This document shows positions 1 through 64,000 of a DNA stretch of 64,000 nucleotides, in pieces; the stretch's first letter is position 1; each line of letters opens with the position of its first letter. Below the pieces are notes generated by a model. The model was not told where the DNA came from, made no database searches, and worked only from the letters and a program-made list of their open reading frames with translations. The translations under genes and the position numbers were made by a program. This stretch comes from Candidatus Thorarchaeota archaeon. GTDB taxonomy: Archaea; Asgardarchaeota; Thorarchaeia; Thorarchaeales; Thorarchaeaceae. The DNA lies in NCBI GenBank assembly GCA_019057475.1, contig DXJO01000020.1, positions 32,001 through 96,000 on the forward strand, read 5' to 3'.

Positions 1-2
1 TA

Positions 3-608
3 GTGGCACATTCCCGAGAGAGAGTGGTTGTGAGTCCCAACCAAAACGTTACCATCAATAGAAGACTAGCAAGAGTCGGTGATCTGCCGTATGGAGCAGT
101 TGACGAGGAAGGCAAATCAATGATGCCGAGGTTTGGAGATGGCCACAATCTACTTGTCACTGGTTCCACTCACGATGAACATGGCTTCAGGAAGACTGCT
201 GATCCTAGGGTCCATGATGAACTTGTACGCAGATTGGCAATGAAGATTCAGGAGAATCGCGATCTCCTAGCTGATGTTGTTGTTGCCGGCCCCTCAGAAG
301 CTGAATGGGGTGTCGTTTCATTTGGCTGTACTTCCAGGTCAGTTGATGAAGTCATGGCCACTGGCACCAGTGCAAGCTCAATCAGATCTCTAAGACTGCG
401 TACTCTTTGGCCATTCCCGGACAAGGAGATTAAGGAGTTTGCCCATACTGTGGAGCGATTACTCGTGCCGGAGCTCAACTTGGGGCAGTTGGCAGGAGAA
501 GTGTCGCGTGCAGTTGGCGAATCCGTCGGTGTAGTATCTCTTAACAAGATTGGGGGAGGCCTCATGATTGAGCCTGATGAGATAGCTGCTGCGATGGCTT
601 CAGTTTGA
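3..608 (+). CDS. korA: 2-oxoacid:ferredoxin oxidoreductase alpha subunit, C-terminal part (5' truncated by window)
   Basis: TGSTHDEHG, SFGCTSRS, LRTLWPFP, VPELNLGQL motifs of KorA/OorA. Confidence 0.85.
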   Translation: MAHSRERVVVSPNQNVTINRRLARVGDLPYGAVDEEGKSMMPRFGDGHNLLVTGSTHDEHGFRKTADPRVHDELVRRLAMKIQENRDLLADVVVAGPSEAEWGVVSFGCTSRSVDEVMATGTSASSIRSLRLRTLWPFPDKEIKEFAHTVERLLVPELNLGQLAGEVSRAVGESVGVVSLNKIGGGLMIEPDEIAAAMASV

Positions 609-2902
609 ATACCAAACGGTTCTACACTCGATTGGCCGTCCTGTCTGCGTTCGCCCACTGAGATTGTGAGTGTCAGATTCGTTCGCATCCAGATGAGAAT
701 ATCTAGAAACCTGTTCGTAGTTTCGAGCCACGGACTGCTTACTTCGAGTGTGATGTTGTGAACTCCGGGATTGATCCAAAGAGGCAGCGGAATCGAGCCA
801 AGTAGGCTTGGACTTAGATTCATCCATACGAAGAATGGATCTCCACTATTATCAACAAAGACACTGACATTGATTGAACTCGGGATGCTGCCATTGTCAT
901 CATGGACATCTAGACTCATGGCGATGGTTTCTCCATAGAATGCCTCCATAATCACGATATCTGCATCCATGGTCCCATAAACAATCAGTTCGAAATCAAA
1001 TGGCCCTATTGCGATGTATTTTGTATTATTGATGCTTACAGTAATCGTATGCATACCAAGAATCACATTGTGAGCTATTGTAAACGTGAAATTCACGGTC
1101 GTATCAGTTAGGATGATTTCAGTTGTGGAGAGCTGGTGTTCGCTATCTAGAAGAGCTATCCCAATGGTCTGTTGGAAAGCCCATTCGGACTCTATCAAGA
1201 AACTGACAGTTGTAGTTTGACCGCGCACAGCGTCCCATATTGTATGGACAGAAGAGAATGTAAGAGGATAGTATGTCATGAACTCAAGGAGAAGTGTTGT
1301 TTCACAGACATGCTTCGAGGGCTCGTCAAGAATGACTAATGAGTAGTTCGCCAGTCCCACTTGTGTTCCCGGAGTTGTGTACCATTGCAGCAGAATCAGA
1401 CCAATCATGTCGCTCGTACCGGTTGCCAATACATAGCCCGTAGAATTGAAAAGTTCGACAGAGATGCTTCCAACGTCAGCATCCAGTGGGTCCGTCAGAT
1501 GTAGCAATACTGCAGTTTCATAGCCAAGAGCCGAAGGAAACAATATTTCGTGGGTGACCTCTGGGATGAATGAAACAATGAGTGGTTCCTGGTAATGCAT
1601 CTGGACGTAGTGAGTTGTTTCATTTGTTTGAACTGAGATTACTCCCATGCCCCAGCTTGTTTCTGGAATCAGGAAGGAGTGCCTGAAGCAACCGGATTCA
1701 TTAGTCGCCCCTTGGGTTATGATTTCTGTACTGTTTCCGATTGTAAGACTAACAGATAGTGGAATGGCGCTGATTGTAGTGTTGGCCGCCTGGTCTGTCA
1801 CGATAATTTCAATGGTAATTGACTGTCCACATATGGCAGGCTGTGCACTCTCGACATTGACAATCACATCTCGTTGGATGGCAGCAATCAATACAGAAGT
1901 TGTAGCTACTTGATACGAGGGGTTGGTTGCAGTTACATTTACCCGATAAAGTCCAGGATCTACTGCAAAAGCAATTGTGGAACTGTATGTACCGTTTCCT
2001 AGGCTAGTCATGTTTCCGTTTGCGAATTCAGTATTCCATCTAACTATACTATCGTTTATTGGCTCTGAGAGATGATTAAGATGTTTCACACGCAAATCAG
2101 CCAAGTTAACATGGCTCCCGTCGTGTAACTGACAGTGTACTGAGTCAGAATACGAGGTCGCAATCAGGCTAGATTCCGGGGGTTGAACAGTGAGTGTGAG
2201 AGATTCTGAAAGTGGATGAAATGCATCGGTGCCATTACACGAAACAGTGAGATTGTAGTCCCCAGGTGGTCCCAGCGATGAATTCCAGTTCACTGTGACT
2301 TCACCGTTATTGTCTGTCGTGTCGTTCGAGTGCACCACTAATTCGCTATCCGCGTTATAGATATCTATGGAAACTGGACTATTTGAGAGAGTTATGTTGC
2401 TGTTGTGTGCGCTCACAATCCTAAGGCTAAAGCTCTTGTCTGTGCCATAGGGGACAGATAGTGGCTCCAGCGCATATGCTGTTAGTGGACCCCTGGTTAT
2501 GTTAATCCCTATGATTTCACTGGCTCCTTGGGAATAGCCATCGAAGGCTTCGACATTAAAGATGACAAAGCCACTGGTCCCATTGACGCCTGGGAACGTA
2601 TGCTCAGGCTGGATTATGTATGAGGAGAGAAGAATCCTAGTGTCGGGTGATGGCGGTATGAAATAGTCGTCATCAAAGACAGGCCCGAAGTCTGTAACTA
2701 TTGCGAAAGAAACGTAGCACCATCCATCCTCGCTGAAATCAGCAGTGACCTTGGCCACCATGTGAATGGTTTCGCCAACCTCGTATGTTAGCATATCGGT
2801 TTCGAAGTAGTCAAACTCGAAGTAGAAGGCGCTAACTGGCGAAATCAGACCAAAGGCGATGAATACTGCGATTGCAACAATAGCCAGTGCGTTTCGATTC
2901 AA
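248..2902 (-). CDS. Large secreted beta-rich (Ig-like repeat) surface protein
   Basis: N-terminal signal peptide, repeated TDxNGxV / PGxYNLTV beta-sandwich motifs, many NxS/T sequons; last ~120 codons overlap korA antisense. Confidence 0.7.
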   Translation of the reverse strand: MNRNALAIVAIAVFIAFGLISPVSAFYFEFDYFETDMLTYEVGETIHMVAKVTADFSEDGWCYVSFAIVTDFGPVFDDDYFIPPSPDTRILLSSYIIQPEHTFPGVNGTSGFVIFNVEAFDGYSQGASEIIGINITRGPLTAYALEPLSVPYGTDKSFSLRIVSAHNSNITLSNSPVSIDIYNADSELVVHSNDTTDNNGEVTVNWNSSLGPPGDYNLTVSCNGTDAFHPLSESLTLTVQPPESSLIATSYSDSVHCQLHDGSHVNLADLRVKHLNHLSEPINDSIVRWNTEFANGNMTSLGNGTYSSTIAFAVDPGLYRVNVTATNPSYQVATTSVLIAAIQRDVIVNVESAQPAICGQSITIEIIVTDQAANTTISAIPLSVSLTIGNSTEIITQGATNESGCFRHSFLIPETSWGMGVISVQTNETTHYVQMHYQEPLIVSFIPEVTHEILFPSALGYETAVLLHLTDPLDADVGSISVELFNSTGYVLATGTSDMIGLILLQWYTTPGTQVGLANYSLVILDEPSKHVCETTLLLEFMTYYPLTFSSVHTIWDAVRGQTTTVSFLIESEWAFQQTIGIALLDSEHQLSTTEIILTDTTVNFTFTIAHNVILGMHTITVSINNTKYIAIGPFDFELIVYGTMDADIVIMEAFYGETIAMSLDVHDDNGSIPSSINVSVFVDNSGDPFFVWMNLSPSLLGSIPLPLWINPGVHNITLEVSSPWLETTNRFLDILIWMRTNLTLTISVGERRQDGQSSVEPFGIQTEAIAAAISSGSIMRPPPILLRDTTPTDSPTARDTSPANCPKLSSGTSNRSTVWANSLISLSGNGQRVRSLRDLIELALVPVAMTSSTDLEVQPNETTPHSASEGPATTTSARRSRFS

Positions 2903-3023
2903 TCATCACACCAAACGTCAGTCATCATGTTACCTAAAAAACAGCACTTGATATAGCGACAGGTTTAATTCAAGACCGCTCAGCGTCAGTGCGACACTGA
3001 AGGAACACGGAGTGCAGTAAGCG

Positions 3024-3389
3024 ATGGTCATCAGGTTAAGGAATGCTACAATCGATGCGATTGAAGACACAGAAACAAAAAGATTGAAGCTTCTGAGAAT
3101 TATTTCCAAGACTGAAGGAGCCAAATTGACATTGGAACTTCCAGAAGCACTTTGTGACAAAATGAATGTGCGTGATGGCATCGTGGTGATTGTCGATTCC
3201 AAACCAATTGCGAGAGGGGACAAGAGCAAGCTCTATGCAGAGGGCGATATCTTCAAGATTGGAGGGAATGGTGACTTAGAGATGGTGGGAGCGATAGGCG
3301 GTTTGAGGGTCGTCCTTACCCTTGCCAACCCAACGCCAGCGAAGAAGAAAATGTTTGCTGCTGACAAATTCTATTTGATGCTCTCATAA
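3024..3389 (+). CDS. rpo8: RNA polymerase subunit Rpo8/RpoG (Rpb8 homologue)
   Basis: YAEGDIFKI, AIGGLRVVL and DKFYLML match Rpb8 YVMYGKVYRI, SYGGLLMRL and RVYLLM; ~120 aa. Confidence 0.65.
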   Translation: MVIRLRNATIDAIEDTETKRLKLLRIISKTEGAKLTLELPEALCDKMNVRDGIVVIVDSKPIARGDKSKLYAEGDIFKIGGNGDLEMVGAIGGLRVVLTLANPTPAKKKMFAADKFYLMLS

Positions 3390-3591
3390 CAATCTGGTAC
3401 GGTAACAAAATGGGGCTTTCAAATCCCTCGTCAGGAAATTTCTAGCAGGTAGGAGTGACAGCGCTGAATAGTTTCGGTGATCTCTCATTCTGAGGAGGCC
3501 ATCCGTAACTACTCTGCCTCTATGCAAGTCCATTCGAGTAAATGAACAGTTTCTGTGAACGTATTGAACCCTTCTGAAACTCAGTTATGAG

Positions 3592-4650
3592 TTGATGTCC
3601 GATTCGATACGGGTGTGGTCATTGACTGGTAGAATGATTGAATCATCGAGTCTGATGTCTTGGTCTTGTCCTGATTGTCGCGGGCGATTGCTACACAGTC
3701 AAGGATACATAGTATGTTCTGAATGCGGCATTGCAATCTCCAGAAAGTATGTCGATCCCACATATCAGATGGGTGAGCCTAAGCGTGGTGATGCTCCTGA
3801 TGCAACCATGTACGTTTCTCTCGGTAATAGGATGCATATTGTTGATGGGCTTGGCAGTTACATAGGGTTTCACAAGGACTGGTATTTTCGTGATGCAAAC
3901 GGCCATTCACTATCCGCAGCAAGCCAGAAAAGGTTCAAGCGTCTGAAGAGTATATACAGTACTCAAGTGCGAATTGGAACGAGTGAGGCGAAGTATCGTG
4001 CTCTTAGAACACTGAATCATGTGTCAAAGCTATTGATGCTGAATGAACAAGTGCGCGATCGCACTGCATACCTATACAAGAAAGTGGTTTCGGAATCTCC
4101 TAAGGTGACTAACAACATTCTGCTTATGGCAGTATGCCTCTTGATAGCAGTGAGGGAGTTCAAAGATGGTGCACCGATAACACTTGAAGAGATTGCTGAT
4201 GTTTTCGAGAAATGCGGACATAGAGTGAGCGTAAGATCAATTGTCAGAGAAGCACTTAGACTCAAGTCTATGATGGGATATGCTCCTCAGATTCGCAAGC
4301 CAAGGGACTATGTGCCCAGAGTTCTGTCAATGCTAATGAATAATCAGAGAGTCATAGGTAAGGTGAAGCTTCGTGGATGGGACTCGAAGGCCTATGAGAG
4401 TGCCCTTAGAGATAGAATCTTTGAAGTTCTTGAGTCGATTCCTGCGTCGAAACGTGGGGGACGGAATCCATTCATCTTTACCGTATCAGCAGCCTACGCT
4501 GGCGATCAGTTAATTGCCAATGAATATGGTAAACGGACGGTATTGACTCAAAAGCTTGCGTCGATAGCAACACAGGTTGCTGAATACAGTATTCGTGATC
4601 ACTTTGGTATGATGAAGAAGCTCATTCAACCTGTGGAAAAGACAGCCTAG
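3592..4650 (+). CDS. Divergent TFB/TFIIB-family transcription factor (start possibly 3655)
   Basis: CPDC..CSECG Zn ribbon, two cyclin-like repeats, GRNP motif, C-terminal TQKLASIATQVAEYSIR HTH. Confidence 0.8.
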   Translation: MMSDSIRVWSLTGRMIESSSLMSWSCPDCRGRLLHSQGYIVCSECGIAISRKYVDPTYQMGEPKRGDAPDATMYVSLGNRMHIVDGLGSYIGFHKDWYFRDANGHSLSAASQKRFKRLKSIYSTQVRIGTSEAKYRALRTLNHVSKLLMLNEQVRDRTAYLYKKVVSESPKVTNNILLMAVCLLIAVREFKDGAPITLEEIADVFEKCGHRVSVRSIVREALRLKSMMGYAPQIRKPRDYVPRVLSMLMNNQRVIGKVKLRGWDSKAYESALRDRIFEVLESIPASKRGGRNPFIFTVSAAYAGDQLIANEYGKRTVLTQKLASIATQVAEYSIRDHFGMMKKLIQPVEKTA

Positions 4651-4803
4651 AAACGTCAGCGTGAATTCGAACTAACCCTGTTGAGTAGCGTGCTTTCGGC
4701 AGCAAACGGTGATACTAGTGAATGGATTAGTGGCACTGAGTAGGGGCAGATATCATCTCGGCTGGGTGCTTAAATCTCCAACAAAGAAAGTACTATTCGG
4801 CTG

Positions 4804-6513
4804 ATGAGTGGTAGGATGTGTCTTTTGATGACTAGTCGTGATGTACTTGTTGTAGAATGTCCTAATACGCGATGCAGCGGCTGTCGCTACTTTTCGGCCC
4901 CAGTATGTGCTAAACTTGAATCTCTACATGGTACCTCAAATCATCAAGCAAGGGCAATTCTTCTAGAAACTGAAAAGAAGCTTGTCCATCTTGGAGGACA
5001 CAACGTAGTGCTCCCACTGGAACCCCCTTGGCATGCTGAAGGCTGGGAGTCTATCTACATAGGCGAAAATGAATCAGGACTTCAAAATGTCGTTGACGCC
5101 TATGTAGTTGGGCCATATCTAGCTGTGTTCTATCTGCAAGAAAAGCATCAGATTATGTATAGGTCATATCCATTAGTTAGAACATCTCTTGAACTTGCTC
5201 TTTTAGATGAATTGTCTAACAAGACTGGGTATCTTACAAGTAGCCATTCGGATTTTAGAGTTAGTATTTCTGAGAGAGTCAGTGCCGTGTCATCCCAAGT
5301 TTCATCAAGTATCGCCGAATTACTTCCTGAGATAAGTGAATCAACCAAGGGGAGGATTTCAGATGTTGTTGCTCATAGAATGACTGTATTGGGATTGTTC
5401 TTCTCATTGTTGCTGGACGATGAAGTTGAAGAAGTCTTTCTGGACAGGCCAGGAGCAGTGCTATATTTTGATCATCAGAGATTTGGGCGATGTCATTCAA
5501 ATTTCATTTTGACTGACAAGATGGTGTCACGCCTTGTTACACTGATGCGAGCAGAAAGTAATCTACATCTGGACCGAGCGAACCCTTCATTAAAAACAGA
5601 CATGAGAATAGCCGGCACGATTCTTCGTTTTTCTGCATGTGTGCCACCATTAAGTCCAGACGGCCTGCACCTTGAAATTCGAAGAGCCCGATCTAGTCCA
5701 TTCACAATCTTGGATTTGATACATATTGGTACATTGACAGTTAGCGCAGCAGCAACACTACTTGTTGCCATAGCTGGACGTTTCAACATCACTATTACTG
5801 GAGGACCAGGTTCTGGCAAGACTACTTTGTTGAATGCACTGGATATGGTTACGCCAATCACTTGGAGAAAAATCTACATCGAGGATGCTGTTGAGAGCAG
5901 GTTGATTGAAGGGCACCATCAGGTCAGGATAAAAGTCGATCCAGTGGATGAGAGAAGTAGGCAATCTGACAAGAGCATTGAGATAGTGAAGAGCTTGCAT
6001 CGGTCCCCTGATTATCTGATTCTAGGTGAGATTCAGACAGCTGAACACAGCCAGGCGTTGTTTCAAGCGGTGGCAGCAGGACTTCGTACAATTCAGACAT
6101 GTCACAGCGACTCGGCAGCAAGTCTTATGTCTCGTTGGACCATAGGACACCAAGTTGATTCATCTAGCATTGCTTTGATGGACGTCATAGTTACACTTGA
6201 CAGGCCAGTGCCTGGACAGTCTAGACGTCATGTGAGGGAAATTGTTGAAGTAAGAAGAGATATTGACCATCGAGGCGTGGTCTTTGTGGGACTTAACAAG
6301 GTCTTTGATTTGCGAAATCCGGGAGCCGAAGTCGGAAGGTGGGCCAAGGACGGGGCATTCAGACTGCGTGCACAGATTGCCAGTTGTAAGGATTATGTCC
6401 AGGTGTTCGAGAAAGCAACTGAAGGCCTCGAATTCGCGCTTGAGGAAGCTGCTATAGACTCAGTAACCTCATTGGTCGAAGAGTTGTGGTGCGGTGAGCA
6501 CGATATGATTTAG
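4804..6513 (+). CDS. Type II/IV secretion ATPase (CpaF/VirB11/ArlI family)
   Basis: GGPGSGKTT Walker A, IEDAVE Asp box, PDYLILGEI Walker B, TCHS His box. Confidence 0.85.
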   Translation: MSGRMCLLMTSRDVLVVECPNTRCSGCRYFSAPVCAKLESLHGTSNHQARAILLETEKKLVHLGGHNVVLPLEPPWHAEGWESIYIGENESGLQNVVDAYVVGPYLAVFYLQEKHQIMYRSYPLVRTSLELALLDELSNKTGYLTSSHSDFRVSISERVSAVSSQVSSSIAELLPEISESTKGRISDVVAHRMTVLGLFFSLLLDDEVEEVFLDRPGAVLYFDHQRFGRCHSNFILTDKMVSRLVTLMRAESNLHLDRANPSLKTDMRIAGTILRFSACVPPLSPDGLHLEIRRARSSPFTILDLIHIGTLTVSAAATLLVAIAGRFNITITGGPGSGKTTLLNALDMVTPITWRKIYIEDAVESRLIEGHHQVRIKVDPVDERSRQSDKSIEIVKSLHRSPDYLILGEIQTAEHSQALFQAVAAGLRTIQTCHSDSAASLMSRWTIGHQVDSSSIALMDVIVTLDRPVPGQSRRHVREIVEVRRDIDHRGVVFVGLNKVFDLRNPGAEVGRWAKDGAFRLRAQIASCKDYVQVFEKATEGLEFALEEAAIDSVTSLVEELWCGEHDMI

Positions 6514-6601
6514 ATTCATCTAGAGCAGTATAATCTTCAATAGATGCGATTTCTTGAAGGAGTTAAAATAGCACTCAAAGAGGTTAGTAGCTAGGTGTTA
6601 G

Positions 6602-6808
6602 TTGATGGTTGATAATGCTGACCTCCTTCATGATAATCACGCGGGTCCATTAGTAGAAGAGAGCTTGCTACTAGGTATAGCGGTAGTGACTGTTTCTATA
6701 GTAATTGCGGTAATCCTGCAAGCCACTGGTTGGGCTCAAGATGTAGTCACCAACCTTCTTCAGCTTTTGGAGAATAGCTGGAGTGACTTTGCTGGACTGG
6801 TCCCGTAA
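6602..6808 (+). CDS. Small type IV/Flp pilin-like protein
   Basis: Short leader, G|PLVEE (E+5) then hydrophobic helix; follows secretion ATPase; leader is not basic. Confidence 0.5.
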   Translation: MMVDNADLLHDNHAGPLVEESLLLGIAVVTVSIVIAVILQATGWAQDVVTNLLQLLENSWSDFAGLVP

Positions 6809-6971
6809 ATTTCACTTGCCTAACTGCAGCGCGTCCATGGAGCTACTCGCTCTGTTTCAGTCCGCATCAGATACACAGCAAGAATTGTATTTCGGAATGA
6901 AAATGTTTCAGTTCGTGGGAAAGCCTTATTTGTAGTTGGAGAGGTTTCGCGCTTCGGACTCGACTAGGATG

Positions 6972-7049
6972 GCTCCGGTAGTGTAGTCCGGCCCAGCATG
7001 GGGGACTCTCGATCCCCCGACCCGGGTTCGAATCCCGGCCGGAGCACCA
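6972..7049 (+). tRNA. tRNA-Glu(CTC)
   Basis: GCTCCGG/CCGGAGC acceptor, GGGGA-CTCTCGA-TCCCC anticodon arm, TTCGAAT, CCA. Confidence 0.95.
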
Positions 7050-7059
7050 CCAATTTTTC

Positions 7060-9111
7060 TCAAGCTAACATATGTCGACGTCTAATTAATGGAATGCTAA
7101 CTAGGCTAATTGACAAGCAAAAACCGACAGCTAGGCCGATTATTCCGACGCCTTGAGCTGCTGAAACGTCGGCTTCTTCAATCACAATTACGATTGATCC
7201 TGCGTATGACTGAAGGGAATCTGACGCTTCCGATTCGTACGATAGAAGATAGCTACCCGGTGCGGATGGAATCATTAGCTGCAGATTGATGAAACCATCG
7301 TTACTGCTACCTATTTCCATATGAGCTGAGAGCCATACGTAACTTATTGGAATGCTTCTCAGTAATGACCCATTCAACGCTTGAATAGTAAGCTGAACGT
7401 GTATCTCCTTAAGCTGTGGTACTATCTCATAGTACTCGAAAATAATTATGACAGGTATCGTTTTAGCTACAGTGAAACTATATTCCAGGATGACTGAAAG
7501 TTCGTATGCTGACTCATTTCCGCTGCATGTTATTAGGAAAGCAAAGTGGCCTTCACTGGAAGGTGCAATGAAAGCCATGGTCGCGGTGCCGTCCTGATTG
7601 GTCATCGACTGTGCAACGAGAGTATTATCAATCGAGTAGACTTCCACTAGTTTGTTGGAGTAGTTGGTATTGTCGTTGATAAGATGGACTGCAAGTAATA
7701 TCTCCTGTCGGGGGGATGCGAATCCCATAATGTTGCTCTGATTCAGTGACAATGTAGGACGAAACCATACTGCTTCACTGAATCGGTGAGTTCCATTCGT
7801 GATGTATGGTGCCTCATTGACAATTACAACGAATTCCCTATCTCCTCTAGATCCTGTTATAGGTAGAAGAAGCAGAGTTGGGTTGTTGCTACCAGTCATG
7901 GGTTTTGTAACTGCTTCTTCAGTTAGTGTATCGAAAATTGTAATGGATGCATTGGGAATCGGTCGGTTTAGAATGTCGTGCACCATTACTGAAATTTCAA
8001 TTTCAGCCCCAGTGATAATGTACTCTGGCAAGAGTACTTCCATCAGCGCAGGGCTTGTGACAACAAAGTGAATTTGGAGAATTGAAGTGCTGTACCGGTC
8101 AGTTCCCATGTATTCAATTGTCAGTGTGTGATTGTTCAGAGAGATTGCCTCATCGATTTGCAAATCAAGAGTTGCTACGCCCGACCCGTTGGTCGTTATT
8201 GAGGACTGTGTTGTGCCATCAAGCGACACCATCATGAGGAAGCTAGGCAATGTTTCGTCGTTGGCCCAAAGCGTGATGGATAGAGTAATCGAATCATTCA
8301 AAGTAACAGTATCAGATAGAACATTATCGTGTTCAATAAGGGTTGCAATCTGCTCTATTGTCACGGAAAAGGATGACTCTGCGCTTTCTTGAAAAAGCGC
8401 CAAGTTCCCTTCGTAGATAACAGTAACAATATTCACACCCAGCTGTGCCCAAGAAGTGTTGCAGTGCAAAGAGAAACTAACATAGCCGGTGTCATTGGTG
8501 ATGCCAGAGCCAAGTAGTAAGGAATCACTGATTACCATAAGAGGGGCGTCTAAAAGTGGTTCGTTCATGTTGTCAAGCAGGCGGACTATGAGAGATAGAT
8601 CGTCGCCTGGCGCCAAGTCACTGTCCTCGACTTGAATCTCTATTGTTGTTGATGAAACAACTGTAAGTGGCATCCACTGACAAGAAGACGAGAGTGACAA
8701 CGATTGATTGCCACGAAAAGTCGCATTAATCATCATGAAACCCAATGGATGTCCGAACGGGAGGAGCCAATCTATGTGTGCAAAGCCATTTGAATCTGTC
8801 ATGTCGGAACCAAGAAACGAATCGTGGGTCTGGTCAAAGAATTCTATTCTCTGATGGGCAACTGGGTCGCCATAGGTCCCATTTTGCAACAACTGAGCAG
8901 TAATGGTTATGGTTTCCCCTCTGGAAACAACAGCTTCGCCTTCAGCAGAAACGGTAGGCATACTGCATGCGAATAGAAGAGAAATGGTAGCCAGAACAAT
9001 CAGCAAGGGAACTGCACTGTTTCTCAAGATAGACTCCTCCTCAATTTGTGTTTTGATCTCCGTTTGCCTGCGCCTTTCTTGCTCTAACACGAAGCAGCAG
9101 GTCTGAATCAC
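7060..9111 (-). CDS. Membrane-anchored Ig-like repeat surface protein
   Basis: Signal peptide, repeated TDSNGxA motifs, C-terminal TM helix followed by RRRH; true start probably ~9030. Confidence 0.75.
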   Translation of the reverse strand: MIQTCCFVLEQERRRQTEIKTQIEEESILRNSAVPLLIVLATISLLFACSMPTVSAEGEAVVSRGETITITAQLLQNGTYGDPVAHQRIEFFDQTHDSFLGSDMTDSNGFAHIDWLLPFGHPLGFMMINATFRGNQSLSLSSSCQWMPLTVVSSTTIEIQVEDSDLAPGDDLSLIVRLLDNMNEPLLDAPLMVISDSLLLGSGITNDTGYVSFSLHCNTSWAQLGVNIVTVIYEGNLALFQESAESSFSVTIEQIATLIEHDNVLSDTVTLNDSITLSITLWANDETLPSFLMMVSLDGTTQSSITTNGSGVATLDLQIDEAISLNNHTLTIEYMGTDRYSTSILQIHFVVTSPALMEVLLPEYIITGAEIEISVMVHDILNRPIPNASITIFDTLTEEAVTKPMTGSNNPTLLLLPITGSRGDREFVVIVNEAPYITNGTHRFSEAVWFRPTLSLNQSNIMGFASPRQEILLAVHLINDNTNYSNKLVEVYSIDNTLVAQSMTNQDGTATMAFIAPSSEGHFAFLITCSGNESAYELSVILEYSFTVAKTIPVIIIFEYYEIVPQLKEIHVQLTIQALNGSLLRSIPISYVWLSAHMEIGSSNDGFINLQLMIPSAPGSYLLSYESEASDSLQSYAGSIVIVIEEADVSAAQGVGIIGLAVGFCLSISLVSIPLIRRRHMLA

Positions 9112-9309
9112 TCTAATGTGGGTCGTGAACTGGGGCTATTAACCTCCTACCGTTTCTGTGTTGTTTCTCAGTGAGCCAGATTGTAGGATAACTGAGGGGA
9201 GTTCTTATGGAGAAATCTGAAACCATGAACTGACTGCATATCTATGCTAAAGAAATTGGGTATTGTCATCCACAACGGATGAAATCCGCCCTAACACACG
9301 GCCTAGAAT

Positions 9310-12300
9310 ATGACGAAGAGAGATGAGAAGGTGATACTGGTATCCAGTCGCACGTATCTAGGACTATGGCCCTTGGTCAGAGCAATGTGGATAGGTGGAA
9401 CGATTGTATGTGGCCTCTACATGACACTCGTGTACTTGTTACCTCTTGTTGGCCTTATCCAACAGCCACCTGTGCCTCTGAAACTGACTGTCGAGATTAT
9501 TGTTTGTGCACTACCAGTCCTGTCAGGTGGGTTGTTGACCAGTGAGAGAATTCGCAATGATGAATTGTCGGCTTTTATCGATGAGCAATTTCTTGTTATT
9601 CAGCTGGATGGACATGTTGTTGTGACTTGCGTTCTGGAACTTGCTTCTGTGCCTAGCTCAATTGTTGTTGATCCGGGCAAGAAGCCTAGGTATAACACAG
9701 CCATGCTGTTGGCACTACGTGCAGGATTGGATAGTAGAGTTTCCATAGCATATGAGGTGGGAGTGGAGAGAGGGGAACCATTCCTGCGGCTATTCATTAC
9801 AGTATCTGGAAAGAATCTAACCGAGATGAAAGAGATCCTGAGGCGAGAAGCCACACGAACGGAAGCTATTCTTCTAGCTTCTTTAAACGGGGTCGAGGTG
9901 TACCAGCTAGGAGAAGACAAGCTGAGGGGAGCAGTTGAAATAGTACATCACATAGACTCGTTGAGAGAACCCGCAGCATTGGTTCATGGTGACGGGATGC
10001 ATCGGTCACTCACATTTGTTTCGGGAATCCCCCGAGTGGCGCCTTCGATTGATGCATCACAGGTTGGTACATTCATCTCTACTGTAATCAAACAGGGATA
10101 TTCTGTCACGCTTACGTGTGTATTCTCAAGTGCAAAAGCGGGCAGAGAGAGGAGGAGAATGGAAGGAGAATGGAAAAACATTCGCACAAAGGAGTTGAGG
10201 AATGAGGAATCCTTAGCTGATCATGCCACCAAGAGGAAACTTCTAGATCAACATGAGAGAATGCAAGGTGATTCTGGCTGGTTTTACAACTCTGTATATG
10301 TTCATGCTAAAGCAAGAGATGCTGCTGAACTTGAAAGGGTGACAAATGGTGTAAACGGTCTTGTCGCCTCGATTTGGGGTGGGGAGGAAAACATCTCCTT
10401 GAAGAAAAGAAGAATTCGAGGTAGAACTGCATGTAGATTTCTCACCAGACGGCATCTCAAACGTCAAAAAATTCACGTGAGTTCCTTAGTGGGTTACGTA
10501 AACACCCCTGTACAACAGCTTCCTGTAATTGCAGCGACCATGGCTCCAGTCTTTCCAGTTCCGCTGAGAGAGCTGATAGAAAATGAACTGATCATTGGAA
10601 AGACAATCTATGGGGGGCGACGCATTAGTGATATCGGGATTAAACCGGAGTGGCTGAGAGAACATGTTGCAGTTCTCGGTGCTACTGGCACGGGCAAGAC
10701 AAATCTTGTGAAGAAATTGATGCTTGAACTGAGCTTGAAGACTAACGTTCCTTGGTGGGTATTTGATATTAAGGGATCTGAATACGCGGACCTTGCAGGA
10801 TGGGATTCCAACATTCTCATACTCAGTCCGGGAGAAGATGCCTCCTTCGTGATGGATTTGTTAGACACTGAAATGGATTCAAGTGAGATAGATGCACATG
10901 CAACGTTTGCGATTCTAAGGGAGCTCATAAATGAAAGAGGTCTGTCATCTGAACTTTCGCCTGCCATGGAGAAGCTCTTGCGAGAATCAGTAGTGGAGTT
11001 AGCGAAATCAAGACGTAAGACAAAGTCAGTTCAAGCCCTCAACCAGATTATCTCGAAACTGGCTGGCAATGATCGCTTTGGAAACATGACTAGGGATGCG
11101 CTTCTAAACCGTCTTGAAATATTATCACGTGAACCCCTCGGATCCATACTAAGGGGGGGAGCAAAAGCACTCAAGATTTCTACTCTGTTGAACAAGCGTG
11201 TGGTATTCGACATGCGCCACGTTGCACGGGTAGGCGGAATGGATGCTGTCCGGATCCTCTACAATCTTGTTGCCAAGAGAATATTCGATAGTGCGATGAA
11301 GCGGGGAATAAGGCCTGGACTGCATCACGTAGTGGTTCTTGAAGAGGCAAGTAATTTGGTGCCTGAGAGCTATACAAGGCATTCTGCAGCAGATGTCACC
11401 ACTGGCGAGTCAATGGTTATGCTTCAAAGAGCCACCGGACAAGGAGTCATTGTTGTGTCAACAAGGCCAAACATCTCCTCGAACATTTTGGCCAATACTG
11501 CAACCAAGATTACATTTCGTCTGCCTTACGACAGCTCAATTGGGGCGAGGTATATGGCCCTCAATGCTGAACAAGAGGAGTATCTTAAGTCACTGAAGTG
11601 TGGCAGAGCCCTCATTCATGTTCCGAGTTCTAGTACTTTCGAGATCGCAACTAAGCTGTTTGGGCCCATGTCTGAAACCTCAGGGCAAGATGTGAGAGAA
11701 ACGGTCACTCAAGGCTGTGAGAAAACTGAATTCGGTACAGTCATACACGAAACGCGCACTATTACTGAACCTGAGAGTGTAGTGTTTAATCGGTTGGGTG
11801 AGCTGGCGAACCATGTGGTTGCCTTTCTTGCATCCAGAGATATGGCCACTGAGATTGAGATAAGGAATATATTGATGACTCTGGATTCGCAATTTGCAGA
11901 AAACGATATTGCTGAGATAATCCGGGACTTTGTATCTCTGGGAACTATTGCACGCGAAGCACTTTCACTTGTCCCTGGAGGTTTCGTGTTTACACTGCCA
12001 GGCAGAGAACTGGAAGCTGTTAAAGACGTTATTATGGACTACATAATTCAACGTCTGGACTCAGTTCATAACTTTAAATACCAGAAGCTGGATTCGAATG
12101 GGGCACAGTTGATTGTGGGCAATCATGCTATGCTCATCTTGCCAAACCATTTGAAAGCATCTTCCATTGAATCGGTTCTGGAACAGATTGGAGCATGTAT
12201 GAGTGAGCTCGGGAACAACATCAACAAATTGGTGGTAGTGGTAAGAGGAAGTATCGCCGCAGCCAAGCTAAGAGAACTCACTGACCGGTCGGAGGCATTT

Positions 12301-13062
12301 GATGATGTGACTGTAATCTCAGCTTTTCCCAGCTCAATAAACAAGGTGGTGGATGAACTTGTCCACGGGAGGTCCCATCTGAGCGAAATAGTTGAAGAAC
12401 AGCCTGGTGCAGTTGTTAGTTTCTCCGAATCAGAAAAGATTGATTTGAGGGGAGCTGTGCATGAAGTTGGTTCAGCTACGAGTCGTGCAGTCCAAATGCG
12501 TCTCTGGTTTGGTCTAATCGAAGACTTCGTTGGTCTGTCGGATGGACATGTTGCGTGGGATGCTCTTCTAGAATTTATCAAAACTACTGCATTGCAGTCG
12601 CTCAAAGGGAGATCAGCTCCCATGAGTGTCGAGGAAGGCAAACGTGCTCTTACAGAACTCCTTGCTGACGAAGTACTTGTGGCATTGCGTGTGGGGGGCA
12701 AAAAGCGATATACCAATTTTGAAAAGGACCTCTGGATTGTGAATTCATCAGTACTGGGAAATCTCAAGGAAAGAGCAGTCAATCTGCTAATTGGAGAGAT
12801 TGGGAAGCAGAATGGGCCTGTTTCTCTAGGCCATGAATATTACGATTTCTGCGTTGGTAAGAAATCCTATGTTGTATTTCCGACACAGCAACAGCTTAAC
12901 ACACTTCTTAATCTTCATAGTGATTTGGCATGCCGGATTTGTGGGTCGACTCAAGTGATATGCCTCCTAACAGCGGCTGAGTATCTTGATGATAGTGCTA
13001 TAGTTCCAGCGAATTTGACCATGAAGACGATGGACGATGCGATTGCAGAAATGCTAATCTAG
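9310..13062 (+). CDS. Membrane-anchored HerA/FtsK/VirB4-family ATPase with long C-terminal extension
   Basis: Two N-terminal TM helices, HVAVLGATGTGKT, FDIKGSEY, VVVLEEA, STRP..ILAN motifs. Confidence 0.8.
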   Translation: MTKRDEKVILVSSRTYLGLWPLVRAMWIGGTIVCGLYMTLVYLLPLVGLIQQPPVPLKLTVEIIVCALPVLSGGLLTSERIRNDELSAFIDEQFLVIQLDGHVVVTCVLELASVPSSIVVDPGKKPRYNTAMLLALRAGLDSRVSIAYEVGVERGEPFLRLFITVSGKNLTEMKEILRREATRTEAILLASLNGVEVYQLGEDKLRGAVEIVHHIDSLREPAALVHGDGMHRSLTFVSGIPRVAPSIDASQVGTFISTVIKQGYSVTLTCVFSSAKAGRERRRMEGEWKNIRTKELRNEESLADHATKRKLLDQHERMQGDSGWFYNSVYVHAKARDAAELERVTNGVNGLVASIWGGEENISLKKRRIRGRTACRFLTRRHLKRQKIHVSSLVGYVNTPVQQLPVIAATMAPVFPVPLRELIENELIIGKTIYGGRRISDIGIKPEWLREHVAVLGATGTGKTNLVKKLMLELSLKTNVPWWVFDIKGSEYADLAGWDSNILILSPGEDASFVMDLLDTEMDSSEIDAHATFAILRELINERGLSSELSPAMEKLLRESVVELAKSRRKTKSVQALNQIISKLAGNDRFGNMTRDALLNRLEILSREPLGSILRGGAKALKISTLLNKRVVFDMRHVARVGGMDAVRILYNLVAKRIFDSAMKRGIRPGLHHVVVLEEASNLVPESYTRHSAADVTTGESMVMLQRATGQGVIVVSTRPNISSNILANTATKITFRLPYDSSIGARYMALNAEQEEYLKSLKCGRALIHVPSSSTFEIATKLFGPMSETSGQDVRETVTQGCEKTEFGTVIHETRTITEPESVVFNRLGELANHVVAFLASRDMATEIEIRNILMTLDSQFAENDIAEIIRDFVSLGTIAREALSLVPGGFVFTLPGRELEAVKDVIMDYIIQRLDSVHNFKYQKLDSNGAQLIVGNHAMLILPNHLKASSIESVLEQIGACMSELGNNINKLVVVVRGSIAAAKLRELTDRSEAFDDVTVISAFPSSINKVVDELVHGRSHLSEIVEEQPGAVVSFSESEKIDLRGAVHEVGSATSRAVQMRLWFGLIEDFVGLSDGHVAWDALLEFIKTTALQSLKGRSAPMSVEEGKRALTELLADEVLVALRVGGKKRYTNFEKDLWIVNSSVLGNLKERAVNLLIGEIGKQNGPVSLGHEYYDFCVGKKSYVVFPTQQQLNTLLNLHSDLACRICGSTQVICLLTAAEYLDDSAIVPANLTMKTMDDAIAEMLI

Positions 13063-13066
13063 TGTT

Positions 13067-13870
13067 TTAGAATTCTATTCTGGTACAAGTAGTTGATTTG
13101 CCTTCGAGAAGAGAGGTTAGACGCCCTGGAGCCGTGAGGTTGAAGATTGCAACTAGAGTTGTGTAATTGGCTAGCTCAAGAAGCTCCTGTGTCTTCTGTG
13201 TCATACCTCCTGTGACATCTATGGCTGCGGAAGTCCCTGTACCTGCGAGGACAGAATCCTTGTTGGAACTGTCAATCACAGACACGAGTGTGGCATTCGG
13301 GTTGACACGGGGATCTTCTTCGAATATGCCATCTACATCTGTGCCGATGAATACTCTTTGGATATCCAATGCTTTGGCTAGGTAGACCGAAATAGTATCG
13401 CCGCTTAGGATGGATGCCCCTTGAATATCGTCAAGGCACACATCGCCGTGGATGATGACTGTACAGCGCGCCTTAAGAGCCCCTTTGATTATGTCTGTTG
13501 GAAAGCTCGATATCACGCCATCGTGCATGCTAACTGAGGAAAATGGCGGAATTACAACAGATGGGATGCCATTGGCGTTTAGCGCTTGTTCAACCTCAAG
13601 TGATAGCAGCGTCATATTGTGCCGTATCGATGGGATGCCTGCAAGAAGTTTCTCTGGTGGAGTAGATGAATCTCCAAATCCATAAGCGTGTGCAGCTTGG
13701 TGACCATGTGCACCCCCTCCGAGAACGACAATTAGAGGTCCTTTGTGAGCTCGGATCTCTTTGGCAATACGATTAATTGCCACCTCGTTGACAGTAGGCG
13801 GAGAGAGTTTTTTTTGAGTTATTACTGAACCACCCAGTTTCACAAGTGTAAGAGATTTCAAATGTAACAC
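13067..13870 (-). CDS. ipk: Isopentenyl phosphate kinase
   Basis: KLGGSVIT, GGGAHGH, HGD, SGD, DVTGGM. Confidence 0.85.
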   Translation of the reverse strand: MLHLKSLTLVKLGGSVITQKKLSPPTVNEVAINRIAKEIRAHKGPLIVVLGGGAHGHQAAHAYGFGDSSTPPEKLLAGIPSIRHNMTLLSLEVEQALNANGIPSVVIPPFSSVSMHDGVISSFPTDIIKGALKARCTVIIHGDVCLDDIQGASILSGDTISVYLAKALDIQRVFIGTDVDGIFEEDPRVNPNATLVSVIDSSNKDSVLAGTGTSAAIDVTGGMTQKTQELLELANYTTLVAIFNLTAPGRLTSLLEGKSTTCTRIEF

Positions 13871-14059
13871 TTAGGTTCGGAGAGGAATTGCGTGCTTATT
13901 GATATACCGTACATTGAATTTTGGACAAAGCTGACCATTATACTGCTATTCGTCTAGGAGCAGCTGCATACCTTCATGATGCGCCCCACAAGACAATCTT
14001 TTTATCGGGATGCAAGACGGTTGCCTCGGATGCCCTACCAAGTGGAGCTGTAATTCCAA

Positions 14060-14371
14060 ATGACTCAGAAAGCCAGAATTCGACTATCAAGCACAAGTAC
14101 AGAAGACCTTGATGGTGTTTGCAATCAAATTAAGCGCATAACACGCAAAACAGGCGTCCGAATGGCGGGGCCTATTCCGCTGCCAACCCGACGAATGGTA
14201 GTACCTACTCGCAAGACCCCATGTGGTCAAGGCACCGAATCGTGGGATAAATGGGAAATGAGAATTCACAAACGTCTAATAGATATTGACGCGGATGAAC
14301 GTGCAATACGTCAGATAATGCGTGTGAGAATTCCAGACTCGGTATACATCGAGATTGAGCTAACTGGCTAG
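14060..14371 (+). CDS. rps10: 30S ribosomal protein uS10
   Basis: [26 protein letters not shown]. Confidence 0.97.
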
Positions 14372-14456
14372 TTGGTCAACATTTATCTCTTTCACAAACT
14401 CTTTCAAGTTAGTGTAAGTAAGGTCAGTCACAGCAGTTTCTTGGGGCATCTTTGAG

Positions 14457-16280
14457 ATGTGCGGAATAATCGGTGTCGTTCAAGGGCGAGGCGAGGTTGC
14501 CTCATTTCTTCATCAAGCCCTGAAACGTCTTGAGTATAGGGGTTACGATTCCGTAGGCATTACCACTATTGCGGACAATCACCTGCACACAAAGAAAGAC
14601 AAAGGCAAGGTCGATGACGTTCACAGGAGTCTGAACCTTGATGACCTTCCAGGATCCATTGGAATAGGTCACACTCGCTGGGCAACACATGGTATTCCGT
14701 CGCTCATGAATTCGCATCCACATTTTGACTGCAAAAACGAGATAGCCGTAATACATAATGGAGTGATAGACAATTTCCTTCAACTAAGAACAGACTTGTG
14801 TTCAAGAGGTCATAAGTTCAAATCTGAAACAGATACAGAAATAATTCCGCATTTGATTGAGGAGTATATGAAAGAGGGGATGGACCTTGCGACGGCCCTC
14901 AAAGAGGTCACAAGGCAGATTGAGGGTACTTATGCCATAGTAGCAATGTCAACAAAGGAGCCCAAGAAGATTGTATGCACACGCAATGGTAACCCGCTTG
15001 TTCTTGGAAGGGAAGAAGGTGTATCGTATGTTTCCTCGGATATTCCAGCATTCCTGCCGATGACTAGCAACATGATTCTCCTGCTAGATGGTGAGATGGC
15101 TACATTATCAGTGGATGGTGTTGAAATCAGGAAACTCAGCGATAACACGCTTGTGAATCGGGAAACAATCAAGATAAGCTGGACAGCAGATCAAGCGCAG
15201 AAGAGTGGATTTCCGCATTTCATGTTGAAAGAAATACATGAACAGCCCGATGCGATAAGGAATACACTTCGGTTGAAACCAGAAGTAATTGAGGGTGCTG
15301 CCAAGCTCATACACAATGCACGACGAGTCTATCTGCTTGCAATGGGAACATCTGGACATGCCGCAATGGCATCACGTCACATGTTTGCATCAATCGCTGG
15401 AATCCTTCCGACCTTTGAACTGGCTAGTGATTTCCCAGACACAGTATATGGCGCCTTATCCAAAGATGATCGTATAGTTGCAATCACACAGTCTGGGGAA
15501 ACAACTGACACGATTACAGCTGTCAAGTACGCGCAGAAATTTGGTGCCAAGGTGCTTGCAATAACAAATGTGGTGGGTAGTTCCATCACGAGAATGGCTG
15601 ATTATACCGTTATCACACAAGCAGGGCCTGAGATTGGCGTGGCTGCTACGAAGACATTCATGGTCCAGCTCACTTCGCTTGCTCAAATTGCACTGGCCCT
15701 TGGAGAGCTTACGGGGTTCATGGATTCCAAAGAGATAGAGAGAAAACGTCAATCTTTGCAAGGAATTCCCGAGATTGTTTCAAGTGTTATCTCAACACAA
15801 GAAGAAAGAGCAAGGCGATTAGCTGGCATTCTCTATGACAGACCGAGTCTTCTGTTCTTGGGACGAGGGGTTTCTATGGCTACAGCATACGAAGGGGCTC
15901 TTAAGCTCAAGGAGATTGCTTACAATCATGCGGAGGGATACTCTGCGGGCGAATCCAAACACGGGCCAATCGCCCTTGTTCAGGGCGACTATCCGGTCAT
16001 ATTCGTGGTGCCCAATGATGGAACCAGAAGTACCATAATTGGAAATATTATGGAGATGAAAGCGAGAGGGGCGTCCATTATATCTGTCATCGAGGAGGGC
16101 GATACTGACTTGGATAGCTTATCAGATCACACATTCACGGTTCCTGCGGGAGTTGAGCCGGAGTTCTCAACAATGGTGTACGTGGTTCCTTTGCAACTGT
16201 TTAGTTACTACATGGCGACAAGAAATGGATACGATCCTGACAAACCTCGAAACCTTGCCAAGTCAGTTACTGTGCTTTGA
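14457..16280 (+). CDS. glmS: Glutamine-fructose-6-phosphate aminotransferase
   Basis: MCGIIG, LEYRGYDS, GHTRWATHG, PRNLAKSVTV. Confidence 0.97.
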   Translation: MCGIIGVVQGRGEVASFLHQALKRLEYRGYDSVGITTIADNHLHTKKDKGKVDDVHRSLNLDDLPGSIGIGHTRWATHGIPSLMNSHPHFDCKNEIAVIHNGVIDNFLQLRTDLCSRGHKFKSETDTEIIPHLIEEYMKEGMDLATALKEVTRQIEGTYAIVAMSTKEPKKIVCTRNGNPLVLGREEGVSYVSSDIPAFLPMTSNMILLLDGEMATLSVDGVEIRKLSDNTLVNRETIKISWTADQAQKSGFPHFMLKEIHEQPDAIRNTLRLKPEVIEGAAKLIHNARRVYLLAMGTSGHAAMASRHMFASIAGILPTFELASDFPDTVYGALSKDDRIVAITQSGETTDTITAVKYAQKFGAKVLAITNVVGSSITRMADYTVITQAGPEIGVAATKTFMVQLTSLAQIALALGELTGFMDSKEIERKRQSLQGIPEIVSSVISTQEERARRLAGILYDRPSLLFLGRGVSMATAYEGALKLKEIAYNHAEGYSAGESKHGPIALVQGDYPVIFVVPNDGTRSTIIGNIMEMKARGASIISVIEEGDTDLDSLSDHTFTVPAGVEPEFSTMVYVVPLQLFSYYMATRNGYDPDKPRNLAKSVTVL

Positions 16281-16325
16281 GGACCTTAAATCCTTCATTG
16301 ATGAGTAGACTACTGTGAGAAGCCA

Positions 16326-16574
16326 ATGTTCTTCGAATTGCTAAGCCCACTTGCTGATTTCGCGATTCTCATTGCAGGGTATTTTGGCGAGATATGGGAC
16401 TTTTTGATTTTTATTGGCCAAGTTTCGGCAAGCATTATTGTGCTCATCGGAGCGATACTATGGTTTACAGAAGCCAATATGAAGAGAGGTAAGGGATTAG
16501 TGTTTAGTGGCATACTTTTAGCAGTTGTAATTCAGTACTTCGTCATGTATCCTCCAGTGTTCAGCCTTGGTTAG
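16326..16574 (+). CDS. Small membrane protein
   Basis: Two to three hydrophobic helices, fills intergenic gap. Confidence 0.55.
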   Translation: MFFELLSPLADFAILIAGYFGEIWDFLIFIGQVSASIIVLIGAILWFTEANMKRGKGLVFSGILLAVVIQYFVMYPPVFSLG

Positions 16575-16594
16575 TGAAATGCATTTAATCCATA

Positions 16595-17812
16595 TCAGAG
16601 CAAATGATTGCATATCAAACGGAGACCGTCTATCAAACGATCGATGTCTTCAAGAGAATTGTAGGCATGCAAGGAGGCCTGTACAATTCCTTCCGAAGAT
16701 ATGGGCTTGATTAGGGGATGGGCACAGACAAGTCCACTTCTTACAGCTATATTCGACTCGTCCAGAAAGAGAGCGACATCATGACAGCTCATGCTGCCGT
16801 CGCTTCCTAGGTTGAATCCAAAGATGGTGTTTCTGTCGTTTGGCGTACCATATACAGTCAAGCATTTCATGTCATTCAGTCGGTCAGCCATATGACGGGA
16901 GATTATCCTCATGTAGCTATGAAAGTTATTTTGATGGAGATGAGATAGATAATCGATTGCTGCTCCCAGGCCAACAATAGCAGGAATATTGATTGTTCCA
17001 GATTCGAACTTGTCAGGTTGAAATGAAGACTCGAATGAGGTTTTCTCTACGTTTGCCACTGAAGATCCCCCTACGATTCCAGGGATATGTTTGGTGCCTA
17101 GTGTCCTTGTGACCCATTGCACTGAAAAACCTGGAGGACCCATTAACCCAATGTTGCCCGAGAATAGTAGAATGTCCGCTTTTAGTAAAGTAGGTGATGT
17201 ATCAAGGAAAGCAACAGAACGCGAGATATCAGTCAGGAGCAAGGATTCGTTCTCGTGGGCAATTCTTGCGACTTCTTCAATTGGGTTGGACATACCGATG
17301 CCAACAGTCACATGACCAACTGCGACAATTCCCGTCTTCTCATCGATTGTGTCCTTGAGCGTTTCCATGTTTAAAATTCCATTCTTGTCTACGGGGATTG
17401 TTTCAACTTGAAGATTGAGAACCTGGGCTGCTCTCAGGAGTGCAACTAATACTGAATGTTCCTCACTCTGAGAGATGATGATTTTGTTTCGTTGCTCCTT
17501 TTTCCAATCATAGCCGTACACAAGAGAAGCAACCGCTGATGGAATTGACTTTTGAAAGGAAACCTGCGCCTTGTCAGTGTTCAAGAATGTAGCTAGCTTT
17601 GCACGAACGTCTTCGACGATGGCGCTTCCATTGACTGCTAGTTTGTAGGCTCCACGTCGTGAAGACACCACTGTTGACGTTAGAAATGTGGTCATCGCAT
17701 CTATAGCAGTCTTCGGAACCAATGTGGTGCTCGCTGAATCGAAGTAGGCAAGGTCCGGATTGTCGTCATAGATGCCAAATTCCTTCTTCACATCATCCGG
17801 ATTGATTGGCAT
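16595..17812 (-). CDS. SufS/cysteine desulfurase-like class V aminotransferase, degenerate PLP site
   Basis: YFDSASTT, KFESGTIN, VRSGLVCA; SGHK replaced by SGNI. Confidence 0.8.
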   Translation of the reverse strand: MPINPDDVKKEFGIYDDNPDLAYFDSASTTLVPKTAIDAMTTFLTSTVVSSRRGAYKLAVNGSAIVEDVRAKLATFLNTDKAQVSFQKSIPSAVASLVYGYDWKKEQRNKIIISQSEEHSVLVALLRAAQVLNLQVETIPVDKNGILNMETLKDTIDEKTGIVAVGHVTVGIGMSNPIEEVARIAHENESLLLTDISRSVAFLDTSPTLLKADILLFSGNIGLMGPPGFSVQWVTRTLGTKHIPGIVGGSSVANVEKTSFESSFQPDKFESGTINIPAIVGLGAAIDYLSHLHQNNFHSYMRIISRHMADRLNDMKCLTVYGTPNDRNTIFGFNLGSDGSMSCHDVALFLDESNIAVRSGLVCAHPLIKPISSEGIVQASLHAYNSLEDIDRLIDGLRLICNHLL

Positions 17813-17868
17813 GGTTTGACATCGTTTGCTACACGTTTTTAACATCGTGTTATGGTTGGTCTTTCTGA

Positions 17869-18879
17869 TTGGTATTGAATCTCCAAGCTGTTGAGGGGTT
17901 TTTCCTTGTCACCGATGACGATCACATCTTTGAGGTGAAAGGTGTTGTTCATCCCAAGAATCGAGTAGTGGCATACCTGAGGTATTTGCCCGCCCAAGAT
18001 GGAAACCGTGTTTCTTCAAGTGGGGTTCGATATAGAAAAATTACTTCGTTGAAAGAACGTGAAGCCTATCTACAAGGAAAGCATAACGAATACCTCTGGT
18101 TTGATGAAACTCGTGGACGGCTCTTGCAAGCTGTGTCCTTGAATAGGATTGCATTTGTCCTTGACCCAGTTGATTGTCTGCGTCAGTTTAGAGATATGGG
18201 GCGACATTCAAGCTCATTGCAGCAGGCGTCTTTGGACTTGGTCCAAACATTGACTGACATAGCGGGGATTGAATGGGGAGCCATTGGGCTTACAGGGTCT
18301 CAACTGGTTGGACTTGCCTCGAGTGAATCTGACATTGACCTCGTAATTTATGGTGAAAAGCCGGCAAGAAAGGTGTACTCCATTCTGAAAGAACGGTTTC
18401 ATGCGATCGAGGATTTGGATTGGTATGCAGGCAAGCTACTGGATAAGCATGTAACATTCAGATGGGGTGAGAATCCTCGATGGCGTGATGTTTTGCGGAA
18501 GGTCGAATCAGACAAGGTGTTACAAGGAATCTTCGGCGGATACGAATTTTTCATTCGGATGGTCAAATCATCGGATGAGGTTGGATGTGAGTATGAGGAC
18601 TTTGAGATTCATAATGAAGGAATGCTAACAGTCAAGTGTCATGTGACTGATGATCATGATTCAATCTTCACTCCGTGTGCGTATGGGGTTCTATGCGATG
18701 GACTTGGCAATCTAAGGAAACTTGTGAGCTACCGAGGACGTTTCACAGAGCAAGTTTCAAAGGGAATGGATGTGGAAGCCAAAGGACGACTTGAATCCGT
18801 TACAGATAGACGGTCTGGAGAAGAGTTCAGCCAGTTAATGCTTGGAGAGAATTGGGATGATTACCTAATACCCCTTTGA
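17869..18879 (+). CDS. Predicted nucleotidyltransferase (COG1665-like)
   Basis: VKGVVHP..AYLRY, GLTGSQLVG..SDIDLVIYG. Confidence 0.75.
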   Translation: MVLNLQAVEGFFLVTDDDHIFEVKGVVHPKNRVVAYLRYLPAQDGNRVSSSGVRYRKITSLKEREAYLQGKHNEYLWFDETRGRLLQAVSLNRIAFVLDPVDCLRQFRDMGRHSSSLQQASLDLVQTLTDIAGIEWGAIGLTGSQLVGLASSESDIDLVIYGEKPARKVYSILKERFHAIEDLDWYAGKLLDKHVTFRWGENPRWRDVLRKVESDKVLQGIFGGYEFFIRMVKSSDEVGCEYEDFEIHNEGMLTVKCHVTDDHDSIFTPCAYGVLCDGLGNLRKLVSYRGRFTEQVSKGMDVEAKGRLESVTDRRSGEEFSQLMLGENWDDYLIPL

Positions 18880-18886
18880 TTATCAA

Positions 18887-19319
18887 ATTCACCACATTAA
18901 CACTAGTTCACACCATTCTGTTGTGAATGGCGCCATAATTGTGAATCGTCCAGAGAAATCGGGGGCTATAAGCCTCCATTGTATGCAAAAGGAGTTCATA
19001 ATGCCGGTCATCCTTGTGAATGGACACACCCCTCCGTTTCCACTGGAACTGAGCAAGAAGAATTCTTTATCCCTTGTAGGCTATTCACAAGCCACATATT
19101 CTAGTGAATGCTTGAAGATATGGAGGAATCGCCTATTTTTCCAATTAAGGGGCGGATAGGCCTTATTATATTCATTACGGAGTGTAGAGCATGTCACCAC
19201 AGGAGAATCGTGATGGGGGGGTCTTGAACGTATACAGACGCAATATCTTGCGCTTACCCAGGTATTGGCAATTCACATACTCACATTTATTTGCAGAATG
19301 TGTGTAATTCATTGTGAAT
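18887..19319. repeat. Cluster of TTGTGAAT motifs
   Basis: Exact at 18921, 18939, 19014, 19083 (rc), 19312; variants at 18887, 19102, 19271. Confidence 0.75.
19026..19049 (-). promoter_or_regulatory. Canonical ORB element (GTTCCAGTGGAAACGGAGGGGTGT)
   Basis: Matches archaeal ORB consensus with G-string; degenerate inverted copy at 18948-18965. Confidence 0.8.
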
Positions 19320-19359
19320 AGCAATAATATGGACCGCTTATTCGGAGAGTGATGAAATC

Positions 19360-19986
19360 ATGGCGGAAGGTGAAAGAACCAATTACGTTTACGAGTTCAC
19401 TTACAGCTCTGGACCTGGTTTACGCGAGATCTTTCAATGCAAATACGTCAGACCAGATGAAGCTCTCAACCGATTTCAGAAGATTCTTTCACTTACCCAA
19501 TCGCCCTTTGACTTCAAGATTCTGGTTTCTGACGAGTCGACTGGAGAAGAGTCAAGCTTCCAAGTAAAAGGGAACCCTGAAGAGATGGTTGGAAAGTTTA
19601 AGGTTTTCTTAGAAACCAGTACAGGCTGCACATTTGCCCCAACAGTTGAAGAGTTGGCAGATGTGGATTTCGAAGACATTAGCTATGAATCTATGAGCAA
19701 CTATGAGAAGATGCAGATGATAATCTATGCCTCGTTCAAACATGGAAAATTCTCATCATTGGATGTGGCAGAGATCTATGAATCTACGTTTGAGGAAGAC
19801 CTGCCGAAAAGCACTGCATCAACGTACCTTGCACGTATGTGGAACAACGGCGAGGCCCATCTGGAGAGACATGGCAACAGATCCGGTTATACATACCGTC
19901 TCAAGACAGAGCTGCCAGAAGTTCAAAGTGACATTGAAAGAGCAGAAGAGGTACTAGCAGCGATTCAGATACGAATTGGTAAGTAA
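19360..19986 (+). CDS. Hypothetical protein with C-terminal winged-helix domain
   Basis: FSSLDVAEIY..LPKSTASTYLARM..LERHGNRSGYTYRL wHTH pattern. Confidence 0.7.
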   Translation: MAEGERTNYVYEFTYSSGPGLREIFQCKYVRPDEALNRFQKILSLTQSPFDFKILVSDESTGEESSFQVKGNPEEMVGKFKVFLETSTGCTFAPTVEELADVDFEDISYESMSNYEKMQMIIYASFKHGKFSSLDVAEIYESTFEEDLPKSTASTYLARMWNNGEAHLERHGNRSGYTYRLKTELPEVQSDIERAEEVLAAIQIRIGK

Positions 19987-20081
19987 GTTGTTCCTTAGAG
20001 TAACTATACTGCATGGATTGCTCTATTCTTGAGGGGGTAAGCTTGTGTCCTTGTGAGTGACCCCGAGTTAGGGGTGCTGGC

Positions 20082-21398
20082 TTACAATGTTGTAATGCAA
20101 TCTTCAAGCTTGATTCCAAGGCTTTCAAGTTCGCTTAAAATCGGCTCATATATTTCAGACATGATTGGCCTGTGGACTCCAGTTAGGGTGATTCTACCTT
20201 CAAGGATCATTCTGCTTGCCACTGCTACAGGTAGTGCGACAGTTCTTGACATTGAGCTGTCCCCATTTGGAATACCATAATCAATCAGTGTTGATGTTAT
20301 CTTCTCTTTCTTGTCGCTGTACTCTGCTATGAATTCGTGATGCATGACTATCATGTCACGTTCTCCAGGAGCATACTGCAGCTTCTCTTCAAAGAGATGG
20401 CACAATACATCAAGGTGTGTCGTGATATTTGAAGGAATCTCTGTATCATTGAAGAGGCCAAGCCATTCCAAACGGGAAATGATTGGGTCACTCTTCTTGA
20501 GACCGGCCGCTTTTGCAACTGCATCTTGTAAGTTGCCATTCTCAGAATCTGTTAGTTTACGCATCATATCTGCGTATGTCATATTCTCAAAGGACTGTTC
20601 ATCAAGTTCTAATAGGCCCAAGTCTGCAATTTTCTTTAGTGTGTTGCACCATCCTGGGTTTCTGAAAGTTCCACGCAGCATTGTTTTTGTTTCTGATATA
20701 TTGTAGATGTCAATGTAGGATATGCTGTCCCTGTTGGGATATCCTTCAAACTTCCCCATTCCTGGAACTTCCATGATCTCATAATTATCAAAGAGCTCAG
20801 GACCCGGAATCACAACATCCTTGCCGTCGCGTAGGAAGTGAGCATCGTTCCTGCCCGCAAGAAGAACGCCTCTTGGACTCCAAGAGAGTTTGTATCCAAA
20901 TGGATTGTTATTGGCATCAGGAGCAGGAAGTCCTCCAGTGAAAGATGTGAAACTTATGACCTTGCCGCCTTTGTTGTGAATGTCATTGATTATCTTCATG
21001 GCGCTCATGTGATCGATTCCAGGATCAACTCCACACTCGTTCAGTACCAAGATTCCTGCTTTTTTTGCTTTATCATCCAGGGCTTGCATTTCATCGGATA
21101 TGTATGAAGTTGTGCAGAATGGCTTGCAATATTTGATTGCTAGCTTTGCAGCTTTCACATGGTAGGTGTAAGGTAGCAGCGAACAAGTCAAATCAGCTTC
21201 GGCAACTAGCTTGTCAAGTAGTTCATCATCAGTCTTGATATTCAGGGTGATAGCTTCTGCGCTCTTACATCCTTTAATCAATCGCTCGGCCTTGCTTTTT
21301 GTCCGACTGGCTACTATAACATGAAATCCATGATTGCACATGTATTGAATGTACGGGCGGGCTACGAGACCCGCACCAAGACAGAGTACTTTCTGCAT
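20082..21398 (-). CDS. Saccharopine dehydrogenase (glutamate-forming, Lys9/SDH-like)
   Basis: LGAGLVA, ECGVDPGIDHM, GGLPAP..YKLSWSP, YPNRDS, MSRTV. Confidence 0.92.
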   Translation of the reverse strand: MQKVLCLGAGLVARPYIQYMCNHGFHVIVASRTKSKAERLIKGCKSAEAITLNIKTDDELLDKLVAEADLTCSLLPYTYHVKAAKLAIKYCKPFCTTSYISDEMQALDDKAKKAGILVLNECGVDPGIDHMSAMKIINDIHNKGGKVISFTSFTGGLPAPDANNNPFGYKLSWSPRGVLLAGRNDAHFLRDGKDVVIPGPELFDNYEIMEVPGMGKFEGYPNRDSISYIDIYNISETKTMLRGTFRNPGWCNTLKKIADLGLLELDEQSFENMTYADMMRKLTDSENGNLQDAVAKAAGLKKSDPIISRLEWLGLFNDTEIPSNITTHLDVLCHLFEEKLQYAPGERDMIVMHHEFIAEYSDKKEKITSTLIDYGIPNGDSSMSRTVALPVAVASRMILEGRITLTGVHRPIMSEIYEPILSELESLGIKLEDCITTL

Positions 21399-21415
21399 TT
21401 TTAATTCTCCTTGGT

Positions 21416-22714
21416 TTATAGGTATTGTTTGAGATAGTCGTAATTCTTAGTCAGCTCTCCGTTGTATACAATTGTTGCATCCTTGAGTTCTCTGGGGAGC
21501 TTGAGCTGACCAAAAGGAACTGTGAAATCTGCCTTTGCTAGAGCAGGTATGAAATCTAGCAGAGTTTCGCTGAATGAAGTAGATGATTCGCGTGGAAGCT
21601 CTGTGGGGAGATTGTCTACTGCCATGACAACTGGTCCATTGCCTTCCACACCTAAAACCGCACGGTCTTCGTCCACAAGGTAGGTGAATGCGGGCTCACC
21701 AGCATCAGTACATTGAAGAGTAAATTCCATTGCGCCGTTGACATCACATGAGATATCTCCGACAATTCGTAGGCGGCGATTAGGATCACTCCAGTGCTTT
21801 CGGATAAAGTCCTTTGTCACAAGACGTGGGGACTTCTTCGTCCAGTAGATGCAGTTCATTAGTACCGTTAGATGAGGAATGTAAGATTCGAATTTGCCCT
21901 TGTATTTCGTAGCACCATGCTCGTAGTAGTCCATGAGTTCGAATTCTGCTGAAGAGTCTAGCGGCTCCACCATATGCTCTTCCTTGAAGACACATTTGTA
22001 GAGCAGGTTCCGCTTTGCTGTAACATTTGCCAAGCCTTTGGGTTCTATTGTTTCATGCGGGAGCATGTCAAATATCTCCTGTGCACCTCGTGATACATTC
22101 CCATATCCTGCGAATCCGACGATGAAAGGTGTCAAGGAGTCAGGCAGACCCTGTTCTTTGATGCGTTTGCCCAGTGTTTGGATTCCTTTCTTGAGTTCAT
22201 CAAGATCCTTGTATTGTGCGGTATGTTTCATACCAAAGAATGGATTCGGTTTAATACCCTCAACCTCGAGCCGTAGGCCCAGAATACGAAATGTTTCGGA
22301 CATACCTGCAAGGCCGGCCCAGTTGCCAAAGAAGATCAATCTGAACCCTTTCTCATTCACAATGCGTTCGTAGTCAATGAGAGTTGCGCCTACGTTCATG
22401 ATTTGCTTCAACATTGGCATGTTGTACTTCTGGCCCTTGATTGTATGGCTGAAGAAGATGTACACCTTTCCTTTTTCGTAGAAGTCGTTGGGCATCTCTT
22501 TCACTCCCAGAATCACAGGGATTTCTGTTCCCTTCAGGGGTTTGATCTGTGCGCCAACTTTTTCGAATTCGTCTGGTCCAAAAGCTCGTTGATTACTCGG
22601 TTCAACAACGAACTGAATCCCATGTTTGGTGCTCAAGAGCTTGATATGCTCAGGAACAACAGGGACTCTAGTTTCGAACATCTTCTCTTCTTTTCTCAGG
22701 CCAATGATGTTCAC
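21416..22714 (-). CDS. Lysine-2-oxoglutarate reductase (LKR domain of AASS)
   Basis: GVKE, FFSHTIKGQKYNM, IDYE, GYGNVSRGA, DISCD, VDNLPTELP; GTG start after GGAGG. Confidence 0.88.
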   Translation of the reverse strand: MNIIGLRKEEKMFETRVPVVPEHIKLLSTKHGIQFVVEPSNQRAFGPDEFEKVGAQIKPLKGTEIPVILGVKEMPNDFYEKGKVYIFFSHTIKGQKYNMPMLKQIMNVGATLIDYERIVNEKGFRLIFFGNWAGLAGMSETFRILGLRLEVEGIKPNPFFGMKHTAQYKDLDELKKGIQTLGKRIKEQGLPDSLTPFIVGFAGYGNVSRGAQEIFDMLPHETIEPKGLANVTAKRNLLYKCVFKEEHMVEPLDSSAEFELMDYYEHGATKYKGKFESYIPHLTVLMNCIYWTKKSPRLVTKDFIRKHWSDPNRRLRIVGDISCDVNGAMEFTLQCTDAGEPAFTYLVDEDRAVLGVEGNGPVVMAVDNLPTELPRESSTSFSETLLDFIPALAKADFTVPFGQLKLPRELKDATIVYNGELTKNYDYLKQYL

Positions 22715-22844
22715 GACATTTCCTCCTTGAAAGATGGGAATGCGACCCAAGGACTGGGGCGGCTGTTGAGCAAGGCATTTCCGCTTTAAGCCTTCCCTCT
22801 TGTACCTGTAATACTTGGACTAATGAATCAGAACATGTGTTCTA

Positions 22845-23150
22845 ATGTTGGCTGAGAAAATGTCAAACTTTGTCTATCTCTATGACTGCCGAAATGCGCG
22901 TCAGAGGAATGCCAGAAGAGTTTCTTTCACCAAGGAGCTTTACGGATTCTTGTATTCCTGGAAAACAAAGACAGGGGTCAAACAAAGGCGAAAACCAGGG
23001 TTACTTGACGAGTGTGTAGGTGCAGAAGCTGTTGCTGATTCTGCAATCTTTGTACCGGGGGAATATCGAGGTGAATTTGATTCTCTCTTTCAATCATATC
23101 AAGACATTCTGACAATCCGAATCTTCGAAATACTTGAAGAAGTGATATAG
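22845..23150 (+). CDS. Small hypothetical protein, possible Cas2/VapD-like ferredoxin fold
   Basis: FVYLYD..RRVSFTKELYG..GLL..DSAIFVP pattern; fold is inference. Confidence 0.55.
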   Translation: MLAEKMSNFVYLYDCRNARQRNARRVSFTKELYGFLYSWKTKTGVKQRRKPGLLDECVGAEAVADSAIFVPGEYRGEFDSLFQSYQDILTIRIFEILEEVI

Positions 23151-23175
23151 GATTGCTTTGAATTTCGTATCTATC

Positions 23176-23484
23176 GTATTACAATAATTAGAACATGTGT
23201 TCCAAGTTGCATTTCAAGTTCGTTTGGATCAGTGCAACTCTCTAACCCCTCCATTTCCAGTGGAAAATAAGAGGAGTGTCGATAAGAATAGATGTAGAAA
23301 AGTATTTATAGCTGTTTCAGAACCCGATGATCATCTCCATTTTATTATATTATATATATAACCACCCAGCGTATCTCACATTTTATTCTCCAGTGGAAAT
23401 GAAGGGGTGTTATGTCATATTAGCCGAATACATGGATAGCTATTTGTGTAATACGTGATCCAAATGCTTGGAACACGTGTTCCA
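23176..23484. other. Candidate replication origin (oriC)
   Basis: Inverted ORBs at 23245-23265 (-) and 23389-23410 (+) around an all-A/T tract at 23339-23361. Confidence 0.8.
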
Positions 23485-23624
23485 TAAAATTCACCGACTG
23501 TATTTCCATATTTGCGATTTTGTTTGGTGTTTTGGGCCCATAAAGATCAATACCGCAAGACTGATACCAACGATTCTTTCTTCGCCCGACAGCATTCATG
23601 CGAATGCGAGAAGGAGGCAAATCA

Positions 23625-25517
23625 GTGACCAAACCGAAACAGCTCCTAGAAGACAACGTCGGCAAAGAAATGCTCTTGCTTGCCAACGAATCGATAGCGC
23701 GTGGAGTGCTTGAGGCGGGAGTACGTCTGGTAGCTTTGTACCCTGGTACTCCAAGCAGCGAGATAGGAAATAATCTCACTTTCATGGCACCACACATCCC
23801 CGATTTCTATTTCGAATTCAGCACCAACGAAAAGGTTGCAATGGAAGTCGCTGGAGCTGCTGCCGTAGCTGGCGTTCGATCCATGATGGTATGTAAAGGA
23901 CCCGGTCTCAATGTAGCTGCCGATCCGTTCTTCTCACTAGCTTATGTTGGAGTTCGAGGTGGGATGGTCATAGTTGTTGCTGACGATCCAAGCATGTGGA
24001 GCTCCCAAAACGAGAACGATTCTCGCTACTATGCACTCATGGGTAATATGCCTCTAATAGAACCGTCCGATCCCTCTGAAGCGAAGTCAATGTTGCTCCA
24101 AGCCTACGAAATCTCAGAAAAGCTCGAACTACCTATTCTCTTTCGTACAACCACCCGAATCAATCATACTAGATCACCAATCACATTCGGCCCGATTCGA
24201 GATAGACCAAAAAAAGTCGAATTTGTCAAAGAGCCATTCAGATTCGTGCCAATACCTTCAGTAGCTCGAATTCGCCATTCTTGGCTTTTGAAACAGATTG
24301 AACTTGCAATGGAAATCTCAGAATCAACGAAGCTTAACTTCACAACCGGCAGCGGAAATCTGGGAATATTAACTAGCGGAGTTTCATACAATTACGTGGT
24401 TGAGGCTCTATCGGCTTTGGATATCAATGCCGAAACTTTGAAGCTTGGAATGACACATCCTGTTCCTGAGAAGATGATATCAGAGTTTCTTAAGCGTCAT
24501 AAACAAGTGGTGATAGTCGAGGAACTCGATCCATTCTTGGAAACACATGCTAGAAGGATTGCACAGCTCAATGGAATCAAAACAAACATTCTCGGCAAAG
24601 AACAGGGTTTCTTCCCTCGAACGCTCGAATACAGTCCGCGAATTGTGATTGAAGCCCTCTCGAAGATTCTGAATCGTAATACGAGTATTAACTGGAAGAC
24701 AATCGATCAGAAAGCTGGCGAAATCTCCGAATTGCCTCCACGGCCTCCGCTTCTTTGTGCTGGATGTCCTCACAGGGCTACGTACTATGCAATTCGAGTA
24801 GCTACGCGCGGAAAAGCAATCTACCCATCGGACATCGGATGCTATACGCTTAGCATTGCACCACCATTAGAAACTGCTGACATTCTATTTGACATGGGTT
24901 CTTCAATTACAACAGCCTGTGGTCTTGCTGAAGTCACAGACCAGGACGTTGTTGCTACAATAGGTGACAGTACTTTCTTCGCAGCTGGATTGCCTGGGAT
25001 TGCCAATGCTGTCTATAATCAGCATAGAATTAGCTTAGTCGTACTTGACAACCACACAACTGCAATGACCGGACACCAGCCTCATCCTGGAACTGGTGTC
25101 ACAGGAATGCAGGAAAAGGTACCACCACTCAACATTGCAAAGGTCTGCAAGGGACTTGGAGTAGAATATGTGAAGACAATCGATCCATTCGCCTCCTTAG
25201 CAGATCTTGTTGCTGCAGTTCGGGAGATGACCACGTGGACAAGAGAAAATCACAAACCAGCAGTACTAGTTTCAATTGCTCCTTGTGCACTCCTTGAAGC
25301 TGCTGAGCGCCGTAAGACAGGCGAGTTCCCCCCACCTTACTACGTCGATTCCGAACTCTGTAACTCATGCAAGCGCTGTTTGAATCGCTTGTCATGTCCA
25401 GCTATGTATCTCGATACGGAAACCGGACAGGCAGTGATTGACCAGACTATGTGTAATTATTGCGGAACATGCGTTGCCGTATGTCCACAAGGCGCAATCA
25501 AACAGGAGGATGCCTAA
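23625..25517 (+). CDS. iorA: Indolepyruvate:ferredoxin oxidoreductase alpha subunit
   Basis: YPGTPSSEI, STNEKVA, RPPLLCAGCPHR, DIGCY, GDSTFF, C-terminal 2x[4Fe-4S]. Confidence 0.93.
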   Translation: MTKPKQLLEDNVGKEMLLLANESIARGVLEAGVRLVALYPGTPSSEIGNNLTFMAPHIPDFYFEFSTNEKVAMEVAGAAAVAGVRSMMVCKGPGLNVAADPFFSLAYVGVRGGMVIVVADDPSMWSSQNENDSRYYALMGNMPLIEPSDPSEAKSMLLQAYEISEKLELPILFRTTTRINHTRSPITFGPIRDRPKKVEFVKEPFRFVPIPSVARIRHSWLLKQIELAMEISESTKLNFTTGSGNLGILTSGVSYNYVVEALSALDINAETLKLGMTHPVPEKMISEFLKRHKQVVIVEELDPFLETHARRIAQLNGIKTNILGKEQGFFPRTLEYSPRIVIEALSKILNRNTSINWKTIDQKAGEISELPPRPPLLCAGCPHRATYYAIRVATRGKAIYPSDIGCYTLSIAPPLETADILFDMGSSITTACGLAEVTDQDVVATIGDSTFFAAGLPGIANAVYNQHRISLVVLDNHTTAMTGHQPHPGTGVTGMQEKVPPLNIAKVCKGLGVEYVKTIDPFASLADLVAAVREMTTWTRENHKPAVLVSIAPCALLEAAERRKTGEFPPPYYVDSELCNSCKRCLNRLSCPAMYLDTETGQAVIDQTMCNYCGTCVAVCPQGAIKQEDA

Positions 25518-25518
25518 A

Positions 25519-26127
25519 ATGAAGAGTGATACAGTAAGCATTGTTATCTCAGGGGTCGGTGGCCAAGGTGTCCTTACATTAGCAGAGATATTAGCAAAAG
25601 CTGCTCTGTCTGATTCGCACAATGTCCGCGTGGGTGAGATACACGGAATGGCCCAAAGAGGAGGTCATGTGGTATGCACTGTTCGCATTGGTGCTGGCGC
25701 ACGAGGTCCAATAGTAGACCCGGGGACAGCTAATCTTCTTGTTGGTTTTGAACCAGTTGAAACACTACGCGAGGCTCACATGATTCGAGAAGATGGATGC
25801 GTTTTGCTGAGCTCACACATACAATATCCTGTAGCGGTTTCCATGGGCAAAGCAGCATACCCTAACAACAAAGAAATCATTAGCGGCATTCGCAAATTCT
25901 CTGATCGCATCCTTGAATTCGACGCAATGGCAATGGCAAAGAAAGCAGGGAGTTCAAGAGTACTCAACATGATAATGCTTGGTGCTATCATTGGAACAGG
26001 ATTGACTCCGATAACCGAAGAAGCAGCAATAGATGCAGTTCGTAGCACTTTCTCAAAGAAGTTTGAGTCGATCAATATCAAAGCAGTCAAGATGGGTCGC
26101 AAAAAGGTCGAGGAGCTTAATCGTTAG
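25519..26127 (+). CDS. iorB: Indolepyruvate:ferredoxin oxidoreductase beta subunit
   Basis: GVGGQG, EIHGMAQRGG. Confidence 0.92.
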   Translation: MKSDTVSIVISGVGGQGVLTLAEILAKAALSDSHNVRVGEIHGMAQRGGHVVCTVRIGAGARGPIVDPGTANLLVGFEPVETLREAHMIREDGCVLLSSHIQYPVAVSMGKAAYPNNKEIISGIRKFSDRILEFDAMAMAKKAGSSRVLNMIMLGAIIGTGLTPITEEAAIDAVRSTFSKKFESINIKAVKMGRKKVEELNR

Positions 26128-26130
26128 CAT

Positions 26131-28503
26131 TTATCTTGCAAGCTTTGCAGCTGCAACTACGGCTTGACCTGATGAAATTCCCCCGTCACCAGGTGGAATG
26201 TGCCTATGGATCAATGGGGTGAGACGCTCATTGGTGATACGGTTGATGATTGCCTTGGTTATAATTCGATTCAATGCAACACCTCCAGAGAACCCTACAT
26301 AGTCTAGCCCCTCACTGTGTGCTGCATCACAAGCCATCTTGGCAAATGATTCACCTAGGTACCATTGAGCTGCATAGGCGAGTTCAACAGACTTAGCTCC
26401 ATCTTTCTTGAGCTCGAGTAGCTGCATTAATGACTCGGCGATATCCAAGAATGTACCACGATTGTTTGTATTGAATCTGGGTTCAAGTCGTATCTTCGTT
26501 TTATGAGCAACCGATTCAAGTCTCATGGGGCATTCACCATCATAGGTATTCTCCGAGCAAATCCCCAGTGCTATTGCCACTGCATCAAGATATCGTCCGG
26601 CACTGCTGCTTTGAATAACATTCACCTTTCGTTTGGTCGCTTCAATGAGCAATGACAGTGACTTTTCCGTAGTACTTATGCCGGGGGCAATCAAGCTTCC
26701 TTCAACAATATCCAACATCTCACATAAGCTCAGTTCCTTTCGAAGCAGTCCAACGAACGGTCTCACTGCATGCTTTGCAGAGAGATCTCCGCCGGCATAC
26801 GCAGTCTGTTCCAACCCCCCGATTCTTGCATACTCTTCGAAGCTTCCTACAAGGATTTCACCACCCCACGCACTACCATCATTTCCATAGCCAAATCCAT
26901 CTGCTGTAATACAAGTGATACGCGTATTGGATGACAGTTGATGGTCAACCATGAGGGATGCTAAGTGAGCATGATGATGCTGTACCCTAAAGAGTGGAAT
27001 GCCCTTATCCGATGATAGCGCTTCTGCGAACTCAGTAGTCAGGAATTCAGGATGGAGGTCACAAGCGACAGCATCGATCTTATCGACAGCCAATAGACGA
27101 ACCATGTGATTCAAGGCGTCAGACAGGAACTCGATGTTCTCAAGTCGGTCTGTGTCACCGATGTGCTGGGTGACGTAAATACGTCTAGACTTCAACACTG
27201 CACCAGTCGTCTTTTCTTCTGGACCTACTGCAACTATTGTTGACGAACCATAGGGTCCTTCCAGCCTCATCGGATCAGGTACGTAACCCCTTGCTCGTCG
27301 TAAGAAGACAGCATGATCACTACTGACGGGCTTGATGACCGAATCATCTGCTCTTTGGTATATCCTCCTATTGTGAATAAGAAAATAATCTGCAACACCC
27401 TCTAGCTTAGACATAATGTTGTCAGGATGAATGTACATTGGAAGTCCCGTAGGATTCGCACTTGTCATGACTAGTGCTGGCTCCTCTGAGAAATGAAACA
27501 ATAGATGATGAAGAGGAGAGTACGGGAGCATCACTCCCACAGTATCAAGACCTGGTGATATCAGCTCCAAAGAGTCGTCAGGTATCGCACCTCCCCCCTC
27601 AGACTCCTGGTTCCTGTCATCAATCCGGTCTCGCTTCTTCACAAGTACAATTGGCCTTCTCCATGAAGTGAGTAGTTCCTCCTCCATTGGCGTTGGTCTT
27701 GAGAATGCTCTAATAGCATCGAGGTTTCTTGCCATGATGGCAAAGGGCCGGTACGCTCTCTGTTTCCGAGTTCTAAGGTTTCGTATAGGAATAGCGTCGG
27801 TCACTTTCGTGACCAAATGAGTTCCCCCTATTCCTTGAACTGCAATGATAGATCCCTGTGACAACAGATCTGCAGCACCAGCAATCGAATCGGCATCCAC
27901 AGCTGGTCGATTATGTGCATCTACGAGTCGATAGATCGGCCCACAATCTTCACAAGCAGTAGTTTGAGCATGATACCGGCGGTCAAGAGGGTTTGTATAA
28001 CCTGTATTACAAGTATCACATAGGGGAAAATCAACCATTGTAGTATTGGGTCTATCATAGGGAAGATCAGTAATTGTTGAGAACCTTGGACCGCAAGCAG
28101 CACAGGAAGTAAAAGGATACAGATACCACCTTGAATTGGGATTGGTCATGTCAGTGATGCAGGCCGAGCAGATTGCAATATCGGGGGGTATGTCGGGGGT
28201 CAATTCAGCATTCCTGAATGTAGAGGACTTTTTGATGATGAAATCCTTGAAGGATTTCCTTAATTCTTCCCATTCGATGTCAAGCTTGTCCACCCGTGAT
28301 ATGGATGGAGGATCCTGCTCAATCTTATGTATCAGTTCCTTAATACTCTTTAAATTGCCCTCAACAACAATGCGGACACCGGCATCGCCAAGATTCAAGA
28401 CATATCCTTCTAGGGAGAGGGACTTTGCAACACGATACACAAACGGCCGAAAGCCTACTCCCTGCACGATTCCAGTGACATGGATGCTGGCTCTGCGTTT
28501 CAT
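26131..28503 (-). CDS. hypF: Carbamoyltransferase HypF
   Basis: GIVQGVGFRPF, Zn fingers, RRYHAQ, QHHHAH, PPGDGGIS. Confidence 0.96.
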   Translation of the reverse strand: MKRRASIHVTGIVQGVGFRPFVYRVAKSLSLEGYVLNLGDAGVRIVVEGNLKSIKELIHKIEQDPPSISRVDKLDIEWEELRKSFKDFIIKKSSTFRNAELTPDIPPDIAICSACITDMTNPNSRWYLYPFTSCAACGPRFSTITDLPYDRPNTTMVDFPLCDTCNTGYTNPLDRRYHAQTTACEDCGPIYRLVDAHNRPAVDADSIAGAADLLSQGSIIAVQGIGGTHLVTKVTDAIPIRNLRTRKQRAYRPFAIMARNLDAIRAFSRPTPMEEELLTSWRRPIVLVKKRDRIDDRNQESEGGGAIPDDSLELISPGLDTVGVMLPYSPLHHLLFHFSEEPALVMTSANPTGLPMYIHPDNIMSKLEGVADYFLIHNRRIYQRADDSVIKPVSSDHAVFLRRARGYVPDPMRLEGPYGSSTIVAVGPEEKTTGAVLKSRRIYVTQHIGDTDRLENIEFLSDALNHMVRLLAVDKIDAVACDLHPEFLTTEFAEALSSDKGIPLFRVQHHHAHLASLMVDHQLSSNTRITCITADGFGYGNDGSAWGGEILVGSFEEYARIGGLEQTAYAGGDLSAKHAVRPFVGLLRKELSLCEMLDIVEGSLIAPGISTTEKSLSLLIEATKRKVNVIQSSSAGRYLDAVAIALGICSENTYDGECPMRLESVAHKTKIRLEPRFNTNNRGTFLDIAESLMQLLELKKDGAKSVELAYAAQWYLGESFAKMACDAAHSEGLDYVGFSGGVALNRIITKAIINRITNERLTPLIHRHIPPGDGGISSGQAVVAAAKLAR

Positions 28504-28618
28504 CTAGTAACGGCCTCTCAAAAGCCTTGCTTAGTCATGATATTAATCCAGTGAAGCAACGACAAATTACATGTGACCTTGTAGGACCTCTTAAGGAAAT
28601 GCCAGAACACATGTATGA

Positions 28619-29065
28619 TTGACCTTGCATATTTTCAGTAAGAACACCGAGTCCATCGTTCATGAACCGATAACTACGCCTTCCATTCTTGCCACTGTGC
28701 CGGAGTGCTTAAGGAACACTCTGAAAAAGTCCATCAGCAAGACACAGAAGCGGAGGAAGTCGGTTTTAATCTCAAGTAACAGTCTTGCAAATCGATTCAT
28801 TCTTTCCAGGTGGGGAATCCACCCCTCACAACGCAGACACTATCGAAATCTATTCGCAGCAGTAAGGAAGCACTGTAGAGCTGTCTTCAGGCACACTCTT
28901 GCCCAAGGCCGCTTGGAATGGGAATCTGCATCCGAAAGATATGTGTTTGGAGTTTACAAGTTCGACGAGATACGAGGAAATTTAATACTTGGTTTTGTGA
29001 TAGTATCTCCGAACTCAGAATGGTTTCTTAAGCCGAGATCATCCACTTGGCGCCCTAAAACCTAG
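28619..29065 (+). CDS. Basic hypothetical protein
   Basis: 148 aa K/R-rich ORF divergent from hypF. Confidence 0.55.
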   Translation: MTLHIFSKNTESIVHEPITTPSILATVPECLRNTLKKSISKTQKRRKSVLISSNSLANRFILSRWGIHPSQRRHYRNLFAAVRKHCRAVFRHTLAQGRLEWESASERYVFGVYKFDEIRGNLILGFVIVSPNSEWFLKPRSSTWRPKT

Positions 29066-29521
29066 TGGGTTGCAAACAGCTGCTTTTAAGTTGGACATAC
29101 CCGGACAATTCCATTGTGGGCCTTATATAGACCAATACGACATTGATCTGAGGAATATGACACACCTGTAAAGGTTTCTCACGGAGTAGTCCAGTGCCGT
29201 TTTCTGGACGTACTAGACTTCGGTGTCCAACTTTGTACAACTTACAATGAACGGTAGTATTACAGATATTACTCAATGGTAAGCAGTTCGCGAAAGACAT
29301 ATCTCAAGCTTACTGTATGAAACACTGGTATACGATACTGTATCCGCTAAGAGGCTCCTATCATTCACATGAAGAACAACCATCATAGACCTCTACAACC
29401 GAAATTGGGCTATATGAGGTACGTTCCCTGTGGCTATGATGGGCCCCAATCAGCAATTTCATGCAGAATAACGGAGTGTAGAGTCTTGGAATCGAATAGG
29501 AAGGAGCAAGGGTTTCGGGGA

Positions 29522-30046
29522 ATGCCGAAAAGGAGAATCCGATCTAATGTTAAGCAGGTTTTGAACGAACCAATACTGAAGACCCTAGTCAAGCAGTCAA
29601 TACTCACTGAAACACAACTTGAAACATTAATCATTGATCTTCTCGTGGAGGATAACTACGGAGCTCACATTCCCTATGATGACAAAGCAGCATTCAGGTT
29701 TCGTCGGGGTACTAGAGCACGAGGAGTATCGCGTGGAGCATTCAACAGATCACTGAGCCAGGCACGGAGGAACCTGACGCGGTGTCTAAGTACAATGCTT
29801 CTGCTAGCCTATCTCGGACTGTTTGAATTCACTATATTTCGGCCTTTTGAAGAGATAGCTGGAAGGATTGGAAACTACAGGCACATCCGCGACATACTGG
29901 GCGACAAGGTTCAGTTGACAACTGAAGACGTCGAGAGCTACCGTGCGGCTGAACGTATGATTCTTGCAGCCCTTGATGAGCTTACCTCGTCCGTTGCGTT
30001 GAAATCCGATCTCTCTAAGAGAAGGTCTAGTCCCACAACTGATTAG
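29522..30046 (+). CDS. Helix-turn-helix protein (Tfx/sigma-region-4-like)
   Basis: LTETQLE..GVSRGAFNRSLSQARRN HTH pattern. Confidence 0.7.
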   Translation: MPKRRIRSNVKQVLNEPILKTLVKQSILTETQLETLIIDLLVEDNYGAHIPYDDKAAFRFRRGTRARGVSRGAFNRSLSQARRNLTRCLSTMLLLAYLGLFEFTIFRPFEEIAGRIGNYRHIRDILGDKVQLTTEDVESYRAAERMILAALDELTSSVALKSDLSKRRSSPTTD

Positions 30047-30447
30047 CTTTGAATAGATGTACTAGACCGGTGATTGCGGGCGAGCAAAAAACGGTACGAA
30101 TGTGTCGTGTCATCGAAGACGCAATGCAACGCCAGCTAAGTTCGTTTTCCCATCGGGTCGTTCATAGCCACATTGATCATCTTGGAAGTATATCTTGAGG
30201 AGATAGAGATGCCAACGATATTGCCTGAACTTACCAAGGCAATCCGAAACTTCGGCATTGGCATGTCATCTTTGACACGACACACTCATACAGAACATGA
30301 ACACAATGATACATAGTTCTAATCTTAGAACAGGAATTTCGCTCAAGATACATGTGCAAATAGCCTATTTGTAATACGTGACATACAGATAATACAATCA
30401 TCTTTTATCTAGCCAACCTTTATCCTACTTGGACGAATCAGTGAATC

Positions 30448-31725
30448 TTGATTCAGGCAGTGACAGTGATAACGGTGGTCAAGGAAAATCCCTTGGACAG
30501 GCTATTGAAAGAAAGTAGAAAACGAGTTGCGGAAATTAAGGATCGCGATAAGCTTGATGAGATTGCGAATGCAATTGGCGACCGAAGAGAACGGGACCTA
30601 CTTGATCTCCTAGCCAACATCGAAGCCAGAAATGGATGGGGAACCGTAGTTCAGTTTCTAATCGAGTCGGCAAAATCTACTTACTCGGCTCCAATTGGCG
30701 CAGGGGGAAACCAAAGAAGAATCGAGCCTTTGAAGTATCGAGAAGTGATTTTCGCCACCTTCTCCTCCGCAGGCCTGGAGCCTGTGAATCATGATACAGT
30801 AGCGTTGCTCAATGAACTACGAGGTGAAGAGTCGATGGTATCCGCTACACGTACATTCGCTGCCAGAGTTCAGAATCTGGCAATTGAGCAATTCCAGAGT
30901 GGAGATGCCCTTTTCTTCGATTTGACGAGTATGAGCAGCTCTCTTCCAACAGACTTGATCAAAATGGCTGAAGCGATTCACAAGAAACGAATGCACGAGC
31001 TAATCATTCCGGTTAGCAAGAAACAAGCACACGTGAAACAGCTGTGGTACTCCGAGTATGGCCGGACAGCCTTGGCAGAACAAGGAGCTAAAGGAAACAG
31101 ATTACTACTCTCCGATCTCGACTCGGTATTATCTGTAATACAATTAAGAATTGGCCGTCGGCCTATGACCAAGGAAAATGACAGTCCCCTGGAAGTATCA
31201 GAGGCTTCACCCGCTAATATTGACTATGGAAACCTTCTCACCATGATAATCAACCAAGACATCAATGGACTTGGCCTTCTTGGAAGCAAATACTCACATC
31301 CTCTTCTCAATACTGTACTAGAATCAACGGTTGTTGATTACCAGCAAGACAAGTCCAACAATCTGTTTAGGAGGTTTATCTCTTGCATAAACAGCCATGT
31401 GCAAGTTCGATCACTAAATTCACTCGCAACGTTCGAGCGAATTATGCAACTAGATAACAGCCGCCTTGCGACACCGGTCACCATTGCTCTTGGGAATTTC
31501 TATCATGAATCCGCGGCTTCAGTTTTAATTGAGCTAGCATGTAGGACAAGGAATAAGGACGTCGAAACTGCTTCGCTCACATCCATCGCAAACATTCGCC
31601 GAAAGTGTCCTGAGGTTGAAGTCGTATTAGACACAGTCCTAGCATCAGAGTGTAGAAATCGCGGCAGACTAAGACGCTTGCAGAAGAAGCTTTTGAAGAC
31701 CGGTAGAAGCCAGTATTACAGCTAA
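30448..31725 (+). CDS. Helical hypothetical protein with C-terminal HEAT-like repeats
   Basis: IALGNF..AASVLIELA..ASLTSIANI. Confidence 0.65.
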   Translation: MIQAVTVITVVKENPLDRLLKESRKRVAEIKDRDKLDEIANAIGDRRERDLLDLLANIEARNGWGTVVQFLIESAKSTYSAPIGAGGNQRRIEPLKYREVIFATFSSAGLEPVNHDTVALLNELRGEESMVSATRTFAARVQNLAIEQFQSGDALFFDLTSMSSSLPTDLIKMAEAIHKKRMHELIIPVSKKQAHVKQLWYSEYGRTALAEQGAKGNRLLLSDLDSVLSVIQLRIGRRPMTKENDSPLEVSEASPANIDYGNLLTMIINQDINGLGLLGSKYSHPLLNTVLESTVVDYQQDKSNNLFRRFISCINSHVQVRSLNSLATFERIMQLDNSRLATPVTIALGNFYHESAASVLIELACRTRNKDVETASLTSIANIRRKCPEVEVVLDTVLASECRNRGRLRRLQKKLLKTGRSQYYS

Positions 31726-31787
31726 TATAAGTATTACGCCCTGCGAGCACGACAGACATAAATCAACTGGCCTTCTCGCGTGAGAAC

Positions 31788-33182
31788 ATGAGCAAATCAA
31801 AAGGGAACGCAATGGAGGAAATTGGCAAGTTCTTCACACCTCATTCCGTTGCCTTAGTTGGAGCTTCATCTGACTACAGGAAGTTAGGTAACTCAATACT
31901 GATGAATCTCCTGGCTTCAGAAATACAGGTATATCCCGTTACCCGAAGTAGAAACCGTGTCCTCGGTGTCAAGGCGTATCCGGATTTGAGAAGCCTACCC
32001 GAGCCCGTTGATCTAGTCATCATTGCGGTAGCTGCCAAATACTGTGCGGAACTTATGTCAGAAGTACAAGGTGCCGGGGCTAGACATGCAGTGGTGATTT
32101 CCGGTGGATTCAGTGAAACTGGTCCTGAAGGAGAGAAGCTCGAAGACGCGCTAGCCGCAGCTGCGAAAAAAGCGGATGTTAGAATCATCGGTCCGAACTG
32201 CGTTGGAGTATCCAACAGTCGAATCTTCAATGGCACATTTACTATGATGCCAGAGCGCGGCAACATAGCATTCCTATCTCAGAGTGGTGCGCTTGGAGGC
32301 ATGACGATCTATATGACGCGAGCGAAACGCATAGGCATAAGCAAGTTCGCTAGCGTTGGAAATGCGTCAGATGTGAGTTTCGATGAAATAATCGACTACT
32401 TCAGAATAGACACAAAGTCTGCAGTCATTGCGGTATACGTAGAAGGAGTCGATAATGGCAGATTATTCTTCAATGCTCTATGTAACGCTGCCAACGAAAA
32501 GCCAGTTGTTGTTCTGAAAGGTGGTCGGAGTGATGTAGGTGGAAAGGCCACACGGTCACACACCGGATCTATGGCTGGATCTCCGAAGCTGTTTGAAGGA
32601 ATGATTCGCCAAGCTGGCTGTGTCACAGCCCCAACATTCGATTCATTGCTTGAGATATGCAAGCTATTTGATTATCAACCTCTTCCTGCGGGAAATCGTA
32701 TTGGTATTATCAGTAATACAGGTGGAGCGGGAGTTCTGGCCACGGATGCAGTATCTGAATTCAATCTAGAAGTTCCTAATCTGGAAAGAAAAACACGTCA
32801 TGAACTCAAACAGATTCTATCTCCCATGGCGTCGATAGACAATCCAGTGGACGTAGTGGCTGGTGCTGGCCGAAAAGAGTACAGTATTACAACAGAGCTT
32901 TTGCTAAGAGATCCAAACATAGACATGCTGTTGGTAATCTGTGGTGTACCGACATTTGCAGGAATGACACAGACTGAACATGCAGCAGGCACTCTCGAAG
33001 GACTACGAACTGCCGAGAGCGGAAAGCCTGTTGTCGGAGTCTGGTTGGCGGGTGACGTTGGCAAGCCTGGTAAGGACTTGCTAGAAATGAACAGAATACC
33101 ATGTTATGACGACCCTGCGCTAGCAGCTCTCTGCATGTCACGAATGGCACAATACGCTGAGATGCATAGCTCTTCCAAGTAG
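31788..33182 (+). CDS. acdA: ADP-forming acyl-CoA synthetase alpha subunit
   Basis: VALVGAS, IGPNCVG, SQSGA, SHTGSMAG, NPVDV. Confidence 0.9.
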   Translation: MSKSKGNAMEEIGKFFTPHSVALVGASSDYRKLGNSILMNLLASEIQVYPVTRSRNRVLGVKAYPDLRSLPEPVDLVIIAVAAKYCAELMSEVQGAGARHAVVISGGFSETGPEGEKLEDALAAAAKKADVRIIGPNCVGVSNSRIFNGTFTMMPERGNIAFLSQSGALGGMTIYMTRAKRIGISKFASVGNASDVSFDEIIDYFRIDTKSAVIAVYVEGVDNGRLFFNALCNAANEKPVVVLKGGRSDVGGKATRSHTGSMAGSPKLFEGMIRQAGCVTAPTFDSLLEICKLFDYQPLPAGNRIGIISNTGGAGVLATDAVSEFNLEVPNLERKTRHELKQILSPMASIDNPVDVVAGAGRKEYSITTELLLRDPNIDMLLVICGVPTFAGMTQTEHAAGTLEGLRTAESGKPVVGVWLAGDVGKPGKDLLEMNRIPCYDDPALAALCMSRMAQYAEMHSSSK

Positions 33183-33230
33183 GTCGTTCTACTGAAATAT
33201 CATGTATTACATGTATTAGAGCCGATACCA

Positions 33231-33539
33231 TTATGATTTCAGATGTCTTTCTGCAATGGTCGGAAACTCATTTGTCACCGCTTCGCGCAGCCTACGCTCA
33301 ACCCACATACTCAGGTTGATCGACTTTTCACTTCTCACAGCCTGCAAACAACTTCTCAAGTCTATTGGAATGGAGAACGAAACAATGGGGCTCTTACGCT
33401 CACGGTTTGGCACAGCCTCAACATGCCCAGCTTCATCTACTCTCTTTACAGAGGTGTGTGTGGGTTGACTTATCGCTGCTGCAGATTCACCCTTCTTTCG
33501 TCTATCTTCTTCATCTCGTCTATACTTACCTAAAACCAT
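33231..33539 (-). CDS. Ribbon-helix-helix DNA-binding protein with disordered N-terminus
   Basis: IVSFSIPIDLR..INLSMWVERRLREA; GGAGGTG RBS; start codon directly follows the ATPase stop. Confidence 0.7.
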   Translation of the reverse strand: MVLGKYRRDEEDRRKKGESAAAISQPTHTSVKRVDEAGHVEAVPNRERKSPIVSFSIPIDLRSCLQAVRSEKSINLSMWVERRLREAVTNEFPTIAERHLKS

Positions 33540-33541
33540 TA

Positions 33542-34516
33542 TTACACCTCCTTCAAGATACTGGCATAAGCTTCTGTCACCAGCTCGGCAATCTTTAGGG
33601 TAACAGCTGGATTTCCTGATTGTCTGAGCTTTTCTGCTGCCACCTGTTGGCACCCGCGGGCAAGCATCCGTATATCGCGTGGATTCCCTCTGGCTGCACG
33701 GTTGATAGTTTCTATTGTTCTCTCATCAAATGGATATAGGTCGAAATTAGTGGGATCAAATGTATCGATTTTCCCTTTCGCATACGCCAATCTACGGCCA
33801 ACGAATTCCTTCGCCTTTTGATCATCAAGTGGCGGTACATCAAGTGGTTCAGTTCTGTGTGCAATCTGCGGCAAGAAGTTGAGCATGGCATTCCAATACT
33901 CCGTTGTTCCGCTCATGATAAGCGTGATAATGGGCTCATCAAGTGCACTTCCGCCACGTGAATCAACCATCTCCTCAGTAGGCAAATCTGCCAAGTATCG
34001 CAGTTTGTGGAAAGCTGCCTCTTGGTTGTCAGCAACATCTTCTATGAATAAGGCTGTGCGACACTTGTCCTGGACGTACCTTCTTAGGCTCTCTTTGGCA
34101 ACGGCCTCGACAATCTGACTTGACTCCCATGACCGACGATACTTAATCCTAAGAGAATCAGCTATTGCTGCTGACATTTGTTTTTCATAGAGACCGGTCA
34201 TTCCGACATAGCCCGTGACAAACTTGTTTCCGCGTCTGTCCGCCAAGGTGGGCAAGTCTCGAAGAGCCAAGAGCATCAAAGTACTCTTGCCAGATCCCAC
34301 TGGACCCCTCAGGAACACATGACGCTCATTCGTAAGAATCAAATCAACGATACTGTCAAGGAACGTTGGGTGTTCAATGTATAACCTTGAATCCGGCATC
34401 TTGTAGCCCCGGAATGGTGAGGACCTGCAGCTAACAGCCTCTTCCCACGCACGCAGAACTTCCTTTCTAGTGTTGAAGTGCCTAATCAAAGCGCTTTCAT
34501 GGATGGCAATTGTCAT
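33542..34516 (-). CDS. ExeA/GspA-like AAA+ ATPase (AAA_22)
   Basis: GPVGSGKST, LFIED Walker B variant, IMSG sensor 1, GNPRDI sensor 2. Confidence 0.8.
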   Translation of the reverse strand: MTIAIHESALIRHFNTRKEVLRAWEEAVSCRSSPFRGYKMPDSRLYIEHPTFLDSIVDLILTNERHVFLRGPVGSGKSTLMLLALRDLPTLADRRGNKFVTGYVGMTGLYEKQMSAAIADSLRIKYRRSWESSQIVEAVAKESLRRYVQDKCRTALFIEDVADNQEAAFHKLRYLADLPTEEMVDSRGGSALDEPIITLIMSGTTEYWNAMLNFLPQIAHRTEPLDVPPLDDQKAKEFVGRRLAYAKGKIDTFDPTNFDLYPFDERTIETINRAARGNPRDIRMLARGCQQVAAEKLRQSGNPAVTLKIAELVTEAYASILKEV

Positions 34517-34713
34517 CTTGTTTGCCCTCTTGTATCACAAGTACTTCGTGTAATACAGTTTCTGCCATTTATTATTCTGATATAAATAGTATGGTCGATT
34601 ACCGGGGCTATACCAAACCCATCACAATGAACGATAACCTTTTTCAAGCAGACCAAATTGAGAAGCGCAGCCGGAAAGTTGACCCGAACTGGTGTAACAG
34701 GGAGTCAAGTGAA

Positions 34714-34992
34714 ATGGACATCAATCGAACTCAACACATACTAAACTCATTGATGATTCTCGCTTTCTTGATATTCGGAGGTCTTTCAGGTTTGCTGCTC
34801 ATCACAGATACACCTCTCACGAGTTCAACAGTTGCACTCCCATTCGCTTTCCTCTTCCTGTGCATCATGACTCTCATAGTCACTGGACAGATTGACGAGA
34901 AGCCTCAGATGATTGAGAAGTATCTACGCGAATGGCTTGTAATTTGTATCTTCGGTGTTATAGTGGCCGCCTTAGCCTTTACACTTGCCTGA
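34714..34992 (+). CDS. Small 3-TM membrane protein
   Basis: Three hydrophobic helices. Confidence 0.6.
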   Translation: MDINRTQHILNSLMILAFLIFGGLSGLLLITDTPLTSSTVALPFAFLFLCIMTLIVTGQIDEKPQMIEKYLREWLVICIFGVIVAALAFTLA

Positions 34993-35084
34993 TGTTCAAC
35001 ACAAGAGTTTTAGGAACCCTAAAATTGAGCTATTCATTAGAGTAATAGGCACGAAATCCAATCTCTTCTGCAGAAGTGAATCCA

Positions 35085-35717
35085 ATGAGCAAAATCCTAC
35101 CGGGCACGAAGACAACACGTATGGAACTGCTTCGTCTCAAGAACAGGAAACGGCTAGCTCAGCGTGGCTATGATCTTCTCAAAGAGAAGTTAGATTCGTT
35201 AATCATGGAGTTCTTCAACTCGATTGCAGCAATCAAGCAGGCTCGTGAAGCCATGGAAGAATCATTATCTGAGGCATTCTCAGCACTTACTCAAGCTAAG
35301 ATGATTATGGGGCCATCAAGAGTTGTGGAGTTCGCTCATGCAAGTCAGGTACGCGCCGACCTCCGAATCACAACTCGTTCAATGATGGGGGTTCGTGTTC
35401 CTGTTCTAGCAGTTCAACAGCGATACCCAGATCTTCCCTATTCATTGGTTGACTCAAGCGCAAGATTAGATGCGATGAGCACGAAATTTAGAGATGCACT
35501 GAGGGCCATTGTTAGACTTGCTGAGATAGAAACAACTGTGAAGCGACTTGCTCTTGAGATTGAACGAACAAAGAGAAGGGTTTCCGCTCTCGAAACTATT
35601 GTCATCCCGAGATTAGAAGCCACAACTAGACACGTGAAATTGGCTCTAGAAGAAAGAGAACGAGAAGACTTCTTCAGAACCAAGATCATACGAGACCGGA
35701 TTGCTGCAGAAGAATAG
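35085..35717 (+). CDS. atpD: A/V-type ATP synthase subunit D
   Basis: TRMEL, GYDLLKEK, MGVRVP, TKRRVSALE, EREREDFFR. Confidence 0.93.
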   Translation: MSKILPGTKTTRMELLRLKNRKRLAQRGYDLLKEKLDSLIMEFFNSIAAIKQAREAMEESLSEAFSALTQAKMIMGPSRVVEFAHASQVRADLRITTRSMMGVRVPVLAVQQRYPDLPYSLVDSSARLDAMSTKFRDALRAIVRLAEIETTVKRLALEIERTKRRVSALETIVIPRLEATTRHVKLALEEREREDFFRTKIIRDRIAAEE

Positions 35718-36098
35718 CTAGCCGTGACGAAGCTTCAGTATCGCAGAAGCTAAGTCCCCCTTACTTTCCTTCAGAGCTTCTATGGCATCTTCAATGCTAG
35801 CTCCAGTCTGACTTGCCACCAAGGCTGCATCTTCCATAGGAATTTCAATCTCCTTCTCTTTTCGTACTTCATCGGTTTCAACGCTGGCAGTAAGTCCGCG
35901 CTCTGTTTTTGTACCCGATACCTGGAACGATTCACTACCTGCTTGCTTAATCATCACTACTTGGGGATTTGATATGACCCATTCCTTATCTTCGAACCTA
36001 AACAGGACTTCTTTCACGCCGGCAATATCTTTCTGCTCGATTCCTGCCTTCTTCATCATCCGCGCCATTTGTTTCGGTGACATACCTCTGAATCCCAT
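35718..36098 (-). CDS. nac: Nascent polypeptide-associated complex protein
   Basis: PKQMARMMKK..NPQV..FQVSG, C-terminal UBA GDLASAIL. Confidence 0.9.
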   Translation of the reverse strand: MGFRGMSPKQMARMMKKAGIEQKDIAGVKEVLFRFEDKEWVISNPQVVMIKQAGSESFQVSGTKTERGLTASVETDEVRKEKEIEIPMEDAALVASQTGASIEDAIEALKESKGDLASAILKLRHG

Positions 36099-36197
36099 TG
36101 AATCACACCTCAGTCAATCGTCTTCCTAATCATGGACTTTGTATCCAATTTCATCATACGTGGTCTTTCGAACCTGATAAAATGCTTGTGCTTAGTT

Positions 36198-37034
36198 TCA
36201 ACACGCACGAATGGGTGTGGCTTGGATGTCAAACACGTAGTGCTCAATACCGGGAGAGTAGTGCTTCACCTCTCGCACAGAAAACTCAGTGTTAAAATCC
36301 TGTTTCATTGCGAGGATATTAATTGTATTACCAACGCTCGGGATATCCTTCTTTGGTAATGCAGCATGAAGATGCACATATCCGCCATCCTCACGCAATG
36401 CTTTCAGAGCGTAAGGCAGATACTCGATGGTGTTGTGGAGATATCCTAAGATTACTCGATTCACCTCATTAACCGGGTGCATCTCCCTACAATCACCAAG
36501 CAGAGCTTGCATTCTGTCTTCCACTCCATTCAACTTGATATTCTCAACAAGAAAGCGGTGCGCCTCCGGGTTGATTTCAATGGCCACCACCCTAGATCTA
36601 GTCTTCTTAGCGATATGCAGAGAGAATTGTCCTACGCATGCAAACATATCAAGAACCATCTCATCTCCCTTAATCATGTTAGGCAAGCGCATTCTCTCAG
36701 CGACATTTCCCCTCGAAAAGGTTAGCCGCAGCGGGTCAAGTCGGAATAGCACACCCCCCTCAACGTGCTCAGTAACAGTATTGGAGTCACCTGCTATCAG
36801 CCTATACCCTGGCTTACGCATGGTTCCTATCGTTGGATCTGTTTTGACCGCCACTGAGCGGATTCTATGATCAAATTCCATTGTAGCTTCTCCGATAAGC
36901 TGTGCGAATTCATTCAGCTTTTCATGAATCTCTAGTAGGGCAACATGTCCTACGATTTGAAAACCCGAAGGGACAGGAACACAATCTGGAAGCCAATTCC
37001 CAATCTTCTCTCTGAGGAACTTTCGATAACGCAT
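36198..37034 (-). CDS. Trm5/Taw2-family SAM-dependent tRNA modification enzyme
   Basis: FSRGNVAER, DMFACVGQF, EINP, VKHYSPG. Confidence 0.85.
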   Translation of the reverse strand: MRYRKFLREKIGNWLPDCVPVPSGFQIVGHVALLEIHEKLNEFAQLIGEATMEFDHRIRSVAVKTDPTIGTMRKPGYRLIAGDSNTVTEHVEGGVLFRLDPLRLTFSRGNVAERMRLPNMIKGDEMVLDMFACVGQFSLHIAKKTRSRVVAIEINPEAHRFLVENIKLNGVEDRMQALLGDCREMHPVNEVNRVILGYLHNTIEYLPYALKALREDGGYVHLHAALPKKDIPSVGNTINILAMKQDFNTEFSVREVKHYSPGIEHYVFDIQATPIRAC

Positions 37035-37062
37035 GGCATGTAGACTCTGAGGTCATTGTCAC

Positions 37063-38262
37063 TTAGCAGTAGATATTACTTGGGAATTTTTCTTGCTGTC
37101 GCTCCTGAATCTTCTTTATTGCCTTGAGAAAGTCGTCCTGAGTGACACATCCTCTATCCTCACTGATTGCAAACATGCCAGCTTCTGTGCAGACTGCCTT
37201 GATATCTGCTCCCGACATTTTGTCACTCAAGGATATCAATGGCTTATAGCTAAATTCTGATTCGATATTCATTCCACGAGTGTGAATGGCAAATATCCTC
37301 TCTCTGCCCTTGTCATCAGGCAGCGGGAAATCAATAATCCGGTCAAAGCGTCCAGGCCTAAGCAAGGCTGGGTCTAGTATGTCGGGTCTATTTGTGGCTC
37401 CAATCACGGCAACTTGTCCACGAGAAGCAAATCCATCTAGCTCGCTAAGCAGTTGCATGAGAGTGCGCTGCACTTCACGGTCTCCCGAAGTCGCTACATC
37501 AAGTCGGTGAGAGCCCACTGCATCCAATTCATCTATGAAGATTATCGCAGGAGCTTTATCTTTCGCGAGCAAGAATACTTCTCGTACTAATCTAGCACCT
37601 TCCCCTATGAACTTCTGGACTAATTCTGAACCAATCACACGGATGAAGGTAGCTGTGGTTTCATGTGCAACTGCCCTAGCAGCTAGAGTCTTTCCTGTAC
37701 CAGGGGGTCCAGTGAGCAATACGCCACGAGGTGGGTCAATACCAACCCTCTCAAACAACTCCGGTTTCAGAAGAGGCAGTTCAACAGTCCCTTTAAGATC
37801 ATCAAGCTGCTTATCCAAGCCTCCAATATCTGAATACGAAACGTCTGGAGCCACCTCAATTTCCATGGCTCGAATCATTGGGTCTCGCGGGGGCGGAAGC
37901 TCCTGAGTTACAGCAAATGATCGCTGATTCAGAGCAACTCGCATGCCTGGTGAAAGCCGGTTTCTCGAGATTGAAGTTGCTACATGTACAACGAAGTTAG
38001 GTCCGGTAGAGCTTTTTACAACTGCCCTTCCATCGTCAAGCATCTCAACTACGGTCGCAGTAATGAGTGGAGACTGTCGGAGTTTCTCAAGTTCTGTTCT
38101 CAGGGTTTGAGTTTCCTTCTCTAATCGACTGCGCTCGGCATGCAGTATCTGTTTCTCTGTTTCGAGAGCACGCAGTCGGCGTTCTAGATGCCGAGTATAG
38201 GTTTCGGTGTAGGTTGAATCATCAATGCTGCCCTCTTTCTTTGCATCTGTAGTCCCTGGCAA
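37063..38262 (-). CDS. pan: Proteasome-activating nucleotidase
   Basis: Coiled coil, [25 protein letters not shown], HbYX tail IYC. Confidence 0.96.
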
Positions 38263-38424
38263 TGAAGGTCACCTTACGTCTTCTTCGATTGCTTAGAATT
38301 TAAGGATTGCTTTGAAGAAGTACCATTGGCAGTAGCTTCTGATCCCAACTGAGAGTTTATTGTATCAGGTCGGCAATGCTTATCTGTTGAGATACAATGG
38401 AGTTACTCGAAGAGGGATACTCCC

Positions 38425-39000
38425 ATGCCAAGCTGTGAGCTGTGTGGTCGAAATATGAAAGGTGCTGGTCGTGATGTCACCATAGAGGGTGCTGACATGC
38501 TTGTATGTCCACAGTGTGCCGCCAAGTTTGGAGGGCACACAATAGATTCCACATCAAGGAGAATCCAATTAGCTCCGAGAAATCCGTCATGGATGGGCAG
38601 CCCGATTGAGCCTTCAAGGGCCTCTCCTACTTCAGCAACTCCACGAGCTCGCGCCAAGCGAAGACCAAAGCCCAGGGGTGCTTTGCTCGAAGATATGATT
38701 CTGATTGAGGACTACGCACATGCTATTCGGGGTGCTAGGCAGAAGAGGAATCTGAGCCAAGATGAGCTTGCCCAGAAAGTTGGTGAGAGAGTTTCTACTC
38801 TCCAAGGTATTGAAACTGGCAGGCTGAAGCCCACCAAAAAGACGATTCGGGGGCTAGAGAGAGAGCTTGAAATCTCTCTGCTGGAATCTGTTGGACCTGT
38901 ACCGATAAAGAGTAACCGAGTGACGTCAGGAGGAAGCCCCACACTCGGAGATGTTGTACGTATCAAACGAAAGAAGTCCCAGAAAGACGAAGCCAAGTAA
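38425..39000 (+). CDS. mbf1: Archaeal MBF1 (Zn ribbon + HTH)
   Basis: CELCG..VCPQC, SQDELA..IETGRLKP, TLGD. Confidence 0.9.
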   Translation: MPSCELCGRNMKGAGRDVTIEGADMLVCPQCAAKFGGHTIDSTSRRIQLAPRNPSWMGSPIEPSRASPTSATPRARAKRRPKPRGALLEDMILIEDYAHAIRGARQKRNLSQDELAQKVGERVSTLQGIETGRLKPTKKTIRGLERELEISLLESVGPVPIKSNRVTSGGSPTLGDVVRIKRKKSQKDEAK

Positions 39001-39111
39001 TAGGTCTTATATAGTATCTAAACCACTAATACTACAGGGCCAAATCTCTCAACTACGACGTTTTCAATGATAGTACGAAACCAGTCGACAAATCAGATTT
39101 AATATGTCAAG

Positions 39112-39645
39112 GTGATTACTTCCATGGTGCACAGCTCCTTCAATCATGACCTTTTTCGTCTTGTAGTGGAAGAGATAGCAGGAAAAGAGGGCGTCGATGT
39201 ATCAACAGTTCTTGTGAACTCTGAAGAAACAACTGATGAGGAAATCGCTACAAAGACTGATCTAAAGCTGAATGTAGTTCGCAGAATACTATACAAACTT
39301 CACGACAATCATCTTGCATCCTACAGACGAATCCGTGACACTAACACCGGTTGGTTTCTGTATTACTGGCATATCGACCCGAAAAAAGCTCAATCTCTCG
39401 TGAATAAGAAAAAATTCATGGTCTTGAGCCTTCTAGAACAAAGACTAGATCACGAGAGTAACAACGATTTGTACACCTGCGTAAACAGGGACTCCTCGCC
39501 GGTCCCCTTTGAGGAAGCAATGAATCTCTCGTTCCGGTGTCCTGTGTGCAATAGTCAACTGGAGTATGTAAACAACGAAAAGGCAATCAATTTTCTCCGC
39601 AAGCGAGTGGAGGAGCTCAGAGCTGACCTGAAAGCATCCACATAG
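39112..39645 (+). CDS. tfe: Transcription factor E alpha
   Basis: TDEEIA, VRRILYKL, GWFLYYW, FEEAM..FRCPVC. Confidence 0.93.
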   Translation: MITSMVHSSFNHDLFRLVVEEIAGKEGVDVSTVLVNSEETTDEEIATKTDLKLNVVRRILYKLHDNHLASYRRIRDTNTGWFLYYWHIDPKKAQSLVNKKKFMVLSLLEQRLDHESNNDLYTCVNRDSSPVPFEEAMNLSFRCPVCNSQLEYVNNEKAINFLRKRVEELRADLKAST

Positions 39646-39694
39646 TTTCTCCATGTCATAAGAAACTGGGTCCCGTGCAAAAGGTACTTAGCAA

Positions 39695-40501
39695 TTGCAT
39701 AGATGCTGTCATTGTCAGGATAGGCTATCTTTGAAGATAACACTCATTGCTCGAGCATACGGTCCATACCGAGGAAGGGTACTAGGTCTGATGAAATCTG
39801 AAATTACTAACATGATTTCAGAACTCGACGCAAAGGTGCAGAAGGCAGCTACTGACAAGAGAGGTCACATCATACTCACTATCACAGGAGAAGACGAGGA
39901 ATTCATTGTTAATGTTCTGGATCGCGAGTACGGTATAGTACCAAGACCAGAGAAGCTTACGATTGGACAAGTTGAAAATGGTTACATTGTGGACCTCGGC
40001 AAAGTGGGGTATGGGCTATACGTGAATGTTGGTGTTTCGAAACCGAGTCGTATGGACGCTTTGCTACCGCTACACAAGATTCGAAATCAGTTTGAGATGC
40101 CGAAGACTCCACTGAGAAAAATCGCCAAAGCCCTTATCCTAGTTGACAATCTCCCTGTTGAAATAGTGTTGACTGGCATTGACATTCCTAATTCCAAGAT
40201 TGAAGCGGAGTTCAGCAAGCAGACTCTTGACAGAATCAAGAGGTGGAGCAAGGACGATCATGAGCGCCTTCTTGTTTTCGGTGTTACAAGAGAGCTACTT
40301 GACAGAGTTCTCTCAAAATCGGGCCACGAAGGGGACATCTACAGAGTTGAGAGAATTGGTCCTTTCGAGTATTCTCTAAGATGCAAACGAAGCACACGTG
40401 CTTCAGGGATAGTCACAGCCATCGGGCCCAAACTAAGGGGCGTTCCAATGCATCTGGTCATTCCGCGCGAAATGGAGGCGATTCGCGATGCCAAGGCTTG
40501 A
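39695..40501 (+). CDS. DUF2110-like conserved archaeal protein
   Basis: GKVGYGLYV motif; usual position after tfe. Confidence 0.7.
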   Translation: MHRCCHCQDRLSLKITLIARAYGPYRGRVLGLMKSEITNMISELDAKVQKAATDKRGHIILTITGEDEEFIVNVLDREYGIVPRPEKLTIGQVENGYIVDLGKVGYGLYVNVGVSKPSRMDALLPLHKIRNQFEMPKTPLRKIAKALILVDNLPVEIVLTGIDIPNSKIEAEFSKQTLDRIKRWSKDDHERLLVFGVTRELLDRVLSKSGHEGDIYRVERIGPFEYSLRCKRSTRASGIVTAIGPKLRGVPMHLVIPREMEAIRDAKA

Positions 40502-41165
40502 TGTCTGGCTCACAGAACAAGGATTGTTCTCATCTCGCCAAGTGGCAAAACGTGCAATACGAGCTGGCGGTGTTACGATCAATGGAAAACTAGCCAAGCC
40601 ATCAACTTGGATATCAGGCAAAGAAGAGGTTTTAATCAATGACCGTGCATCCAATACTCCACAGGGCTATTCCAAACTTATGGCGATAGAATCTGCACTC
40701 GACATTCAGTTTGCTGTCCCTGGTATCTTGGCTCTCGATATCGGCAGTTCAGCTGGTGGATTTCTGACCTATCTGGCAGAGAAGGGCGCCAAAGTTATCG
40801 GTCTCGAATATTCAGAAGATTTTATTATCCAATTGAGCAAAATCTCGGAAACATTTCCAGATGTTTCGGTTCTCATGTGTGATGCATTTGAAGTCGACCC
40901 TATGATTGTCTGCGGCCTAAACGAACTCGATCTTCTACTCGTTGACGTCACAACAAATCCCGATAATACAATCACCTTGACAAAGCGATTTACGCCCTTG
41001 TTGAAGAGGGGCGGCATGATTGTCGTAGCGATGAAAATCAAGCCAACAAGTGAGGAATTGCATGGTCTGCAGGATAAACTGGCTGAGCTCGGTTATAGGG
41101 ACATTCAGAAGGTCGTCCTAGATCAATCTCGGCAAGAAGTACATCTAATCGCTACTCACCAGTAA
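40488..41165 (+). CDS. TlyA-like RNA methyltransferase (S4 + FtsJ)
   Basis: RLDVWL..SR..A S4 domain, LDIGSSAGGF. Confidence 0.85.
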   Translation: MPRLDVWLTEQGLFSSRQVAKRAIRAGGVTINGKLAKPSTWISGKEEVLINDRASNTPQGYSKLMAIESALDIQFAVPGILALDIGSSAGGFLTYLAEKGAKVIGLEYSEDFIIQLSKISETFPDVSVLMCDAFEVDPMIVCGLNELDLLLVDVTTNPDNTITLTKRFTPLLKRGGMIVVAMKIKPTSEELHGLQDKLAELGYRDIQKVVLDQSRQEVHLIATHQ

Positions 41166-41204
41166 GCAACGCTTTTATTCAGCTACCGCTTGGCACGCTT
41201 CGCA

Positions 41205-41271
41205 GGGGCGGTAGTCTAGCCCGGCTATGATGTCTCGCTTACACCGAGAAGATCGCTGGTTCAAATCCGGC
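41205..41271 (+). pseudogene. 3'-truncated tRNA-Val(TAC)
   Basis: 60 nt identical to the next tRNA but different 5' acceptor strand (GGGGCGG) and no 3' strand or CCA. Confidence 0.85.
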
Positions 41272-41333
41272 ATTATGAGTATGCGAAATCTCACACAACG
41301 CTTTTAATCGGTCGTCAAACAAATTGTCGTCTA

Positions 41334-41411
41334 GGGCCGCTAGTCTAGCCCGGCTATGATGTCTCGCTTACACCGAGAAGATCGCTGGTTCAAATCCGGC
41401 GCGGCCCACCA
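41334..41411 (+). tRNA. tRNA-Val(TAC)
   Basis: GGGCCGC/GCGGCCC acceptor, TCTCG-CTTACAC-CGAGA, TTCAAAT, CCA. Confidence 0.95.
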
Positions 41412-41719
41412 TCTGATTTCTTCTCTGGATATATGGCAACAACGACTCTTTTCCTTTTCGTCTTCTCCTAACCAGCAGGTCCGCATAATTATCTCTGTTT
41501 TCCTATAACCATATCAAATGTTCATCTAATAAATATACGAGTCTTACATAACTTCTAGATGCATTCCAGCTAAATTAGACATATATTTGAAATATTAGCT
41601 TAATAACTTTATAACTCAATGTAGGGATTACTGTACGAGTTCATAACCAATTCTGATGACGGAAGTAGGAGTGAGCTCAACTGACCGAACAGGTCAGAAC
41701 TTTATATCTCGAAGGCGAC

Positions 41720-43405
41720 GTGACGATGGTTCATTCCAAGGGTGTGACAATCGCAGTTAAGGTTCCCATTAAGTGGGAATCAATGACCAAGAGAACTAAG
41801 CAGAGGCTTAGACAAATCGTCGGGCGTGACACCCGAGTCATTCGTGCCTTTCTTGGAGTAATTGAACAGCACGAAAATGAATTGTTGATGGGTCGCAGAT
41901 TGGAACGGATTAACGAAAGCAAACTGGATACACTCACGATAACTGCTGTCAAGGTCAAGCCGGGCTATAGTCAACGACTAAGTGTGCCTCATGACTTCAA
42001 GAAGCGCTTTCCAAGGATATCACACAATGAAATCCAGGAATGCAGACAGACCGCGGTGGCGCTTTATGAGAGCTACCTCGGGTTGAGGAGCAAGAGAGGA
42101 CGAAAGGCTTCAAAACCGTGCGCGGTCAACTCGACGAGGAGAATTCCACGCTGGGCTTTCTCTCAGAGATTCAAACTCTTTGAGAAGACAAATGCAACCT
42201 CTCGCTGGTGGCTCAATCTGCGGGATTCCTTTGACTCAATTCCTGAGGGCCGAAGAATTCATGATCGATTGACCGTTCCCCTGAGAATCTCGCCCTTTCA
42301 TCTGAACCAGTTCAAAAGGGGTGAAGTCAAGGCTCTACAGATATTCACTGATGACTCCAAAAAGTGGTGGGTGACCTTTGCTATACGTGTAGATACACCT
42401 GAACATCCTGACGAGTTTCTCCCACGTGCTGTTCTCGGCATCGATTTAGGAATTAAGAAGGCTGCATGTACTACGCTGGTAACTCCCACAAAGGTCAGAG
42501 AAACCCGCTACTTCAAGCAGAAGGATAAACAGGGTGTACTGCAAAAACTTGACCAGAGAATTTCTGACCTTCAGAGCAAGGCAGACACCCGATTCAATAG
42601 AGGTCAGAGCGCCGACATGGTGTTGGTGAAGACACGCGCACTCAAGCATAAACGAGAGAATGTTTCCAGAGAGTACGACCGCATACTCGTGAATCAGCTC
42701 ATGGAATACATCATTGGGCTGTCCAAGAAATACACTCTCTACATAGCCCTAGGTAGATTGAAGGGAATTCGTGGTGGTGCACGTCGAGGCAACTACAAGG
42801 GTCGCAAGTTCCGTGGAATGATTCACAGATGGACCTTTGCTAGAACCACCAACAGCCTCAAGCATCAGCTAGCACAGCTTGGTTGGCAGGTCGAGGGTAA
42901 GAATGCACATTTCAGGATTATTCCAGAGAACTGGACATCCATTATGTGTTGGAAGTGTGGTCGAAAGGGCAACCGTCCAAAGCAGAACCTGTTTGTGTGT
43001 TCGACCTGCGGCAACAAGTGCAATGCTGACAAGAATGGCTCCATTAACATCGCTGGACGACTAATTACGATCACAGAGTCACTTCATTCTGTGAGAGGAC
43101 TAGGTTTCTGGACATGTGCAATTGAAAGAGCACAAAGTTCGGGGCCGAAAGCCCGAAGGAAGACATGTTCTTCTCGAGGGAAGTCCTTACCCCCCAAAAG
43201 AGACAATGCATCTGGTCCAGGGGGGTCCGCGGCTGTTCACCAAGTTCAATCGGACCTTCTCAGCTTCGGCGACGAAACTGGGATGGGTGATAATGACCCC
43301 GCCGTGGAAAACACTGTGGTAAGACTCTCTGCTGCTGGAAGTGATGCTCCGGCAATAGGACAGGAGAAAGAAGCCAGGTCTGTGGGAGGGATTTCATTCC
43401 GATGA
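41720..43405 (+). CDS. tnpB: TnpB-family RNA-guided nuclease with rearranged RuvC and long C-terminal tail
   Basis: GIDLG (RuvC-I), IALG, IPENWTS, CWKC..CSTC Zn finger, NADKNGSINI (RuvC-III); no tnpA nearby. Confidence 0.88.
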   Translation: MTMVHSKGVTIAVKVPIKWESMTKRTKQRLRQIVGRDTRVIRAFLGVIEQHENELLMGRRLERINESKLDTLTITAVKVKPGYSQRLSVPHDFKKRFPRISHNEIQECRQTAVALYESYLGLRSKRGRKASKPCAVNSTRRIPRWAFSQRFKLFEKTNATSRWWLNLRDSFDSIPEGRRIHDRLTVPLRISPFHLNQFKRGEVKALQIFTDDSKKWWVTFAIRVDTPEHPDEFLPRAVLGIDLGIKKAACTTLVTPTKVRETRYFKQKDKQGVLQKLDQRISDLQSKADTRFNRGQSADMVLVKTRALKHKRENVSREYDRILVNQLMEYIIGLSKKYTLYIALGRLKGIRGGARRGNYKGRKFRGMIHRWTFARTTNSLKHQLAQLGWQVEGKNAHFRIIPENWTSIMCWKCGRKGNRPKQNLFVCSTCGNKCNADKNGSINIAGRLITITESLHSVRGLGFWTCAIERAQSSGPKARRKTCSSRGKSLPPKRDNASGPGGSAAVHQVQSDLLSFGDETGMGDNDPAVENTVVRLSAAGSDAPAIGQEKEARSVGGISFR

Positions 43406-43595
43406 AGGCAGACGAAGCTCCGACTAGGCCTTGGGTAGCGCCAAGGCTTGATGGCGACATCGAGTCGGGGAAGGGTGGAACACAGGAGTTTCCGAGGGTT
43501 GAGCTCACTCAACCTATGGGAACGGGTCAGCCGGCCCGCCCTATCATTTTCAGTCACTGCGATATGGGCGGCAGGTTTAGCTGATTGGGTTATGA
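43405..43595 (+). ncRNA. Putative omegaRNA-like structured RNA
   Basis: CTCCGACT/AGTCGGGG enclosing GCCTTGG/CCAAGGC and GATG-GCGA-CATC hairpins; TCAGC..CCGCCC/GGGCGG..GCTGA hairpin. Confidence 0.6.
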
Positions 43596-43787
43596 GTTGA
43601 TTGGAACCACCAAATTAGACCGATTCGTGAAGACATTCGCGGACTCAAGATACTTTGGTTGTCGAGAAGAGCATAATCTGTTTCCTTGGAGATAACAGTG
43701 CATCTGTCATTAATCACCAAAGCATTGAAGAGCCAATTCGCTAGCCCAAAGACTTGCGGTGAGTTCCTGCGGGTTTGACCATAGAAT

Positions 43788-43909
43788 GCGGGAGTAGCCA
43801 AGACTGGTCAAAGGCGGCGGACTTAAGATCGTATGAAGATATGGGGTCATTCGAATAAGATATCCGCTCCCGTAGGGGTCCGTGGGTTCAAGTCCCACCT
43901 CCCGCACCA
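43788..43909 (+). tRNA. tRNA-Leu(TAA) with intron 43828-43861
   Basis: GCGGGAG/CTCCCGC, GCGGA-CTTAAG|A-TCCGC, long variable arm, CCA. Confidence 0.92.
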
Positions 43910-43991
43910 ATCTCTCCAAAAGCAAGCACAAGATAGCTTCTGAGCGAAGATTTATGACTACGCCAATGGCGAAGAGCTGCGGAACTCATAG

Positions 43992-45356
43992 GTGAGGATT
44001 GCATTGACTCTGGACGACTCTGGTTATAGGGGCCTAGTTCTTGAGAAACTATCCGCTGCTGGCGCAAAAGTGGGTGACACAATCACAATCGACCATCAAG
44101 GACGAGAGTATGTAGGCATTCTCATGCCTCGTGCACAGGTTGGACGCGATCCTGACCATGTGGTGATAAAGCTCGTTTCCGGATACAACGTAGGCATTCG
44201 ATTGAATGAGTTGTCTGAAATTCACTCGATTAAATCGGGAAGGAAAAGAAAGCGGCCCGCAGAAAAGACTACATCCAAAGCACAATCCGATCTGCCTACT
44301 GTTTCAATCCTGAGTACTGGGGGTACGATTGCAAGCAAGGTAGACTATCAGACTGGTGCTGTCAATCCTGCATTGTCGGCACAGGATCTCTATGATACAG
44401 TTCCCGAGCTCAAGGATCATGCGAATATTCATGCTCGCATTGTAATGAGCGTTTTTTCAGAGAACATTCAACCTGCCGATTGGACGAAGATTGCTAGAAG
44501 TGTTTCATCTGAAATCAAGAAGAGCGTAGACGGAGTTGTCATTGCGCATGGCACAGATACGCTCGGAATCACTTCTGCTGCGCTTGCATTTGCACTTCAA
44601 GACCTTCCTGTCCCAGTCGTTCTTGTGGGCTCCCAACGGTCATCTGATAGACCGTCTTCTGATGCTGCTATGAACCTGATTAGAGCAACTGATTTCGTCG
44701 GGCACGCGAATGCTGCAGAAATAATGGTGGTAATGCACGGTCAAACAGATGATACATTCGCATATGCACACAGGGGAACTCGAGTGCGTAAATGCCACAC
44801 TAGCAGAAGGGATGCTTTCCAGTCAGTCAACTACAGTCCCTTATTCAAAATAGACGAAACGGGCATAGCTGAGCTGTCTGCTCCTCTTCTGCGACGAAAC
44901 CCCGATCGCAAACTCAAGATGAAGCCTAAGTTTGATGATCGAGTCACTATCGTGAACACTTCTCCAGGAATCAAACCTGATGTGATTGACTCGTACGTCG
45001 ATAGCGGATACAGAGGACTTGTACTGGCCGGAACTGGTCTTGGACATGCTCCTGAACACATTCATTCAGCACTGAAACGAGCCATAGATGCCGGCGTCAT
45101 TGTGGCCATGACAAGCCAATGCATCTGGGGACGCGTCAATATGAACGTATATCGACCAGGCGTGGAGATGCTCGAAATGGGCGTCATACCATGCGAAAAT
45201 ATGCTCACCGAAACTGCGACTGTAAAGCTAATGTGGCTTCTTGCAAACACGAAGACTGTGGAGAAGGCACATGCTGCAATGTCTGAGTGCATCGTTGGCG
45301 AGATAAGCATGCGAACTGAACAGTCCGAGTATCGAATACAGTCGGAGGCCTGTTGA
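43992..45356 (+). CDS. gatD: Glu-tRNA(Gln) amidotransferase subunit D
   Basis: KLVSGYNVG, TGGTIAS, HGTDT, SQRSSDRPSSD. Confidence 0.96.
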   Translation: MRIALTLDDSGYRGLVLEKLSAAGAKVGDTITIDHQGREYVGILMPRAQVGRDPDHVVIKLVSGYNVGIRLNELSEIHSIKSGRKRKRPAEKTTSKAQSDLPTVSILSTGGTIASKVDYQTGAVNPALSAQDLYDTVPELKDHANIHARIVMSVFSENIQPADWTKIARSVSSEIKKSVDGVVIAHGTDTLGITSAALAFALQDLPVPVVLVGSQRSSDRPSSDAAMNLIRATDFVGHANAAEIMVVMHGQTDDTFAYAHRGTRVRKCHTSRRDAFQSVNYSPLFKIDETGIAELSAPLLRRNPDRKLKMKPKFDDRVTIVNTSPGIKPDVIDSYVDSGYRGLVLAGTGLGHAPEHIHSALKRAIDAGVIVAMTSQCIWGRVNMNVYRPGVEMLEMGVIPCENMLTETATVKLMWLLANTKTVEKAHAAMSECIVGEISMRTEQSEYRIQSEAC

Positions 45357-47282
45357 GTGAGCGACGAGGGTCGCTTTAGAAAAATCGGCTTAATGGTGGG
45401 ACTAGAACTTCATCAGCAACTCAATACATCTCGCAAGCTCTTTTGCCACTGCCCGACAGTGATTCGCGACGACAAGCCTGACGGCGGGTTTGTGAGAAGG
45501 CTCAGACCCACACAGAGCGAAATGGGTGCGGTTGATCCCGCAGCACTTTTTGAGTTTCAGAGGAAGAAGAAATTCTATTACGAGTATTACAATGATACAA
45601 CATGCTTGGTTGAAGCTGACGAGGAGCCTCCTCACAATCTGTGTGAAGAGTCCATCGATGTTGCTCTTACAATGGCTACCTTCCTAGGTTCATCTCCATT
45701 AGATGAGATACACGCAATGAGGAAAATCGTGATAGATGGTAGCAACACAACTGGCTTTCAACGCACAGCCATTATTGCCATGGGTGGCAAGATTTTGGTG
45801 GGGACCAAAGAAATCGGCATACTAGCAATCAGCCTTGAAGAGGATGCGGCCCGCAAAATCGCAGATGATGACAAAGAGAACATGAAGATGTATCGACTGG
45901 ATAGACTAGGCATTCCTCTGATTGAAATCGCAACAGCTCCTGACATCGAAACTCCCTCCCAAGCTCAAGAAACGGCTTTGGCGATTGGTCTGCTTTTGAG
46001 GTCCACCGGGAAGGTAAAGCGTGGACTTGGCACAATCCGTCAAGACGTTAACGTGTCCATCAAGGGAGGGGCTATTATCGAGATTAAGGGATTTCAGCAA
46101 CTCGACATGCTATCCACTCTTGTCGAACTAGAAGCCCTTCGGCAGGAGCGCTTGTTGGAGATACGTGACGCCCTACATGAGAGGAATATCTCTCCTAAGC
46201 AGATTAGCAGCGAACCGACAGATATCAGCGATATCTTCGCAGGATCAAGCTCCAAGATGATCAAGAAGGCGTTGAAGGCAGGCCACGCAATCTACGGGGT
46301 GCGGCTTCCAGGCTTTGCAGGTCTAGTTGGACGTGAAGTGCAACCTGAGCGCAGGCTTGGCACAGAACTATCAGATTATGCCAAGTTTTGGGGCGACGTA
46401 GGAGGCATCTTTCACACAGACGAACTGCCAGGATATGGAATATCCGCACAAGAAGTAGCCCAACTAAGAGAAGCCGTAAGCGCAGGTTCACAAGATGCCG
46501 TGGTAATAGTTGCAGCCCCGATGGGCAAGTGCGTGGATGCGCTTGAGGCGGTCGTCCGGCGAGCACGTGAGGCGATTGAGGGTGTGCCAGCTGAAACCCG
46601 AACTCCACTGCCTAATGGAACGACGAAGTATGCGCGCCCTCGCCCTGGTGCAGAAAGAATGTATCCGGAAACCGACGTGAGACCGGTGAAAATAACGCCG
46701 TCCCGTTTGAAACGGATTAGGAAAAACTTGCCTGAAACCCTGGATAGCAAAGAGAAGCGATTTGTCAAGGACTACGGTCTCAGCAAGGACCTTGCGTCAC
46801 AGATGGTACGTTCTCTGAACCTATTACTCTTTGAGCAAATCATGAGCGAGATGGAAGTCCCTGCAACACTTTTGGCAGTAACACTGGAGAATACAGTTGT
46901 AAGTCTTCATCGCGATGGCGTTCCTATTGAACGATTGGAGGATAATCACTTCCGGCAGCTCTTCGAATGTGTCACTAAGACTGAAGTTTCTCCAGATGCA
47001 ATCCCTGCAATTCTGACACATCTTGCGAATAATCCCACTTCTGGGATTCAAGATGCGCTGGATGCAACAGACCTTGGCAAAATAGATACTACCGAGATCG
47101 AGAACGTGGTTCGAGAGATAGTGGAGGACCGAATTGACTTCGTACGTGAACAAGGAGAGAGAGCACTCGGTGGTCTCATGGGTGTTGCAATGAAGCGGCT
47201 AAGAGGAAGGGCCGACGGGAAAGTTATCAAGAAGCATCTTGCAGCTGAGATTCAGCGAGTTCTTACATCCACTGAAGAATAG
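45357..47282 (+). CDS. gatE: Glu-tRNA(Gln) amidotransferase subunit E
   Basis: GLELHQQL, IDGSNTTGFQRT, RMYPETD. Confidence 0.96.
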   Translation: MSDEGRFRKIGLMVGLELHQQLNTSRKLFCHCPTVIRDDKPDGGFVRRLRPTQSEMGAVDPAALFEFQRKKKFYYEYYNDTTCLVEADEEPPHNLCEESIDVALTMATFLGSSPLDEIHAMRKIVIDGSNTTGFQRTAIIAMGGKILVGTKEIGILAISLEEDAARKIADDDKENMKMYRLDRLGIPLIEIATAPDIETPSQAQETALAIGLLLRSTGKVKRGLGTIRQDVNVSIKGGAIIEIKGFQQLDMLSTLVELEALRQERLLEIRDALHERNISPKQISSEPTDISDIFAGSSSKMIKKALKAGHAIYGVRLPGFAGLVGREVQPERRLGTELSDYAKFWGDVGGIFHTDELPGYGISAQEVAQLREAVSAGSQDAVVIVAAPMGKCVDALEAVVRRAREAIEGVPAETRTPLPNGTTKYARPRPGAERMYPETDVRPVKITPSRLKRIRKNLPETLDSKEKRFVKDYGLSKDLASQMVRSLNLLLFEQIMSEMEVPATLLAVTLENTVVSLHRDGVPIERLEDNHFRQLFECVTKTEVSPDAIPAILTHLANNPTSGIQDALDATDLGKIDTTEIENVVREIVEDRIDFVREQGERALGGLMGVAMKRLRGRADGKVIKKHLAAEIQRVLTSTEE

Positions 47283-47325
47283 TTTTAAGAGCCTATACCA
47301 TCGGCCCGTCTTACTTGAATCACGT

Positions 47326-47468
47326 GCCGCGGTGGCCTAGCCTGGTTAGGGCGCGAGACTCATAATCTTGCTGGATCTTTCCGGTCAAAATCATGGGGTC
47401 ATTGTCTCAAGCCTGGCCCGAGATGAGAAATCTCGAAGTCGAGGGCTCGAATCCCTCCCGCGGCACCA
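47326..47468 (+). tRNA. tRNA-Met(CAT), elongator-type, with intron 47365-47429
   Basis: GCCGCGG/CCGCGGC, CGAGA-CTCATA|A-TCTCG, CCA. Confidence 0.9.
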
Positions 47469-47560
47469 CCACTTACTGCGGCTTTGCAGGTATGTTTTTG
47501 TGTGTACTTAGTTTCTCGGTAAAGCTGAGGTCCGTACTGCGAAAAGAGAGGTTACTTCAA

Positions 47561-48766
47561 ATGAAACTCCCTTTCAAGACCCTTGATGACGTTAAAACCG
47601 AAGGAAAGCGTGTTTTGGTTCGTGTCGACATAAACTGCTCTGTTGACCCCGATACTAAGAAGATAACCGACGATTCCAGAATAGATGCGATTGTTCCCAC
47701 ACTCAAAGAATTGTCCAAAAGCAAGGTTGTGTTGATGGCACACCAAGGCCGTCCGGGCAGTAGCGACTTCATATCGCTTGAACAACATGCAACTATTCTC
47801 AAGAACTTAGGTTTCAACGTCAGCTTTGTGGATGACATATTCGGAGAGAGAGCCAAGGCGGCCATAGAGAAGATGCAGGTGGGAGAGATACTTGTTCTCC
47901 AAAACGTGAGGATGTTTGAGGGTGAACTGAAGAAGGCACCACCAGACGAAGTTGCAAAAGAGGCAATTGTCCAAGAGCTTTACCCCTTGTTTGATCTGTT
48001 TGTCAATGATGCGTTTGGTGCAGCACACAGGTCTCAAGCATCCCTTGTCGGTTTCACAACAGTACTGCCTTCAGTTGCAGGTCGGCTTGTCGAGAAGGAG
48101 ATTCGGATACTGACCGATGCCACGGCTATAGAGAAACATCCTTGGATTCTCGTATTCGGGGGGGCTAAGGTGGCTGATAAGGTGAAGACTCTAGGCAAGC
48201 TATTGGCCACTGGACGAGTAGACAAGGCACTACTAGGAGGCCTTCTTGGACAGCTGTTCTTGATTGCAAAGACCTTGATTCCTACCGAATACTCTGCTCC
48301 TATCAAGGGTTTCGAATCAGCAGTGGAAACAGCAAAAGAACTCCTAGAGAAATATCCCGACATACTAGTTCTCCCAGCGGATGCAGCTGTCGAGCGGGAC
48401 GGCAAGCGCGTGGAGTGTGCGTTCAATAAGATGGACAGTGATCCATTCCTTGACATAGGTCCGTCCACAGCCAGTGAGTACATGCGTATGATAAGTGGAG
48501 CTGCAGTGGTGTTTGCCAATGGTCCGATGGGCTACTTTGAGAAAAAGCCCTTTGCCAAGGGCACAAACAGTATTCTAGAAGCAATCGCTGAGTGTGAAGG
48601 TGTTACAGTTGTCGGGGGTGGGCACATGGGAGCCATGGCAATAAACGAGGGCTTTGCAGACAGGATTTCACACATCAGTACAGGCGGTGGAGCTACAATC
48701 AACTTCCTGACAGGGAAAAAGTTAGATCTCGTGGTTGCGCTTGAAGAAGCCGCACGGAGGATGTGA
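47561..48766 (+). CDS. pgk: Phosphoglycerate kinase
   Basis: RVDIN, AHQGRPG, NDAFGAAHR, NGPMG, STGGGA. Confidence 0.96.
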   Translation: MKLPFKTLDDVKTEGKRVLVRVDINCSVDPDTKKITDDSRIDAIVPTLKELSKSKVVLMAHQGRPGSSDFISLEQHATILKNLGFNVSFVDDIFGERAKAAIEKMQVGEILVLQNVRMFEGELKKAPPDEVAKEAIVQELYPLFDLFVNDAFGAAHRSQASLVGFTTVLPSVAGRLVEKEIRILTDATAIEKHPWILVFGGAKVADKVKTLGKLLATGRVDKALLGGLLGQLFLIAKTLIPTEYSAPIKGFESAVETAKELLEKYPDILVLPADAAVERDGKRVECAFNKMDSDPFLDIGPSTASEYMRMISGAAVVFANGPMGYFEKKPFAKGTNSILEAIAECEGVTVVGGGHMGAMAINEGFADRISHISTGGGATINFLTGKKLDLVVALEEAARRM

Positions 48767-49079
48767 TAGCCATGCAGTTGCTGGAATTTCACATATTCTT
48801 TTCATCTACTTGGCTTTTGTGAACGTCCTTGCTTTCATCCTTATGTATCATGATAAGAGAAAGGCTAAGAAGAAAGAGTGGCGTGTCGCAAAGGCCACGC
48901 TTCTACTGCTATCATTCATTGGTGGCGCTTTGGGTCTATTCGTTGCGATGTTCAAGTTTCGGCACAAGACTTTGAAAAGATTATTTCGGGCAGTTGCCAT
49001 CATTAGTCTTATCGTTTCCCTAATGATCTACTGGATTGCTTTTAGAATACTGACATTTGGTCCAGTGCCAATAGTGTAA
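48735..49079 (+). CDS. DUF1294-family membrane protein (start uncertain)
   Basis: DKRKA..WRV..GG..G..FRHKT. Confidence 0.8.
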   Translation: MRLKKPHGGCDSHAVAGISHILFIYLAFVNVLAFILMYHDKRKAKKKEWRVAKATLLLLSFIGGALGLFVAMFKFRHKTLKRLFRAVAIISLIVSLMIYWIAFRILTFGPVPIV

Positions 49080-49445
49080 GCTATTCGACTGAACCAATAG
49101 AGTGAAGGTACGCGCAGAAAGAAGCAGTGCAGCCGGAGCAAGAAATGTTGTTGAGGGCACATTGCTGTACCCTCATGATTTCAAGGGTTTACCAGGGCTC
49201 TGGACGGGGACGTGAAGGTTCGTTCATACACTCGGATGCTAACCATACCCAATTACGGGCACTGTAACACAATCGCGAAATCCTAGTTTCTTTCTATCAC
49301 AAGACCGCGCATTAGTGTCGTTCTCTGTTTCAATTTGCTATGTCCTTATATCGCGAATTTCGAGTACATTAATGGCCAATCAACAAATCAATCTGTAGCA
49401 CAAAGTAATGCCAGTTCTGAAAGAGAAAAAAAGGAAAATTGAAAA

Positions 49446-49521
49446 TGGAGCCCCGGGCGAGATTCGAACTCGCGACCTGCTGATTACAAGTCAGCCGCTA
49501 TAGCCCCTAAGCCACCGAGGC
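49446..49521 (-). tRNA. tRNA-Thr(TGT)
   Basis: rc GCCTCGG..GCTGA-CTTGTAA-TCAGC..TTCGAAT..CCA. Confidence 0.93.
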
Positions 49522-49609
49522 TTCCTAAGTGAATCGAGCAGCATATTGGCTTTAAAAGCTGCTCTTCAAGACTTCTTCAACTGCGCGTTTCCGACGGCAG
49601 TAGCGGTTA

Positions 49610-50161
49610 CTACTTGTCATGATAGACATTGTCAATGATAACAGCGTAGGCTAGCAGCATCAATCGGTCAACATCCGGATCCACTACGTGAATCACATAC
49701 CTGTCCTTGAAGTTGAACGCAGGTGCAAACACATCGCGCCATTTGTCTGATTTTTTGATGGTAGCATACACTTTCTTCTTATCCTTCGGATGACGGATCT
49801 CGAAATTCCACTTCGTAATTCCACCTTGGGCTTTGAATATGAGATTGTCTTGGGGGTCATACATATCCACCGACCCCCTAAAGGCAATCAATGGTTTTTT
49901 CGCACGACCTATGAGCTGTCCGTCTGGGGTTTTTACATCATAGATTGGCCGCACTGCGGCTAGCTTCTTGCTAATAATACAGACTGGCGTTTCATCAACA
50001 TTTCGCAGCTCGATATCTGCACGTAATGATATTATCTTCCTCTTCATGATACCGATTTTATTTCCGTCTGTATCGAGAATTTCCCCACCACCGAATTTCC
50101 AGGTTTTTTCATGCATTACATAGTGAGTAATCGCAGGGTCTAACAAGTTCATCTTCCACAC
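49610..50161 (-). CDS. LURP-one/scramblase/tubby-C-like protein
   Basis: Repeated I.D.DG..IG beta units, DRYVIHV..LLAYAVIID. Confidence 0.8.
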   Translation of the reverse strand: MWKMNLLDPAITHYVMHEKTWKFGGGEILDTDGNKIGIMKRKIISLRADIELRNVDETPVCIISKKLAAVRPIYDVKTPDGQLIGRAKKPLIAFRGSVDMYDPQDNLIFKAQGGITKWNFEIRHPKDKKKVYATIKKSDKWRDVFAPAFNFKDRYVIHVVDPDVDRLMLLAYAVIIDNVYHDK

Positions 50162-50425
50162 ACTCCCTTGAGATATTCTTACGCAACCTATTAAGCGAAT
50201 TTCGGCTAGAATGAGGAATCAATGACACGTCCACAAGCACGCTCAGGTGGTGCATTCCATCACGCACATGTTTATGTGCCATTGAGCGCATTTAATCTTC
50301 AGAAGTCCGACCTTAGCACAAAGTCCCATATCACACGCGGGTCATACAAAGGCTAAATGCTACGGGAAAGCTCAAATAGCATACAGGATTTTGTCAAAGG
50401 ACGACATACAACTAGGTGATACCAA

Positions 50426-51448
50426 TTGCAATCGGATTCATACTACGAATTCACTCAAGCTATCGTGAACCTATTTATAGGCCTCTCCGATGCGCTCATA
50501 CCCCTTGGAATACCATTTGGCCCGATTGCCTGGTTCGTTATCGTTGTTACTGTACCCATGGCCATAGTCATAGCGTTTCTGCTGTATCGCATCAAGGGCT
50601 CTGCTGGCGGCTTGCCTGATGGTGTACGTAGAATCATTGCGTCAACTGGCGATGTTTCCTCGGGCATTGCAGGTACGAAAAAGGTACGGTTCATCAAAAC
50701 CCCCGGAGAAGCGTTGGTATTCCTCAAAGTGGAAGAGAATGCTGTTCAACAAGCTTTGGCTGCAGTTGATTACTACACTAAAGAAGGCGAGATAGACAGC
50801 TCGCTTCAAGACAAGCTTGTTTCACTCTATCAAGGCAGGCTCACTGCTGTACAGGCTGCAATTGCTAAAGACGAGGAACTGAAGGCTGTTGTGGATGCAG
50901 ACTCCGCGATGGATCGAGCACGATCTGATTACCTTCGGAAACTTGCAGCGATGTCTGGTACCACTGTAGAAGCAGACACTATTGAGTCAGGGCCGCCCAG
51001 CGTTGGGGCGCCAAGCGCAGCTGCGGTTACACCAAGTGATGCGGCAGCTCCTTCAGCCGGTCCCCCAAGTGGCGGCGCTCCGAGTGGTGGTGGACCTCCC
51101 AGCGGTGGTACACCTAGTGGTGGCGGTCCTCCAAGTGGCGGCGCTCCGAGTGGTGGTGGACCTCCAGGCGGTGGTGCACCTAGTGGTGAATCTCCAAGTG
51201 GCGCCACCCCGAGCGCTGGTACACCTAGTGGTGGTGGACCTCCAGGCGGTGGTGCACCTAGTAGTGGTCCTCCAGGCGGCGCACCTAGTAGCGGTGTTCC
51301 AAGCGGTCCTCCAGGTGGCGGAATCCCGAGTGGTCCTCCAGGTGGCACGTTAGGCGAGAAACCTTCTGGTGCACCTGGTAAAAGCTCTCTCCAGTCTGAG
51401 ATGCTCGCAGAAATGGAACGCTTGCGAACCCTGATGAGTGGGGATTAG
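50426..51448 (+). CDS. Membrane protein with helical domain, Gly/Pro/Ser repeats and C-terminal amphipathic helix
   Basis: N-terminal TM; SGGGPPSGGAP repeats. Confidence 0.75.
   Translation: MQSDSYYEFTQAIVNLFIGLSDALIPLGIPFGPIAWFVIVVTVPMAIVIAFLLYRIKGSAGGLPDGVRRIIASTGDVSSGIAGTKKVRFIKTPGEALVFLKVEENAVQQALAAVDYYTKEGEIDSSLQDKLVSLYQGRLTAVQAAIAKDEELKAVVDADSAMDRARSDYLRKLAAMSGTTVEADTIESGPPSVGAPSAAAVTPSDAAAPSAGPPSGGAPSGGGPPSGGTPSGGGPPSGGAPSGGGPPGGGAPSGESPSGATPSAGTPSGGGPPGGGAPSSGPPGGAPSSGVPSGPPGGGIPSGPPGGTLGEKPSGAPGKSSLQSEMLAEMERLRTLMSGD
50990..51375 (+). repeat. Imperfect coding tandem repeat (~33 bp unit, PSGGGPPSGGA)
   Basis: Recurrent cctagtggtggtggacctcc / ccaagtggcggcgctccgag. Confidence 0.85.
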
Positions 51449-51575
51449 TAGCTCCGCCAGTCCTTGTATCCTTCCTCAGGATTCAGTGAATCTTAGATCG
51501 GATTCGATTGTCAGAAGCCTTTTTGAGTAGCCCACTCATGAGGCTCCGTATCACTGAGTTAAGGATGCTGATGAC

Positions 51576-52259
51576 ATGTCAGGTACTAAGCTAAATGCAG
51601 TAAGGAGCGTCATTCCCCTGATTCCTAAAAGTGGAGCGATAGGTTTGGGCAGTGGTTCCACTGTAGCAATCTTTGCAAAGGAACTTGGCCAACAGGTTCT
51701 GAATGGAAGCATCGACATAAGTGTCGTTCCAACTTCCTATCAAGCCTATGAACTGGCTATAGAACATGGAATAACCCTCACGAATCTGGATTTGAATCCT
51801 GAATTACTTCTGACTATTGATGGTGCTGATGAAGTTGACAAGAACCTTAACCTGACGAAGGGCGGAGGTGGCGCTCTGTTTCAGGAGAAGATAGTTGCAT
51901 CAGCATCCAAGAAGCTAATCATCATAGTGGATGAATCTAAATTGGTAGAGCGTCTTGCAACTAAGTTCGAGATTCCAGTGGAAGTGCTCCCATTCTCGCT
52001 GGGTGTTGTTCGGAGGAAGATTGTGGAGATGGGGATCACTCCGAACGTACGCCAAGCTCAGAAGAAGATGGGTCCCATAGTAACTGATAATGGAAATTTC
52101 ATTCTTGACCTCAAGTTTTCCAAGCCAATCAGTGAGCCAAGACAAGTTGCAATAGATCTAAAGATGATTTCCGGTGTTGTGGAAACCGGACTCTTCATTG
52201 ACATGGCAGACGAGGTGCATGTTGGTACAGAAACCGGCGTGCGTGTGCTGAAGAAATGA
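51576..52259 (+). CDS. rpiA: Ribose-5-phosphate isomerase A
   Basis: GLGSGST, DGADEV, KGGGGA, TDNGN, GVVETGLF. Confidence 0.96.
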   Translation: MSGTKLNAVRSVIPLIPKSGAIGLGSGSTVAIFAKELGQQVLNGSIDISVVPTSYQAYELAIEHGITLTNLDLNPELLLTIDGADEVDKNLNLTKGGGGALFQEKIVASASKKLIIIVDESKLVERLATKFEIPVEVLPFSLGVVRRKIVEMGITPNVRQAQKKMGPIVTDNGNFILDLKFSKPISEPRQVAIDLKMISGVVETGLFIDMADEVHVGTETGVRVLKK

Positions 52260-52337
52260 TGGCGGGCCCGCCCGGATTTGAACCGGGGACAACTTGCTTA
52301 GGAGGCAAGTGCCCTATCCATACTAGGCCACGGGCCC
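52260..52337 (-). tRNA. tRNA-Arg(CCT)
   Basis: rc GGGCCCG..CTTGC-CTCCTAA-GCAAG..CCA. Confidence 0.94.
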
Positions 52338-52399
52338 TCGGAGGAGAGCGTGCAATCAGTCAGTTGTTAAAGTTTTTGTAGCATTCTAACAGCAGGATG

Positions 52400-53680
52400 C
52401 TATTCCGCAATTTTCGCAGTGATTACTAAATTCCCCTCAAGTGCATCAACCAGCGCACCACCCTGCCTAGTCTTGATTCGGATAGAACTCTCACCATTAC
52501 GGCCAATGACCGTTGTTAGAAGGTAGTGGTCATCAGCAAAGACCTCTATCCTCATTTTTGCGAACTTCCGACCAGCAGTGATTGTGACTTTCTTCTTGGA
52601 ATAATTTACACTGATAGGCACTGACTGCCCTGGGGCACCTCGCCTGGGACCCCTACCGCGCTGCCTGCCCTCAGGCCGCATTCCACCCCTCACAGGTACT
52701 ATAATCTTCTCACCTCCAAACGAGAAGATTTCATGCTCAAGAACTCCCACCTCAAAGTCCCTGATTTCTATAACCGGTCTTGCTAAATCTCTCTGACTGC
52801 CGCCCATGCCTGTAGGGAGTTTCACTTTCAGAGCGAGCGAGGAAATTTTGGCAACGCGACCTGCTTCAATATGAAGGACAGTATCAACTGTGCTGGGCAG
52901 CTGGCCAAGTTCGACTCGCCCACCCAAGATAAGACGCTGAACTGCGTCAATGGCCGAACCAGCATGTACTACTCCCACCATGCCTACGCCCGCTGATCTG
53001 AGGTCTGAATAAGCCTGAAAGTCAGCCGTTTTTCTGAGTTCATCGTAGATTACGTAGTCTGGGCGCACAAGCAATAAGATGTCTGCAGCCTTTTCCATAC
53101 TGCCATCCAGGGGGGAATACTGCACGATGTCCTCTGTGACCTGAAGGTCTCGGGGCTGTTCAAGTGTCTTAACAACATTACCTTTCCGACTGTAGAACTC
53201 CGCAAGAGCTGCAGCGAAGGTGCTTTTTCCTGAGCCTGGTGATCCGGAAACCAAGATGCCCTCAGCTCGAGTTTCGAGCCGCTTCATTAGTTTCGGGCTA
53301 AGCTTGTAGTCTTCAATATTCAGTTTGGTAATGGGACGAATTGCAGAGATCTCCATCTTGTCGGCGAATGGGGGCATGGCAATCGCGATTCTCAGATTTC
53401 TAAGCTGAACCACAGCAGCCCCGTGCTCCTCTATCTCTATGAACGAGGCTTTGTCGTATCTTGCGCTTTCCATTATCGCCTCTGCAAGAATTTCCAGTTC
53501 CTCACACGTAAGAAGCCGATCGGACAGCTCAACAAGATCCCAATTGCCTGGTTCACCACGTTTGGCTCTGGGCGGATTGTTTTCAACGAGATGAACCGAC
53601 ATTGTGCGGTCATCGAAGAAAGCTTCGAGCTTCACAATATCCTCGGTTTTATATTCAGCTTCATCAGAGGTGTTTGTCAT
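52400..53680 (-). CDS. PINA-like P-loop ATPase lacking the PIN domain
   Basis: FFDDRTMSVHL, GSPGSGKST, EQPRDLQ, LLVRPDY.IYDE, LARPVIEIRDF. Confidence 0.82.
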   Translation of the reverse strand: MTNTSDEAEYKTEDIVKLEAFFDDRTMSVHLVENNPPRAKRGEPGNWDLVELSDRLLTCEELEILAEAIMESARYDKASFIEIEEHGAAVVQLRNLRIAIAMPPFADKMEISAIRPITKLNIEDYKLSPKLMKRLETRAEGILVSGSPGSGKSTFAAALAEFYSRKGNVVKTLEQPRDLQVTEDIVQYSPLDGSMEKAADILLLVRPDYVIYDELRKTADFQAYSDLRSAGVGMVGVVHAGSAIDAVQRLILGGRVELGQLPSTVDTVLHIEAGRVAKISSLALKVKLPTGMGGSQRDLARPVIEIRDFEVGVLEHEIFSFGGEKIIVPVRGGMRPEGRQRGRGPRRGAPGQSVPISVNYSKKKVTITAGRKFAKMRIEVFADDHYLLTTVIGRNGESSIRIKTRQGGALVDALEGNLVITAKIAE

Positions 53681-53700
53681 TCTCTTTCACCATCACGATT

Positions 53701-54315
53701 CTATAGAATTGTCTGTGAAACCCTGTAATAATTTACTTCACCATTCTGGTCCACAAGGGCGAACACGAGTTTTTTCCTTGCAGCAGAGGCAGCTTCTGTC
53801 ACTCTATCCAATTCATCGAGAGTTATGGAAACTCCTTCCTTGAGTACGTAAATCAACTGCTTTGCCGGTGTGGTGCCAGGTTTGTCTCCGCGTGCATAGA
53901 CTCGAAAGCCCAATCCTCCTCCGAATCCTTGACGAACTGCAAATCCCCTGCTTCTTAGGTCTCGAAAGACTAAGTGATTGACCCACAGTTCAGGATTCTT
54001 TTCTATCAATTCACTGACAATATAACTGGCTTGAATTCTCTCTCCGGCGGCATTCTTGGCGACAACCCTCTTCCAATCAATCAGGTGTATGAGTTCAATC
54101 GGCTCAAGCTCCAGCCTGCCATCGTCAAGTCTAACACCATAGAACCCCTGACGTGATATCCGGTCCGCATCTTCCTTCGCAACATAGCCTTTCTGTCCAT
54201 CGAAAATGGCTTCAGCTGGTTCAGCTTCCGGTTCTGGAGGTTCTTCCGCAACCTCATTGTCGTTGAATGGATCAACCGGCTCTAGATTTGGGCCTTCTCC
54301 GCCATCATCTGACAA
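53701..54315 (-). CDS. endA: tRNA-splicing endonuclease subunit
   Basis: VFRDLRSRGF.VR.G..G..FRVY, ARKKLVFALVD..V.YY; catalytic His not evident. Confidence 0.8.
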   Translation of the reverse strand: MSDDGGEGPNLEPVDPFNDNEVAEEPPEPEAEPAEAIFDGQKGYVAKEDADRISRQGFYGVRLDDGRLELEPIELIHLIDWKRVVAKNAAGERIQASYIVSELIEKNPELWVNHLVFRDLRSRGFAVRQGFGGGLGFRVYARGDKPGTTPAKQLIYVLKEGVSITLDELDRVTEAASAARKKLVFALVDQNGEVNYYRVSQTIL

Positions 54316-54417
54316 TTCTTAATCGCCTGTTTTACCTAGGCCCGGGCGTTCCTGTGAAAAACCCTTCGACGCACCAGATGACAACAACTAATAACCGACT
54401 CAAGAAACTGCAGGTTC

Positions 54418-54921
54418 GTGACAGACATCGGGACCAGCCTGAAGGAGTTCATAACTGGCACAAGACGTGTTGCTGTCTTGGGAATTGGAAATGAGCTGCG
54501 GACGGATGACGGCATCGGTCCATTCATTATTGAAGGGCTGAACGTGGACAGTCCAAGCCTGCTGATTGAGAATGTTGGATCAGTTCCTGAGGCTTTCGCA
54601 CGACCGCTTGCAAAGTTTAAGGCTGAAAGAATCATAATGATAGATGCGGCAGATATGAAAAAACCGCCAGGTCATATCGAATTAGTCACAAAAGACAGGA
54701 TAGGTGGGATTGCAATAAGCACACACAGCATGCCTTTGTCCTTTCTAATGATGTATCTGGAGCAGGAAACTGGTGCTCAGACGATTCTTCTTGGAATTCA
54801 ACCCCAAGACATCCAATTCGGGGAAGGACTGACCCCTGAGTTAGGCGAGGCCGCTCAGAAGATTATTAGCACGTTGAACATTCTACTCTCCGACCATGTA
54901 CGAGGGCTAAAAGATGTTTAG
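54418..54921 (+). CDS. hycI: Hydrogenase maturation peptidase (HycI-like)
   Basis: GIGNELRTDDGIG, VPE, IDAA, STHSMPL, GIQP. Confidence 0.9.
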   Translation: MTDIGTSLKEFITGTRRVAVLGIGNELRTDDGIGPFIIEGLNVDSPSLLIENVGSVPEAFARPLAKFKAERIIMIDAADMKKPPGHIELVTKDRIGGIAISTHSMPLSFLMMYLEQETGAQTILLGIQPQDIQFGEGLTPELGEAAQKIISTLNILLSDHVRGLKDV

Positions 54922-55951
54922 GACAATCGAGTGGCTTGATGAAGAGCATGCAGTCAGACTCGTCGACCAGACAAAGCTGCCTTTGGTGACTGGGCATATC
55001 ATCACCGAGAGTCATGAGCGAATTGCTCATGCTATCAAAACAATGGAGATTCGCGGTGCTCCTGCCATTGGGGCCGCTGCAGGAATGGGAATGGCACTGG
55101 CCGCAATCGAGAGCAACTCGAAAACAAAGGATGAGCTGCTCACTTTCTTGGAGAAGGCTGCTGTAACATTGAACACACGACCAACCGCTGTTAATCTCAC
55201 TTGGGCCACATCACGTATCCTCAGCGTAGCACGAAACAGCGAAGGCAGTGTGGACGACATAGTCAATATTCTGGTTGATGAAGCCAAAGAAATCGCTGAG
55301 GAAGACGTTCGTATGTGCAGAAGCATAGGTGAACATGCATTATCTCTGATTAAGCCCGGCTTCACAATTCAGACAATATGCAATGCAGGATCTCTTGCAA
55401 CGGTCCATCTTGGTACAGTAGGAGCCGTAATTCGCGTGGCTCACGAGAAGTATGACGGAAACATCAAAGTCTATGCAGCTGAAACTCGACCCAGACAACA
55501 GGGTGCCAGACTGACTGTGTTCGAATTGATGGAGGACGGAATAGATACAACACTCATAACAGATGGCATGATTGGTACAGTGTTTCGTGAAGGACGAATT
55601 GATTGTTGTGTGGTGGGTGCCGATAGGATACTAAGAACAGGTCATGTGACCAACAAAATAGGAACATACACAATGGCAATCACCGCGAAGTATCATAACA
55701 TACCGTTCTACGTTGCAGCTCCAATGTCCACAATTGACATGCAAACTAGTCCAGATGATATTGAGATCGAGGAGCGTAATGGAAATGAAGTCCGAATGAT
55801 AAACGGCGAGTATATCACGGTTCCATCTGCCAAGGTATACAACCCAGCGTTTGACACGACACCTCCTGAGCTCATCACAGCTATCATCACAGACAAGGGA
55901 GTCGTAAGGAATCCCAACGAAAACAGAATGCGCAAAATGTATGAATCATGA
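54914..55951 (+). CDS. mtnA: Methylthioribose-1-phosphate isomerase
   Basis: DQTKLP, IRGAPAIG, CNAGSLAT, ETRP..QGARLT, NKIGT, NPAFD. Confidence 0.93.
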   Translation: MFRTIEWLDEEHAVRLVDQTKLPLVTGHIITESHERIAHAIKTMEIRGAPAIGAAAGMGMALAAIESNSKTKDELLTFLEKAAVTLNTRPTAVNLTWATSRILSVARNSEGSVDDIVNILVDEAKEIAEEDVRMCRSIGEHALSLIKPGFTIQTICNAGSLATVHLGTVGAVIRVAHEKYDGNIKVYAAETRPRQQGARLTVFELMEDGIDTTLITDGMIGTVFREGRIDCCVVGADRILRTGHVTNKIGTYTMAITAKYHNIPFYVAAPMSTIDMQTSPDDIEIEERNGNEVRMINGEYITVPSAKVYNPAFDTTPPELITAIITDKGVVRNPNENRMRKMYES

Positions 55952-56014
55952 ATGTAGGTTTCTAGAGAGAAAATACCTAGAAGGTTCAAGAAACGTAAGG
56001 AAAGTGCTGAGCTC

Positions 56015-56911
56015 TTGAGCAGTATTCTTGTCGAGTTTCGGACTATTAATGGGGAAATTAGCCATGTGCCTTTCAGCAAAGGTGAAACTAAGATCAATTT
56101 ATCAGAAACAGGCATAGTTTCTATAGATTTGTCGGTATTTTGCGAGTTTTCGACATTGGAATCACTGAATCTCTCCCGAAATCATTTGGAGAATCTTGAA
56201 CTAGGTCATCTCAGTCAGTGCAATCAACTTGAATCCTTAGACCTCAGTCACAATGCATTAGCAATAATAGACCTCAGCCCGCTAAGCAAGCTCAAGAACC
56301 TCAATAAACTATCACTGTCATACAATCCTCTAGCAGAGCTGGACTTTGCACCTCTTCAACATTGTACTGGCCTGAAGACACTTAGACTCACAAATGTTGG
56401 GCTGAAAGAGATAGATCTCTCATTCTTGACTCAATGCACAGAACTGCAACAGCTTTCATTGGTCTTCAACAATCTGTACCAGTTAGACCTCGCACCTTTG
56501 GCTTCATGTAGGAATCTGCAAATGCTTTCAATCAACAAGAACCAACTCAAATCTATCGACCTGACACCTCTCAAATCCTGTCGCAATTTAATTACATTGA
56601 ACCTCAGTGATAACCAGTTGTCCGAGATAGATCTGACTTCACTCCAAGACTGTTTCAAGTTCTACTCTCTGATTCTATTCAAGAATAAACTGCAGGCGAT
56701 TGCTCTCGAGCCAATCGGACGGATAGAAACTCTGAGAGGTCTCAATTTAGCTTACAACGAGCTACGAAGTGTTGACTTGAGGCCTTTGTCCCAATACTCT
56801 CAAATGAAGGAAATTCATCTTTACGGCAATCCGCTTGAAGAACTTAACAAGCCGAATGTTGCAAATCCCGGTCTGATGTTGAACTCGCCTGAAGGAAGAA
56901 GCACACAATGA
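56015..56911 (+). CDS. Leucine-rich repeat protein
   Basis: ~11 22-aa LxxLxLxxNxLxxIDLxPL repeats. Confidence 0.9.
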   Translation: MSSILVEFRTINGEISHVPFSKGETKINLSETGIVSIDLSVFCEFSTLESLNLSRNHLENLELGHLSQCNQLESLDLSHNALAIIDLSPLSKLKNLNKLSLSYNPLAELDFAPLQHCTGLKTLRLTNVGLKEIDLSFLTQCTELQQLSLVFNNLYQLDLAPLASCRNLQMLSINKNQLKSIDLTPLKSCRNLITLNLSDNQLSEIDLTSLQDCFKFYSLILFKNKLQAIALEPIGRIETLRGLNLAYNELRSVDLRPLSQYSQMKEIHLYGNPLEELNKPNVANPGLMLNSPEGRSTQ

Positions 56912-58011
56912 ATGAATGGCTCTCTGTCTTGAAGTACAATCCCATTGAGTGGCTTTTGGAATCCAGCAATCCAGCGGTTCGTTTCTTCACTTTAAAGGAT
57001 CTTCTTGATTATGCCGATGACAACCCCGGAGTTCTGGAGGCAAGAAATGCAATCATGGATGATAGAAGAGTTTCCAAGATACTCAGCAAACAGAATCAAG
57101 AAGGACATTGGGAGGCTCCGGAAAAACCATACCTACCGAAGTACAAGTCCTCCTACTGGCAAGTTATGATTCTTGGAATGCTAGGAGTCAACCAGTTTAA
57201 TGTTCAAATTCAGAGGGCGATCAATCACATATTCCGATTTCAGCATGCAGAGGGCGGATTTACAGAACTCAGCGAGATAGGAGCACGAGAAGAGTATAAG
57301 TTTGTAATCCAAAGATCATTAAAGAAGCACAAGGAACCGCCTCCCTTTGATACTTGGGCTGAATCAAAGATTCGAGAGTCTGAGTTGACATGTCTGACTG
57401 GGAATGTAGTCCTCGCTCTAATCCGATTGGGCCGCGCCGATGATGAGCGGGTGCTGAGAGCTCTCAAGTGGCTCATCGAAGTGCAGAATGTTGACGGTGG
57501 CTGGTTGTGCCCTTATTGGAAAGCACACATCAAGGACAAACATGGATGTTTCATGGGGACGATAACTCCTCTACATGCATTCTCCGAGTTTCCAGCCAAG
57601 AACAAAGTACCGGGAATGGAATCCTCCATCAGAAGAGGCGCAGAATTCCTGCTAATGCACAGGCTATTCATGGCCGATCACCACAATTTCAAAGTGATAA
57701 AGGAGTCATGGCTCAGATTCGGCTTTCCTCAGTTTTTCTATGATATACTCCGAGGTCTATCCGTGGTCACAGAATTGGGTTATGCTACCGATTCAAGAAT
57801 AGATGATGCACTAGAAATTCTTCTGCGAAAACAGAACAATGACGGGTCATGGAATCTTGAAAGTTCCCCCGTGGGACGAATGCAAACCACTCTGGAACGG
57901 AAAGGAACTCCAAGCAAGTGGATCACTTTGGATGCACTTCGAGTAGTAAAGAGAGTATACGAAGCCAGAGGATCACTCTCAATCGACGAGCTGGAGCTAG
58001 TGCATCGTTAA
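56908..58011 (+). CDS. Prenyltransferase/squalene-cyclase-repeat protein
   Basis: QNQEGHW, QHAEGGF, QNVDGGW, QNNDGSW QW-like repeats; PSKWIT. Confidence 0.75.
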   Translation: MNEWLSVLKYNPIEWLLESSNPAVRFFTLKDLLDYADDNPGVLEARNAIMDDRRVSKILSKQNQEGHWEAPEKPYLPKYKSSYWQVMILGMLGVNQFNVQIQRAINHIFRFQHAEGGFTELSEIGAREEYKFVIQRSLKKHKEPPPFDTWAESKIRESELTCLTGNVVLALIRLGRADDERVLRALKWLIEVQNVDGGWLCPYWKAHIKDKHGCFMGTITPLHAFSEFPAKNKVPGMESSIRRGAEFLLMHRLFMADHHNFKVIKESWLRFGFPQFFYDILRGLSVVTELGYATDSRIDDALEILLRKQNNDGSWNLESSPVGRMQTTLERKGTPSKWITLDALRVVKRVYEARGSLSIDELELVHR

Positions 58012-58068
58012 CCACACTGCAGCATAGAAGTCCTTAAGAGTCGTTCAAGCAGAGCTAGAGTGAATTTA

Positions 58069-58146
58069 GGGCGCGTAGTCTAGTCTGGATAGGGCGCCTG
58101 CCTTCGAAGCAGGATTCCCCAGGTTCAAGTCCTGGCGCGCCCGCCA
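58069..58146 (+). tRNA. tRNA-Arg(TCG)
   Basis: GGGCGCG/CGCGCCC, CCTGC-CTTCGAA-GCAGG, CCA. Confidence 0.94.
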
Positions 58147-58149
58147 CGC

Positions 58150-58395
58150 CTAACTCTTGCCCAGTTTCTTGGTCCAAACTTCAAGGAAGTACTCAAGAGA
58201 CCTGCCGAAGGTTTTCTCGGCTTCAGGCGGAAAGAGGCATCCTGGTAGCTCACGGTGGGCCCAATGAGACTCTATACAATCGCAACAGATTCCCTTTTTT
58301 GAGCATCCGGGATAGGTGCAACCACACCGCTCTTTGTTTCTCTCGATGTTACAGATTCTGCCAGTCATTTCTAGCCCCGTCAGTGCCTTGAGCAA
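58150..58395 (-). CDS. Small Cys-rich protein (DUF6485-like)
   Basis: CGCTYPGCSKKGICCDCI..ELPGCLF. Confidence 0.7.
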   Translation of the reverse strand: MLKALTGLEMTGRICNIERNKERCGCTYPGCSKKGICCDCIESHWAHRELPGCLFPPEAEKTFGRSLEYFLEVWTKKLGKS

Positions 58396-58461
58396 GCCGG
58401 TTAAAACATAATTGGTCTAGTCGATAGGCTAATAGACAGGAATAGCCAATTTGCTATCGTC

Positions 58462-59241
58462 ATGGACCTTGTGAAGGAACTCGGTAACGATCTCACCGGA
58501 GTTGACGGCATCAAACTGAATCCTGCAAGAGCGCGAGCTCTAGAGAATCTTCTCACGCAGAACTTTGATCCAGATGTTAAGACTAGACTGATTCGGCGTT
58601 TCAAGAGTAAGAAGAACGTGGTCATTCACATAGGCATGGACTCAGATTCCGGTATGCCAGATCTCGTGGCAAAGATGTTCGTCACAGAGCATTTCAAAAC
58701 CGACTTGATGGCACTGAAACTGAGTCATGAGAATGAGCTTGCTGTACCCAGAGTCGTTGACGCTAACGATGGAGTCATTCTCATGGATTTCATTTCCGGG
58801 GAACCTCTAACTGAACGAATCAACAGAACGTTCGAACCCGCCCTGATAGACGACTTGGCCAAGTGGTATTACGATTATCATTCCATCCGCGACATGATAA
58901 AGGGCGACCCCCGTCTACGTAACTTCATCTGTGCTGAGAACGCACTTGTTGGCTTGGATTTTGAAGAAACAACATCAGGACACTGGATTCTTGATATCGG
59001 CGGGGCCAGCGCAAGTCTACTCGACACGAAGCCAGTTTTCGATTCCAGAAAAAGGAAACTTGTATGGCGTTTCCTAGAAGAATACCTTTCATTGCGTGGC
59101 AAGGAACGGGGCAAGAGCATTGATGGCCTGTTCATCACAACTGTTTCGGAAGCCCTGAAACGCACAGCTTACTGGCGCAAAGACGATGCCATTCTAGCAC
59201 TTGCAGACCAAGTCAGAACGAGTGGGATTCCTGTCGATTAG
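58462..59241 (+). CDS. Bud32/RIO/APH-like kinase
   Basis: SKKNVV, VAK, MDFISG, KGDPRLRNF, LDFE. Confidence 0.78.
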   Translation: MDLVKELGNDLTGVDGIKLNPARARALENLLTQNFDPDVKTRLIRRFKSKKNVVIHIGMDSDSGMPDLVAKMFVTEHFKTDLMALKLSHENELAVPRVVDANDGVILMDFISGEPLTERINRTFEPALIDDLAKWYYDYHSIRDMIKGDPRLRNFICAENALVGLDFEETTSGHWILDIGGASASLLDTKPVFDSRKRKLVWRFLEEYLSLRGKERGKSIDGLFITTVSEALKRTAYWRKDDAILALADQVRTSGIPVD

Positions 59242-59357
59242 TCCTAGGACGCTCATCTCAAAGAAATATCATCCCCAAACGTTCATATTCTGGTGCTTTA
59301 TTGATATGCACGACCAAACATATCACTTCACTATCTTGGTCACGTAGGCGTGTTACG

Positions 59358-60914
59358 ATGAAACTGCAGGCAAAAGCATTGGCTGCATTGGTACTAATCA
59401 TTGTAGCCAGTGGTGCTGCGATTTTTCTTTTCGCGTTTCGAAGTGCAAGGAACAATCCAGTAGTTCTTGTAGAGGGCGGATACATCACTTCACAGGATTC
59501 CGAGTTGGTTTCTATTAGGGCAATGGGACTAGATGTGAACATAACTCTGGTGTGGGAGAATGACCTTGGTGTGGGCAGCTTTGTTATCAATATCACCAAC
59601 ATAGATGTAGCCAGGGCGGAGATCATCTCCGAGGCAGATGTTGCAACAATAGCTAACGGGACTTCCTTTGAAGTACTTGATGTGAGTACTAACGAGGATG
59701 TCGCTCTAGTTCAGATACGAGCGCCCTATGCAGAGAACACTATCAGTTTCTATGTCTTGGGCGATTCACAGGGCTATCAGGGTGGCATTGAGCAAGTTGT
59801 GGCTGCTGCAAATGAAAATCGACCAAATTTCGTATTCCATTGCGGTGACCTCACCCCTTTCGGCCAGGAGGCCCAGTATCTAGATGTCGTGGATGCGCTG
59901 GATGGCTGCAATGTTCCAGTGTTCACAACAGCTGGAAATCACGATATTCGTCTGGATGGTGGTGAACGATATCTCCAGCACTTTGGCCCATCGACATATA
60001 GTTTTGACTTCGGTCCAGCCCACTTCGTAGTCTTCAACACCTCAACTGGCGATGTTTCCGAAGACGAAATCCAATGGTTGACTACGGATCTCACCGATTC
60101 CAGAGCAGAACGGAAATACGTGTTTACACATATTCCTCCATTCGACCCCCGGCCTGAAGGCACTCACTCGATGATTAATCTTACAACTGCTGAACGAATC
60201 ATGAACATCTTTGAAGATAATGGAGTTGATGCAGTTTTCACTGGACACATACACCTGTTCAACAACAGCATCGTTGATGGTGTTCGCTATGTCATTACAG
60301 GCGGAGCCGGAGCCAGTCTCTATGCTGCCCCTGAAGATGGTGGCATCTACCATTATGTGGAAGTCACAATCATCGGGTCATTGCAGACAATCGAAGCTGT
60401 GCCTCTTGATTCACCATCACTAGAGCGAAACATGATTCTCGTGAGAGGCATTGACGAGGATGTTACACTAAGCCTAGATGACTTATTGGCTATGCCCATT
60501 GCCGAAGGCTATTCATCGTTCCAAAATCAATACGATAACTGGCGAGGCCAAGGCACCTACCGCGGAGTCCAACTTTCGGACCTACTTGACCTAGTGGGTG
60601 GAATGACCGTTTCGGACCGTCTAAGAGTGTCTTCTAACGATGGCTACGAGCAATATTTCAGCTACTGGAATGTTTACCCTAATGCCTCGTGGCAATCGAC
60701 TCAAGGTGACATGATCTTGGCCTTTGAGTTCAATGGGTCGCTGGTTCCGGAATGGTCTAACGGCATGAGATTGGCGATGATGCCATCCGACGAAGGCTAC
60801 AGTAACAACGATTGCCAAGCGACATCAGCACCCGGCATGGGGTGGTACGTCTATCCCTCTGCAGGTTCCCGTTGGGTGAGATACGTTGAAACAATCGAGG
60901 TGGTTTCGGGTTGA
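59358..60914 (+). CDS. Membrane-anchored metallophosphoesterase fused to molybdopterin-oxidoreductase-like domain
   Basis: GDSQ, GD, GNHD, HIPP, GHIH; YRGV.L.DLL..S.DGY..WVRYV. Confidence 0.8.
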   Translation: MKLQAKALAALVLIIVASGAAIFLFAFRSARNNPVVLVEGGYITSQDSELVSIRAMGLDVNITLVWENDLGVGSFVINITNIDVARAEIISEADVATIANGTSFEVLDVSTNEDVALVQIRAPYAENTISFYVLGDSQGYQGGIEQVVAAANENRPNFVFHCGDLTPFGQEAQYLDVVDALDGCNVPVFTTAGNHDIRLDGGERYLQHFGPSTYSFDFGPAHFVVFNTSTGDVSEDEIQWLTTDLTDSRAERKYVFTHIPPFDPRPEGTHSMINLTTAERIMNIFEDNGVDAVFTGHIHLFNNSIVDGVRYVITGGAGASLYAAPEDGGIYHYVEVTIIGSLQTIEAVPLDSPSLERNMILVRGIDEDVTLSLDDLLAMPIAEGYSSFQNQYDNWRGQGTYRGVQLSDLLDLVGGMTVSDRLRVSSNDGYEQYFSYWNVYPNASWQSTQGDMILAFEFNGSLVPEWSNGMRLAMMPSDEGYSNNDCQATSAPGMGWYVYPSAGSRWVRYVETIEVVSG

Positions 60915-61975
60915 GTAACGGGCAGAACTCCTCCATTACAACCCGGAATATCGTCACAGTAGCCATTTTGGCCTCTTTGGGAGGCTCACTTAGTACGTTT
61001 GTTGGTTACTTGGGAAATCTAATCAATCTAAGCCTTGGAGTACCCTTTGGGGCAGGTCAGTTTATGGCGGGTCTTCACGTCTTCTGGTTGATTCTCATTC
61101 GAGTAATTGTTGCCAAGCGTGGAACGGGCACGATGGGGGGGCTTCTGAAAGGACTAGTTGAGCTGTTCACTGGTAGCACACATGGATTAGTGATAGTTGC
61201 AGTTTCAATGGTTCAAGGTCTTCTCATCGACTTGGGGGCGGAGATTGCTGGAACCCCACACAATAACAGCAATATTTCCAGGCTAACGTGGTGGCTGAGC
61301 GCAGGAGTTGCAGCTGCGTCGAATGTGTTTGTGCTCCAAGCATTCTACTTCTCAGGCGCACATTGGATCCTTCTTACTGTAATCGCGCTCTTGGCTTTCT
61401 GCTCAGGTGTAATCTTTGCTGGGTACTTCGCTTGGGAAACATTGGAATTCCTCAAGGACTCGAGAGTTCTGTCGAACAGCTTCTCAAGTACAAGTCCCTT
61501 TCCAGTGTCTAGAAAGAGAGTCACATATCGTAATTTACCTGCAATTGCCCTCATTATCTTCATCACAGTTGGTTCTCTATACTACACCGTTGCTGTTGCA
61601 CAGGTTTTCTCCGATCCTTACAGCTGTAAAGTCACAGGTCTAGTGGAGAATCCTTACACTTACAGTCCACAAGCATTCGTTGGACAGGAGGTAACAGTGC
61701 AAGCAGAGCTTCAAGGCGTGAACATTCACCTTGATCCAGCCAACTACACCGGTATTCTGCTAAGTACAATACTTGAAGCCGCCATACCGATGGCAGAAAC
61801 TACTGGCGTGCGGATTGTGGCACGCGATGGATACACAATCCTTCTCGATCTTGATGAAGTCATGACTGATACTCATCTGTTGCTCACCGAGGTTGAAGAC
61901 GGACTTTGGCTGATTGCAAGCAACTACGATGGAGCTCTCTGGATTCGGATGGTAATTACTCTTGAGGTATACTAG
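60911..61975 (+). CDS. ECF transporter S component fused to molybdopterin-oxidoreductase-like domain
   Basis: Multi-TM, GLHVFW..KRG.G..KGLVE; YTGILL..ARDGY..WIRMV. Confidence 0.75.
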   Translation: MSNGQNSSITTRNIVTVAILASLGGSLSTFVGYLGNLINLSLGVPFGAGQFMAGLHVFWLILIRVIVAKRGTGTMGGLLKGLVELFTGSTHGLVIVAVSMVQGLLIDLGAEIAGTPHNNSNISRLTWWLSAGVAAASNVFVLQAFYFSGAHWILLTVIALLAFCSGVIFAGYFAWETLEFLKDSRVLSNSFSSTSPFPVSRKRVTYRNLPAIALIIFITVGSLYYTVAVAQVFSDPYSCKVTGLVENPYTYSPQAFVGQEVTVQAELQGVNIHLDPANYTGILLSTILEAAIPMAETTGVRIVARDGYTILLDLDEVMTDTHLLLTEVEDGLWLIASNYDGALWIRMVITLEVY

Positions 61976-61987
61976 GCGATTGAAGAA

Positions 61988-63442
61988 ATGCTGGAAGTAC
62001 ATGATGTAAGCTTCTCATATGATAACGAGAAGTTGATACTAGACTCGGTGAACCTTCAGATACGTCGTGGAGAAATTACAGTGATTACCGGCCCCACGGG
62101 CTCGGGCAAGTCCACACTGGCTCTGGCTCTTGCAGGATTTATACCGAGAGTCATCGAAGGGGCCTTCACAGGTTCACTTCTTATCGACGGCGAAAATGTA
62201 GAGAAATATCTGATTTCTGAGATTGCACGCAAGGTAGCTCTAGTACAGCAGGACCCAGAGAGTCAAATCAGCACACTCCTTGTTTCCGACGAGGTAGCTT
62301 TTGGGCCTGAAAACTACTCTGTAGCGCCCTCAGAGATACAGAAACGAGTTGAGGTGTTTCTCAATGCAGTTAAATCGTCACACCTTGCGAATCGTCCTAC
62401 GTATGCCCTATCTGGGGGGGAAAAACAACGTGTCACTATCGCTTCAATGTTGGCAGGTAAACCTGACTTCCTACTACTGGATGAACCATCAGCAAGTCTA
62501 GATCCAAAAGGGATACAACAGCTCCAGAAGGTCCTACTTGGTTTCAAGAACAGTGGATACGGGATTCTCTGCATCGAGCACCGTCTGGCAACAATCCTAC
62601 CCGTAGCGGACCGAGTACTACGGCTCTCTAAGGGTAAAATCAGCAGGTGGAGCGGCAAAACCAGTTCTGCAAAAACTACTCCAGTTGAGCATTTCCGACG
62701 GCCAGACTCTGCAGAACCATTACTAATAGCCAAGGGCGTAAGTTACTCCTACGGGACTATCAGTGCAGTTCGAGATGTAACATTGAGCGTTTATCCTGGA
62801 GAAATAGTAGCCCTTATGGGCGACAACGGTTCGGGAAAATCCACTTTAGTTAACCTACTGGCTGGGCTGTTGCATTCAACTGACGGAATTACCTACATAG
62901 ATGGTGTTCCGTCTATCGAAATGGCTGCACAGGATGTCGCAGCAAGAGTTGCAGTTGTGTTTCAGAATCCAAATCATCAAATCTTCGAGCGCACAGTTCA
63001 GAGGGAACAATACTTGATTTTCGATGTACTAGACTCACTGGATGAAGCCCCTTCAGAGAGGCCCGAGGAGGTTCTATTGGCTGCAGGCCTTGCAAATCTA
63101 AAGGAACGAAACCCGTTCTCTTTGAGTCATGGCCAGAAGAGAAGGCTCAATGTCAGCTCTGTGACGGTTCACGAGCCGCTTGTGTATCTCTTTGATGAAC
63201 CATTCATAGGCCAAGATGAGATAGGTCGAAACTTCATCACACAAACTATTCGGAAACGGGGTGAGAGCGGTGGCGCAGCCATATTGGTGACGCACGATTC
63301 CTCAGTAGCAACTAGTCTTTGTAACCGCATAATCTTCATGGAACGAGGATCAGTTCTGTTAGATGGCCCGCCAAAGATAGTGCTAGACCGACTAGGGGAG
63401 ATAGGATATGGCGAATATGCAGATTTGGGGGTGATGTCCTAA
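61988..63442 (+). CDS. ECF transporter double ABC ATPase
   Basis: Two GxxGSGKST, QDPESQ/QNPNHQ, LSGGEKQR, LSHGQKRR. Confidence 0.92.
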   Translation: MLEVHDVSFSYDNEKLILDSVNLQIRRGEITVITGPTGSGKSTLALALAGFIPRVIEGAFTGSLLIDGENVEKYLISEIARKVALVQQDPESQISTLLVSDEVAFGPENYSVAPSEIQKRVEVFLNAVKSSHLANRPTYALSGGEKQRVTIASMLAGKPDFLLLDEPSASLDPKGIQQLQKVLLGFKNSGYGILCIEHRLATILPVADRVLRLSKGKISRWSGKTSSAKTTPVEHFRRPDSAEPLLIAKGVSYSYGTISAVRDVTLSVYPGEIVALMGDNGSGKSTLVNLLAGLLHSTDGITYIDGVPSIEMAAQDVAARVAVVFQNPNHQIFERTVQREQYLIFDVLDSLDEAPSERPEEVLLAAGLANLKERNPFSLSHGQKRRLNVSSVTVHEPLVYLFDEPFIGQDEIGRNFITQTIRKRGESGGAAILVTHDSSVATSLCNRIIFMERGSVLLDGPPKIVLDRLGEIGYGEYADLGVMS

Positions 63443-64000
63443 TTGACGATTGAGCACCAGTCCACCGAAAGCGGTAGTATGCTGCACAGACTCAATCCAT
63501 CATTGAAGTTGGCTGGCCTTATCATCATCACAACAGGAATACTGATCTATCCAAGCTGGCGGTTCAGCGGCCTTCTGCTCCTCCTGACTATCCTTGGATT
63601 CAAAGTTTCCAATGTACCTCTGCACGTGAGCAAGAAGCGAATCCATTTTCTTATGGCTTTCTCAGCATTGCTTTTTATTTTTCAAGTGCTGATGACTGCA
63701 AATGGCACTATTCTGCTATTCATAATTCCAAAACATGATCTCATGGGACCGTTCCTACCAGTGACAGACTTCGGGATAGAGAAAGGGTTTCAGATGTCCT
63801 TGAGATTCTTGCTTGTTGTGTTTTCTAGTATGCTGTTCGTATCGGTGACTGATCCGACTCTTCTTGCTCATTCACTCACTAGGCTTAAGATTCCCTACAG
63901 ATACAGCTTTGCGCTCGTAATCGCGCTGAGGTTTCTCCCACTCTTTGACATGGAGAATAAGACGGTCAGAATAGCACAGAGGTCTAGAGGAATCTCAATC
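63443..64000 (+). CDS. ECF transporter T component (3' truncated; not in ORF track)
   Basis: Manual translation: SMLHRLNPSLKL..TDP..ALRFLP..AQRSRG. Confidence 0.88.
   Translation, partial: MTIEHQSTESGSMLHRLNPSLKLAGLIIITTGILIYPSWRFSGLLLLLTILGFKVSNVPLHVSKKRIHFLMAFSALLFIFQVLMTANGTILLFIIPKHDLMGPFLPVTDFGIEKGFQMSLRFLLVVFSSMLFVSVTDPTLLAHSLTRLKIPYRYSFALVIALRFLPLFDMENKTVRIAQRSRGISI

Follow-up and report, generated by a model that had tools for sequence, protein, structure and literature searches.

The locus raises the question of why a short palindromic motif is crowded beside the likely replication origin of a Thorarchaeota chromosome, and whether the two-gene operon at the far end of the array acts on it. 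Within the window (the whole 64-kb stretch of DNA that was analysed), an 11.8-kb array contains 12 copies of TGTAATAC, compared with 54 copies in the entire 3.34-Mb genome—densities of 1.0 and 0.016 per kb, respectively. An earlier note on this DNA had placed 12 copies at 22807–34556 and one more at 45584, and all 13 were recovered; the motif also proved rare genome-wide, one of the properties on which that note had made its proposal depend. An unbiased k-mer screen returned TGTAATAC as the top-enriched 8-mer of the region (12 versus 0.15 expected, Poisson p = 3e-19), while dinucleotide-preserving shuffles of the window yielded 1.0 copies on average and never more than 4. A genome-wide count revealed no second cluster, save one pair on the same contig.

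The repeating unit is a 9-bp palindrome, TGTAWTACA, arranged in head-to-tail blocks of two or three that are contiguous at 9 bp (Table 1). Genome-wide scoring found no multi-unit TGTAWTACA sites outside the array, and of all three-unit sites in the genome, the seven that score best (≥21/27) lie within it (7/7). About half of the array copies are intergenic and near promoters; many others are intragenic, in hypF, the gene for a 425-aa protein and acs, which bears out the earlier observation of copies inside genes. The copy at 45584 encodes a conserved E-Y-Y-N peptide that explains the motif, and relatives vary there synonymously; it is therefore probably not an array member.

Table 1. Features of the origin-side array and its surroundings (positions within the window; fractions are site scores).
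Feature	Position	Strand	Remarks
Winged-helix-like gene	19360–19986	+	in other Asgard families, homologues are flanked by orc1/cdc6 and orf101
Whole array	22807–34557		12 exact TGTAATAC plus weaker GTAWTAC units; origin to AAA+/RHH promoter
TGTAATAC copy left of origin	22807–22814	+	16 nt before palindrome at 22831
Three GAACAYGTGTTC palindromes (22831, 23191, 23471)	22831–23482		frame orf101 and ORB pair
orf101, conserved small origin-adjacent gene	22845–23150	+	adjoins orc1/cdc6 in other Asgard families
TGTAATAC copy between orf101 and ORB1	23176–23183	-
Putative origin core	23256–23399		inverted ORB pair (TCCAGTGGAAA at 23256, 23389; G-strings outward) around A/T run 23340–23361
TGTAATAC copy right of ORB2	23447–23454	+	16 nt before palindrome at 23471
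Weaker three-unit site, 20/27	24675–24701		in iorA near codon 360; exact copy in relatives
Three-unit site, 21/27	26905–26931		hypF near codon 532; TGT ATT ACA synonymously kept across genera
Genome's best site, 23/27	27994–28020		hypF codons 162–170, within zinc-finger CxxC motif
Intergenic TGTAATAC copy	29257–29264	-	upstream of UPF0251-like gene
UPF0251-like predicted HTH protein	29522–30046	+	neighbour of AAA+/RHH pair across Asgard families
Three-unit intergenic site, 22/27	30370–30396		upstream of 425-aa gene
Site, 19/27	31125–31151		inside 425-aa gene; relatives keep position
Three-unit site, 21/27	31712–31738		between 425-aa gene and acs
TGTAATAC copy in acs (ADP-forming acetyl-CoA synthetase)	32884–32891	-
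Site, 21/27 (two-unit score 17/18)	33194–33220		immediately downstream of RHH gene
102-aa protein	33231–33539	-	invariant N-terminal LLGKYR, variable linker, conserved RHH-like C-terminal domain
AAA+ ATPase, 324 aa, ORC/ExeA-like	33542–34516	-	Walker A GPVGSGKST; Walker B IED; sensor-2 GNPRD
Three-unit putative operator, 22/27	34531–34557		between TATA-like box (~34583–34590) and AAA+ start codon

As the earlier note had recognised, copies at the left end of the array flank a putative origin. In it, inverted ORB elements with G-strings surround an A/T-rich stretch. The ORB 11-mer in + orientation occurs in this genome only at the putative origin; orc1/cdc6 itself lies ~24 kb away. The array is found at the same place in nine of ten sampled genera of the family and is conserved at the DNA level across genera, synonymous hypF positions included. 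Among 231 invariant-residue columns of hypF, only 14 keep one codon in seven genera, and half of these (7/14) fall in or beside the two array sites. The canonical HypF motif C-x-x-C-x-x-E-Y reads C-N-T-G-Y where the site is present and E-Y in two site-less genomes. The putative operator is kept in nine genera, and a motif copy in the operon promoter also occurs in families f2, f21 and f26. Synteny within the family spans the entire 40 kb, and intra-family linkage alone therefore says little.

The operon, bracketed by copies at 34549 upstream and 33204 downstream, encodes an ExeA-like AAA+ protein and a small tailed protein, as first described; only 2 nt separate the two genes, and a GGAGG site precedes the second. 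Pfam and NCBIfam searches with the AAA+ protein returned just sub-threshold traces of AAA_22 (21.8 bits, cut-off 27), NB-ARC, AAA_16, ExeA-like and ORC-CDC6-like families, among them TIGR02928 (12 bits, cut-off 181) and a trace match to PF24389. ORC/Cdc6 chains ranked first in a fold search with a poor model (pLDDT 61). No DNA-binding domain was found in the 324-aa protein, which ends after the lid domain and lacks a winged helix. Its family is tiny, with 23 representatives among 1.84 billion proteins. Assignment as Orc1/Cdc6 was rejected on the TIGR02928 score and the missing winged helix; true Orc1/Cdc6 proteins score ≤5 bits on a Thorarchaeota-only AAA+ profile. ExeA/GspA was likewise rejected, since AAA_22 falls under its gathering score and there is no C-terminal extension, a feature seen among relatives in the distant P0259 only. 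A deviant Walker-A ATPase of the ParA/MinD type was rejected on the sequence of the Walker A motif and the lack of any such Pfam or NCBIfam match. The protein shares a P-loop AAA+ core and a sensor-2 G-x-P-R with Orc1/Cdc6, ExeA/AAA_22 and TniB/MuB-like proteins, but its Walker B reads E-D, not D-E; unlike Orc1/Cdc6 and ExeA, it has no winged-helix or peptidoglycan-binding domain and scores far below their cut-offs.

The model of the 102-aa protein comprises an extended strand followed by two helices, and fold searches returned almost solely RHH proteins, with weak scores (Z ≤3.8; Foldseek E >4). These matches include omega, SegB, ParD and pCXC100 ParB, all at low Z, and, weakly, MatP by Foldseek, which likewise uses an RHH domain. 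A profile of the protein aligns in register with ATV ORF59b, but at just 2.6 bits; its recognition strand carries ...VSF..., a sequence shared with the viral aCcr1 homologues of ATV.

Turning to other lineages, the AAA+/RHH pair is single-copy and near-universal in Thorarchaeota (44 of 48 family genomes, ~80% identity). It lies next to orc1/cdc6 and ORB-type elements in about five to seven Asgard families, and in families f3, f7, f19 and f21 only a few kb separate it from orc1/cdc6, orf101 and an ORB-like element; the origin linkage that the earlier note had expected of relatives thus extends beyond the family. Many Asgard families lack the AAA+ protein (0/24 and 0/12 genomes in two examples), and so it is not a universal Asgard machine. 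Families f7 and f19 carry another RHH type and, clustered at the same place, a different palindrome, TGATATCA; one closed 3.58-Mb chromosome has 61 TGATATCA copies, 10 of them within a 14.7-kb stretch surrounding cdc6, the origin and the AAA+ gene. The switch to TGATATCA coincides exactly with the change in operon-encoded RHH type. One genome, G030, encodes the other type of RHH and yet has a GTAWTAC pair upstream of its AAA+ gene. Distant AAA+ relatives are encoded with a tailed small protein on 30–33-kb haloarchaeal plasmids, where TCTTAAGA-type iterons precede, separate and follow the genes. These relatives score 23–25 bits on the Thorarchaeota-only profile versus ≤5 for Orc1/Cdc6. On pNG100 the cassette is 0.9 kb from orc1/cdc6 and next to the rep gene, and no ParA is annotated.

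The operon order, NTPase followed by small protein, is that of ParF–ParG (TP228), delta–omega (pSM19035) and SegA–SegB. Like these type Ib and SegAB systems, the locus is origin-proximal, its small protein is predicted to combine a flexible N-tail with an RHH-type domain, and repeated cis sites surround the operon, its own promoter included. SegB binds many chromosomal sites, some of them intragenic (PMC12284271). The type Ib and SegAB systems use a ParA-type NTPase, whereas here it is an ORC/ExeA-like AAA+ protein, and the candidate sites form a one-sided 12–25 kb array of 9-bp palindromes. Reviews mention only ParA/ParB homologues (PMC7617429). Of the partition-like AAA+ module suggested in the earlier note, the cassette logic stands (an NTPase, a tailed RHH protein and repeats including their own promoter), and it is strengthened by the co-variation of motif and RHH between families and by the plasmid homologues; partition itself is one of several readings. 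Head-to-tail short units also form the operators of MetJ (8-bp palindromic met boxes) and omega (7-bp heptads), in which each unit binds one RHH dimer and neighbours bind cooperatively. Those are single promoter operators; here 9-bp units make up a chromosomal array. In bacteria, tens of origin- or terminus-proximal sites mark a region for segregation or domain folding, as in parS clusters, RacA/ram and MatP/matS, which resemble this array in being confined to one region with many intragenic sites; neither their proteins nor their motifs are related to those described here, and the present host is archaeal.

We propose, with about even confidence, that the operon and array form a centromere-like or origin-organising system, the best reading of what we observed. 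The observations are an array conserved at the DNA level, a site placed as an operator, linkage to the origin, motif and RHH types that vary together, and homologues on plasmids. The motif binder, the RHH–ATPase contact and the cellular function are what we infer from these. Dimers of the 102-aa protein would bind 9-bp TGTAWTACA units, neighbouring dimers occupying contiguous units cooperatively, to give at least twelve or so strong nucleoprotein sites over 12–25 kb on one side of the origin. One site overlaps the putative transcription start of the operon and could mediate repression. The LLGKYR peptide, on its flexible linker, may contact the co-encoded ATPase, which could act as a nucleotide switch or motor on the RHH–DNA complex. 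Together, the two proteins may handle origin-proximal DNA like a centromere, either to position or segregate it or to fold it as an origin domain, and identical cassette logic may serve some archaeal plasmids.

Alternative explanations draw on the motif itself. Logo and operator alignments show that its core is the aCcr1-box or ccr-2 box of Sulfolobales, a 9-bp palindromic cell-cycle box (GTAATAC/GTATTA; PMC9976878, PMC9976892), which the earlier note had not remarked. The RHH cell-cycle regulators in question are aCcr1 in Sulfolobales and CdrS in haloarchaea. Genes for at least four small RHH proteins of the aCcr1/CdrS-like kind are present in this genome, one of them immediately upstream of ftsZ in an operon-like arrangement. 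Any of these proteins could bind the motif, as could the UPF0251-like HTH protein. The published box and these proteins bring cell-cycle and replication-control explanations into play. The array might be a high-affinity sink for an aCcr1/CdrS-type protein encoded elsewhere. Initiation would double the copies of this sink and thereby couple replication to the level of free regulator, and the AAA+/RHH operon would be just one conserved target. The GTAWTAC pair of G030 fits such a sink, as do the 42 copies outside the array, a third of them intergenic and nine ≤150 nt upstream of an ORF, including that of Topo VI B. The aCcr1 box and the array share the motif core, and an RHH binder would be expected for both. 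However, sequence homology between aCcr1 and the operon RHH is not demonstrable, and aCcr1 is a 58-aa stand-alone factor, whereas the protein here has a 50-aa N-terminal extension and an ATPase-coupled operon. The aCcr1/CdrS pattern of sites dispersed over promoters genome-wide was not found; multi-unit sites are confined to one origin-side field, several of them intragenic. No GTAWTAC was found at the cdrS–ftsZ locus, the change to TGATATCA tracks the operon-encoded RHH type, and the plasmid cassettes bear their own iterons. We consider the sink improbable, though worth keeping in view.

An ORC-like AAA+ protein recruited to DNA by the RHH might instead act in replication rather than in segregation, regulating origin firing or helicase loading by licensing, by sequestration or by titrating the initiator. 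In its favour are the weak but repeated ORC/Cdc6 likeness (the PF24389 and TIGR02928 traces and top fold matches), the position of the pair beside orc1/cdc6 and ORB elements across families and beside the pNG100 rep gene, and the TGTAATAC copies directly flanking the ORB pair. Yet the array reaches 12–25 kb from the origin into unrelated genes, Orc1/Cdc6 proteins barely register on the Thorarchaeota-only profile, the winged helix is missing and the fold-search model is of low confidence, so that replication control is, like the sink, a minority possibility. An ordinary local regulon of neighbour-promoter operators, or a by-product of composition or coding, would suit the promoter-near intergenic copies and the coding constraint at 45584. 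It is disfavoured, and very improbable, in view of the enrichment, the synonymous retention of intragenic copies even where a canonical protein motif is given up for it, and the parallel arrays of a different motif in other families.

From its sequence, the locus resembles a hitherto undescribed device that would segregate or organise the origin region or set its timing. The centromere-like reading could, tentatively, extend to a further class of DNA-segregation system, in which an ORC/ExeA-like AAA+ protein (rather than ParA, actin or tubulin) and a tailed RHH adaptor act on palindromic iteron arrays, used at the origin on the chromosomes of several Asgard lineages and beside orc1/cdc6 on some haloarchaeal plasmids, with a specificity borrowed from or common to the aCcr1 box; we regard this as possible but doubtful. 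The locus offers concrete parts—an array of defined sites and candidates for both adaptor and motor, tied to the origin in several Asgard families—and the small haloarchaeal plasmids with a homologous cassette provide a genetically tractable stand-in. If the ATPase does drive or gate segregation, it would represent a new motor class for DNA partition and would link an archaeal cell-cycle box to chromosome mechanics.

The earlier note had described a concentration of 12 copies of TGTAATAC in ~11.8 kb, which shuffles, the genome count and an unbiased k-mer ranking all bear out. The window contains 13 copies (shuffle mean 1.0, maximum 4), 12 of which fall within the array, and comparison of this 12-kb region with the remaining genome returned TGTAATAC as the top 8-mer (12 versus 0.15 expected, p = 3e-19) and GTAATAC as the top 7-mer. 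The source assembly (3.34 Mb, 56 contigs, 96% complete; the window is C54:32001-96000) holds 54 copies in total and no second cluster, so the motif is not uniformly common genome-wide; the array is ~60-fold denser than the genome average. Nearly all homologues of proteins encoded in the window carry Thorarchaeota names. The only other close pair, at C54:116931 and 117012, lies on opposite strands, 81 bp apart. We do not claim depletion of the motif outside arrays: the reversed word used as control has a different TA content, and shuffles predict roughly the observed number. Pooling 130 copies from the source genome and ten relatives widens the logo to T-GTA-W-TAC-A, with fainter copies of this unit exactly 9 bp on either side. 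A neighbouring match of at least 6/7 is found in 13-26% of cases when the offset is +9 or -9, in 2-6% when it is +18 or -18, and in no more than ~2% for any other offset; logo and offsets thus point to a 9-bp palindromic unit arranged head-to-tail in blocks of two or three. When every 27-bp window of the genome was scored for three units, seven reached at least 21/27, all of them inside the array, which makes up 0.36% of the genome.

Features of the window associated with the motif array, the putative origin and the AAA+/RHH operon
Feature	Position	Strand	Remarks
Winged-helix-like gene	19360-19986		
Two dehydrogenase genes	20082-22750		
Motif array	22807-34556		
GAACAYGTGTTC palindromes	22831-22842, 23191-23202, 23471-23482		
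orf101	22845-23150	+	
Inverted TCCAGTGGAAA elements	23256, 23389		putative origin core
hypF three-unit block	27994-28020		codons 162-170; usual Glu of first HypF zinc-finger motif lost
UPF0251-like gene	29522-30046		homologues named UPF0251-family DNA-binding proteins by JGI; accompanies the AAA+/RHH pair across Asgard families; feature-based look-alikes in Bathyarchaeota and, at lower score, Hadarchaeota
RHH-like protein gene	33231-33539	-	
AAA+ ATPase gene	33542-34516	-	
Gene divergent from AAA+ promoter	34510-34992		small protein with hydrophobic C-terminal segments; synteny conserved; operator region shared with AAA+ gene
Single TGTAATAC copy	45584		

Because ~40 kb surrounding the array is syntenic throughout the family, linkage within the family is by itself weak evidence. 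High motif density is limited to the origin-to-operon interval in nine of ten sampled genera; examples among the relatives are G024 (17 copies in 25 kb), G014 (18 in 10.5 kb) and G013 (about 19), the remainder of these genomes carrying ~1 copy per 50-100 kb. By k-mer clustering, no significant array was present in G025, G026 or G037, and G025 retains the promoter copy alone. Many site positions are common to several genera: hypF codons ~167 and ~530, iorA codon 360, a 425-aa gene near codon 225, and five intergenic spacers. Preservation of the three-unit hypF block TGT GAT ACT / TGT AAT ACA / GGT TAT ACA extends to the third codon position. Genomes bearing it encode a HypF zinc finger reading C-N-T-G-Y instead of the usual C-x-x-C-x-x-E-Y, which is kept in G009 and G025, both without the block; here a DNA motif looks to have overridden a conserved protein motif. 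Across seven genera, an identical codon is used in 14 of 231 invariant-residue hypF columns, and seven of these 14 lie in or beside the two sites. The one copy of the window outside the array, at 45584, falls within a conserved E-Y-Y-N peptide that shows synonymous variation, and is therefore probably incidental. Both the array itself and its selection as DNA are well supported.

At the putative origin, the two inverted TCCAGTGGAAA elements point their G-strings outward, enclose a 22-nt A/T run and are flanked by three copies of GAACAYGTGTTC, a 12-bp palindrome placed around orf101 and the ORB pair. These three are among only 10 copies in the genome, and in every family genome GAACAYGTGTTC clusters occur at this location; of the other Asgard families, f19 has one copy upstream of orf101, and f7 has GTTAAC-based palindromes there instead. 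Candidate binders of this palindrome are orf101 and the winged-helix protein. In the source genome, orc1/cdc6 lies ~24 kb distant. In families f3, f7, f19 and f21, homologues of these genes are gathered within 5-10 kb: orc1/cdc6 comes first, followed by the winged-helix gene, an ORB-like intergenic region, orf101, the AAA+, RHH-like and UPF0251-like HTH genes and, often, hypF. The origin linkage of the operon claimed in the earlier note thus recurs in relatives and extends well outside the family. In f3, f7 and f19, the winged-helix-like gene and orf101 are next to orc1/cdc6, on either side of the ORB-like spacer; in the stretch fetched from f21 (genome G073), the winged-helix gene was found and orf101 was not. 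The two dehydrogenase genes that separate these neighbours in the source genome suggest that the ancestral origin region was split. GC skew of the contig is uninformative on the origin; across window positions 1-20000 it is steady at ~+0.1 to ~20 kb, then near zero. Overall, the ties of the array to the operon and to the putative origin are well supported.

Turning to the operon, in the 324-aa AAA+ protein Walker A is classical, Walker B reads E-D and sensor-2 G-N-P-R; the protein lacks a DNA-binding domain. Its profile matches are all sub-threshold (AAA_22, NB-ARC, AAA_16, ORC-CDC6-like and an ExeA-like TIGRFAM), and its family is very small, with 23 representatives in 1.84 billion proteins. 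ORC/Cdc6 chains were the best fold matches of its AlphaFold model, weak matches because the model derives from a shallow alignment with a pLDDT of 61 (low confidence). Sequence searches of solved structures returned P-loop matches alone for the ATPase and none for the RHH-like protein, and prediction of the AAA+/RHH complex gave a score of 0.00 ("no answer"), which carries no weight for or against. The ATPase gene is single-copy, present in 44 of 48 family genomes and ~80% identical between genera. Toxin–antitoxin and transposon (TniB/TnsC-like) readings of the gene pair were rejected, as the pair is single-copy, ~80% conserved and positionally fixed; PADLOC, PHROGs and NCBIfam gave nothing useful for any unknown gene, making a defence or phage cassette less likely.

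The second gene, preceded by a GGAGG site, begins 2 nt 3' of the AAA+ gene and encodes a 102-aa protein whose N-terminal LLGKYR peptide is invariant and whose C-terminal strand-helix-helix domain is highly conserved, with a variable charged linker between them. Two fold searches with its model matched almost exclusively RHH proteins (including Arc, omega, SegB, ParD, CopG-like ORF56, pCXC100 ParB and MatP), at scores too low to decide for such a small domain. In nine genera, a three-unit site sits between a TATA-like box and the ATPase ATG, the position of a putative repressing operator.

Comparison between Asgard families bears on which protein binds the motif. Family f26 has GTAWTAC 9-bp iterons around the operon as in the source genome (12 of 15 copies within 4.5 kb), and f2 and f21 retain copies at the operon promoter; f7 and f19 encode another type of RHH-like protein, and there the ATPase promoter and the surroundings of the operon contain tandem GATATC palindromes instead. 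G061 has a closed chromosome of 3.58 Mb with 61 TGATATCA copies, and 10 of them cluster in a 14.7-kb segment that takes in cdc6, the origin and the AAA+/RHH pair. Since the motif changes together with the RHH type, the operon-encoded RHH is favoured and, judged from these sequences, is the likely binder. In a less likely reading, the sites would serve trans-acting cell-cycle regulation. This reading draws on the array motif core, which is identical to that of the Sulfolobales aCcr1-box (ccr-2 box), printed in three forms: the 9-bp palindromic A(T/G)G(A)TA(G)A(T/G)TACN, AGTATTA and TGTATTAT (PMC9976878, PMC9976892). It also draws on four genes of this genome for small aCcr1/CdrS-like RHH proteins, one immediately upstream of ftsZ, and on the 42 TGTAATAC copies outside the array, of which 14 are intergenic and nine lie at most 150 nt upstream of an ORF, including that of Topo VI B. 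Viral aCcr1 homologues from ATV (...RVVSFK...DLL...NRSE...) align with the operon RHH (...PIVSFS...DLR...NLS...) in one register, with a negligible profile score. No GTAWTAC occurs within 1 kb of the CdrS-like/FtsZ-like locus of the source genome (C18:113490-114964), where a 61-aa CdrS/aCcr1-like RHH gene extends into the start of an FtsZ-like gene, an arrangement like that of the haloarchaeal cdrS-ftsZ2 locus. Single TGTAATAC copies precede, by 43-62 nt, the genes for Topo VI subunit B (C21:165994), an Mg-chelatase/MCM-like AAA protein (C18:82895) and a PadR regulator (C29:2017); genes downstream of such copies may form a small regulon with a common box.

Related cassettes occur on archaeal plasmids, where AAA+ genes were reached by tblastn with the f3-type homologue only (E = 1e-13, 97% coverage); the Thorarchaeota AAA+ and the f7-type homologue found no match among plasmids and phages. 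With a Thorarchaeota-only profile, the plasmid ATPases score 23-25 bits versus at most 5 for true Orc1/Cdc6. Both pNG100 (33 kb) and a Natrinema plasmid of 30 kb carry, after the ATPase gene, one for a protein of 101-106 aa whose tail is acidic; AT-rich TCTTAAGA-type repeats occur upstream of the gene pair, between its members and downstream of it. In pNG100, orc1/cdc6 lies 0.9 kb further on, and no ParA is annotated. At NC_006389.1 ~17482-18818 (4940-6276 of the fetched stretch L060), three TTAAT-CTTAAGA-CTAAGA-type repeats bracket and separate the AAA+ gene and the small gene; the Natrinema plasmid has the same layout. No description of such a system was found in the searched literature. The best-fitting reading of the sequence evidence is that array and operon would together form a machine that acts like a centromere or organises the origin, with an AAA+ protein as partner.

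Follow-up and report, generated by a model that had tools for sequence, protein, structure and literature searches.

Integrative elements of archaea and bacteria that target tRNA genes are inserted by integrases. The locus reported here resembles them in that it sits in a tRNA gene, preserves a working tRNA and carries a displaced piece of the interrupted gene at its far end. It differs from them in that no integrase is present (between positions 41272 and 43530, tnpB is the only ORF of more than 100 aa with family support), in that only 5 nt (CCGGC) are common to the junctions, and in that a whole tRNA gene with its promoter has been supplied instead of a matching 3' end, the displaced piece apparently feeding a guide RNA.

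OMEGA systems, that is, the TnpB and omega-RNA of IS200/IS605-type elements, provide a second point of comparison; their guide-directed homing has been reviewed (PMC13565253) and a census of TnpB is available (PMC10691335). The present element shares with them a TnpB with RuvC and zinc-finger domains, and a structured RNA that overlaps the 3' end of the gene and extends as far as the right end of the element. It also shares a hypervariable guide placed directly 3' of the scaffold; this guide is templated by the flanking DNA and therefore matches the uninterrupted insertion site. Unlike those systems, however, this genome has no Y1 TnpA (PF01797 is without a match in the 96%-complete assembly, and control genomes do score), the partner protein of the family is 1400-1800 aa long and of no known family, and the RuvC-II glutamate is replaced. 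Furthermore, the gene interrupted here is an essential tRNA gene, the element supplies a whole replacement for it, and the copy described here has neither left end nor partner.

Similar features are found in the Asgard 'aCas1'-associated TnpB loci, Cas1H-Asgard-1/-2, of Altae-Tran et al. 2023 (PMC10691335), a paper whose main text mentions tRNA 0 times. The host is again an Asgard archaeon (Thorarchaeota), tnpB and a large partner gene stand head-to-head, the conserved region downstream of tnpB gives way to a hypervariable stretch, and many scaffolds of the giant-protein/TnpB family contain a GTTCACTCA-like motif. No Cas1 homology was detected in the partner, either with Pfam (no Cas1 match in three partners even at E ≤ 1) or with a profile of the three partners searched against PDB chains (no match); PF01867 is absent from the genome. 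Unlike in those loci, the hypervariable stretch is here the end of a tRNA gene.

Two further systems are relevant to the way in which the insertion is tolerated. IStrons combine a group I intron with IS605/IS607 elements that encode TnpB, and RNA splicing makes their insertion harmless (PMC4227781). The present element is likewise a TnpB-bearing element inserted harmlessly into a host gene, but it owes this to a spare gene and not to a group I intron (an Rfam scan of 40500-44500 gives tRNAs only). Synthetic Cleave-and-Rescue (ClvR) elements, engineered in diploid animals, use a rescue copy that is deliberately recoded (PMC6442612). The likeness, which is a functional analogy only, lies in a guide directed at an essential gene that is linked both to an RNA-guided nuclease and to a guide-mismatched version of that gene. 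Here, by contrast, rescue comes from a natural allele, the element lies inside its own target, and drive is something that we only infer.

A split tRNA-Val gene and its spare copy

The window analysed is a stretch of 64,000 nt from a Candidatus Thorarchaeota archaeon (GCA_019057475.1, DXJO01000020.1:32001-96000), in which the only tRNA-Val(UAC) gene of the genome is split by an element encoding TnpB, an RNA-guided nuclease. Positions refer to the window, and features lie on the plus strand unless stated otherwise. Directly after the tlyA stop codon (41163-41165) lies the resident tRNA-Val promoter element CAACGCTTTTA (41167..41177), a motif found at the equivalent position in six congeners and in other genera. 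Copy 1 follows at 41205..41271 and represents the 5' portion of the resident gene for tRNA-Val(UAC). It carries the GGGGCGG allele (acceptor 5' strand, 41205-41211) and is broken after CCGGC at 41271, at about tRNA position 65. It matches the Rfam tRNA model over positions 8-63 only (35.2 bits), receives no tRNA call from ARAGORN and, in this genome, is without the genus-type intron. The left edge of the inserted DNA (41272..41333) opens with 24 nt, within which GAAATCTC occupies 41285-41292, and continues with a second tRNA promoter (41296-41306) and leader. These lead to copy 2 (41334..41411), a complete, intron-less tRNA-Val(UAC) of the GGGCCGC/GCGGCCC allele with encoded CCA (ARAGORN; Rfam 57.5 bits), which a genome-wide check shows to be the sole tRNA-Val(UAC) in the 96%-complete assembly. 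The original prediction had described two tRNA-Val(TAC) copies with 60 nt and upstream sequence in common, the first truncated after CCGGC and the second with a fully paired acceptor stem. All of this is borne out by the sequence, Rfam and ARAGORN: the 60 identical nt are 41212-41271 and 41341-41400, and both copies are preceded by CAACGCTTTTA.

The 3' end that copy 1 lacks was predicted to lie at 43531, beyond tnpB. Positions 43531-43546 read CCGGC (T-stem), CCGCCCT (acceptor 3' strand), A (discriminator) and TCA, with TTTT next (43531..43550 in all). Joining copy 1 to the sequence from 43536 onward yields a complete tRNA-Val(UAC) cloverleaf, with an acceptor stem of six Watson-Crick pairs and G1.U72, in agreement with the prediction. 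The 11-mer CCGGCCCGCCC occurs once in the 3.34-Mb genome (both strands), for which composition would predict roughly one copy. Since that single occurrence falls exactly at the right end of the element, we conclude that its placement is not due to chance. The same 11-mer was looked for after homologous RNAs at other loci and is absent there. Downstream, some 155 nt (43551..43705) separate the trailer of the old tRNA from the usual upstream region of tRNA-Leu and have no counterpart at the empty sites of four congeners; they hold the right-end-like GATTGGGTTAT, are common to the congener G006 and have no second copy in the genome. An intron-containing tRNA-Leu(UAA) (43788..43906; Rfam 46.8 bits) forms the right chromosomal flank, as it is the normal downstream neighbour in all congeners too.

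Those four congeners (G001-G004) have empty tRNA-Val sites, and comparison with them places the inserted DNA between 41271 and 43531, as expected from the claim that the element entered a resident tRNA-Val. In G001-G003 the empty site has the GGGGCGG allele, the 3' end CCGGC(C/T)CGCCCCACCA and tRNA-Leu directly after it. In G004 it has the GGGCCGC allele with a normal 3' flank, and this allele also occurs in other genera. The original prediction of a recoded tRNA cargo therefore holds in one part, since a complete tRNA-Val is carried, and fails in the other, since GGGCCGC is a natural allele. Its existence without the element in G004 and other genera also means that its tie to the element may be incidental.

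G006 carries an orthologous insertion (91% identity across 2.7 kb), and so does L082, an independently assembled metagenome contig (95% identity). L082 has the same CCGGC|ATTATGAG junction and the same truncation of copy 1. Because copy 1 of L082 keeps the genus-type intron and copy 2 has none, we conclude from this comparison that copy 1 is the resident gene and copy 2 the imported one. The left edge (41272..41333) is missing at the empty sites and in G006, and is present in L082 at 95% identity. This 62-nt piece has no match among 40 relatives or in 86 family genomes, and the leader of copy 2, used as a query for a donor in a metagenome scan, gave no match. A 229-nt spacer has no full-length match in the 86 family genomes beyond this genome and G006.

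The source of the sequence is a metagenome-assembled genome of 56 contigs and the repeat is short (60 nt), so the partial duplicate might be thought a mis-join. However, the same junctions recur in the independent contig L082, with 5% divergence and an intron difference, and G006 has a related structure. Since L082 was assembled independently and has the same junction, the duplication is not a misassembly, an explanation to which we give next to no weight and which we reject.

TnpB and the remains of its partner gene

The tnpB gene (41720..43405) is intact and encodes 561 aa. Its product has the RuvC fold and zinc-finger (TNB) domain of TnpB (Pfam Cas12f1-like_TNB, PF07282, E = 1.3e-10; PF01385 weak), and PDB chains of TnpB and Cas12f align over residues 209-449 (E = 2e-9 to 1e-5). 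In an alignment of six sequences, RuvC-I D242 and D437 of the RuvC-III motif NADKN are both invariant. The canonical RuvC-II glutamate is missing, its position being occupied by Gly (IALGRL). E403 is also invariant in this alignment and may substitute for it; RuvC-II rearrangement with an alternative conserved Glu has been argued to leave the RIIr clades active (PMC10691335). The gene is intact in all three orthologs, and dN/dS of 0.13-0.19 at dS of 0.12-0.2 indicates that it is under purifying selection.

A domesticated protein that no longer cuts, and that regulates the tRNA-Val region by RNA-guided binding, would be compatible with the change of the canonical glutamate to Gly and with a gene that is immobile but conserved. 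We consider it very improbable. The residues D242, E403 and D437 are invariant across paralogs 46-95% identical, including multi-copy mobile ones such as those of G102, which has at least 30 copies of the element family, and this genome has no matching target to regulate.

The DNA upstream of tnpB shows that the element is more than a simple tnpB transposon. On the minus strand, 41413..41484 is a remnant of the first ~22 codons of a giant partner gene, the rest of which is deleted. The minus-strand translation of this remnant, DLLVRRRRKGKESLLPYIQRRNQ (G006: MDSLVRRRGKRKESLL...), aligns with the partner N-terminus VDSMLGKRGRPRRPL... of G005:C91, homology to which begins at 41484; in L082 the remnant contains a stop codon. 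It is followed by a divergent intergenic region common to full-length paralogs (41485..41719; alignment of four full-length copies), with CTTAATAACTTTATAAC (about 41598-41615), the hairpin CTGACCGAACAGGTCAG and a TTTATAT box. Because the 180-nt "spacer" holds the first ~22 partner codons, the element is, as judged from these alignments, a left-truncated member of a Thorarchaeota giant-protein/TnpB family.

The full layout in this family begins with a cargo tRNA; the giant partner gene, encoded on the other strand, comes next, and tnpB and an omega-RNA right end follow. Partners of 1422-1806 aa stand head-to-head with tnpB in paralogs and relatives (C42, G102:C174, G055:C123). For example, in the full-length relative L139 (in G055) a tRNA-Tyr precedes a partner of 1641 aa, a tnpB of 556 aa and the right end, after which comes a 16-nt T-arm remnant of tRNA-Tyr; remnant and cargo copy differ at guide position 3. 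L043 is an ambiguous case, in which the guide opens with a 15-nt D-arm-like string, with no replacement tRNA or second fragment within 8.6 kb. A canonical left end was sought with the family left-end profile (GGAGCGATGGAATTC...), which finds five copies in the genome, none near tRNA-Val. The left junction CCGGC|ATTATGAG thus offers no recognisable left end, and no transposase candidate is left. Because the giant gene is reduced to ~22 codons and the left end is unrecognisable, we conclude that the element can no longer transpose. A target-site duplication was considered as a family trait and discarded: it is 7 nt (TATGGAA) in one mini-element, 5 nt (CCGGC) here and absent in other copies.

These findings also bear on ordinary recombination, or a tRNA-targeting island of integrase type, with tnpB as passenger and the tRNA pieces as att-like repeats that have nothing to do with RNA guidance. 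In favour of this, integration into tRNA genes is classic, the foreign tRNA brings its promoter along, together with an unrelated upstream stretch of 21-24 nt, and the left junction lacks a transposon end. However, the insert contains neither an integrase nor any ORF other than tnpB, the junction repeat is just 5 nt with no att core, the right junction is the family right end to the base, and the layout of tRNA, giant gene, tnpB and tRNA remnant recurs with tRNA-Tyr. We regard such an origin as improbable and reject the integrase model.

The guide position and its matches

The right-end module encoding the omega-RNA scaffold (43075..43530) overlaps the 3' end of tnpB and ends in ...GGGAACGGGTCAG; it is also kept in tnpB-less mini-copies. 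Covariation is seen at 22 of the 36 predicted pairs, and the scaffold is nearly invariant among the three tRNA-Val orthologs. When more than 60 paralogous right ends are aligned, homology ends after GGGTTAT/GGGTCAG and the sequence beyond differs in every copy; in G102 the same end point is found in 29/29 paralogs. At this locus, paralog homology stops at 43530. The RNA would therefore continue into the displaced tRNA 3' end, and the old end of tRNA-Val occupies the guide position, starting exactly where the conserved scaffold stops, as had been predicted. A competing local hairpin over the guide, which the prediction also raised, finds no such backing: its z-scores of -1.1, -1.4 and +0.4 are not significant, and it is lost in G006.

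The guide departs from the G001/G002 allele at positions 12 and 14, in both cases by a C-to-T change of wobble type, and nowhere else. The G006 guide position reads CCGGCTCGCCCT, with a C-to-T change at position 6, and matches the allele of G003, the nearest empty-site relative of G006. Among the three orthologs, the 16-nt guide has one differing position. Against copy 2, the guide has C/G mismatches at positions 6 and 9 (tRNA positions 66 and 69), which are true seed mismatches, in addition to two wobble positions. The first 12 nt of the guide have no exact match in the genome other than the guide itself.

The candidate TAM is TTCAAAT in the T-loop. One clean empty/filled pair has a 7-nt junction ambiguity. 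A loose motif, G[GA]N[AT]T[CT]NN, is all that 12 relatives have in common in their left flanks; its register relative to TTCAAAT|CCGGC is ambiguous, and no consistent register emerged. The apparent empty site of the C42 copy in G001 was set aside as a TAM source, being a deletion scar and not a clean site, and no usable empty site was obtained for the copies C18 and C9.

C-to-T changes in the guide are as expected of a decaying relic. It is conceivable, then, that the insertion and the spare are real and the guide unused, the old 3' end being decaying flank and tnpB being kept by the youth of the insertion or for other omega-RNA copies. The substitutions (guide positions 12 and 14 here, 6 in G006), the loss of the partner gene and left end, and the lack of a target allele in this genome all fit such a history, and at least seven tnpB-less scaffold copies in the genome could use TnpB in trans. 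Against it, the dN/dS values given above hold in three lineages after immobilisation. The full-length tnpB of C42 in this genome is closer to the mini-copies, whose scaffolds are ~75% identical to that of the tRNA-Val locus; every guide change is wobble-compatible, with the single differing position noted above among the orthologs; and the element is found in distant, not close, relatives. We hold an unused guide to be the chief rival, and an unlikely one.

Probable targeting and rescue, and the states of the locus

Since the displaced gene end sits exactly at the guide RNA template, the element probably targets uninterrupted versions of the gene that it has split. The reading we prefer, to which we assign a probability of about 60%, is that a giant-protein/TnpB element entered tRNA-Val and brought a spare, with a guide programmed against uninterrupted alleles in a manner resembling homing with rescue. 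In this scenario, a family element would have entered the resident tRNA-Val(UAC) at the border of T-loop and T-stem, and the inserted DNA (41272-43530) carries the intron-less GGGCCGC tRNA-Val with its own promoter, now the cell's sole tRNA-Val(UAC). Later the giant gene was lost down to ~22 codons, while tnpB and scaffold have stayed intact under purifying selection. The complex of TnpB and RNA would be programmed against uninterrupted tRNA-Val genes of the GGGGCGG type, from which the guide departs by C-to-T changes only (these would give rU.dG wobbles), and would not be programmed against its own copy 2, from which it differs by the true mismatches at positions 6 and 9. Uninterrupted alleles, whether carried by a second copy of the chromosome or arriving with incoming DNA, would be cut and repaired from the carrier locus; alternatively, cutting would kill cells without the spare gene. 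Either outcome would maintain and spread the cassette, in a manner that resembles homing with a built-in rescue gene.

Two indirect hints bear on spread, namely a patchy distribution and an element less diverged than its flanks. The element is missing from closer relatives (G001, G004, G005) and found in distant ones. Between this genome and G006, dS is 0.35-0.39 in the flanking genes and 0.13 in tnpB, and the dead partner remnant is ~20% different. The lower dS of tnpB could reflect synonymous-site constraint and not recent transfer; the neutral-looking remnant is intermediate.

Close relatives show a rare series of states of the locus, which starts with empty sites of both alleles and includes a fresh-looking insertion with the resident intron still there, a gene-converted form represented by this genome, and the resolved single-tRNA form of G006. 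A chimeric tRNA in G005 may be a scar. A broader proposal, which we offer as tentative and put well below the reading above, is that this is a natural RNA-guided 'home-and-rescue' element, whose TnpB would take its guide from the displaced end of the essential tRNA gene that it splits and would be linked to an allele of that tRNA which the guide mismatches. Such an element would spread in Thorarchaeota by cutting uninterrupted alleles, would work after transposase loss, would drive the turnover of GGGGCGG and GGGCCGC acceptor stems, and would leave chimeric tRNAs like that of G005.

The locus offers a concrete triplet of guide, target and decoy for a clade of TnpB proteins whose active site is rearranged, and the selection on tnpB after partner and left end were lost bears on the role of TnpB beyond transposition. 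If the targeting we infer is real, TnpB elements are able, by supplying a guide-mismatched spare, to colonise a gene that is both essential and single-copy, and the logic of engineered cleave-and-rescue gene drives would exist in nature, in Asgard archaea.

A split tRNA-Val gene and its intact neighbour

In this archaeal window, a tlyA-like methyltransferase gene (40488-41165) is followed by two tRNA-Val(UAC) sequences that have 60 identical nt in common and are each preceded by CAACGCTTTTA. Copy 1 (41205-41271) begins with GGGGCGG and ends after the 3' strand of its T-stem (CCGGC). Copy 2 (41334-41411) is a whole tRNA gene whose acceptor stem is GGGCCGC/GCGGCCC; it is the sole tRNA-Val(UAC) of the 96%-complete assembly. 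It is followed by tnpB (41720-43405, 561 aa) and, from 43531, by a displaced tRNA 3' end, CCGGC-CCGCCCT-A-TCA-TTTT. The sequence features on which the original prediction rested are confirmed; moreover, copy 1 joined to the sequence at 43531 forms a full cloverleaf, with G1.U72, and the 11-mer CCGGCCCGCCC occurs only once in the 3.34 Mb genome, at the tRNA 3' end after 43530.

The tlyA/tRNA-Val/tRNA-Leu locus is present in six congeners, G001-G006. The site is empty in G001 and G002 (GGGGCGG ... CCGGCCCGCCCCACCA), in G003 (... CCGGCTCGCCCC ...) and in G004 (GGGCCGC ... GCGGCCC, with a normal trailer). In G006 it is filled: the tnpB insertion is shared with the window at 91% identity, and there is one tRNA only, which has the chromosomal promoter, a G003-type intron and GGGCCGC/GCGGCCC; the right end of the element adjoins CCGGCTCGCCCT, the G003 allele. 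A metagenome contig, L082 (95% identical), is also filled and has the two-copy arrangement of the window with an identical junction, CCGGC followed by ATTATGAG. All six congeners carry a tRNA-Val intron of about 33 nt, 3' of the anticodon stem (CCGAGAA, intron, GGTCGCTGG), and in L082 this intron is retained in copy 1 and absent from copy 2.

Together, the relatives, the L082 junction and the intron difference show that copy 1 is the resident gene, that copy 2 arrived with the insert, and that in the window's genome, G000, copy 1 was later converted by copy 2 across 60 nt, thereby losing its intron. The predicted insertion into a resident tRNA-Val is thus borne out by empty and filled sites; misassembly, which had been raised as a possible source of the duplication, is contradicted, because the same junction recurs in the independent L082. 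The description of copy 2 as a "recoded" replacement was wrong, because the GGGCCGC allele is natural and widespread, and is present at the G004 empty site.

Several further features of this locus may be recorded. The position of the tRNA-Val intron is non-canonical, and in G000 both copies are without it; other genera of the Thorarchaeaceae vary in intron presence and acceptor allele. In G005 (L012, contig C58, about 555-690, minus strand) the tRNA-Val(UAC) is chimeric, with 5' GGGGCGG, 3' GCGGCCC and two G.G mismatches. Its intron is of the G004 type and its trailer start (ACCATCT) is element-type, after which an unrelated spacer of 56 nt leads to tRNA-Leu. No tnpB is present there, and the chimera may be a scar left by an element since lost, or may have arisen by recombination between alleles. 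In the window, the old tRNA trailer is separated from the upstream region of tRNA-Leu by about 155 nt (43551-43705) that are missing from empty sites and include GATTGGGTTAT, similar to a right end. L082 has another ~375 nt (2381-2756), inserted directly after GATTGGG. Both stretches may have been left behind by earlier insertions into this spot.

The omega-RNA right end and its guide position

G000 contains three more full-length tnpB paralogs, the last ~450 nt recur without tnpB in at least seven further copies, and a motif scan found 39 additional loci of this right-end block, 38 of them in Thorarchaeota. In all family loci the conserved block terminates in ...GAAAYRGGTTAT (in the window ...GGGAACGGGTCAG, last base 43530). 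The sequence 3' of it differs in every copy compared; in one genome, G102, homology is lost at an identical point for all 29 paralogs. The block has a conserved fold, in which 22 of 36 pairs show compensatory changes, and is nearly invariant among tRNA-Val-site orthologs. Such an arrangement is that of a TnpB omega-RNA, whose guide is templated by flanking DNA. As had been proposed, the old tRNA-Val 3' end occupies the guide position, its start at 43531 being the first guide base. A competing local hairpin over the tRNA 3' end is not significant, nor is it kept in the ortholog.

Upstream of tnpB, GAGTGAGCTCAAC (41669-41681) is the exact reverse complement of GTTGAGCTCACTC (43499-43511) in the omega-RNA terminal hairpin, and the terminus of the right end, GAACGGGTCAG, recurs there as GAACAGGTCAG (about 41689-41699). 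A paralog on contig C42 of G000 has an equivalent relation in its own sequence variants. The complementarity could reflect an inverted-repeat end or RNA-RNA pairing.

A truncated member of a giant-gene family

The 180-nt stretch that separates copy 2 from tnpB is no mere spacer: from 41484 rightward it matches the upstream region of tnpB in the full-length paralogs. On the minus strand, 41413-41481 encodes the first ~22 residues of the giant partner gene that in those paralogs is divergently paired with tnpB (1806 aa in C42, 1422 aa in G102, 1641 aa in G055). The remainder of the partner is missing, and the stump adjoins the 3' end of copy 2. The tRNA-Val element has no family-type left end, and neither a Y1 transposase nor Cas1 is detectable in the 96%-complete genome. 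We therefore regard the element as a left-truncated remnant that is no longer mobile. Its left junction has ~21 nt of extra sequence, without a transposon end; entry may have followed cutting of the resident gene, with homologous repair at one side of the break and end joining at the other.

In a full-length relative, L139 (contig C123 of G055), the order in element orientation is a tRNA-Tyr with an intron, the 1641-aa gene, which is convergent with that tRNA, tnpB and finally the right end. Immediately adjoining this end are 16 nt identical to the T-arm of the cargo tRNA-Tyr; the base preceding this match differs from the cargo, at guide position 3.

In L139, a tRNA-Tyr-like remnant (1376-1396, minus strand) breaks off just after TTCAAAT, at the same T-loop position as the tRNA-Val break, which suggests repeated insertions at T-loops. 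In other genera (L133, on contig C174 of G082; L128, L132, L135 and L136, genus g5), right ends are found at distances of 70-120 nt from tRNA genes, some 70 nt upstream of tRNA-Leu or some 120 nt upstream of a tRNA with a TAATCCTTTTAAC promoter, which suggests that the family is generally associated with tRNA loci. At L043/L118 (contig C174 of G102, about 680-699, minus strand) the guide begins AGTCTAGTCTGGAT, which matches a tRNA D-arm over 15 nt; no further part of this tRNA was detected in the vicinity.

The C42 element (C42:28633-36252; L081 about 1234-8853) spans 7.6 kb between family left and right ends. Its 1806-aa ORF matches nothing in Pfam or PDB and is divergently oriented to its tnpB, which encodes 558 aa; at the corresponding site G001 retains just a scar of ~45 nt. 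Partner proteins share GRADLV...(V/L)E(L/V)K, similar to the PD-(D/E)xK nuclease motif. Mini-elements of ~650 nt, consisting of a left end and an omega-RNA right end and lacking tnpB, occur in G000 (at least seven; contigs C18, C21, C34, C37, C2 and C38), in G001-G006 and in G102, which has at least 30 family copies. They often lie at contig ends, so that assemblies are fragmented.

The original prediction was largely right about the structure but needs correcting on three points: the spare gene is an allele that occurs naturally, the element has been truncated, and the family to which it belongs is one with a giant gene. In host and paired giant gene this family matches the Asgard TnpB loci of Altae-Tran et al. 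2023 (PMC10691335), whose main text makes no mention of tRNA; the Cas1-like identity proposed for such loci was not confirmed for the partner by the searches made. In the literature searched, no TnpB elements were described as splitting a tRNA gene while bringing a spare copy. The functional layout is paralleled by tRNA-targeting integrative elements, IStrons and synthetic Cleave-and-Rescue elements, although the locus fits the full definition of none of them.

Predicted targeting and spread

The locus would work like a TnpB/omega-RNA element with guide-directed homing. The tnpB gene is intact in three lineages, with dN/dS of 0.13-0.19. Its catalytic site has Gly instead of the usual RuvC-II glutamate, and E403 is invariant; TnpBs that have lost the RuvC-II Glu and have an alternative conserved Glu have been argued to remain active (PMC10691335).

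The element is common to G000 and G006, the most distant congener by flanking genes (dS 0.35-0.39), and is absent from closer congeners. For tnpB these two carriers give a dS of 0.13, and their dead partner stumps are about 20% different. The patchy distribution and low tnpB divergence are consistent with spread of the element, but only suggestive, because synonymous constraint could contribute.

The RNA would run on into the old tRNA 3' end and stop near the T-run at 43547-43550, giving a guide of 16-20 nt. Against the uninterrupted GGGGCGG allele this guide has only C-to-T differences, at positions 12 and 14, which would form rU.dG wobbles. Copy 2 is mismatched to it (C/G) at guide positions 6 and 9 (tRNA positions 66 and 69), within the region where characterised TnpBs, such as ISDra2 TnpB, require pairing. 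Given wobbles alone in the one case and true mismatches in the other, we infer that the TnpB-RNA complex would spare its own tRNA, copy 2, and cut uninterrupted alleles. Such cutting would favour copying of the cassette by recombination, or the loss of non-carriers.

Follow-up and report, generated by a model that had tools for sequence, protein, structure and literature searches.

A covarying pairing between an upstream module and the last right-end hairpin suggests a second, guide-pairing RNA in a Thorarchaeota TnpB element

A 13-nt match joins a segment upstream of a tnpB gene to the last hairpin at the right end of the same transposon, in the window studied here (the whole 64,000-nt stretch of Candidatus Thorarchaeota DNA that was analysed). 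Judged by comparison with homologues, the match represents, in the window, a base-pairing that is conserved between two segments of a Thorarchaeota TnpB element; the complementarity is real and functional, its two sides changing together across about 20 related elements. This pairing points to a second RNA that would pair with the guide RNA. We put at about 40% the probability that the upstream module, here called M, makes a crRNA-like partner RNA and so gives rise to a two-piece guide, possibly a self-regulating one.

The long-range pairing

The pairing partners and their surroundings are as follows.

M3, 41669..41681, + strand: GAGTGAGCTCAAC, the upstream pairing partner, with constant half GAGTGA and a variable half
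tnpB, 41726..43405, + strand: 559 aa from an ATG, in a reading frame open from a GTG at 41720
Presumed omegaRNA scaffold, 43075..43530, + strand: the final ~330 nt of the ORF together with the right end, retained in non-autonomous copies
Last scaffold hairpin, 43488..43523, + strand: GTTTCC gag GGTTGAG ctca CTCAACC tat GGGAAC
R5, 43498..43510, + strand: GTTGAGCTCACTC, the downstream partner, with a variable half and constant TCACTC
Right-end terminal motif, 43518..43530, + strand: GGGAACGGGTCAG; the element ends at 43530

All the motifs named in an earlier note on this DNA are present at the positions it gave. Among them is the exact complementarity of M3 and R5, which a repeat finder lists as a 13-nt pair, 100% complementary, and which proved to be conserved and covarying. 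In the window the duplex runs for 13 bp without interruption and stops there, and in homologues bulges do not exceed 1 nt. A bulge-helix-bulge intron, a circular RNA precursor and splicing of the ORF were rejected because the two 3-nt bulges and 4-bp helix of that geometry are absent.

Comparison with 20 non-orthologous homologues from related genomes showed that the constant half (GAGTGA/TCACTC) is extended by a fast-changing half of 7-9 nt in which complementarity is maintained, the variable-half pairs comprising 134 Watson-Crick, 16 G.U and 2 A.C. At least 8 distinct complementary variable halves occur among these copies, examples being CTCAAC/GTTGAG, CTCGAC/GTCGA, CTCCAC/GTGGAG, AAACCCTC/GAGGGTGT, ACTCCCTT/GAGGGGGT and GGCTCCGCC/GGTGGGGCC. 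When partners were shuffled among copies, the observed pairing score was reached in 0/20000 trials. In a whole-element alignment (A3), 85.5% of M3/R5 cells are paired, compared with 26-46% when the partners are slid, and double-sided changes affect 7 M3/R5 pairs (17 cells). The covariation score of 0.198, against 0.106 +/- 0.015 after shuffling (0/500 reach the observed value), comes from statistics that ignore phylogeny, and the CTCAAC/GTTGAG type is common to many copies. Complementarity is lost where M is damaged (L029) or absent (L039). Additionally, the variable half of M3 repeats, in direct orientation, the 3' arm of the right-end hairpin, and M3 pairs better with R5 than with M5, its partner inside M; a G specific to the window's M3 is matched by C in R5 and only by U in M5.

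Folding energies were less informative. Cofolding of M with the right end gave a mean gain of -4.4 kcal/mol, compared with -2.7 for mismatched partners, a difference so small that it neither supports nor refutes the pairing. Duplex energy calculated across the long right-end region did not discriminate a copy's own partner from those of other copies, because the CTCAAC/GTTGAG type is widely shared and so long a region yields spurious duplexes; anchored pair scoring and column counts were used in its place.

The earlier note had asked whether the complementarity might be missing from homologues, fail to covary, or amount to invariant terminal inverted repeats. It covaries, is internal and tolerates G.U but not A.C, so that the two-piece, tracr/crRNA-like guide which that note had raised is a live, indeed the leading, reading. 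Terminal inverted repeats of a DNA transposon were rejected in particular, since both partners are internal and hypervariable with compensatory changes, with 16 G.T against 2 A.C. M3 lies ~400 nt and R5 ~20 nt inside the inserted block, and thus neither is at a terminus.

The upstream module and its promoter repeats

M is a conserved segment of ~95 nt (~41605-41697) with its own TATA box and hairpins. In homologues it recurs as a unit in the order TATA1, ~25 nt, M5, hp1, M3, hp2, TATA2.

CTTAAT motif, 41599..41604, + strand: just 5' of DR1; CTT(A/C)AT in most homologues
DR1, 41605..41617, + strand: AACTTTATAACTC, the upstream promoter core (TATA1), one base different from DR2
M5, 41636..41644, + strand: CGAGTTCAT, the 5' arm of M, containing TCATAACC
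hp1, 41647..41669, + strand: a small hairpin inside M, with TGATGA in its loop and stem
hp2, 41681..41697, + strand: CTGACC gaaca GGTCAG, with arms 41681-41686 and 41692-41697
DR2, 41698..41710, + strand: AACTTTATATCTC, the tnpB promoter core (TATA2), directly after the end motif of M in a guide-like position
CTGA ('box D') and GGGTTAT followed by GAGTTG, 43581..43599, + strand: flanking DNA outside the element

The TATA-like elements postulated in the earlier note are real and form a 13-nt direct repeat (DR1 and DR2) listed by the repeat finder; as that note envisaged, the segment between them has what appears to be the anatomy of a ~60-nt structured RNA ending in the CTGACC/GGTCAG hairpin. 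Its helices are 82.6% paired in homologues, compared with 24-43% when partners are slid. Across 62 nt, M and its counterpart in the orthologue show 2 differences, one being a C-G to U.G change, whereas identity in the flanks is 79-86%. The sequence of hp1 varies by copy with its stem retained (CCTATTCTC/GAGAATAGG in L036, CTCCAAT/ATTGGAG in L033). M5 pairs inside M with 41671-41678 and has direct homologues in the region of the tnpB start codon (ACGATGGTTCA) and, as GAGTTCA, in the right-end hairpin. RNAalifold recovered only hp2 and a short stem from MAFFT alignments that were too poor for hp1 and the right-end hairpin.

The end of M is shared with the end of the transposon. The 3' part of hp2, GAACAGGTCAG, repeats the motif that ends the right end, and M terminates in a 12-nt motif (GAAAYRGGTYAK) that also terminates the right end at 43530. 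Within a copy, both places mostly share one type of end motif, GGTCGG-type in L020, L021, L043 and L053 and GGTTAG/GGTTAT in L030; L050 is an exception, with GGTCGG in M and no clear right-end counterpart. Tandem and direct-repeat scans gave no repeat-spacer array, only this one intact unit and a degenerate one further upstream (41545-41604).

The sequence that follows M also matches the sequence at the promoter of M. In 19 homologues DR1 and DR2 share 12.5/14 positions within a copy compared with 6.0/14 between copies (0/20000 shuffles), and the identity, which is copy-specific in most homologues, ends sharply after 11-17 nt. When the genome was searched for further sequences matching the putative M 'guide' or the right-end guide, only the locus itself and DR1 were recovered. 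The CTTAAT motif could be TAM-like or belong to the BRE of the upstream promoter; the AAT/CAT immediately before DR1 is unlike the TT that precedes most insertion sites of non-autonomous copies, and may simply be a BRE.

Support beyond chance, with compensatory changes in the 20 homologues, is restricted to the inner M3/R5 pair. The earlier note had gone further, looping the tnpB ORF out of one closed structure with an outer stem (TCATAACC/GGTTATGA) and a box C/D K-turn. From this picture of end-paired tnpB flanks, what stood was the covarying complementarity between a promoter-bearing upstream segment and a presumed RNA-coding 3' end. The K-turn, the outer stem and the looped-out ORF went unsupported, because box C lacks conservation, box D and GGTTATGA fall outside the element, and TCATAACC is part of CGAGTTCAT, which pairs within M. 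Indeed, the outer pair (TCATAACCAATTC, 41641-41653, with GATTGGGTTATGA, 43583-43595; 13 nt, 85% complementary according to the repeat finder) and the boxes (TGATGA, 41654-41659; CTGA, 43581-43584) occur only in the syntenic orthologue L028 and are absent from the 19 other non-orthologous homologues, and their 3' halves (43581-43595) are 50-65 nt past the conserved right end. Searches of Rfam gave no family at its gathering score in the region, and only chance-level matches at E up to 5, among them the C/D-box family sR58 (16.6 bits against a gathering score of 55, E = 1.9). GGGTTAT at 43581..43599 is the right-end terminus of a sister sub-family, and this stretch looks like a relic of another copy rather than a pairing partner.

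TnpB, the right end and mobility

The protein belongs with TnpB by its match to Pfam PF07282 (1.3e-10) and by PDB matches to TnpB and Cas12f, and carries Pfam Cas12f1-like TNB, RuvC and Zn finger domains. The motifs GIDLG, CxxC...CxxC and NADxN, marking the RuvC fold and the Zn finger, are kept in 21 TnpB homologues. The Asp residues of RuvC-I and RuvC-III are retained, the RuvC-II Glu is replaced by Gly (VAIGRLK) in 21/21 homologues, and an alternative Glu is conserved in PExWTS; these 21 thus lack the canonical D-E-D triad, keeping two of its three residues with the third relocated. TnpB clades with such a 'rearranged RuvC-II', predicted to be active, have been described (PMC10691335), and the present protein corresponds to them. 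The nuclease looks active, rearranged rather than dead. Its family is very abundant in Thorarchaeota, with at least 557 homologues.

At the other end of the gene, the DNA from 43075 to 43530 is conserved in full and non-autonomous copies alike and stops sharply, with differing flanks. R5, consisting of a 5' arm and a constant TTCACTCA loop, forms the top of the last presumed omegaRNA hairpin; the right end and the guide follow ~20 nt later. The non-autonomous copies of another genome, G017, have no M, and in most of them the R5 top is replaced by a 5-nt loop. This arrangement resembles the TnpB-omegaRNA (OMEGA) systems of IS200/IS605 type, in which the RNA-coding region, here presumed from DNA, takes in the 3' end of the gene together with the right end, a guide is positioned immediately beyond that end, and non-autonomous copies retain only the RNA part. 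It departs from them in its additional module, which lies upstream of tnpB, bears a promoter and is complementary to the last hairpin of the scaffold, in its relocated RuvC-II Glu, and in the size of the protein (559 aa) and of the conserved RNA region (~455 nt).

R5 corresponds to the 'hypervariable region + GTTCACTCA' found downstream of Asgard (aCas1-linked) tnpB genes by Altae-Tran et al. 2023 (PMC10691335), in which a constant TTCACTCA likewise follows a fast-changing stretch. That stretch was guessed to be a possible spacer-like guide, and the matter was left open. Unlike in the published account, the stretch here covaries with a complement upstream of tnpB. Cas1, moreover, was not found in the genome or in any of the 7 genomes searched in the genus (0/7) and is absent from G017, its occurrences in 18/61 family genomes falling outside both; the link to aCas1 that was published does not, therefore, extend to these loci.

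Mobility also differs from that of OMEGA elements. A Y1 (HUH) TnpA (PF01797) was not found in the 96%-complete genome by a search that gave matches in control genomes. The sequence CCGGC is duplicated around the window's inserted block, and copy-specific 5-nt direct repeats flank 14 of ~20 non-autonomous copies in G017, which holds ~40 of them, at variance with the lack of target duplication in IS200/IS605 elements. From 43531 the flank consists of the 3' end that a split tRNA lacks; a replacement tRNA is carried as cargo at these loci, unlike IS200/IS605 mobility. The 5-nt duplications, the missing TnpA and the tRNA cargo are all at odds with that mode of movement. A 9-nt direct repeat, AAATTAGAC (41572-80 and 43612-20), was dropped as a candidate target duplication since it abuts no boundary supported by other copies, and an AATAC repeat flanking L019 was judged to be chance.

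What the pairing might do

The reading that we favour begins with transcription of M from the archaeal promoter TATA1 into a small, crRNA-like RNA, which would fold into an M5:M3 stem and two hairpins. Its GAGTGA(A) would seed on the loop of the omegaRNA hairpin, and the variable half of M3 would then displace the hairpin 3' arm that it copies, giving an RNA-RNA duplex of 13-15 bp. TnpB would bind this hybrid, to which M would contribute the scaffold motif next to the guide, GAACAGGTCAG, and also a 3' extension of its own, so that a two-piece, tracrRNA:crRNA-like guide would exist alongside the ordinary one-piece omegaRNA. The extension would be read from the tnpB promoter core DR2 and would equal the 11-17 nt at the module's own promoter, DR1; such a second guide would bring TnpB to TATA1, where a match presumably too short to cut could produce feedback repression.

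Several observations count against this two-piece reading. A search for sequencing data on the locus yielded DNA contigs but no RNA run. The small cofolding gain and the unlike motif before DR1 also weigh here. DR1 and TATA1 are missing in three copies (L029, L054 and L048), and the window's genome has non-autonomous copies that retain R5 while lacking an M. The terminal motif of M is sequestered in hp2, which a guide-adjacent piece of scaffold might not tolerate. Finally, since the nuclease looks active, a guide matching its own element would carry a risk of self-cleavage.

There are precedents for parts of the two-piece scheme. That omegaRNA can evolve into separate tracrRNA and crRNA is documented according to PMC13565253, which cites Jin et al. 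2025 (Cell). With tracrRNA:crRNA duplexes and with TranC, the transposon-CRISPR intermediates, the likeness lies in a covarying repeat:anti-repeat duplex at the guide-adjacent hairpin, such as M3 and R5 form, and in a short RNA, putative here, that bears the guide-proximal motif and a 3' extension. Unlike in those systems, the present unit is single, with no array and no adaptation genes; it is inside a mobile element, upstream of the nuclease gene; a one-piece omegaRNA is kept alongside; and the putative guide matches the element's own promoter. Repression of promoters by short guides is known for TldR, with reported guides of 9-16 nt, and for Cas9 tracr-L (10.1101/2023.11.30.569447). The 11-17-nt identity between guide-position sequence and promoter is of the same kind, although the nuclease here is not obviously dead and the guide-like RNA would target the promoter that drives it.

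Antisense or riboswitch-like control is also possible, if somewhat doubtful. M, acting either as a separate small RNA or as the leader at the 5' end of a long transcript from TATA1, would remodel the last omegaRNA hairpin and supply no guide, thereby blocking TnpB binding or processing, or setting the fate of the transcript as mRNA or guide. The pairing of GAGTGAA with TTCACTC, seeded in a loop and extending into one arm of a stem, has classic antisense geometry, and since each partner has an alternative pairing close by, M3 with M5 inside M and R5 with R3 in the right end, both would be switches. The hypervariable half would act as a private address that prevents cross-talk between co-resident elements, consistent with the four full copies of one genome, which have three clearly different variable halves. 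That the R5 top is dispensable for G017 non-autonomous copies also fits an accessory regulatory loop tied to tnpB-coding copies. IS10 RNA-OUT and the CopA/CopT system of R1 similarly combine loop-seeded pairing into a stem with variable sequences that give specificity between relatives; unlike those overlapping antisense transcripts, the present partners are on the same strand, 1.8 kb apart, and the target is a guide-RNA hairpin rather than a ribosome-binding site. Left unexplained are the ending of M in the exact right-end terminal motif, mostly of matching type, and the identity kept between the sequence after M and the site at its promoter, and the predicted energy gain is small.

A function at the level of DNA is improbable. 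Single-stranded top strands of the left part and the right end would pair to bring together or mark the ends for a transposase, with the variable half securing the joint use of ends from one copy. Single-stranded hairpins are the substrates of IS200/IS605 relatives, whose ends, like the left and right parts here, share motifs in direct orientation; since single-stranded DNA tolerates G.T as RNA does G.U, the observed counts would suit top-strand pairing. Against this, the ~40 G017 non-autonomous copies have spread without M and mostly without the R5 top, neither partner is terminal, Y1 TnpA was not found, 5-nt duplications are not a product of single-strand peel-and-paste, and M has a conserved promoter at a fixed distance.

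Quite improbable is common descent without direct interaction, whereby M would be a decayed, internally deleted tandem copy of the element (promoter, start-codon region and right-end hairpin) and the complementarity would merely reflect homology between its hairpin and that of the right end. The resemblance of M5 to R5 (GAGTTCA) and to the tnpB start region, the look of DR1 and DR2 as duplicated promoters, the degenerate unit upstream and the shared end motif all suit such an origin. Independent decay would not maintain M3/R5 complementarity across at least 8 variable halves, however, and the compensatory counts already point against it, as do the better fit of M3 to R5 than to M5, the copy-specific, sharply bounded identity of the repeats and the stronger constraint on M than on its flanks in the orthologue. 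The precursor RNA closed by TCATAACC/GGTTATGA, with an L7Ae-bound K-turn and the ORF looped out, is hardly credible: its motifs exist in the window and in L028, an archaeal host would have L7Ae, and TGATGA and CTGA are the only likeness to an archaeal box C/D sRNA, but the model is refuted by their lack of conservation, with box D outside the element, Rfam support missing and bulge-helix-bulge geometry absent.

TnpB is the ancestor of Cas12, and how a one-piece omegaRNA gave way to tracrRNA and crRNA is a current question. An abundant TnpB family carries within its transposon a second, promoter-bearing putative RNA module, which covaries with the guide-proximal hairpin and repeats the terminal motif of the scaffold; a published but unexplained hypervariable stretch before GTTCACTCA thereby becomes a testable interaction. 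M3 and R5 offer candidates for natural split guides or for RNA-based control of TnpB, and such orthogonal RNA-RNA "addresses" could serve engineering. We only tentatively suggest that one mobile TnpB element combines a one-piece omegaRNA with a natural two-piece guide, the scaffold acting as tracrRNA and the single upstream 'repeat-spacer' unit as crRNA, with a private, fast-evolving code of 13-15 bp and RNA-guided self-repression at its own promoter. If correct, the two-piece reading would explain the region left open in 2023, and the element would be a living intermediate, in Asgard archaea, between the omegaRNA of transposons and the crRNA:tracrRNA of CRISPR.

Pairing between an upstream module and the last hairpin of the element

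All the motifs named in an earlier note on this stretch, which had placed tnpB inside an inner 13-nt pairing, an outer stem and a box C/D K-turn, were found at their positions. The parts of the locus are these:

41605-41617: DR1, with TATA1, the promoter core of the upstream module M
~41605-41697: M
41636-41644: M5, 5' arm of M, CGAGTTCA, ~25 nt after TATA1
between M5 and M3: hp1, a small hairpin of variable sequence
41669-41681: M3, GAGTGA plus 7-9 variable nt, between hp1 and hp2
between M3 and TATA2: hp2, hairpin CTGACC...GGTCAG
41698-41710: DR2, with TATA2, the tnpB promoter core
41720/41726-43405: tnpB ORF, a 559-561-aa TnpB
43498-43510: R5, downstream partner of M3, in the last hairpin (43488-43523) of the presumed omegaRNA scaffold
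43530: right end of the element

Most of 25 homologues, from at least 12 genera of the host's family, share one order upstream of tnpB: CTT(A/C)AT, TATA1, ~25 nt, M5, hp1, M3, hp2, TATA2, ~20 nt and the start codon. In single-sequence folds, M5 is predicted to pair with the central part of M3, and hp1 and hp2 to form in nearly all copies; on the alignment, M5:M3 and hp2 were 82.6% paired versus 24-43% when slid, with modest covariation. The syntenic orthologue of a sister species has 2 changes in 62 nt of M, one of them C-G to U.G, the non-coding DNA beside it being only 79-86% identical.

In every copy compared, M3 is complementary to a stretch of the right-end hairpin ending in TCACTC. One half (GAGTGA/TCACTC) is invariant; the other varies by copy and is matched on both sides, being GCTCAAC/GTTGAGC in the window and elsewhere ACTCGAC/GTCGA-T, ACTCCAC/GCGGAGT, AACTCC/GGAGTT, AAACCCTC/GAGGGTGT, ACTCCCTT/GAGGGGGT or GGCTCCGC/GTGGGGCC. 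The variable halves of 20 non-orthologous copies gave 134 Watson-Crick, 16 G.U and 2 A.C pairs, 3 other mismatches and 13 single bulges, and the observed pairing score was reached in 0 of 20000 trials when right ends were re-dealt among copies (kinship ignored). On a whole-element alignment, again ignoring kinship, 85.5% of cells were paired versus 26-46% for slid partners, and the covariation score was 0.198 versus 0.106 +/- 0.015, with no shuffle as high; seven pairs had changed on both sides. These alignment figures are conservative, because a bulge misaligns one column. The excess of G.U over A.C indicates that the sense strand does the pairing. Judged from these comparisons, the inner complementarity of the earlier note is a real, conserved and covarying interaction.

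On the same comparisons, the K-turn and outer stem were wrong. The supposed box C (TGATGA) sits in variable hp1 and is absent from other, non-orthologous homologues; box D (CTGA) and GGTTATGA, the 3' strand of the outer stem, both in the 43581-43595 region, are in flanking DNA outside the element, and TCATAACC belongs to M5. No Rfam family, C/D or other, was found for the region. A bulge-helix-bulge was also considered; no such motif is present.

In many copies the right-end hairpin reads N6 - TTCACTCA - N6', and the variable half of M3 is a direct copy of N6', so that an M3:R5 duplex would rebuild that stem, extending through the loop. A hypervariable stretch downstream of Asgard tnpB genes has been proposed as a possible spacer-like guide (Altae-Tran et al, PMC10691335), and by sequence we identify it as R5. 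No description of an upstream partner of R5 was found in the open-access literature, and as far as that was searched the interaction is new.

The TnpB protein, its insertion site and its relatives

The host genome (3.3 Mb, 96% complete) has tRNA genes with introns, compatible with an archaeon. Near-identical TnpB proteins are found in public records labelled Candidatus Thorarchaeota (Asgard group), and the locus DNA occurs in metagenomes from marine sediment and cold seeps. The protein has a Cas12f1-like TNB domain (Pfam, 1.3e-10), and TnpB and Cas12f are its best-matching solved structures. The RuvC-I (GIDLG) and RuvC-III (NADxN) Asp residues are kept; at the position of the canonical RuvC-II Glu, 21 of 21 homologues have Gly (VAIGRLK), and the Glu of PExWTS is conserved instead. 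These residues place it in the "rearranged RuvC-II" class, for which Altae-Tran et al (2023; PMC10691335) predicted activity, and the nuclease is probably active.

Copies with differing flanks set the right end: conservation ceases after a GAAAYRGGTYAK motif, in the window GGGAACGGGTCAG, whose last base is 43530. R5, in the last hairpin, is thus internal to the element and lies ~20 nt ahead of the guide position. The insertion site is marked by two tRNA fragments:

41205-41271: truncated tRNA-Val, acceptor GGGGCGG, ending ...TTCAAATCCGGC
43531-43542: missing tRNA-Val acceptor strand, CCGGC-CCGCCCT, just past the right end

From their sequences, these are two halves of one gene with CCGGC duplicated, which implies that 5 nt were duplicated and that 41272-43530 is inserted; this block carries a complete replacement tRNA-Val (41334-41411). 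In metagenome contigs of related populations, 41412 (tRNA-Val end) is joined to ~43704 (43699-43705) through about 13 nt of other sequence. Compared with these contigs, the full 2.29 kb is therefore inserted DNA, and to judge by them there are lineages that lack it. The G006 orthologue has a single tRNA-Val, with a 28-nt intron. Past the right end, a strong hairpin, CCGCCCTATC ... GATATGGGCGG (43536-43572), overlaps the tRNA remnant. About 60 nt beyond that end, GGGTTAT + GAGTTG (43587-43599) combines the right-end terminus of a sister sub-family with the start of M5 (GAGTT); this 13-mer also occurs in L017 (~1646-1660), after another degenerate right end, and could be a leftover junction from a different copy.

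In the window's genome the full-length paralogues number four (proteins 100, 68, 50 and 47% identical), and there are ~8 short non-autonomous copies (L003-L007, L010-L012); the relative G017 has ~40 of the latter (named loci L076, L081, L086-L105). These short copies retain only the ~170-nt 5' module and the last ~430 nt (omegaRNA region), and they often coincide with contig breaks. On either side of most of them stand 5-nt direct repeats differing by copy (CAAGA, CTTGA, CTGGA, CTCGA, CTAGA, ACAGA), which would not be expected of IS200/IS605; the base before the left repeat is T in 16 of 16, mostly as part of TT. The duplication around the G017 copies has the same size as that at the window's tRNA-Val. 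A 5-nt loop takes the place of the last hairpin's top (variable half plus TTCACTCA) in 20 of 24 G017 short copies; those of the window's genome retain a top identical to that of full copy L019. Neither TnpA nor Cas1 was found in the 96% complete host genome. Copies adjoin tRNA genes or tRNA 3' fragments among L032 (right end followed by ...GTTCAAATCCTGGCGCGCCCGCCA), L016, L039 and L049, and the diverged pairs L020/L043, L021/L053 and L035/L049 have flanks that agree over their first 10-14 nt, which suggests preferred tRNA-related target sites.

Promoter repeats and a possible role for the pairing

The 12-nt motif at the right end also forms the 3' end of M, and the sub-type is mostly equal within a copy (GGTCGG-type in L020, L021, L043 and L053; GGTTAG/GGTTAT in L030); L050 has GGTCGG in M and no clear counterpart at its right end. 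The 11-17 nt after M (DR2) are identical to those at M's own promoter (DR1), and the identity stops sharply. It is copy-specific (12.5/14 within versus 6.0/14 between copies, 0/20000), also at six positions past the TATA core (5.05/6 versus 2.25/6). In the related L038 and L052 both repeats have altered in step; three copies lack DR1.

Directly upstream of DR1, a degenerate extra M-like unit (41545-41604; tacgagtcttacataac ... cttaat) makes the element's left part look like tandem units of promoter plus M. In G017, the tnpB genes of L030 and L048, which are full-length copies and 82% identical, contain one in-frame TGA each; L048 lacks CTTAAT, DR1 and TATA1, its likeness to L030 beginning 8 nt ahead of GTATGAGTTCA. 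L054 (G001), also without TATA1/DR1, has a 31-nt piece of M in tandem duplicate (gaataYgagttcRaaacccctattctgRacaa); L054 and L029 have a different upstream flank, common to both, and appear syntenic.

We favour, at a probability of about 40%, a two-piece guide with self-repression. The shared end motif, the N6' copy and the DR1/DR2 identity suggest that M is more than an antisense patch. Being upstream of the site where M would start, DR1 is visible only to a DNA reader, of which an RNA read from DR2 would be the simplest; hence the crRNA-like model. Against it, the terminal motif is sequestered in hp2, the calculated gain from the heterodimer is small, three copies have no DR1, the motif ahead of DR1 may be just a BRE, and the nuclease is likely to be active.

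An antisense switch, somewhat less probable, would account equally well for the conserved M, the covarying M3:R5 and the identity of R5 with the published hypervariable stretch, but leaves unexplained both the end motif shared by M and the right end and the copy-private repeats. Pairing at the DNA level is improbable. The G.U excess excludes recognition of a double-stranded inverted repeat and allows RNA or top-strand single-stranded DNA. A role in transposition is unlikely, as M3 and R5 are both internal and non-autonomous copies spread without M, those of G017 for the most part lacking the R5 top as well. That the complementarity is a by-product of common descent is more doubtful still, the many distinct complementary types arguing against a single inherited accident.

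In the two-piece model, a crRNA-like RNA from M would dock onto the omegaRNA scaffold and bring a short self-matching guide. There are precedents for both steps: in TranC the omegaRNA is split into tracrRNA and crRNA (Jin et al, 2025, as cited in PMC13565253), and guides of 9-16 nt repress promoters in TldR, as does the Cas9 tracr-L (10.1101/2023.11.30.569447).

Follow-up and report, generated by a model that had tools for sequence, protein, structure and literature searches.

A RuvC-II-rearranged TnpB in an insertion element that splits a tRNA-Val gene of a Candidatus Thorarchaeota archaeon

The open reading frame described here codes for a predicted nuclease of a type already known; the element around it is the unusual part. 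On sequence grounds its product belongs to the already described RuvC-II-rearranged class of TnpB proteins, and it is carried by an insert that split a resident tRNA-Val gene in the T-loop. Overall, we consider it probable that this is a catalytically competent TnpB of the rearranged class in a tnpB-only insertion element, with an omegaRNA encoded at its 3' end, a guide derived from tRNA-Val and a homing mode of spread. Positions refer to the window, i.e. the whole 64,000-nucleotide stretch that was analysed, and residue numbers are those of P0001.

The tnpB frame and its rearranged active site

The frame and the elements of its active site are located as follows.

41720..43405, + strand: tnpB ORF, 561 aa from GTG, folded core at residues ~5-475
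42443..42445, + strand: codon of RuvC-I Asp242 (GIDLG), invariant in alignment A2, within model strand 236-243
42752..42754, + strand: codon of Gly345 (IALGRL), opposite the Glu of 'iqmEDL' in Cas12f and so at the canonical RuvC-II Glu position, Gly in at least 90% of the family
42926..42928, + strand: codon of the alternative Glu403 (IPENWTS), predicted catalytic, six residues ahead of the zinc finger and conserved in at least 90% of A2 members
42947..43009, + strand: zinc finger CxxC...CxxC (C410, C413, C427, C430), with C410, C413 and C427 invariant and C430 at least 90% conserved in A2
43028..43030, + strand: codon of RuvC-III Asp437 (NADKN), invariant in A2

The original prediction, made from the letters of the DNA, had announced a 561-aa TnpB of a probable Asgard archaeon, in which the RuvC-II Glu was lost and replaced by a Glu in front of the TS-CxxC motif, and each of these points was borne out. 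The frame is present on the + strand and stays open for ~110 codons beyond RuvC-III. Alignment of the upstream regions of relatives, together with the 559-aa length of homologue P0002, suggests that the true start is ATG 41726 (559 aa) rather than GTG 41720. The product matched Pfam PF07282 (Cas12f1-like_TNB, 1.3e-10, with the TNB domain at residues 386-444) and NCBIfam guided_TnpB (2e-20, under that model's curated cut-off). Its AF2 model (mean pLDDT 82, above 90 in the core) displayed the WED/REC/RuvC/zinc-finger architecture and the fold of TnpB, and Foldseek matched it to AsCas12f, OsCas12f and TnpB at E values of 1e-16 to 1e-12 (TM by target up to 0.71). Likewise, a family HMM run against the PDB recovered AsCas12f at 2e-38 and a TnpB at 3e-36, the Cas12f/TnpB chains spanning 1e-38 to 1e-11. 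By profile and modelled fold, the product is a TnpB of a family near Cas12f/TnpB, and its core is under purifying selection (dN/dS 0.14-0.19 between three orthologous copies). The homologues bear the names of Candidatus Thorarchaeota, Promethearchaeia and Heimdallarchaeota, this family of TnpBs being spread through Asgard archaea, and the genome itself displayed archaeal signs (GatD/GatE, TFE and intron-bearing tRNAs).

A phmmer comparison with Cas12f chains set 'yialGrL' under 'iqmEDL', which places G345 at the canonical RuvC-II Glu site. Glu403 lies 58 residues further on and six before C410. Conservation was assessed in A2, an alignment of 62 family members with identities down to 20-22%, where D242 and D437 were invariant and G345 and E403 were each conserved in at least 90%. 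G345 and E403 occurred together in ~58 of 60 representatives, and the sole two members with a canonical Glu (P0249 and P0271) carried Ala or Pro at position 403. Since the two Asp residues are invariant, G345 and E403 so strongly conserved and the canonical and alternative Glu mutually exclusive, the rearrangement goes beyond chance. In the secondary-structure topology of the model, E403 ends strand 398-402, beside the strand bearing G345, and its distance to D437 (34 residues) equals that between E467 and D501 of ApmFanzor2 (PMC11832414). The predicted triad is accordingly composed of Asp242, Glu403 and Asp437, with Gly345 at the old Glu site; for Glu403 this placement draws on topology, spacing and published analogues.

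Both sequence hallmarks of the RuvC-II-rearranged TnpBs were found, namely an inert Gly at the canonical Glu site and a conserved alternative Glu about 45-58 residues downstream and six before the zinc finger, a position that belongs to the published definition of the class (PMC13565253, PMC10530073). The rearrangement is not a fresh lead: a relocated RuvC-II Glu was already reported as TnpB2 (PMC10530073), in the RIIr clades (PMC10691335) and as 'pro-Fanzor' (PMC11832414, PMC13565253). DNA cleavage has been demonstrated for TvTnpB, an archaeal enzyme with this arrangement (PMC10530073), and ApmFNuc, also of the Glu-relocated type, cuts DNA too, with E467A as control. The NADXN motif is the RuvC-III form of the 'derived TnpB' clade (PMC10691335). 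To this known class, in which activity has been demonstrated, the present study adds a family found throughout the Asgard archaea.

The absence of the canonical RuvC-II Glu would also fit a nuclease-dead RNA-guided DNA binder, in which the change to G345 is inactivating and Glu403 plays no catalytic part. To this we give hardly any credence: the two states are complementary across the family (Gly with Glu403, or canonical Glu with Ala/Pro), neither D242 nor D437 ever varies, and Glu403 stands at the same place with respect to zinc finger and RuvC-III Asp as the experimentally essential Glu of ApmFanzor2 and TvTnpB. TldR-like traits were not found either: the family conserves D242, E403 and D437, neither RuvC-III nor the zinc finger is truncated, and no neighbouring gene is conserved across loci. 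By sequence and by analogy with these proteins, the product looks like a catalytically competent TnpB, a predicted RNA-guided DNA endonuclease, and not like a TldR. A lineage ancestral or sister to the eukaryotic Fanzors and inherited at eukaryogenesis, i.e. an Asgard 'pro-Fanzor', is very improbable as well. The relocated Glu is indeed common to this family and to Fanzor1 and Fanzor2, the family is found across Asgard phyla, and a 2026 review regards a single origin of the rearrangement as not settled (PMC13565253). Yet the family HMM that matched Cas12f and TnpB chains so strongly retrieved no Fanzor chain from the PDB at E<=1, ApmFanzor2 ranked only 28th by fold (Foldseek), behind Cas12f and TnpB, and the nearest ESM Atlas clusters were solely archaeal and bacterial TnpBs. 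Moreover, the TnpB tree shows the rearrangement in eight branches, spread over two major clades (PMC10691335), so that its presence alone does not point to Fanzor ancestry. With a host that is neither a eukaryote nor a eukaryotic virus, and with no specific sequence kinship to Fanzor1 or Fanzor2, the special relevance to Fanzor origins suggested at the outset found no support here.

Insertion into a resident tRNA-Val gene

41205..41271, + strand: truncated resident tRNA-Val (Rfam partial tRNA match, sequence reading, locus L034)
41272..43530, + strand: whole insert, ~2.26 kb, delimited against empty congeneric loci, with CCGGC at both junctions
41334..41411, + strand: complete intronless tRNA-Val(TAC) borne by the insert (ARAGORN, Rfam, comparison with the resident alleles)
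43530..43552, + strand: displaced 3' end of the resident tRNA-Val, predicted guide; CCGGCCCGCCC, then TATCA instead of CACCA

Four congeners (G001-G004) displayed an intact, intron-containing tRNA-Val from which the insert is absent, the flanks of this present/absent locus being 90-96% identical. The insert is composed of a replacement tRNA-Val, a left end, tnpB and the putative omegaRNA unit, and it split the resident gene in the T-loop. The truncated resident copy kept everything from the 5' acceptor strand (GGGGCGG) through the T-loop and misses the 3' acceptor strand. Loci L011 and L034 are occupied too; in L034 the truncated resident copy retains its intron and is likewise cut in the T-loop. 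The tRNA-Val of the insert displayed a promoter-like upstream box of its own and an acceptor stem that reads GGGCCGC/GCGGCCC, versus GGGGCGG/CCGCCCC in the resident gene.

The missing part of the resident gene was found at the far junction. An 11-mer of this remnant occurs once in the 3.34-Mb genome, precisely at the right end of the element, and agrees with the 3' end that the uninterrupted tRNA-Val has in G001-G003. Since it directly follows the right end, this displaced tRNA 3' end is the predicted guide. At three related loci (L016, L020 and L021) the right end abuts the CCA end of a tRNA-Gly(TCC).

Two other origins for the tRNA pieces were considered and rejected. A local duplication unrelated to the element conflicts with the empty sites and with L034, and a classical att duplication of the integrase type conflicts with the broken left copy, the whole extra tRNA gene with its own promoter and the fact that no integrase was found. 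Several observations count against our best explanation: no transposase is linked to any of the copies retrieved, the remnant and the intact tRNA disagree at guide positions 12 and 14, ~150 nt past the remnant (43553-43700) are also missing from the empty sites, and the insert begins (41272) 360 nt before the left end common to other copies. This tnpB copy has, moreover, kept to one locus in three genomes and so gives no sign of recent mobility.

Element ends, copies and the 3' RNA unit

41600..41719, + strand: left-end region common to other copies (9-10 independent loci, variable ~20-nt spacer)
43080..43529, + strand: structured RNA unit of ~450 nt, putative omegaRNA scaffold (alignment A1, RNAalifold covariation)

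The left-end region displayed a TATA-like box (CTTAATAACTTTATAA) and, from 41633, a conserved leader with two hairpins; a second TATA-like box lies ~24 nt before ATG 41726. A 13-nt perfect inverted repeat joins positions 41669-41681 to 43498-43510. On the right, the similarity of the copies ends at GGGTYA (43529) and the flanks beyond differ; this boundary was set by alignment of the copies (BLAST matches end at 43511). A search for an empty site that would define the left end and the TAM found no counterpart in relatives for the left flank of the C42 copy.

The host genome contained four full and at least five tnpB-less copies, the tnpB-less RNA unit occurring at five places, and many copies were recorded in six congeners. 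Dozens of solo units from six genomes displayed the same 5' edge and shared a diverged left-end-like module, on which grounds random 5' truncation was rejected as their origin. One solo unit in G004 has the same right flank as the full element in G000.

The motif GTTCACTCA, described downstream of aCas1-linked Asgard TnpBs (PMC10691335), was observed in the right end of L016, L020 and L021; no Cas1 was found in the host genome. No tandem array occurred within 30000-55000, save a coding Gly/Pro repeat, so that nothing there marks the protein as a type V effector.

The absence of a tnpA, noted at the outset, was confirmed: none adjoins tnpB, and the 96%-complete genome is devoid of a Y1 transposase (PF01797). 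Two IS607-type serine recombinases are encoded in the genome, both unlinked to tnpB copies, and the 1.5-kb flanks of 11 related loci contained no TnpA, of either the Y1 or the serine type. Because most TnpB loci in nature are devoid of tnpA, its absence does not exclude the protein from the TnpBs.

The RNA unit covers the last ~108 codons of the ORF and continues 124 nt past its stop. In A1, an alignment of 15 copies of the unit, RNAalifold predicted 113 pairs, 42 of them with compensatory changes. Pairing held in 96% of the cells, versus 42-45% when the partners were slid, and the 42 compensated pairs compare with 6-12 in the slid controls; none of 500 shuffles reached the observed values. 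Single-sequence folding of 43080-43580 was only modestly better than that of shuffles (z -2.3), so the case for an RNA structure rests on covariation. No Rfam family matched the unit at gathering score, and public runs list no RNA data set for 41600-43700. As a structured RNA at the 3' end of the gene and the right end of the element, next to a flank specific to each copy, the unit is taken to be an omegaRNA scaffold, an assignment made from sequence.

Two further readings bear on this unit. The original prediction had described a long protein with a ~110-aa low-complexity tail. The open frame is indeed there, and the tail, as far as sequence and model indicate, is the unselected read-through of a guide-RNA gene and not a protein domain. 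Divergence at the three codon positions was 0.28/0.20/0.57 for the core but nearly even, 0.27/0.28/0.32, for the tail, which therefore displays no codon periodicity and no excess of third-position change, and the pLDDT of the tail is ~30. A genuine extension, e.g. a disordered nucleic-acid-binding or localisation tail, would agree with a frame that most close relatives keep open as far as the same stop, with its being open in five of six solo copies too, and with the basic start of the tail. It is nonetheless quite improbable: this GC-rich unit also has open frames on its opposite strand, variation tracks base pairing, and the stop itself varies (544 aa in L012, 598 aa in the C18 paralogue, 483-492 aa in distant relatives, which stop 27-77 aa after RuvC-III). 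The second reading is the domestication that had been proposed as an option, i.e. an immobile RNA-guided nuclease or regulator, for which the tnpB-less omegaRNA units would be several guides serving a host function (defence or regulation) in a proto-CRISPR- or TldR-like manner. The same locus in three genomes under the selection reported above, the lack of a linked transposase and the many stand-alone units, whose different flanks would amount to different guides, speak in its favour. We regard it as unlikely, for the locus is present or absent among congeners with such similar flanks, the family is multi-copy, with four diverged full paralogues per genome, and the ends of the insert are transposon-like, solo units keeping left-end-like and right-end sequences. 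Moreover, the guides would merely be whatever flanks each copy, no host gene is conserved next to the loci, and the catalytic residues are intact, unlike those of TldR.

Proposed mechanism and relation to known systems

The preferred reading, a competent TnpB in a homing element, may be outlined as follows. The 3' ~450 nt of the element would encode a long structured omegaRNA scaffold overlapping the end of the ORF, and the DNA just past the right end would serve as guide. With the 2.26-kb insert lodged in the T-loop of the resident gene, this guide would here be the 3' T-arm and acceptor part of the tRNA-Val. If the complex of TnpB and omegaRNA behaves like those of TnpBs already studied, it would cut unoccupied tRNA-Val alleles beside a TAM on the T-loop side, and repair from the occupied copy would lead to spread or retention of the element. 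The insert would have supplied a replacement tRNA-Val that has no intron and departs from the guide at two positions of its acceptor stem. The tnpB-less copies, reduced to the omegaRNA unit and a left-end-like part, would rely on the TnpB protein in trans.

A more specific version is offered tentatively, as something possible that we would not yet favour. A TnpB homing element with a tRNA gene as guide-specified target would split the resident tRNA-Val and compensate with its own intronless copy, whose swapped acceptor pairs would constitute two mismatches in the guide seed and make the replacement immune. The tnpB-less omegaRNA satellites would draw on the nuclease in trans, and the relatives at tRNA-Gly CCA ends suggest that tRNA targeting may be a family habit.

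Several consequences follow from these observations. From the natural empty/occupied polymorphism a specific target, the 3' part of tRNA-Val, can be predicted together with a TAM region, so that the system lends itself to direct testing. While disrupting one tRNA gene, the insert carries a spare that is probably guide-resistant; if confirmed, an RNA-guided selfish element would here join a conserved homing site with compensation of the host in a manner that is new. The abundant tnpB-less omegaRNA satellites would provide a natural case of predicted trans-acting guides. The putative scaffold is among the longest TnpB guide RNAs, and the overlapping frame, translated yet unselected as protein, calls for caution in annotating 'long' TnpBs.

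Among known systems, the closest likeness is to the RuvC-II-rearranged TnpBs (TnpB2, Jiang et al. 2023, PMC10530073; RIIr, especially the Glu-to-Gly RIIr-5, Altae-Tran et al. 2023, PMC10691335), with which the protein shares a Gly at the canonical Glu site and an alternative Glu upstream of the zinc finger. With members such as the TvTnpB of Thermoplasma volcanium it also has in common the NADXN motif, an archaeal host and a right-end omegaRNA overlapping the end of the ORF. Yet the protein is longer here (folded core of ~475 aa) and the putative scaffold far longer (~450 nt), and TvTnpB has an IS605 TnpA nearby, contrary to the present tnpB. Fanzor1 and Fanzor2 (SpuFz1, 8GKH; ApmFz2, 9B0L) likewise display a Glu six residues before the zinc finger and a guide RNA overlapping the 3' end of the gene, and ApmFz2 the same 34-residue Glu-to-Asp spacing (E467, D501). 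Unlike them, the tnpB described here occurs in a prokaryote, is devoid of introns and NLS and reads GIDLG at RuvC-I; similarity to Fanzors in fold is weaker than to Cas12f and TnpB, and no Fanzor chain was found by profile. Cas12f (AsCas12f, 8J12; OsCas12f, 9NZQ) and canonical TnpB (ISDra2, 8EXA/8H1J; ISFba1, 8IAZ) gave the best profile and fold matches and share the WED-REC-RuvC-ZnF architecture, but they retain the canonical RuvC-II Glu where the present protein has Gly, and Cas12f works with a CRISPR array, of which there is none near this tnpB.

At the level of the element, the tnpB-less copies resemble the PATE/MITE-like non-autonomous derivatives of IS200/IS605 in keeping a left-end-like part and the complete right end with the omegaRNA unit, and in outnumbering the full copies. 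They differ in what they have kept, here a structured RNA of 450 nt with its base pairing maintained. Integrative elements that target tRNA genes in archaea and bacteria likewise insert inside the gene and leave a displaced piece of the tRNA at the far junction. Here, however, there is no integrase, a complete second tRNA gene under its own promoter takes the place of regeneration by att duplication, and the displaced fragment sits where the guide of TnpB would be read.

The tnpB gene and its relocated glutamate

The tnpB ORF is as follows.

41720-43405, + strand, tnpB ORF of 561 codons from GTG

An ATG two codons past the GTG (41726) represents the conserved start context in 10 related loci, and a start there would yield 559 aa, as in the nearest relative in the databases. 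Pfam recognized a Cas12f1-like TNB domain (1.3e-10) and, weakly, OrfB_IS605; the NCBIfam model guided_TnpB (2e-20) remained below its cut-off and the IS607 and IS200 TnpB models were weaker still. The four motifs named in the original prediction were all found in the ORF: GIDLG (D242), IALGRL (G345), IPENWTS (E403) and NADKN (D437). In phmmer alignments, 'yialGrL' fell under 'iqmEDL' of solved Cas12f chains, so G345 occupies the canonical RuvC-II Glu position. E403 is located 58 residues downstream, six residues ahead of the first Cys of the zinc finger (C410).

This pattern was widely shared. A word-indexed search returned 666 relatives, the best 120 of which displayed 62-95% identity over their full length (those named being Candidatus Thorarchaeota). 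When 1.8 billion cluster representatives were searched exhaustively with HMMER, 784 relatives emerged at E<=0.001; more distant named ones belonged to Promethearchaeia and Heimdallarchaeota. Gly345 and Glu403 co-occurred among 60 representatives (at least 360 aa, identity down to about 22%), only two of which (P0249 and P0271) carried the canonical Glu, with Ala or Pro at position 403. Such a complementary distribution is what would be expected for a relocated catalytic residue. Likewise, D242 and D437 were invariant and G345 and E403 at least 90% conserved in the 62-row family alignment, and all four paralogues of the window's own genome kept the Gly345/Glu403 pattern. At the sequence level, the original observation is correct and non-random. 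The core of three orthologous copies showed dS values of 0.13-0.18 and dN/dS ratios of 0.14-0.19; the TnpB protein has been maintained since insertion.

An AlphaFold2 model built on the family alignment (mean pLDDT 82, core >90) placed D242 within strand 236-243, G345 within strand 339-346, E403 directly after strand 398-402 and D437 at the start of helix 436-451. The modelled order is RNase H-like, with the Glu apparently on the fifth strand instead of the fourth, a shift known from rearranged TnpBs (PMC10691335).

An RNA unit at the 3' end and its solo copies

Besides the four full-length paralogues of the window's own genome (100, 68, 50 and 47% identity), six further places in it matched residues ~444-560 only. 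Their DNA formed ~450-nt units, the counterpart of window 43080-43529, which adjoined unrelated host genes without tnpB. Fifteen copies (full elements of several Thorarchaeota genomes plus five solo, tnpB-less units) were aligned and folded with RNAalifold, which predicted 113 pairs, 42 with compensatory changes. On this structure 96% of the cells were paired, versus 42-45% with partners slid by 1-3 columns; double-change pairs numbered 42 versus 6-12 in these slid controls, and the observed pairing values were reached by 0 of 500 shuffles. Divergence at the three codon positions among six full-length genes was 0.28/0.20/0.57 in the core and a flat 0.27/0.28/0.32 in the tail, so the tail is conserved at the level of nucleic acid rather than of protein. 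The stop position of the ORF differed between relatives, and distant family members stopped 27-77 residues past RuvC-III. The original prediction had counted a low-complexity tail among the protein's features; flat codon positions, covariation and a pLDDT of about 30 over residues 478-561 point to an RNA gene instead. Region 43080-43529, for which Rfam held no family, is read here as a putative omegaRNA scaffold. The omegaRNA of other TnpBs likewise overlaps the ORF end, but this scaffold is unusually long.

Similarity among copies stopped at ...AAGAAAYGGGTYA (window 43529), every copy being different beyond, which is how a right end with a guide behind it behaves. The left end was organized as follows in independent loci.

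Left-end features common to independent loci
41600-41616, TATA-like box
between this box and the leader, variable spacer of ~20 nt
from 41633, conserved leader with two hairpins
about 24 nt before the ATG, second TATA-like box

A perfect 13-nt inverted repeat connects the leader (41669-41681) with the right end (43498-43510). Units lacking tnpB and sharing one sharp 5' edge occurred in large numbers in all six congeneric genomes. Several of them share a ~230-nt 5' module and, since its end resembles the leader hairpin region, these units look like old non-autonomous derivatives. At the locus of one paralogue, a full element in the window's genome (L002, G000:C42) faces a tnpB-less one in a congener (L037, G004:C130), composed of the 5' module and a 455-nt unit, with the same right flank; the left flank of the full copy had no counterpart in relatives. 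Y1 transposase and Cas1 were absent from the window's genome. Its two genes for IS607-type serine recombinases (MerR-like HTH plus resolvase domain), unlinked to the element and without adjoining tnpB, are candidate trans-acting transposases.

IS607-type serine recombinase genes
L022, G000:C19:34802-35182, - strand
L023, G000:C53:742-1275, + strand

A ~155-nt repeat unrelated to the element was also recorded (over 35 places besides G000:C34:69145-69299, 90-98% identity). As it often occurs at contig ends (e.g. C19:9-163, C46:73-227 and C54:12837-13001), it probably represents one end of a different, abundant insertion sequence at which the assembly breaks. Within a coding region (window 51058-51307), imperfect tandem repeats of 15-66 nt encode a Gly/Pro-rich linker.

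Insertion into tRNA-Val

At this locus, four congeners (G001-G004), whose flanks are 90-96% identical, displayed an intact intron-containing tRNA-Val(TAC); within about 10-25 nt downstream of it came the sequence of window ~43701 onward. The element was present in two other assemblies (L011 and L034). In L034, the resident tRNA-Val kept its intron and was cut in the T-loop, between ...GGTTCAAATCCAGC and TTTATGAG..., after which came a complete intronless tRNA-Val that has a promoter-like box of its own and another acceptor stem (GGGCCGC/GCGGCCC versus GGGGCGG/CCGCCCC in the resident).

tRNA-Val genes and insert in the window
41205-41271, truncated resident tRNA-Val, arranged as in L034 but with the intron lost
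41272-43530, insert of about 2.26 kb, CCGGC at both junctions
41334-41411, complete intronless tRNA-Val, arranged as in L034

The window's two tRNA-Val copies were identical over 58 nt, which, together with the intron loss relative to L034, makes gene conversion between them likely. L011 retained a single chimeric intron-containing tRNA, consistent with deletion between two copies.

The 3' end of the resident tRNA (CCGGCCCGCCC, then TATCA replacing CACCA) starts at 43531, one base past the right end, and thereby delimits the insert. The 11-mer of this remnant had no other occurrence in the 3.34-Mb genome. The stretch read as guide would thus cover the T-arm and acceptor portion on the 3' side of tRNA-Val; the replacement tRNA departs from this predicted guide at two positions just after CCGGC. 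The ~150 nt beyond the remnant (43553-43700) were specific to occupied loci and had no repeat elsewhere in the genome. Their start pairs with the remnant as a hairpin (GCCCGCCCTATC / GATATGGGCGGC), kept in L011 through a compensatory change. The left end of the insert lies 360 nt outside the one common to other copies and resembles its start (TATGAGT), so an outer alternative end may have captured the tRNA gene.

In three related elements (proteins 55-63% identical), whose assemblies come from other Thorarchaeota or from uncultured archaea, the right end directly abutted the CCA end of a tRNA-Gly(TCC) encoded on the other strand; this TnpB family may thus make a habit of targeting tRNA genes.

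tRNA-Gly(TCC) at the right end
L016:3322-3396
L020:3307-3381
L021:2233-2310

These three right ends contain GTTCACTCA, the motif that was reported to lie downstream of Asgard TnpBs linked to aCas1. Two more long-intron tRNA genes (window 43788-43906 and 47326-47465) were found by Rfam and missed by ARAGORN.

Putative homing and relationship to known nucleases

While the anatomy of the element was observed directly, its mechanism is proposed on the model of ISDra2 and other TnpBs. Transcription of the omegaRNA would pass the right end and continue into the tRNA remnant, the TnpB-omegaRNA complex would recognize a TAM on the T-loop side in unoccupied tRNA-Val genes of the GGGGCGG type and cut these genes, and the occupied copy, serving as repair template, would install or restore the element. 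G001, the relative with the closest flanks (96%), was empty whereas the more distant G006 was occupied; this patchy distribution among congeners fits a spread through homing or recombination better than simple descent. Disruption of tRNA-Val with provision of a spare tRNA, the long omegaRNA and the tnpB-less satellites make this context worth following up.

The original prediction had called the active site Fanzor-type. The relocated Glu was borne out, but a special tie to Fanzors was not demonstrated. The family HMM matched AsCas12f (2e-38) and a TnpB (3e-36) and no Fanzor chain at E<=1, and the nearest ESM Atlas clusters were archaeal and bacterial TnpBs; neither comparison revealed specific Fanzor affinity. 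Foldseek against the PDB retrieved AsCas12f, OsCas12f, ISFba1 TnpB and ISDra2 TnpB (E 1e-16 to 1e-9), with ApmFanzor2 (9B0L) at rank 28. The latter, whose triad was observed by cryo-EM (PMC11832414), has the same 34-residue spacing (E467-D501) as E403-D437 here, and ApmFNuc E467A is dead (Jiang et al., PMC10530073). An absent RuvC-II Glu, replaced by one located six residues ahead of the zinc finger, was published both for Fanzor1/2 and for prokaryotic lineages named TnpB2, pro-Fanzor or RIIr-1 to RIIr-7 (PMC13565253). The active-site feature thus belongs to a known TnpB class. According to Altae-Tran et al., two major clades and eight large branches carry the rearrangement, the largest with Glu replaced by Gly and several nearly all archaeal, the NADXN motif marking the 'derived' clade (PMC10691335). 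One archaeal TnpB of the relocated-Glu type, TvTnpB, cuts DNA with the TAM NTGAC and without collateral activity (Jiang et al., PMC10530073).
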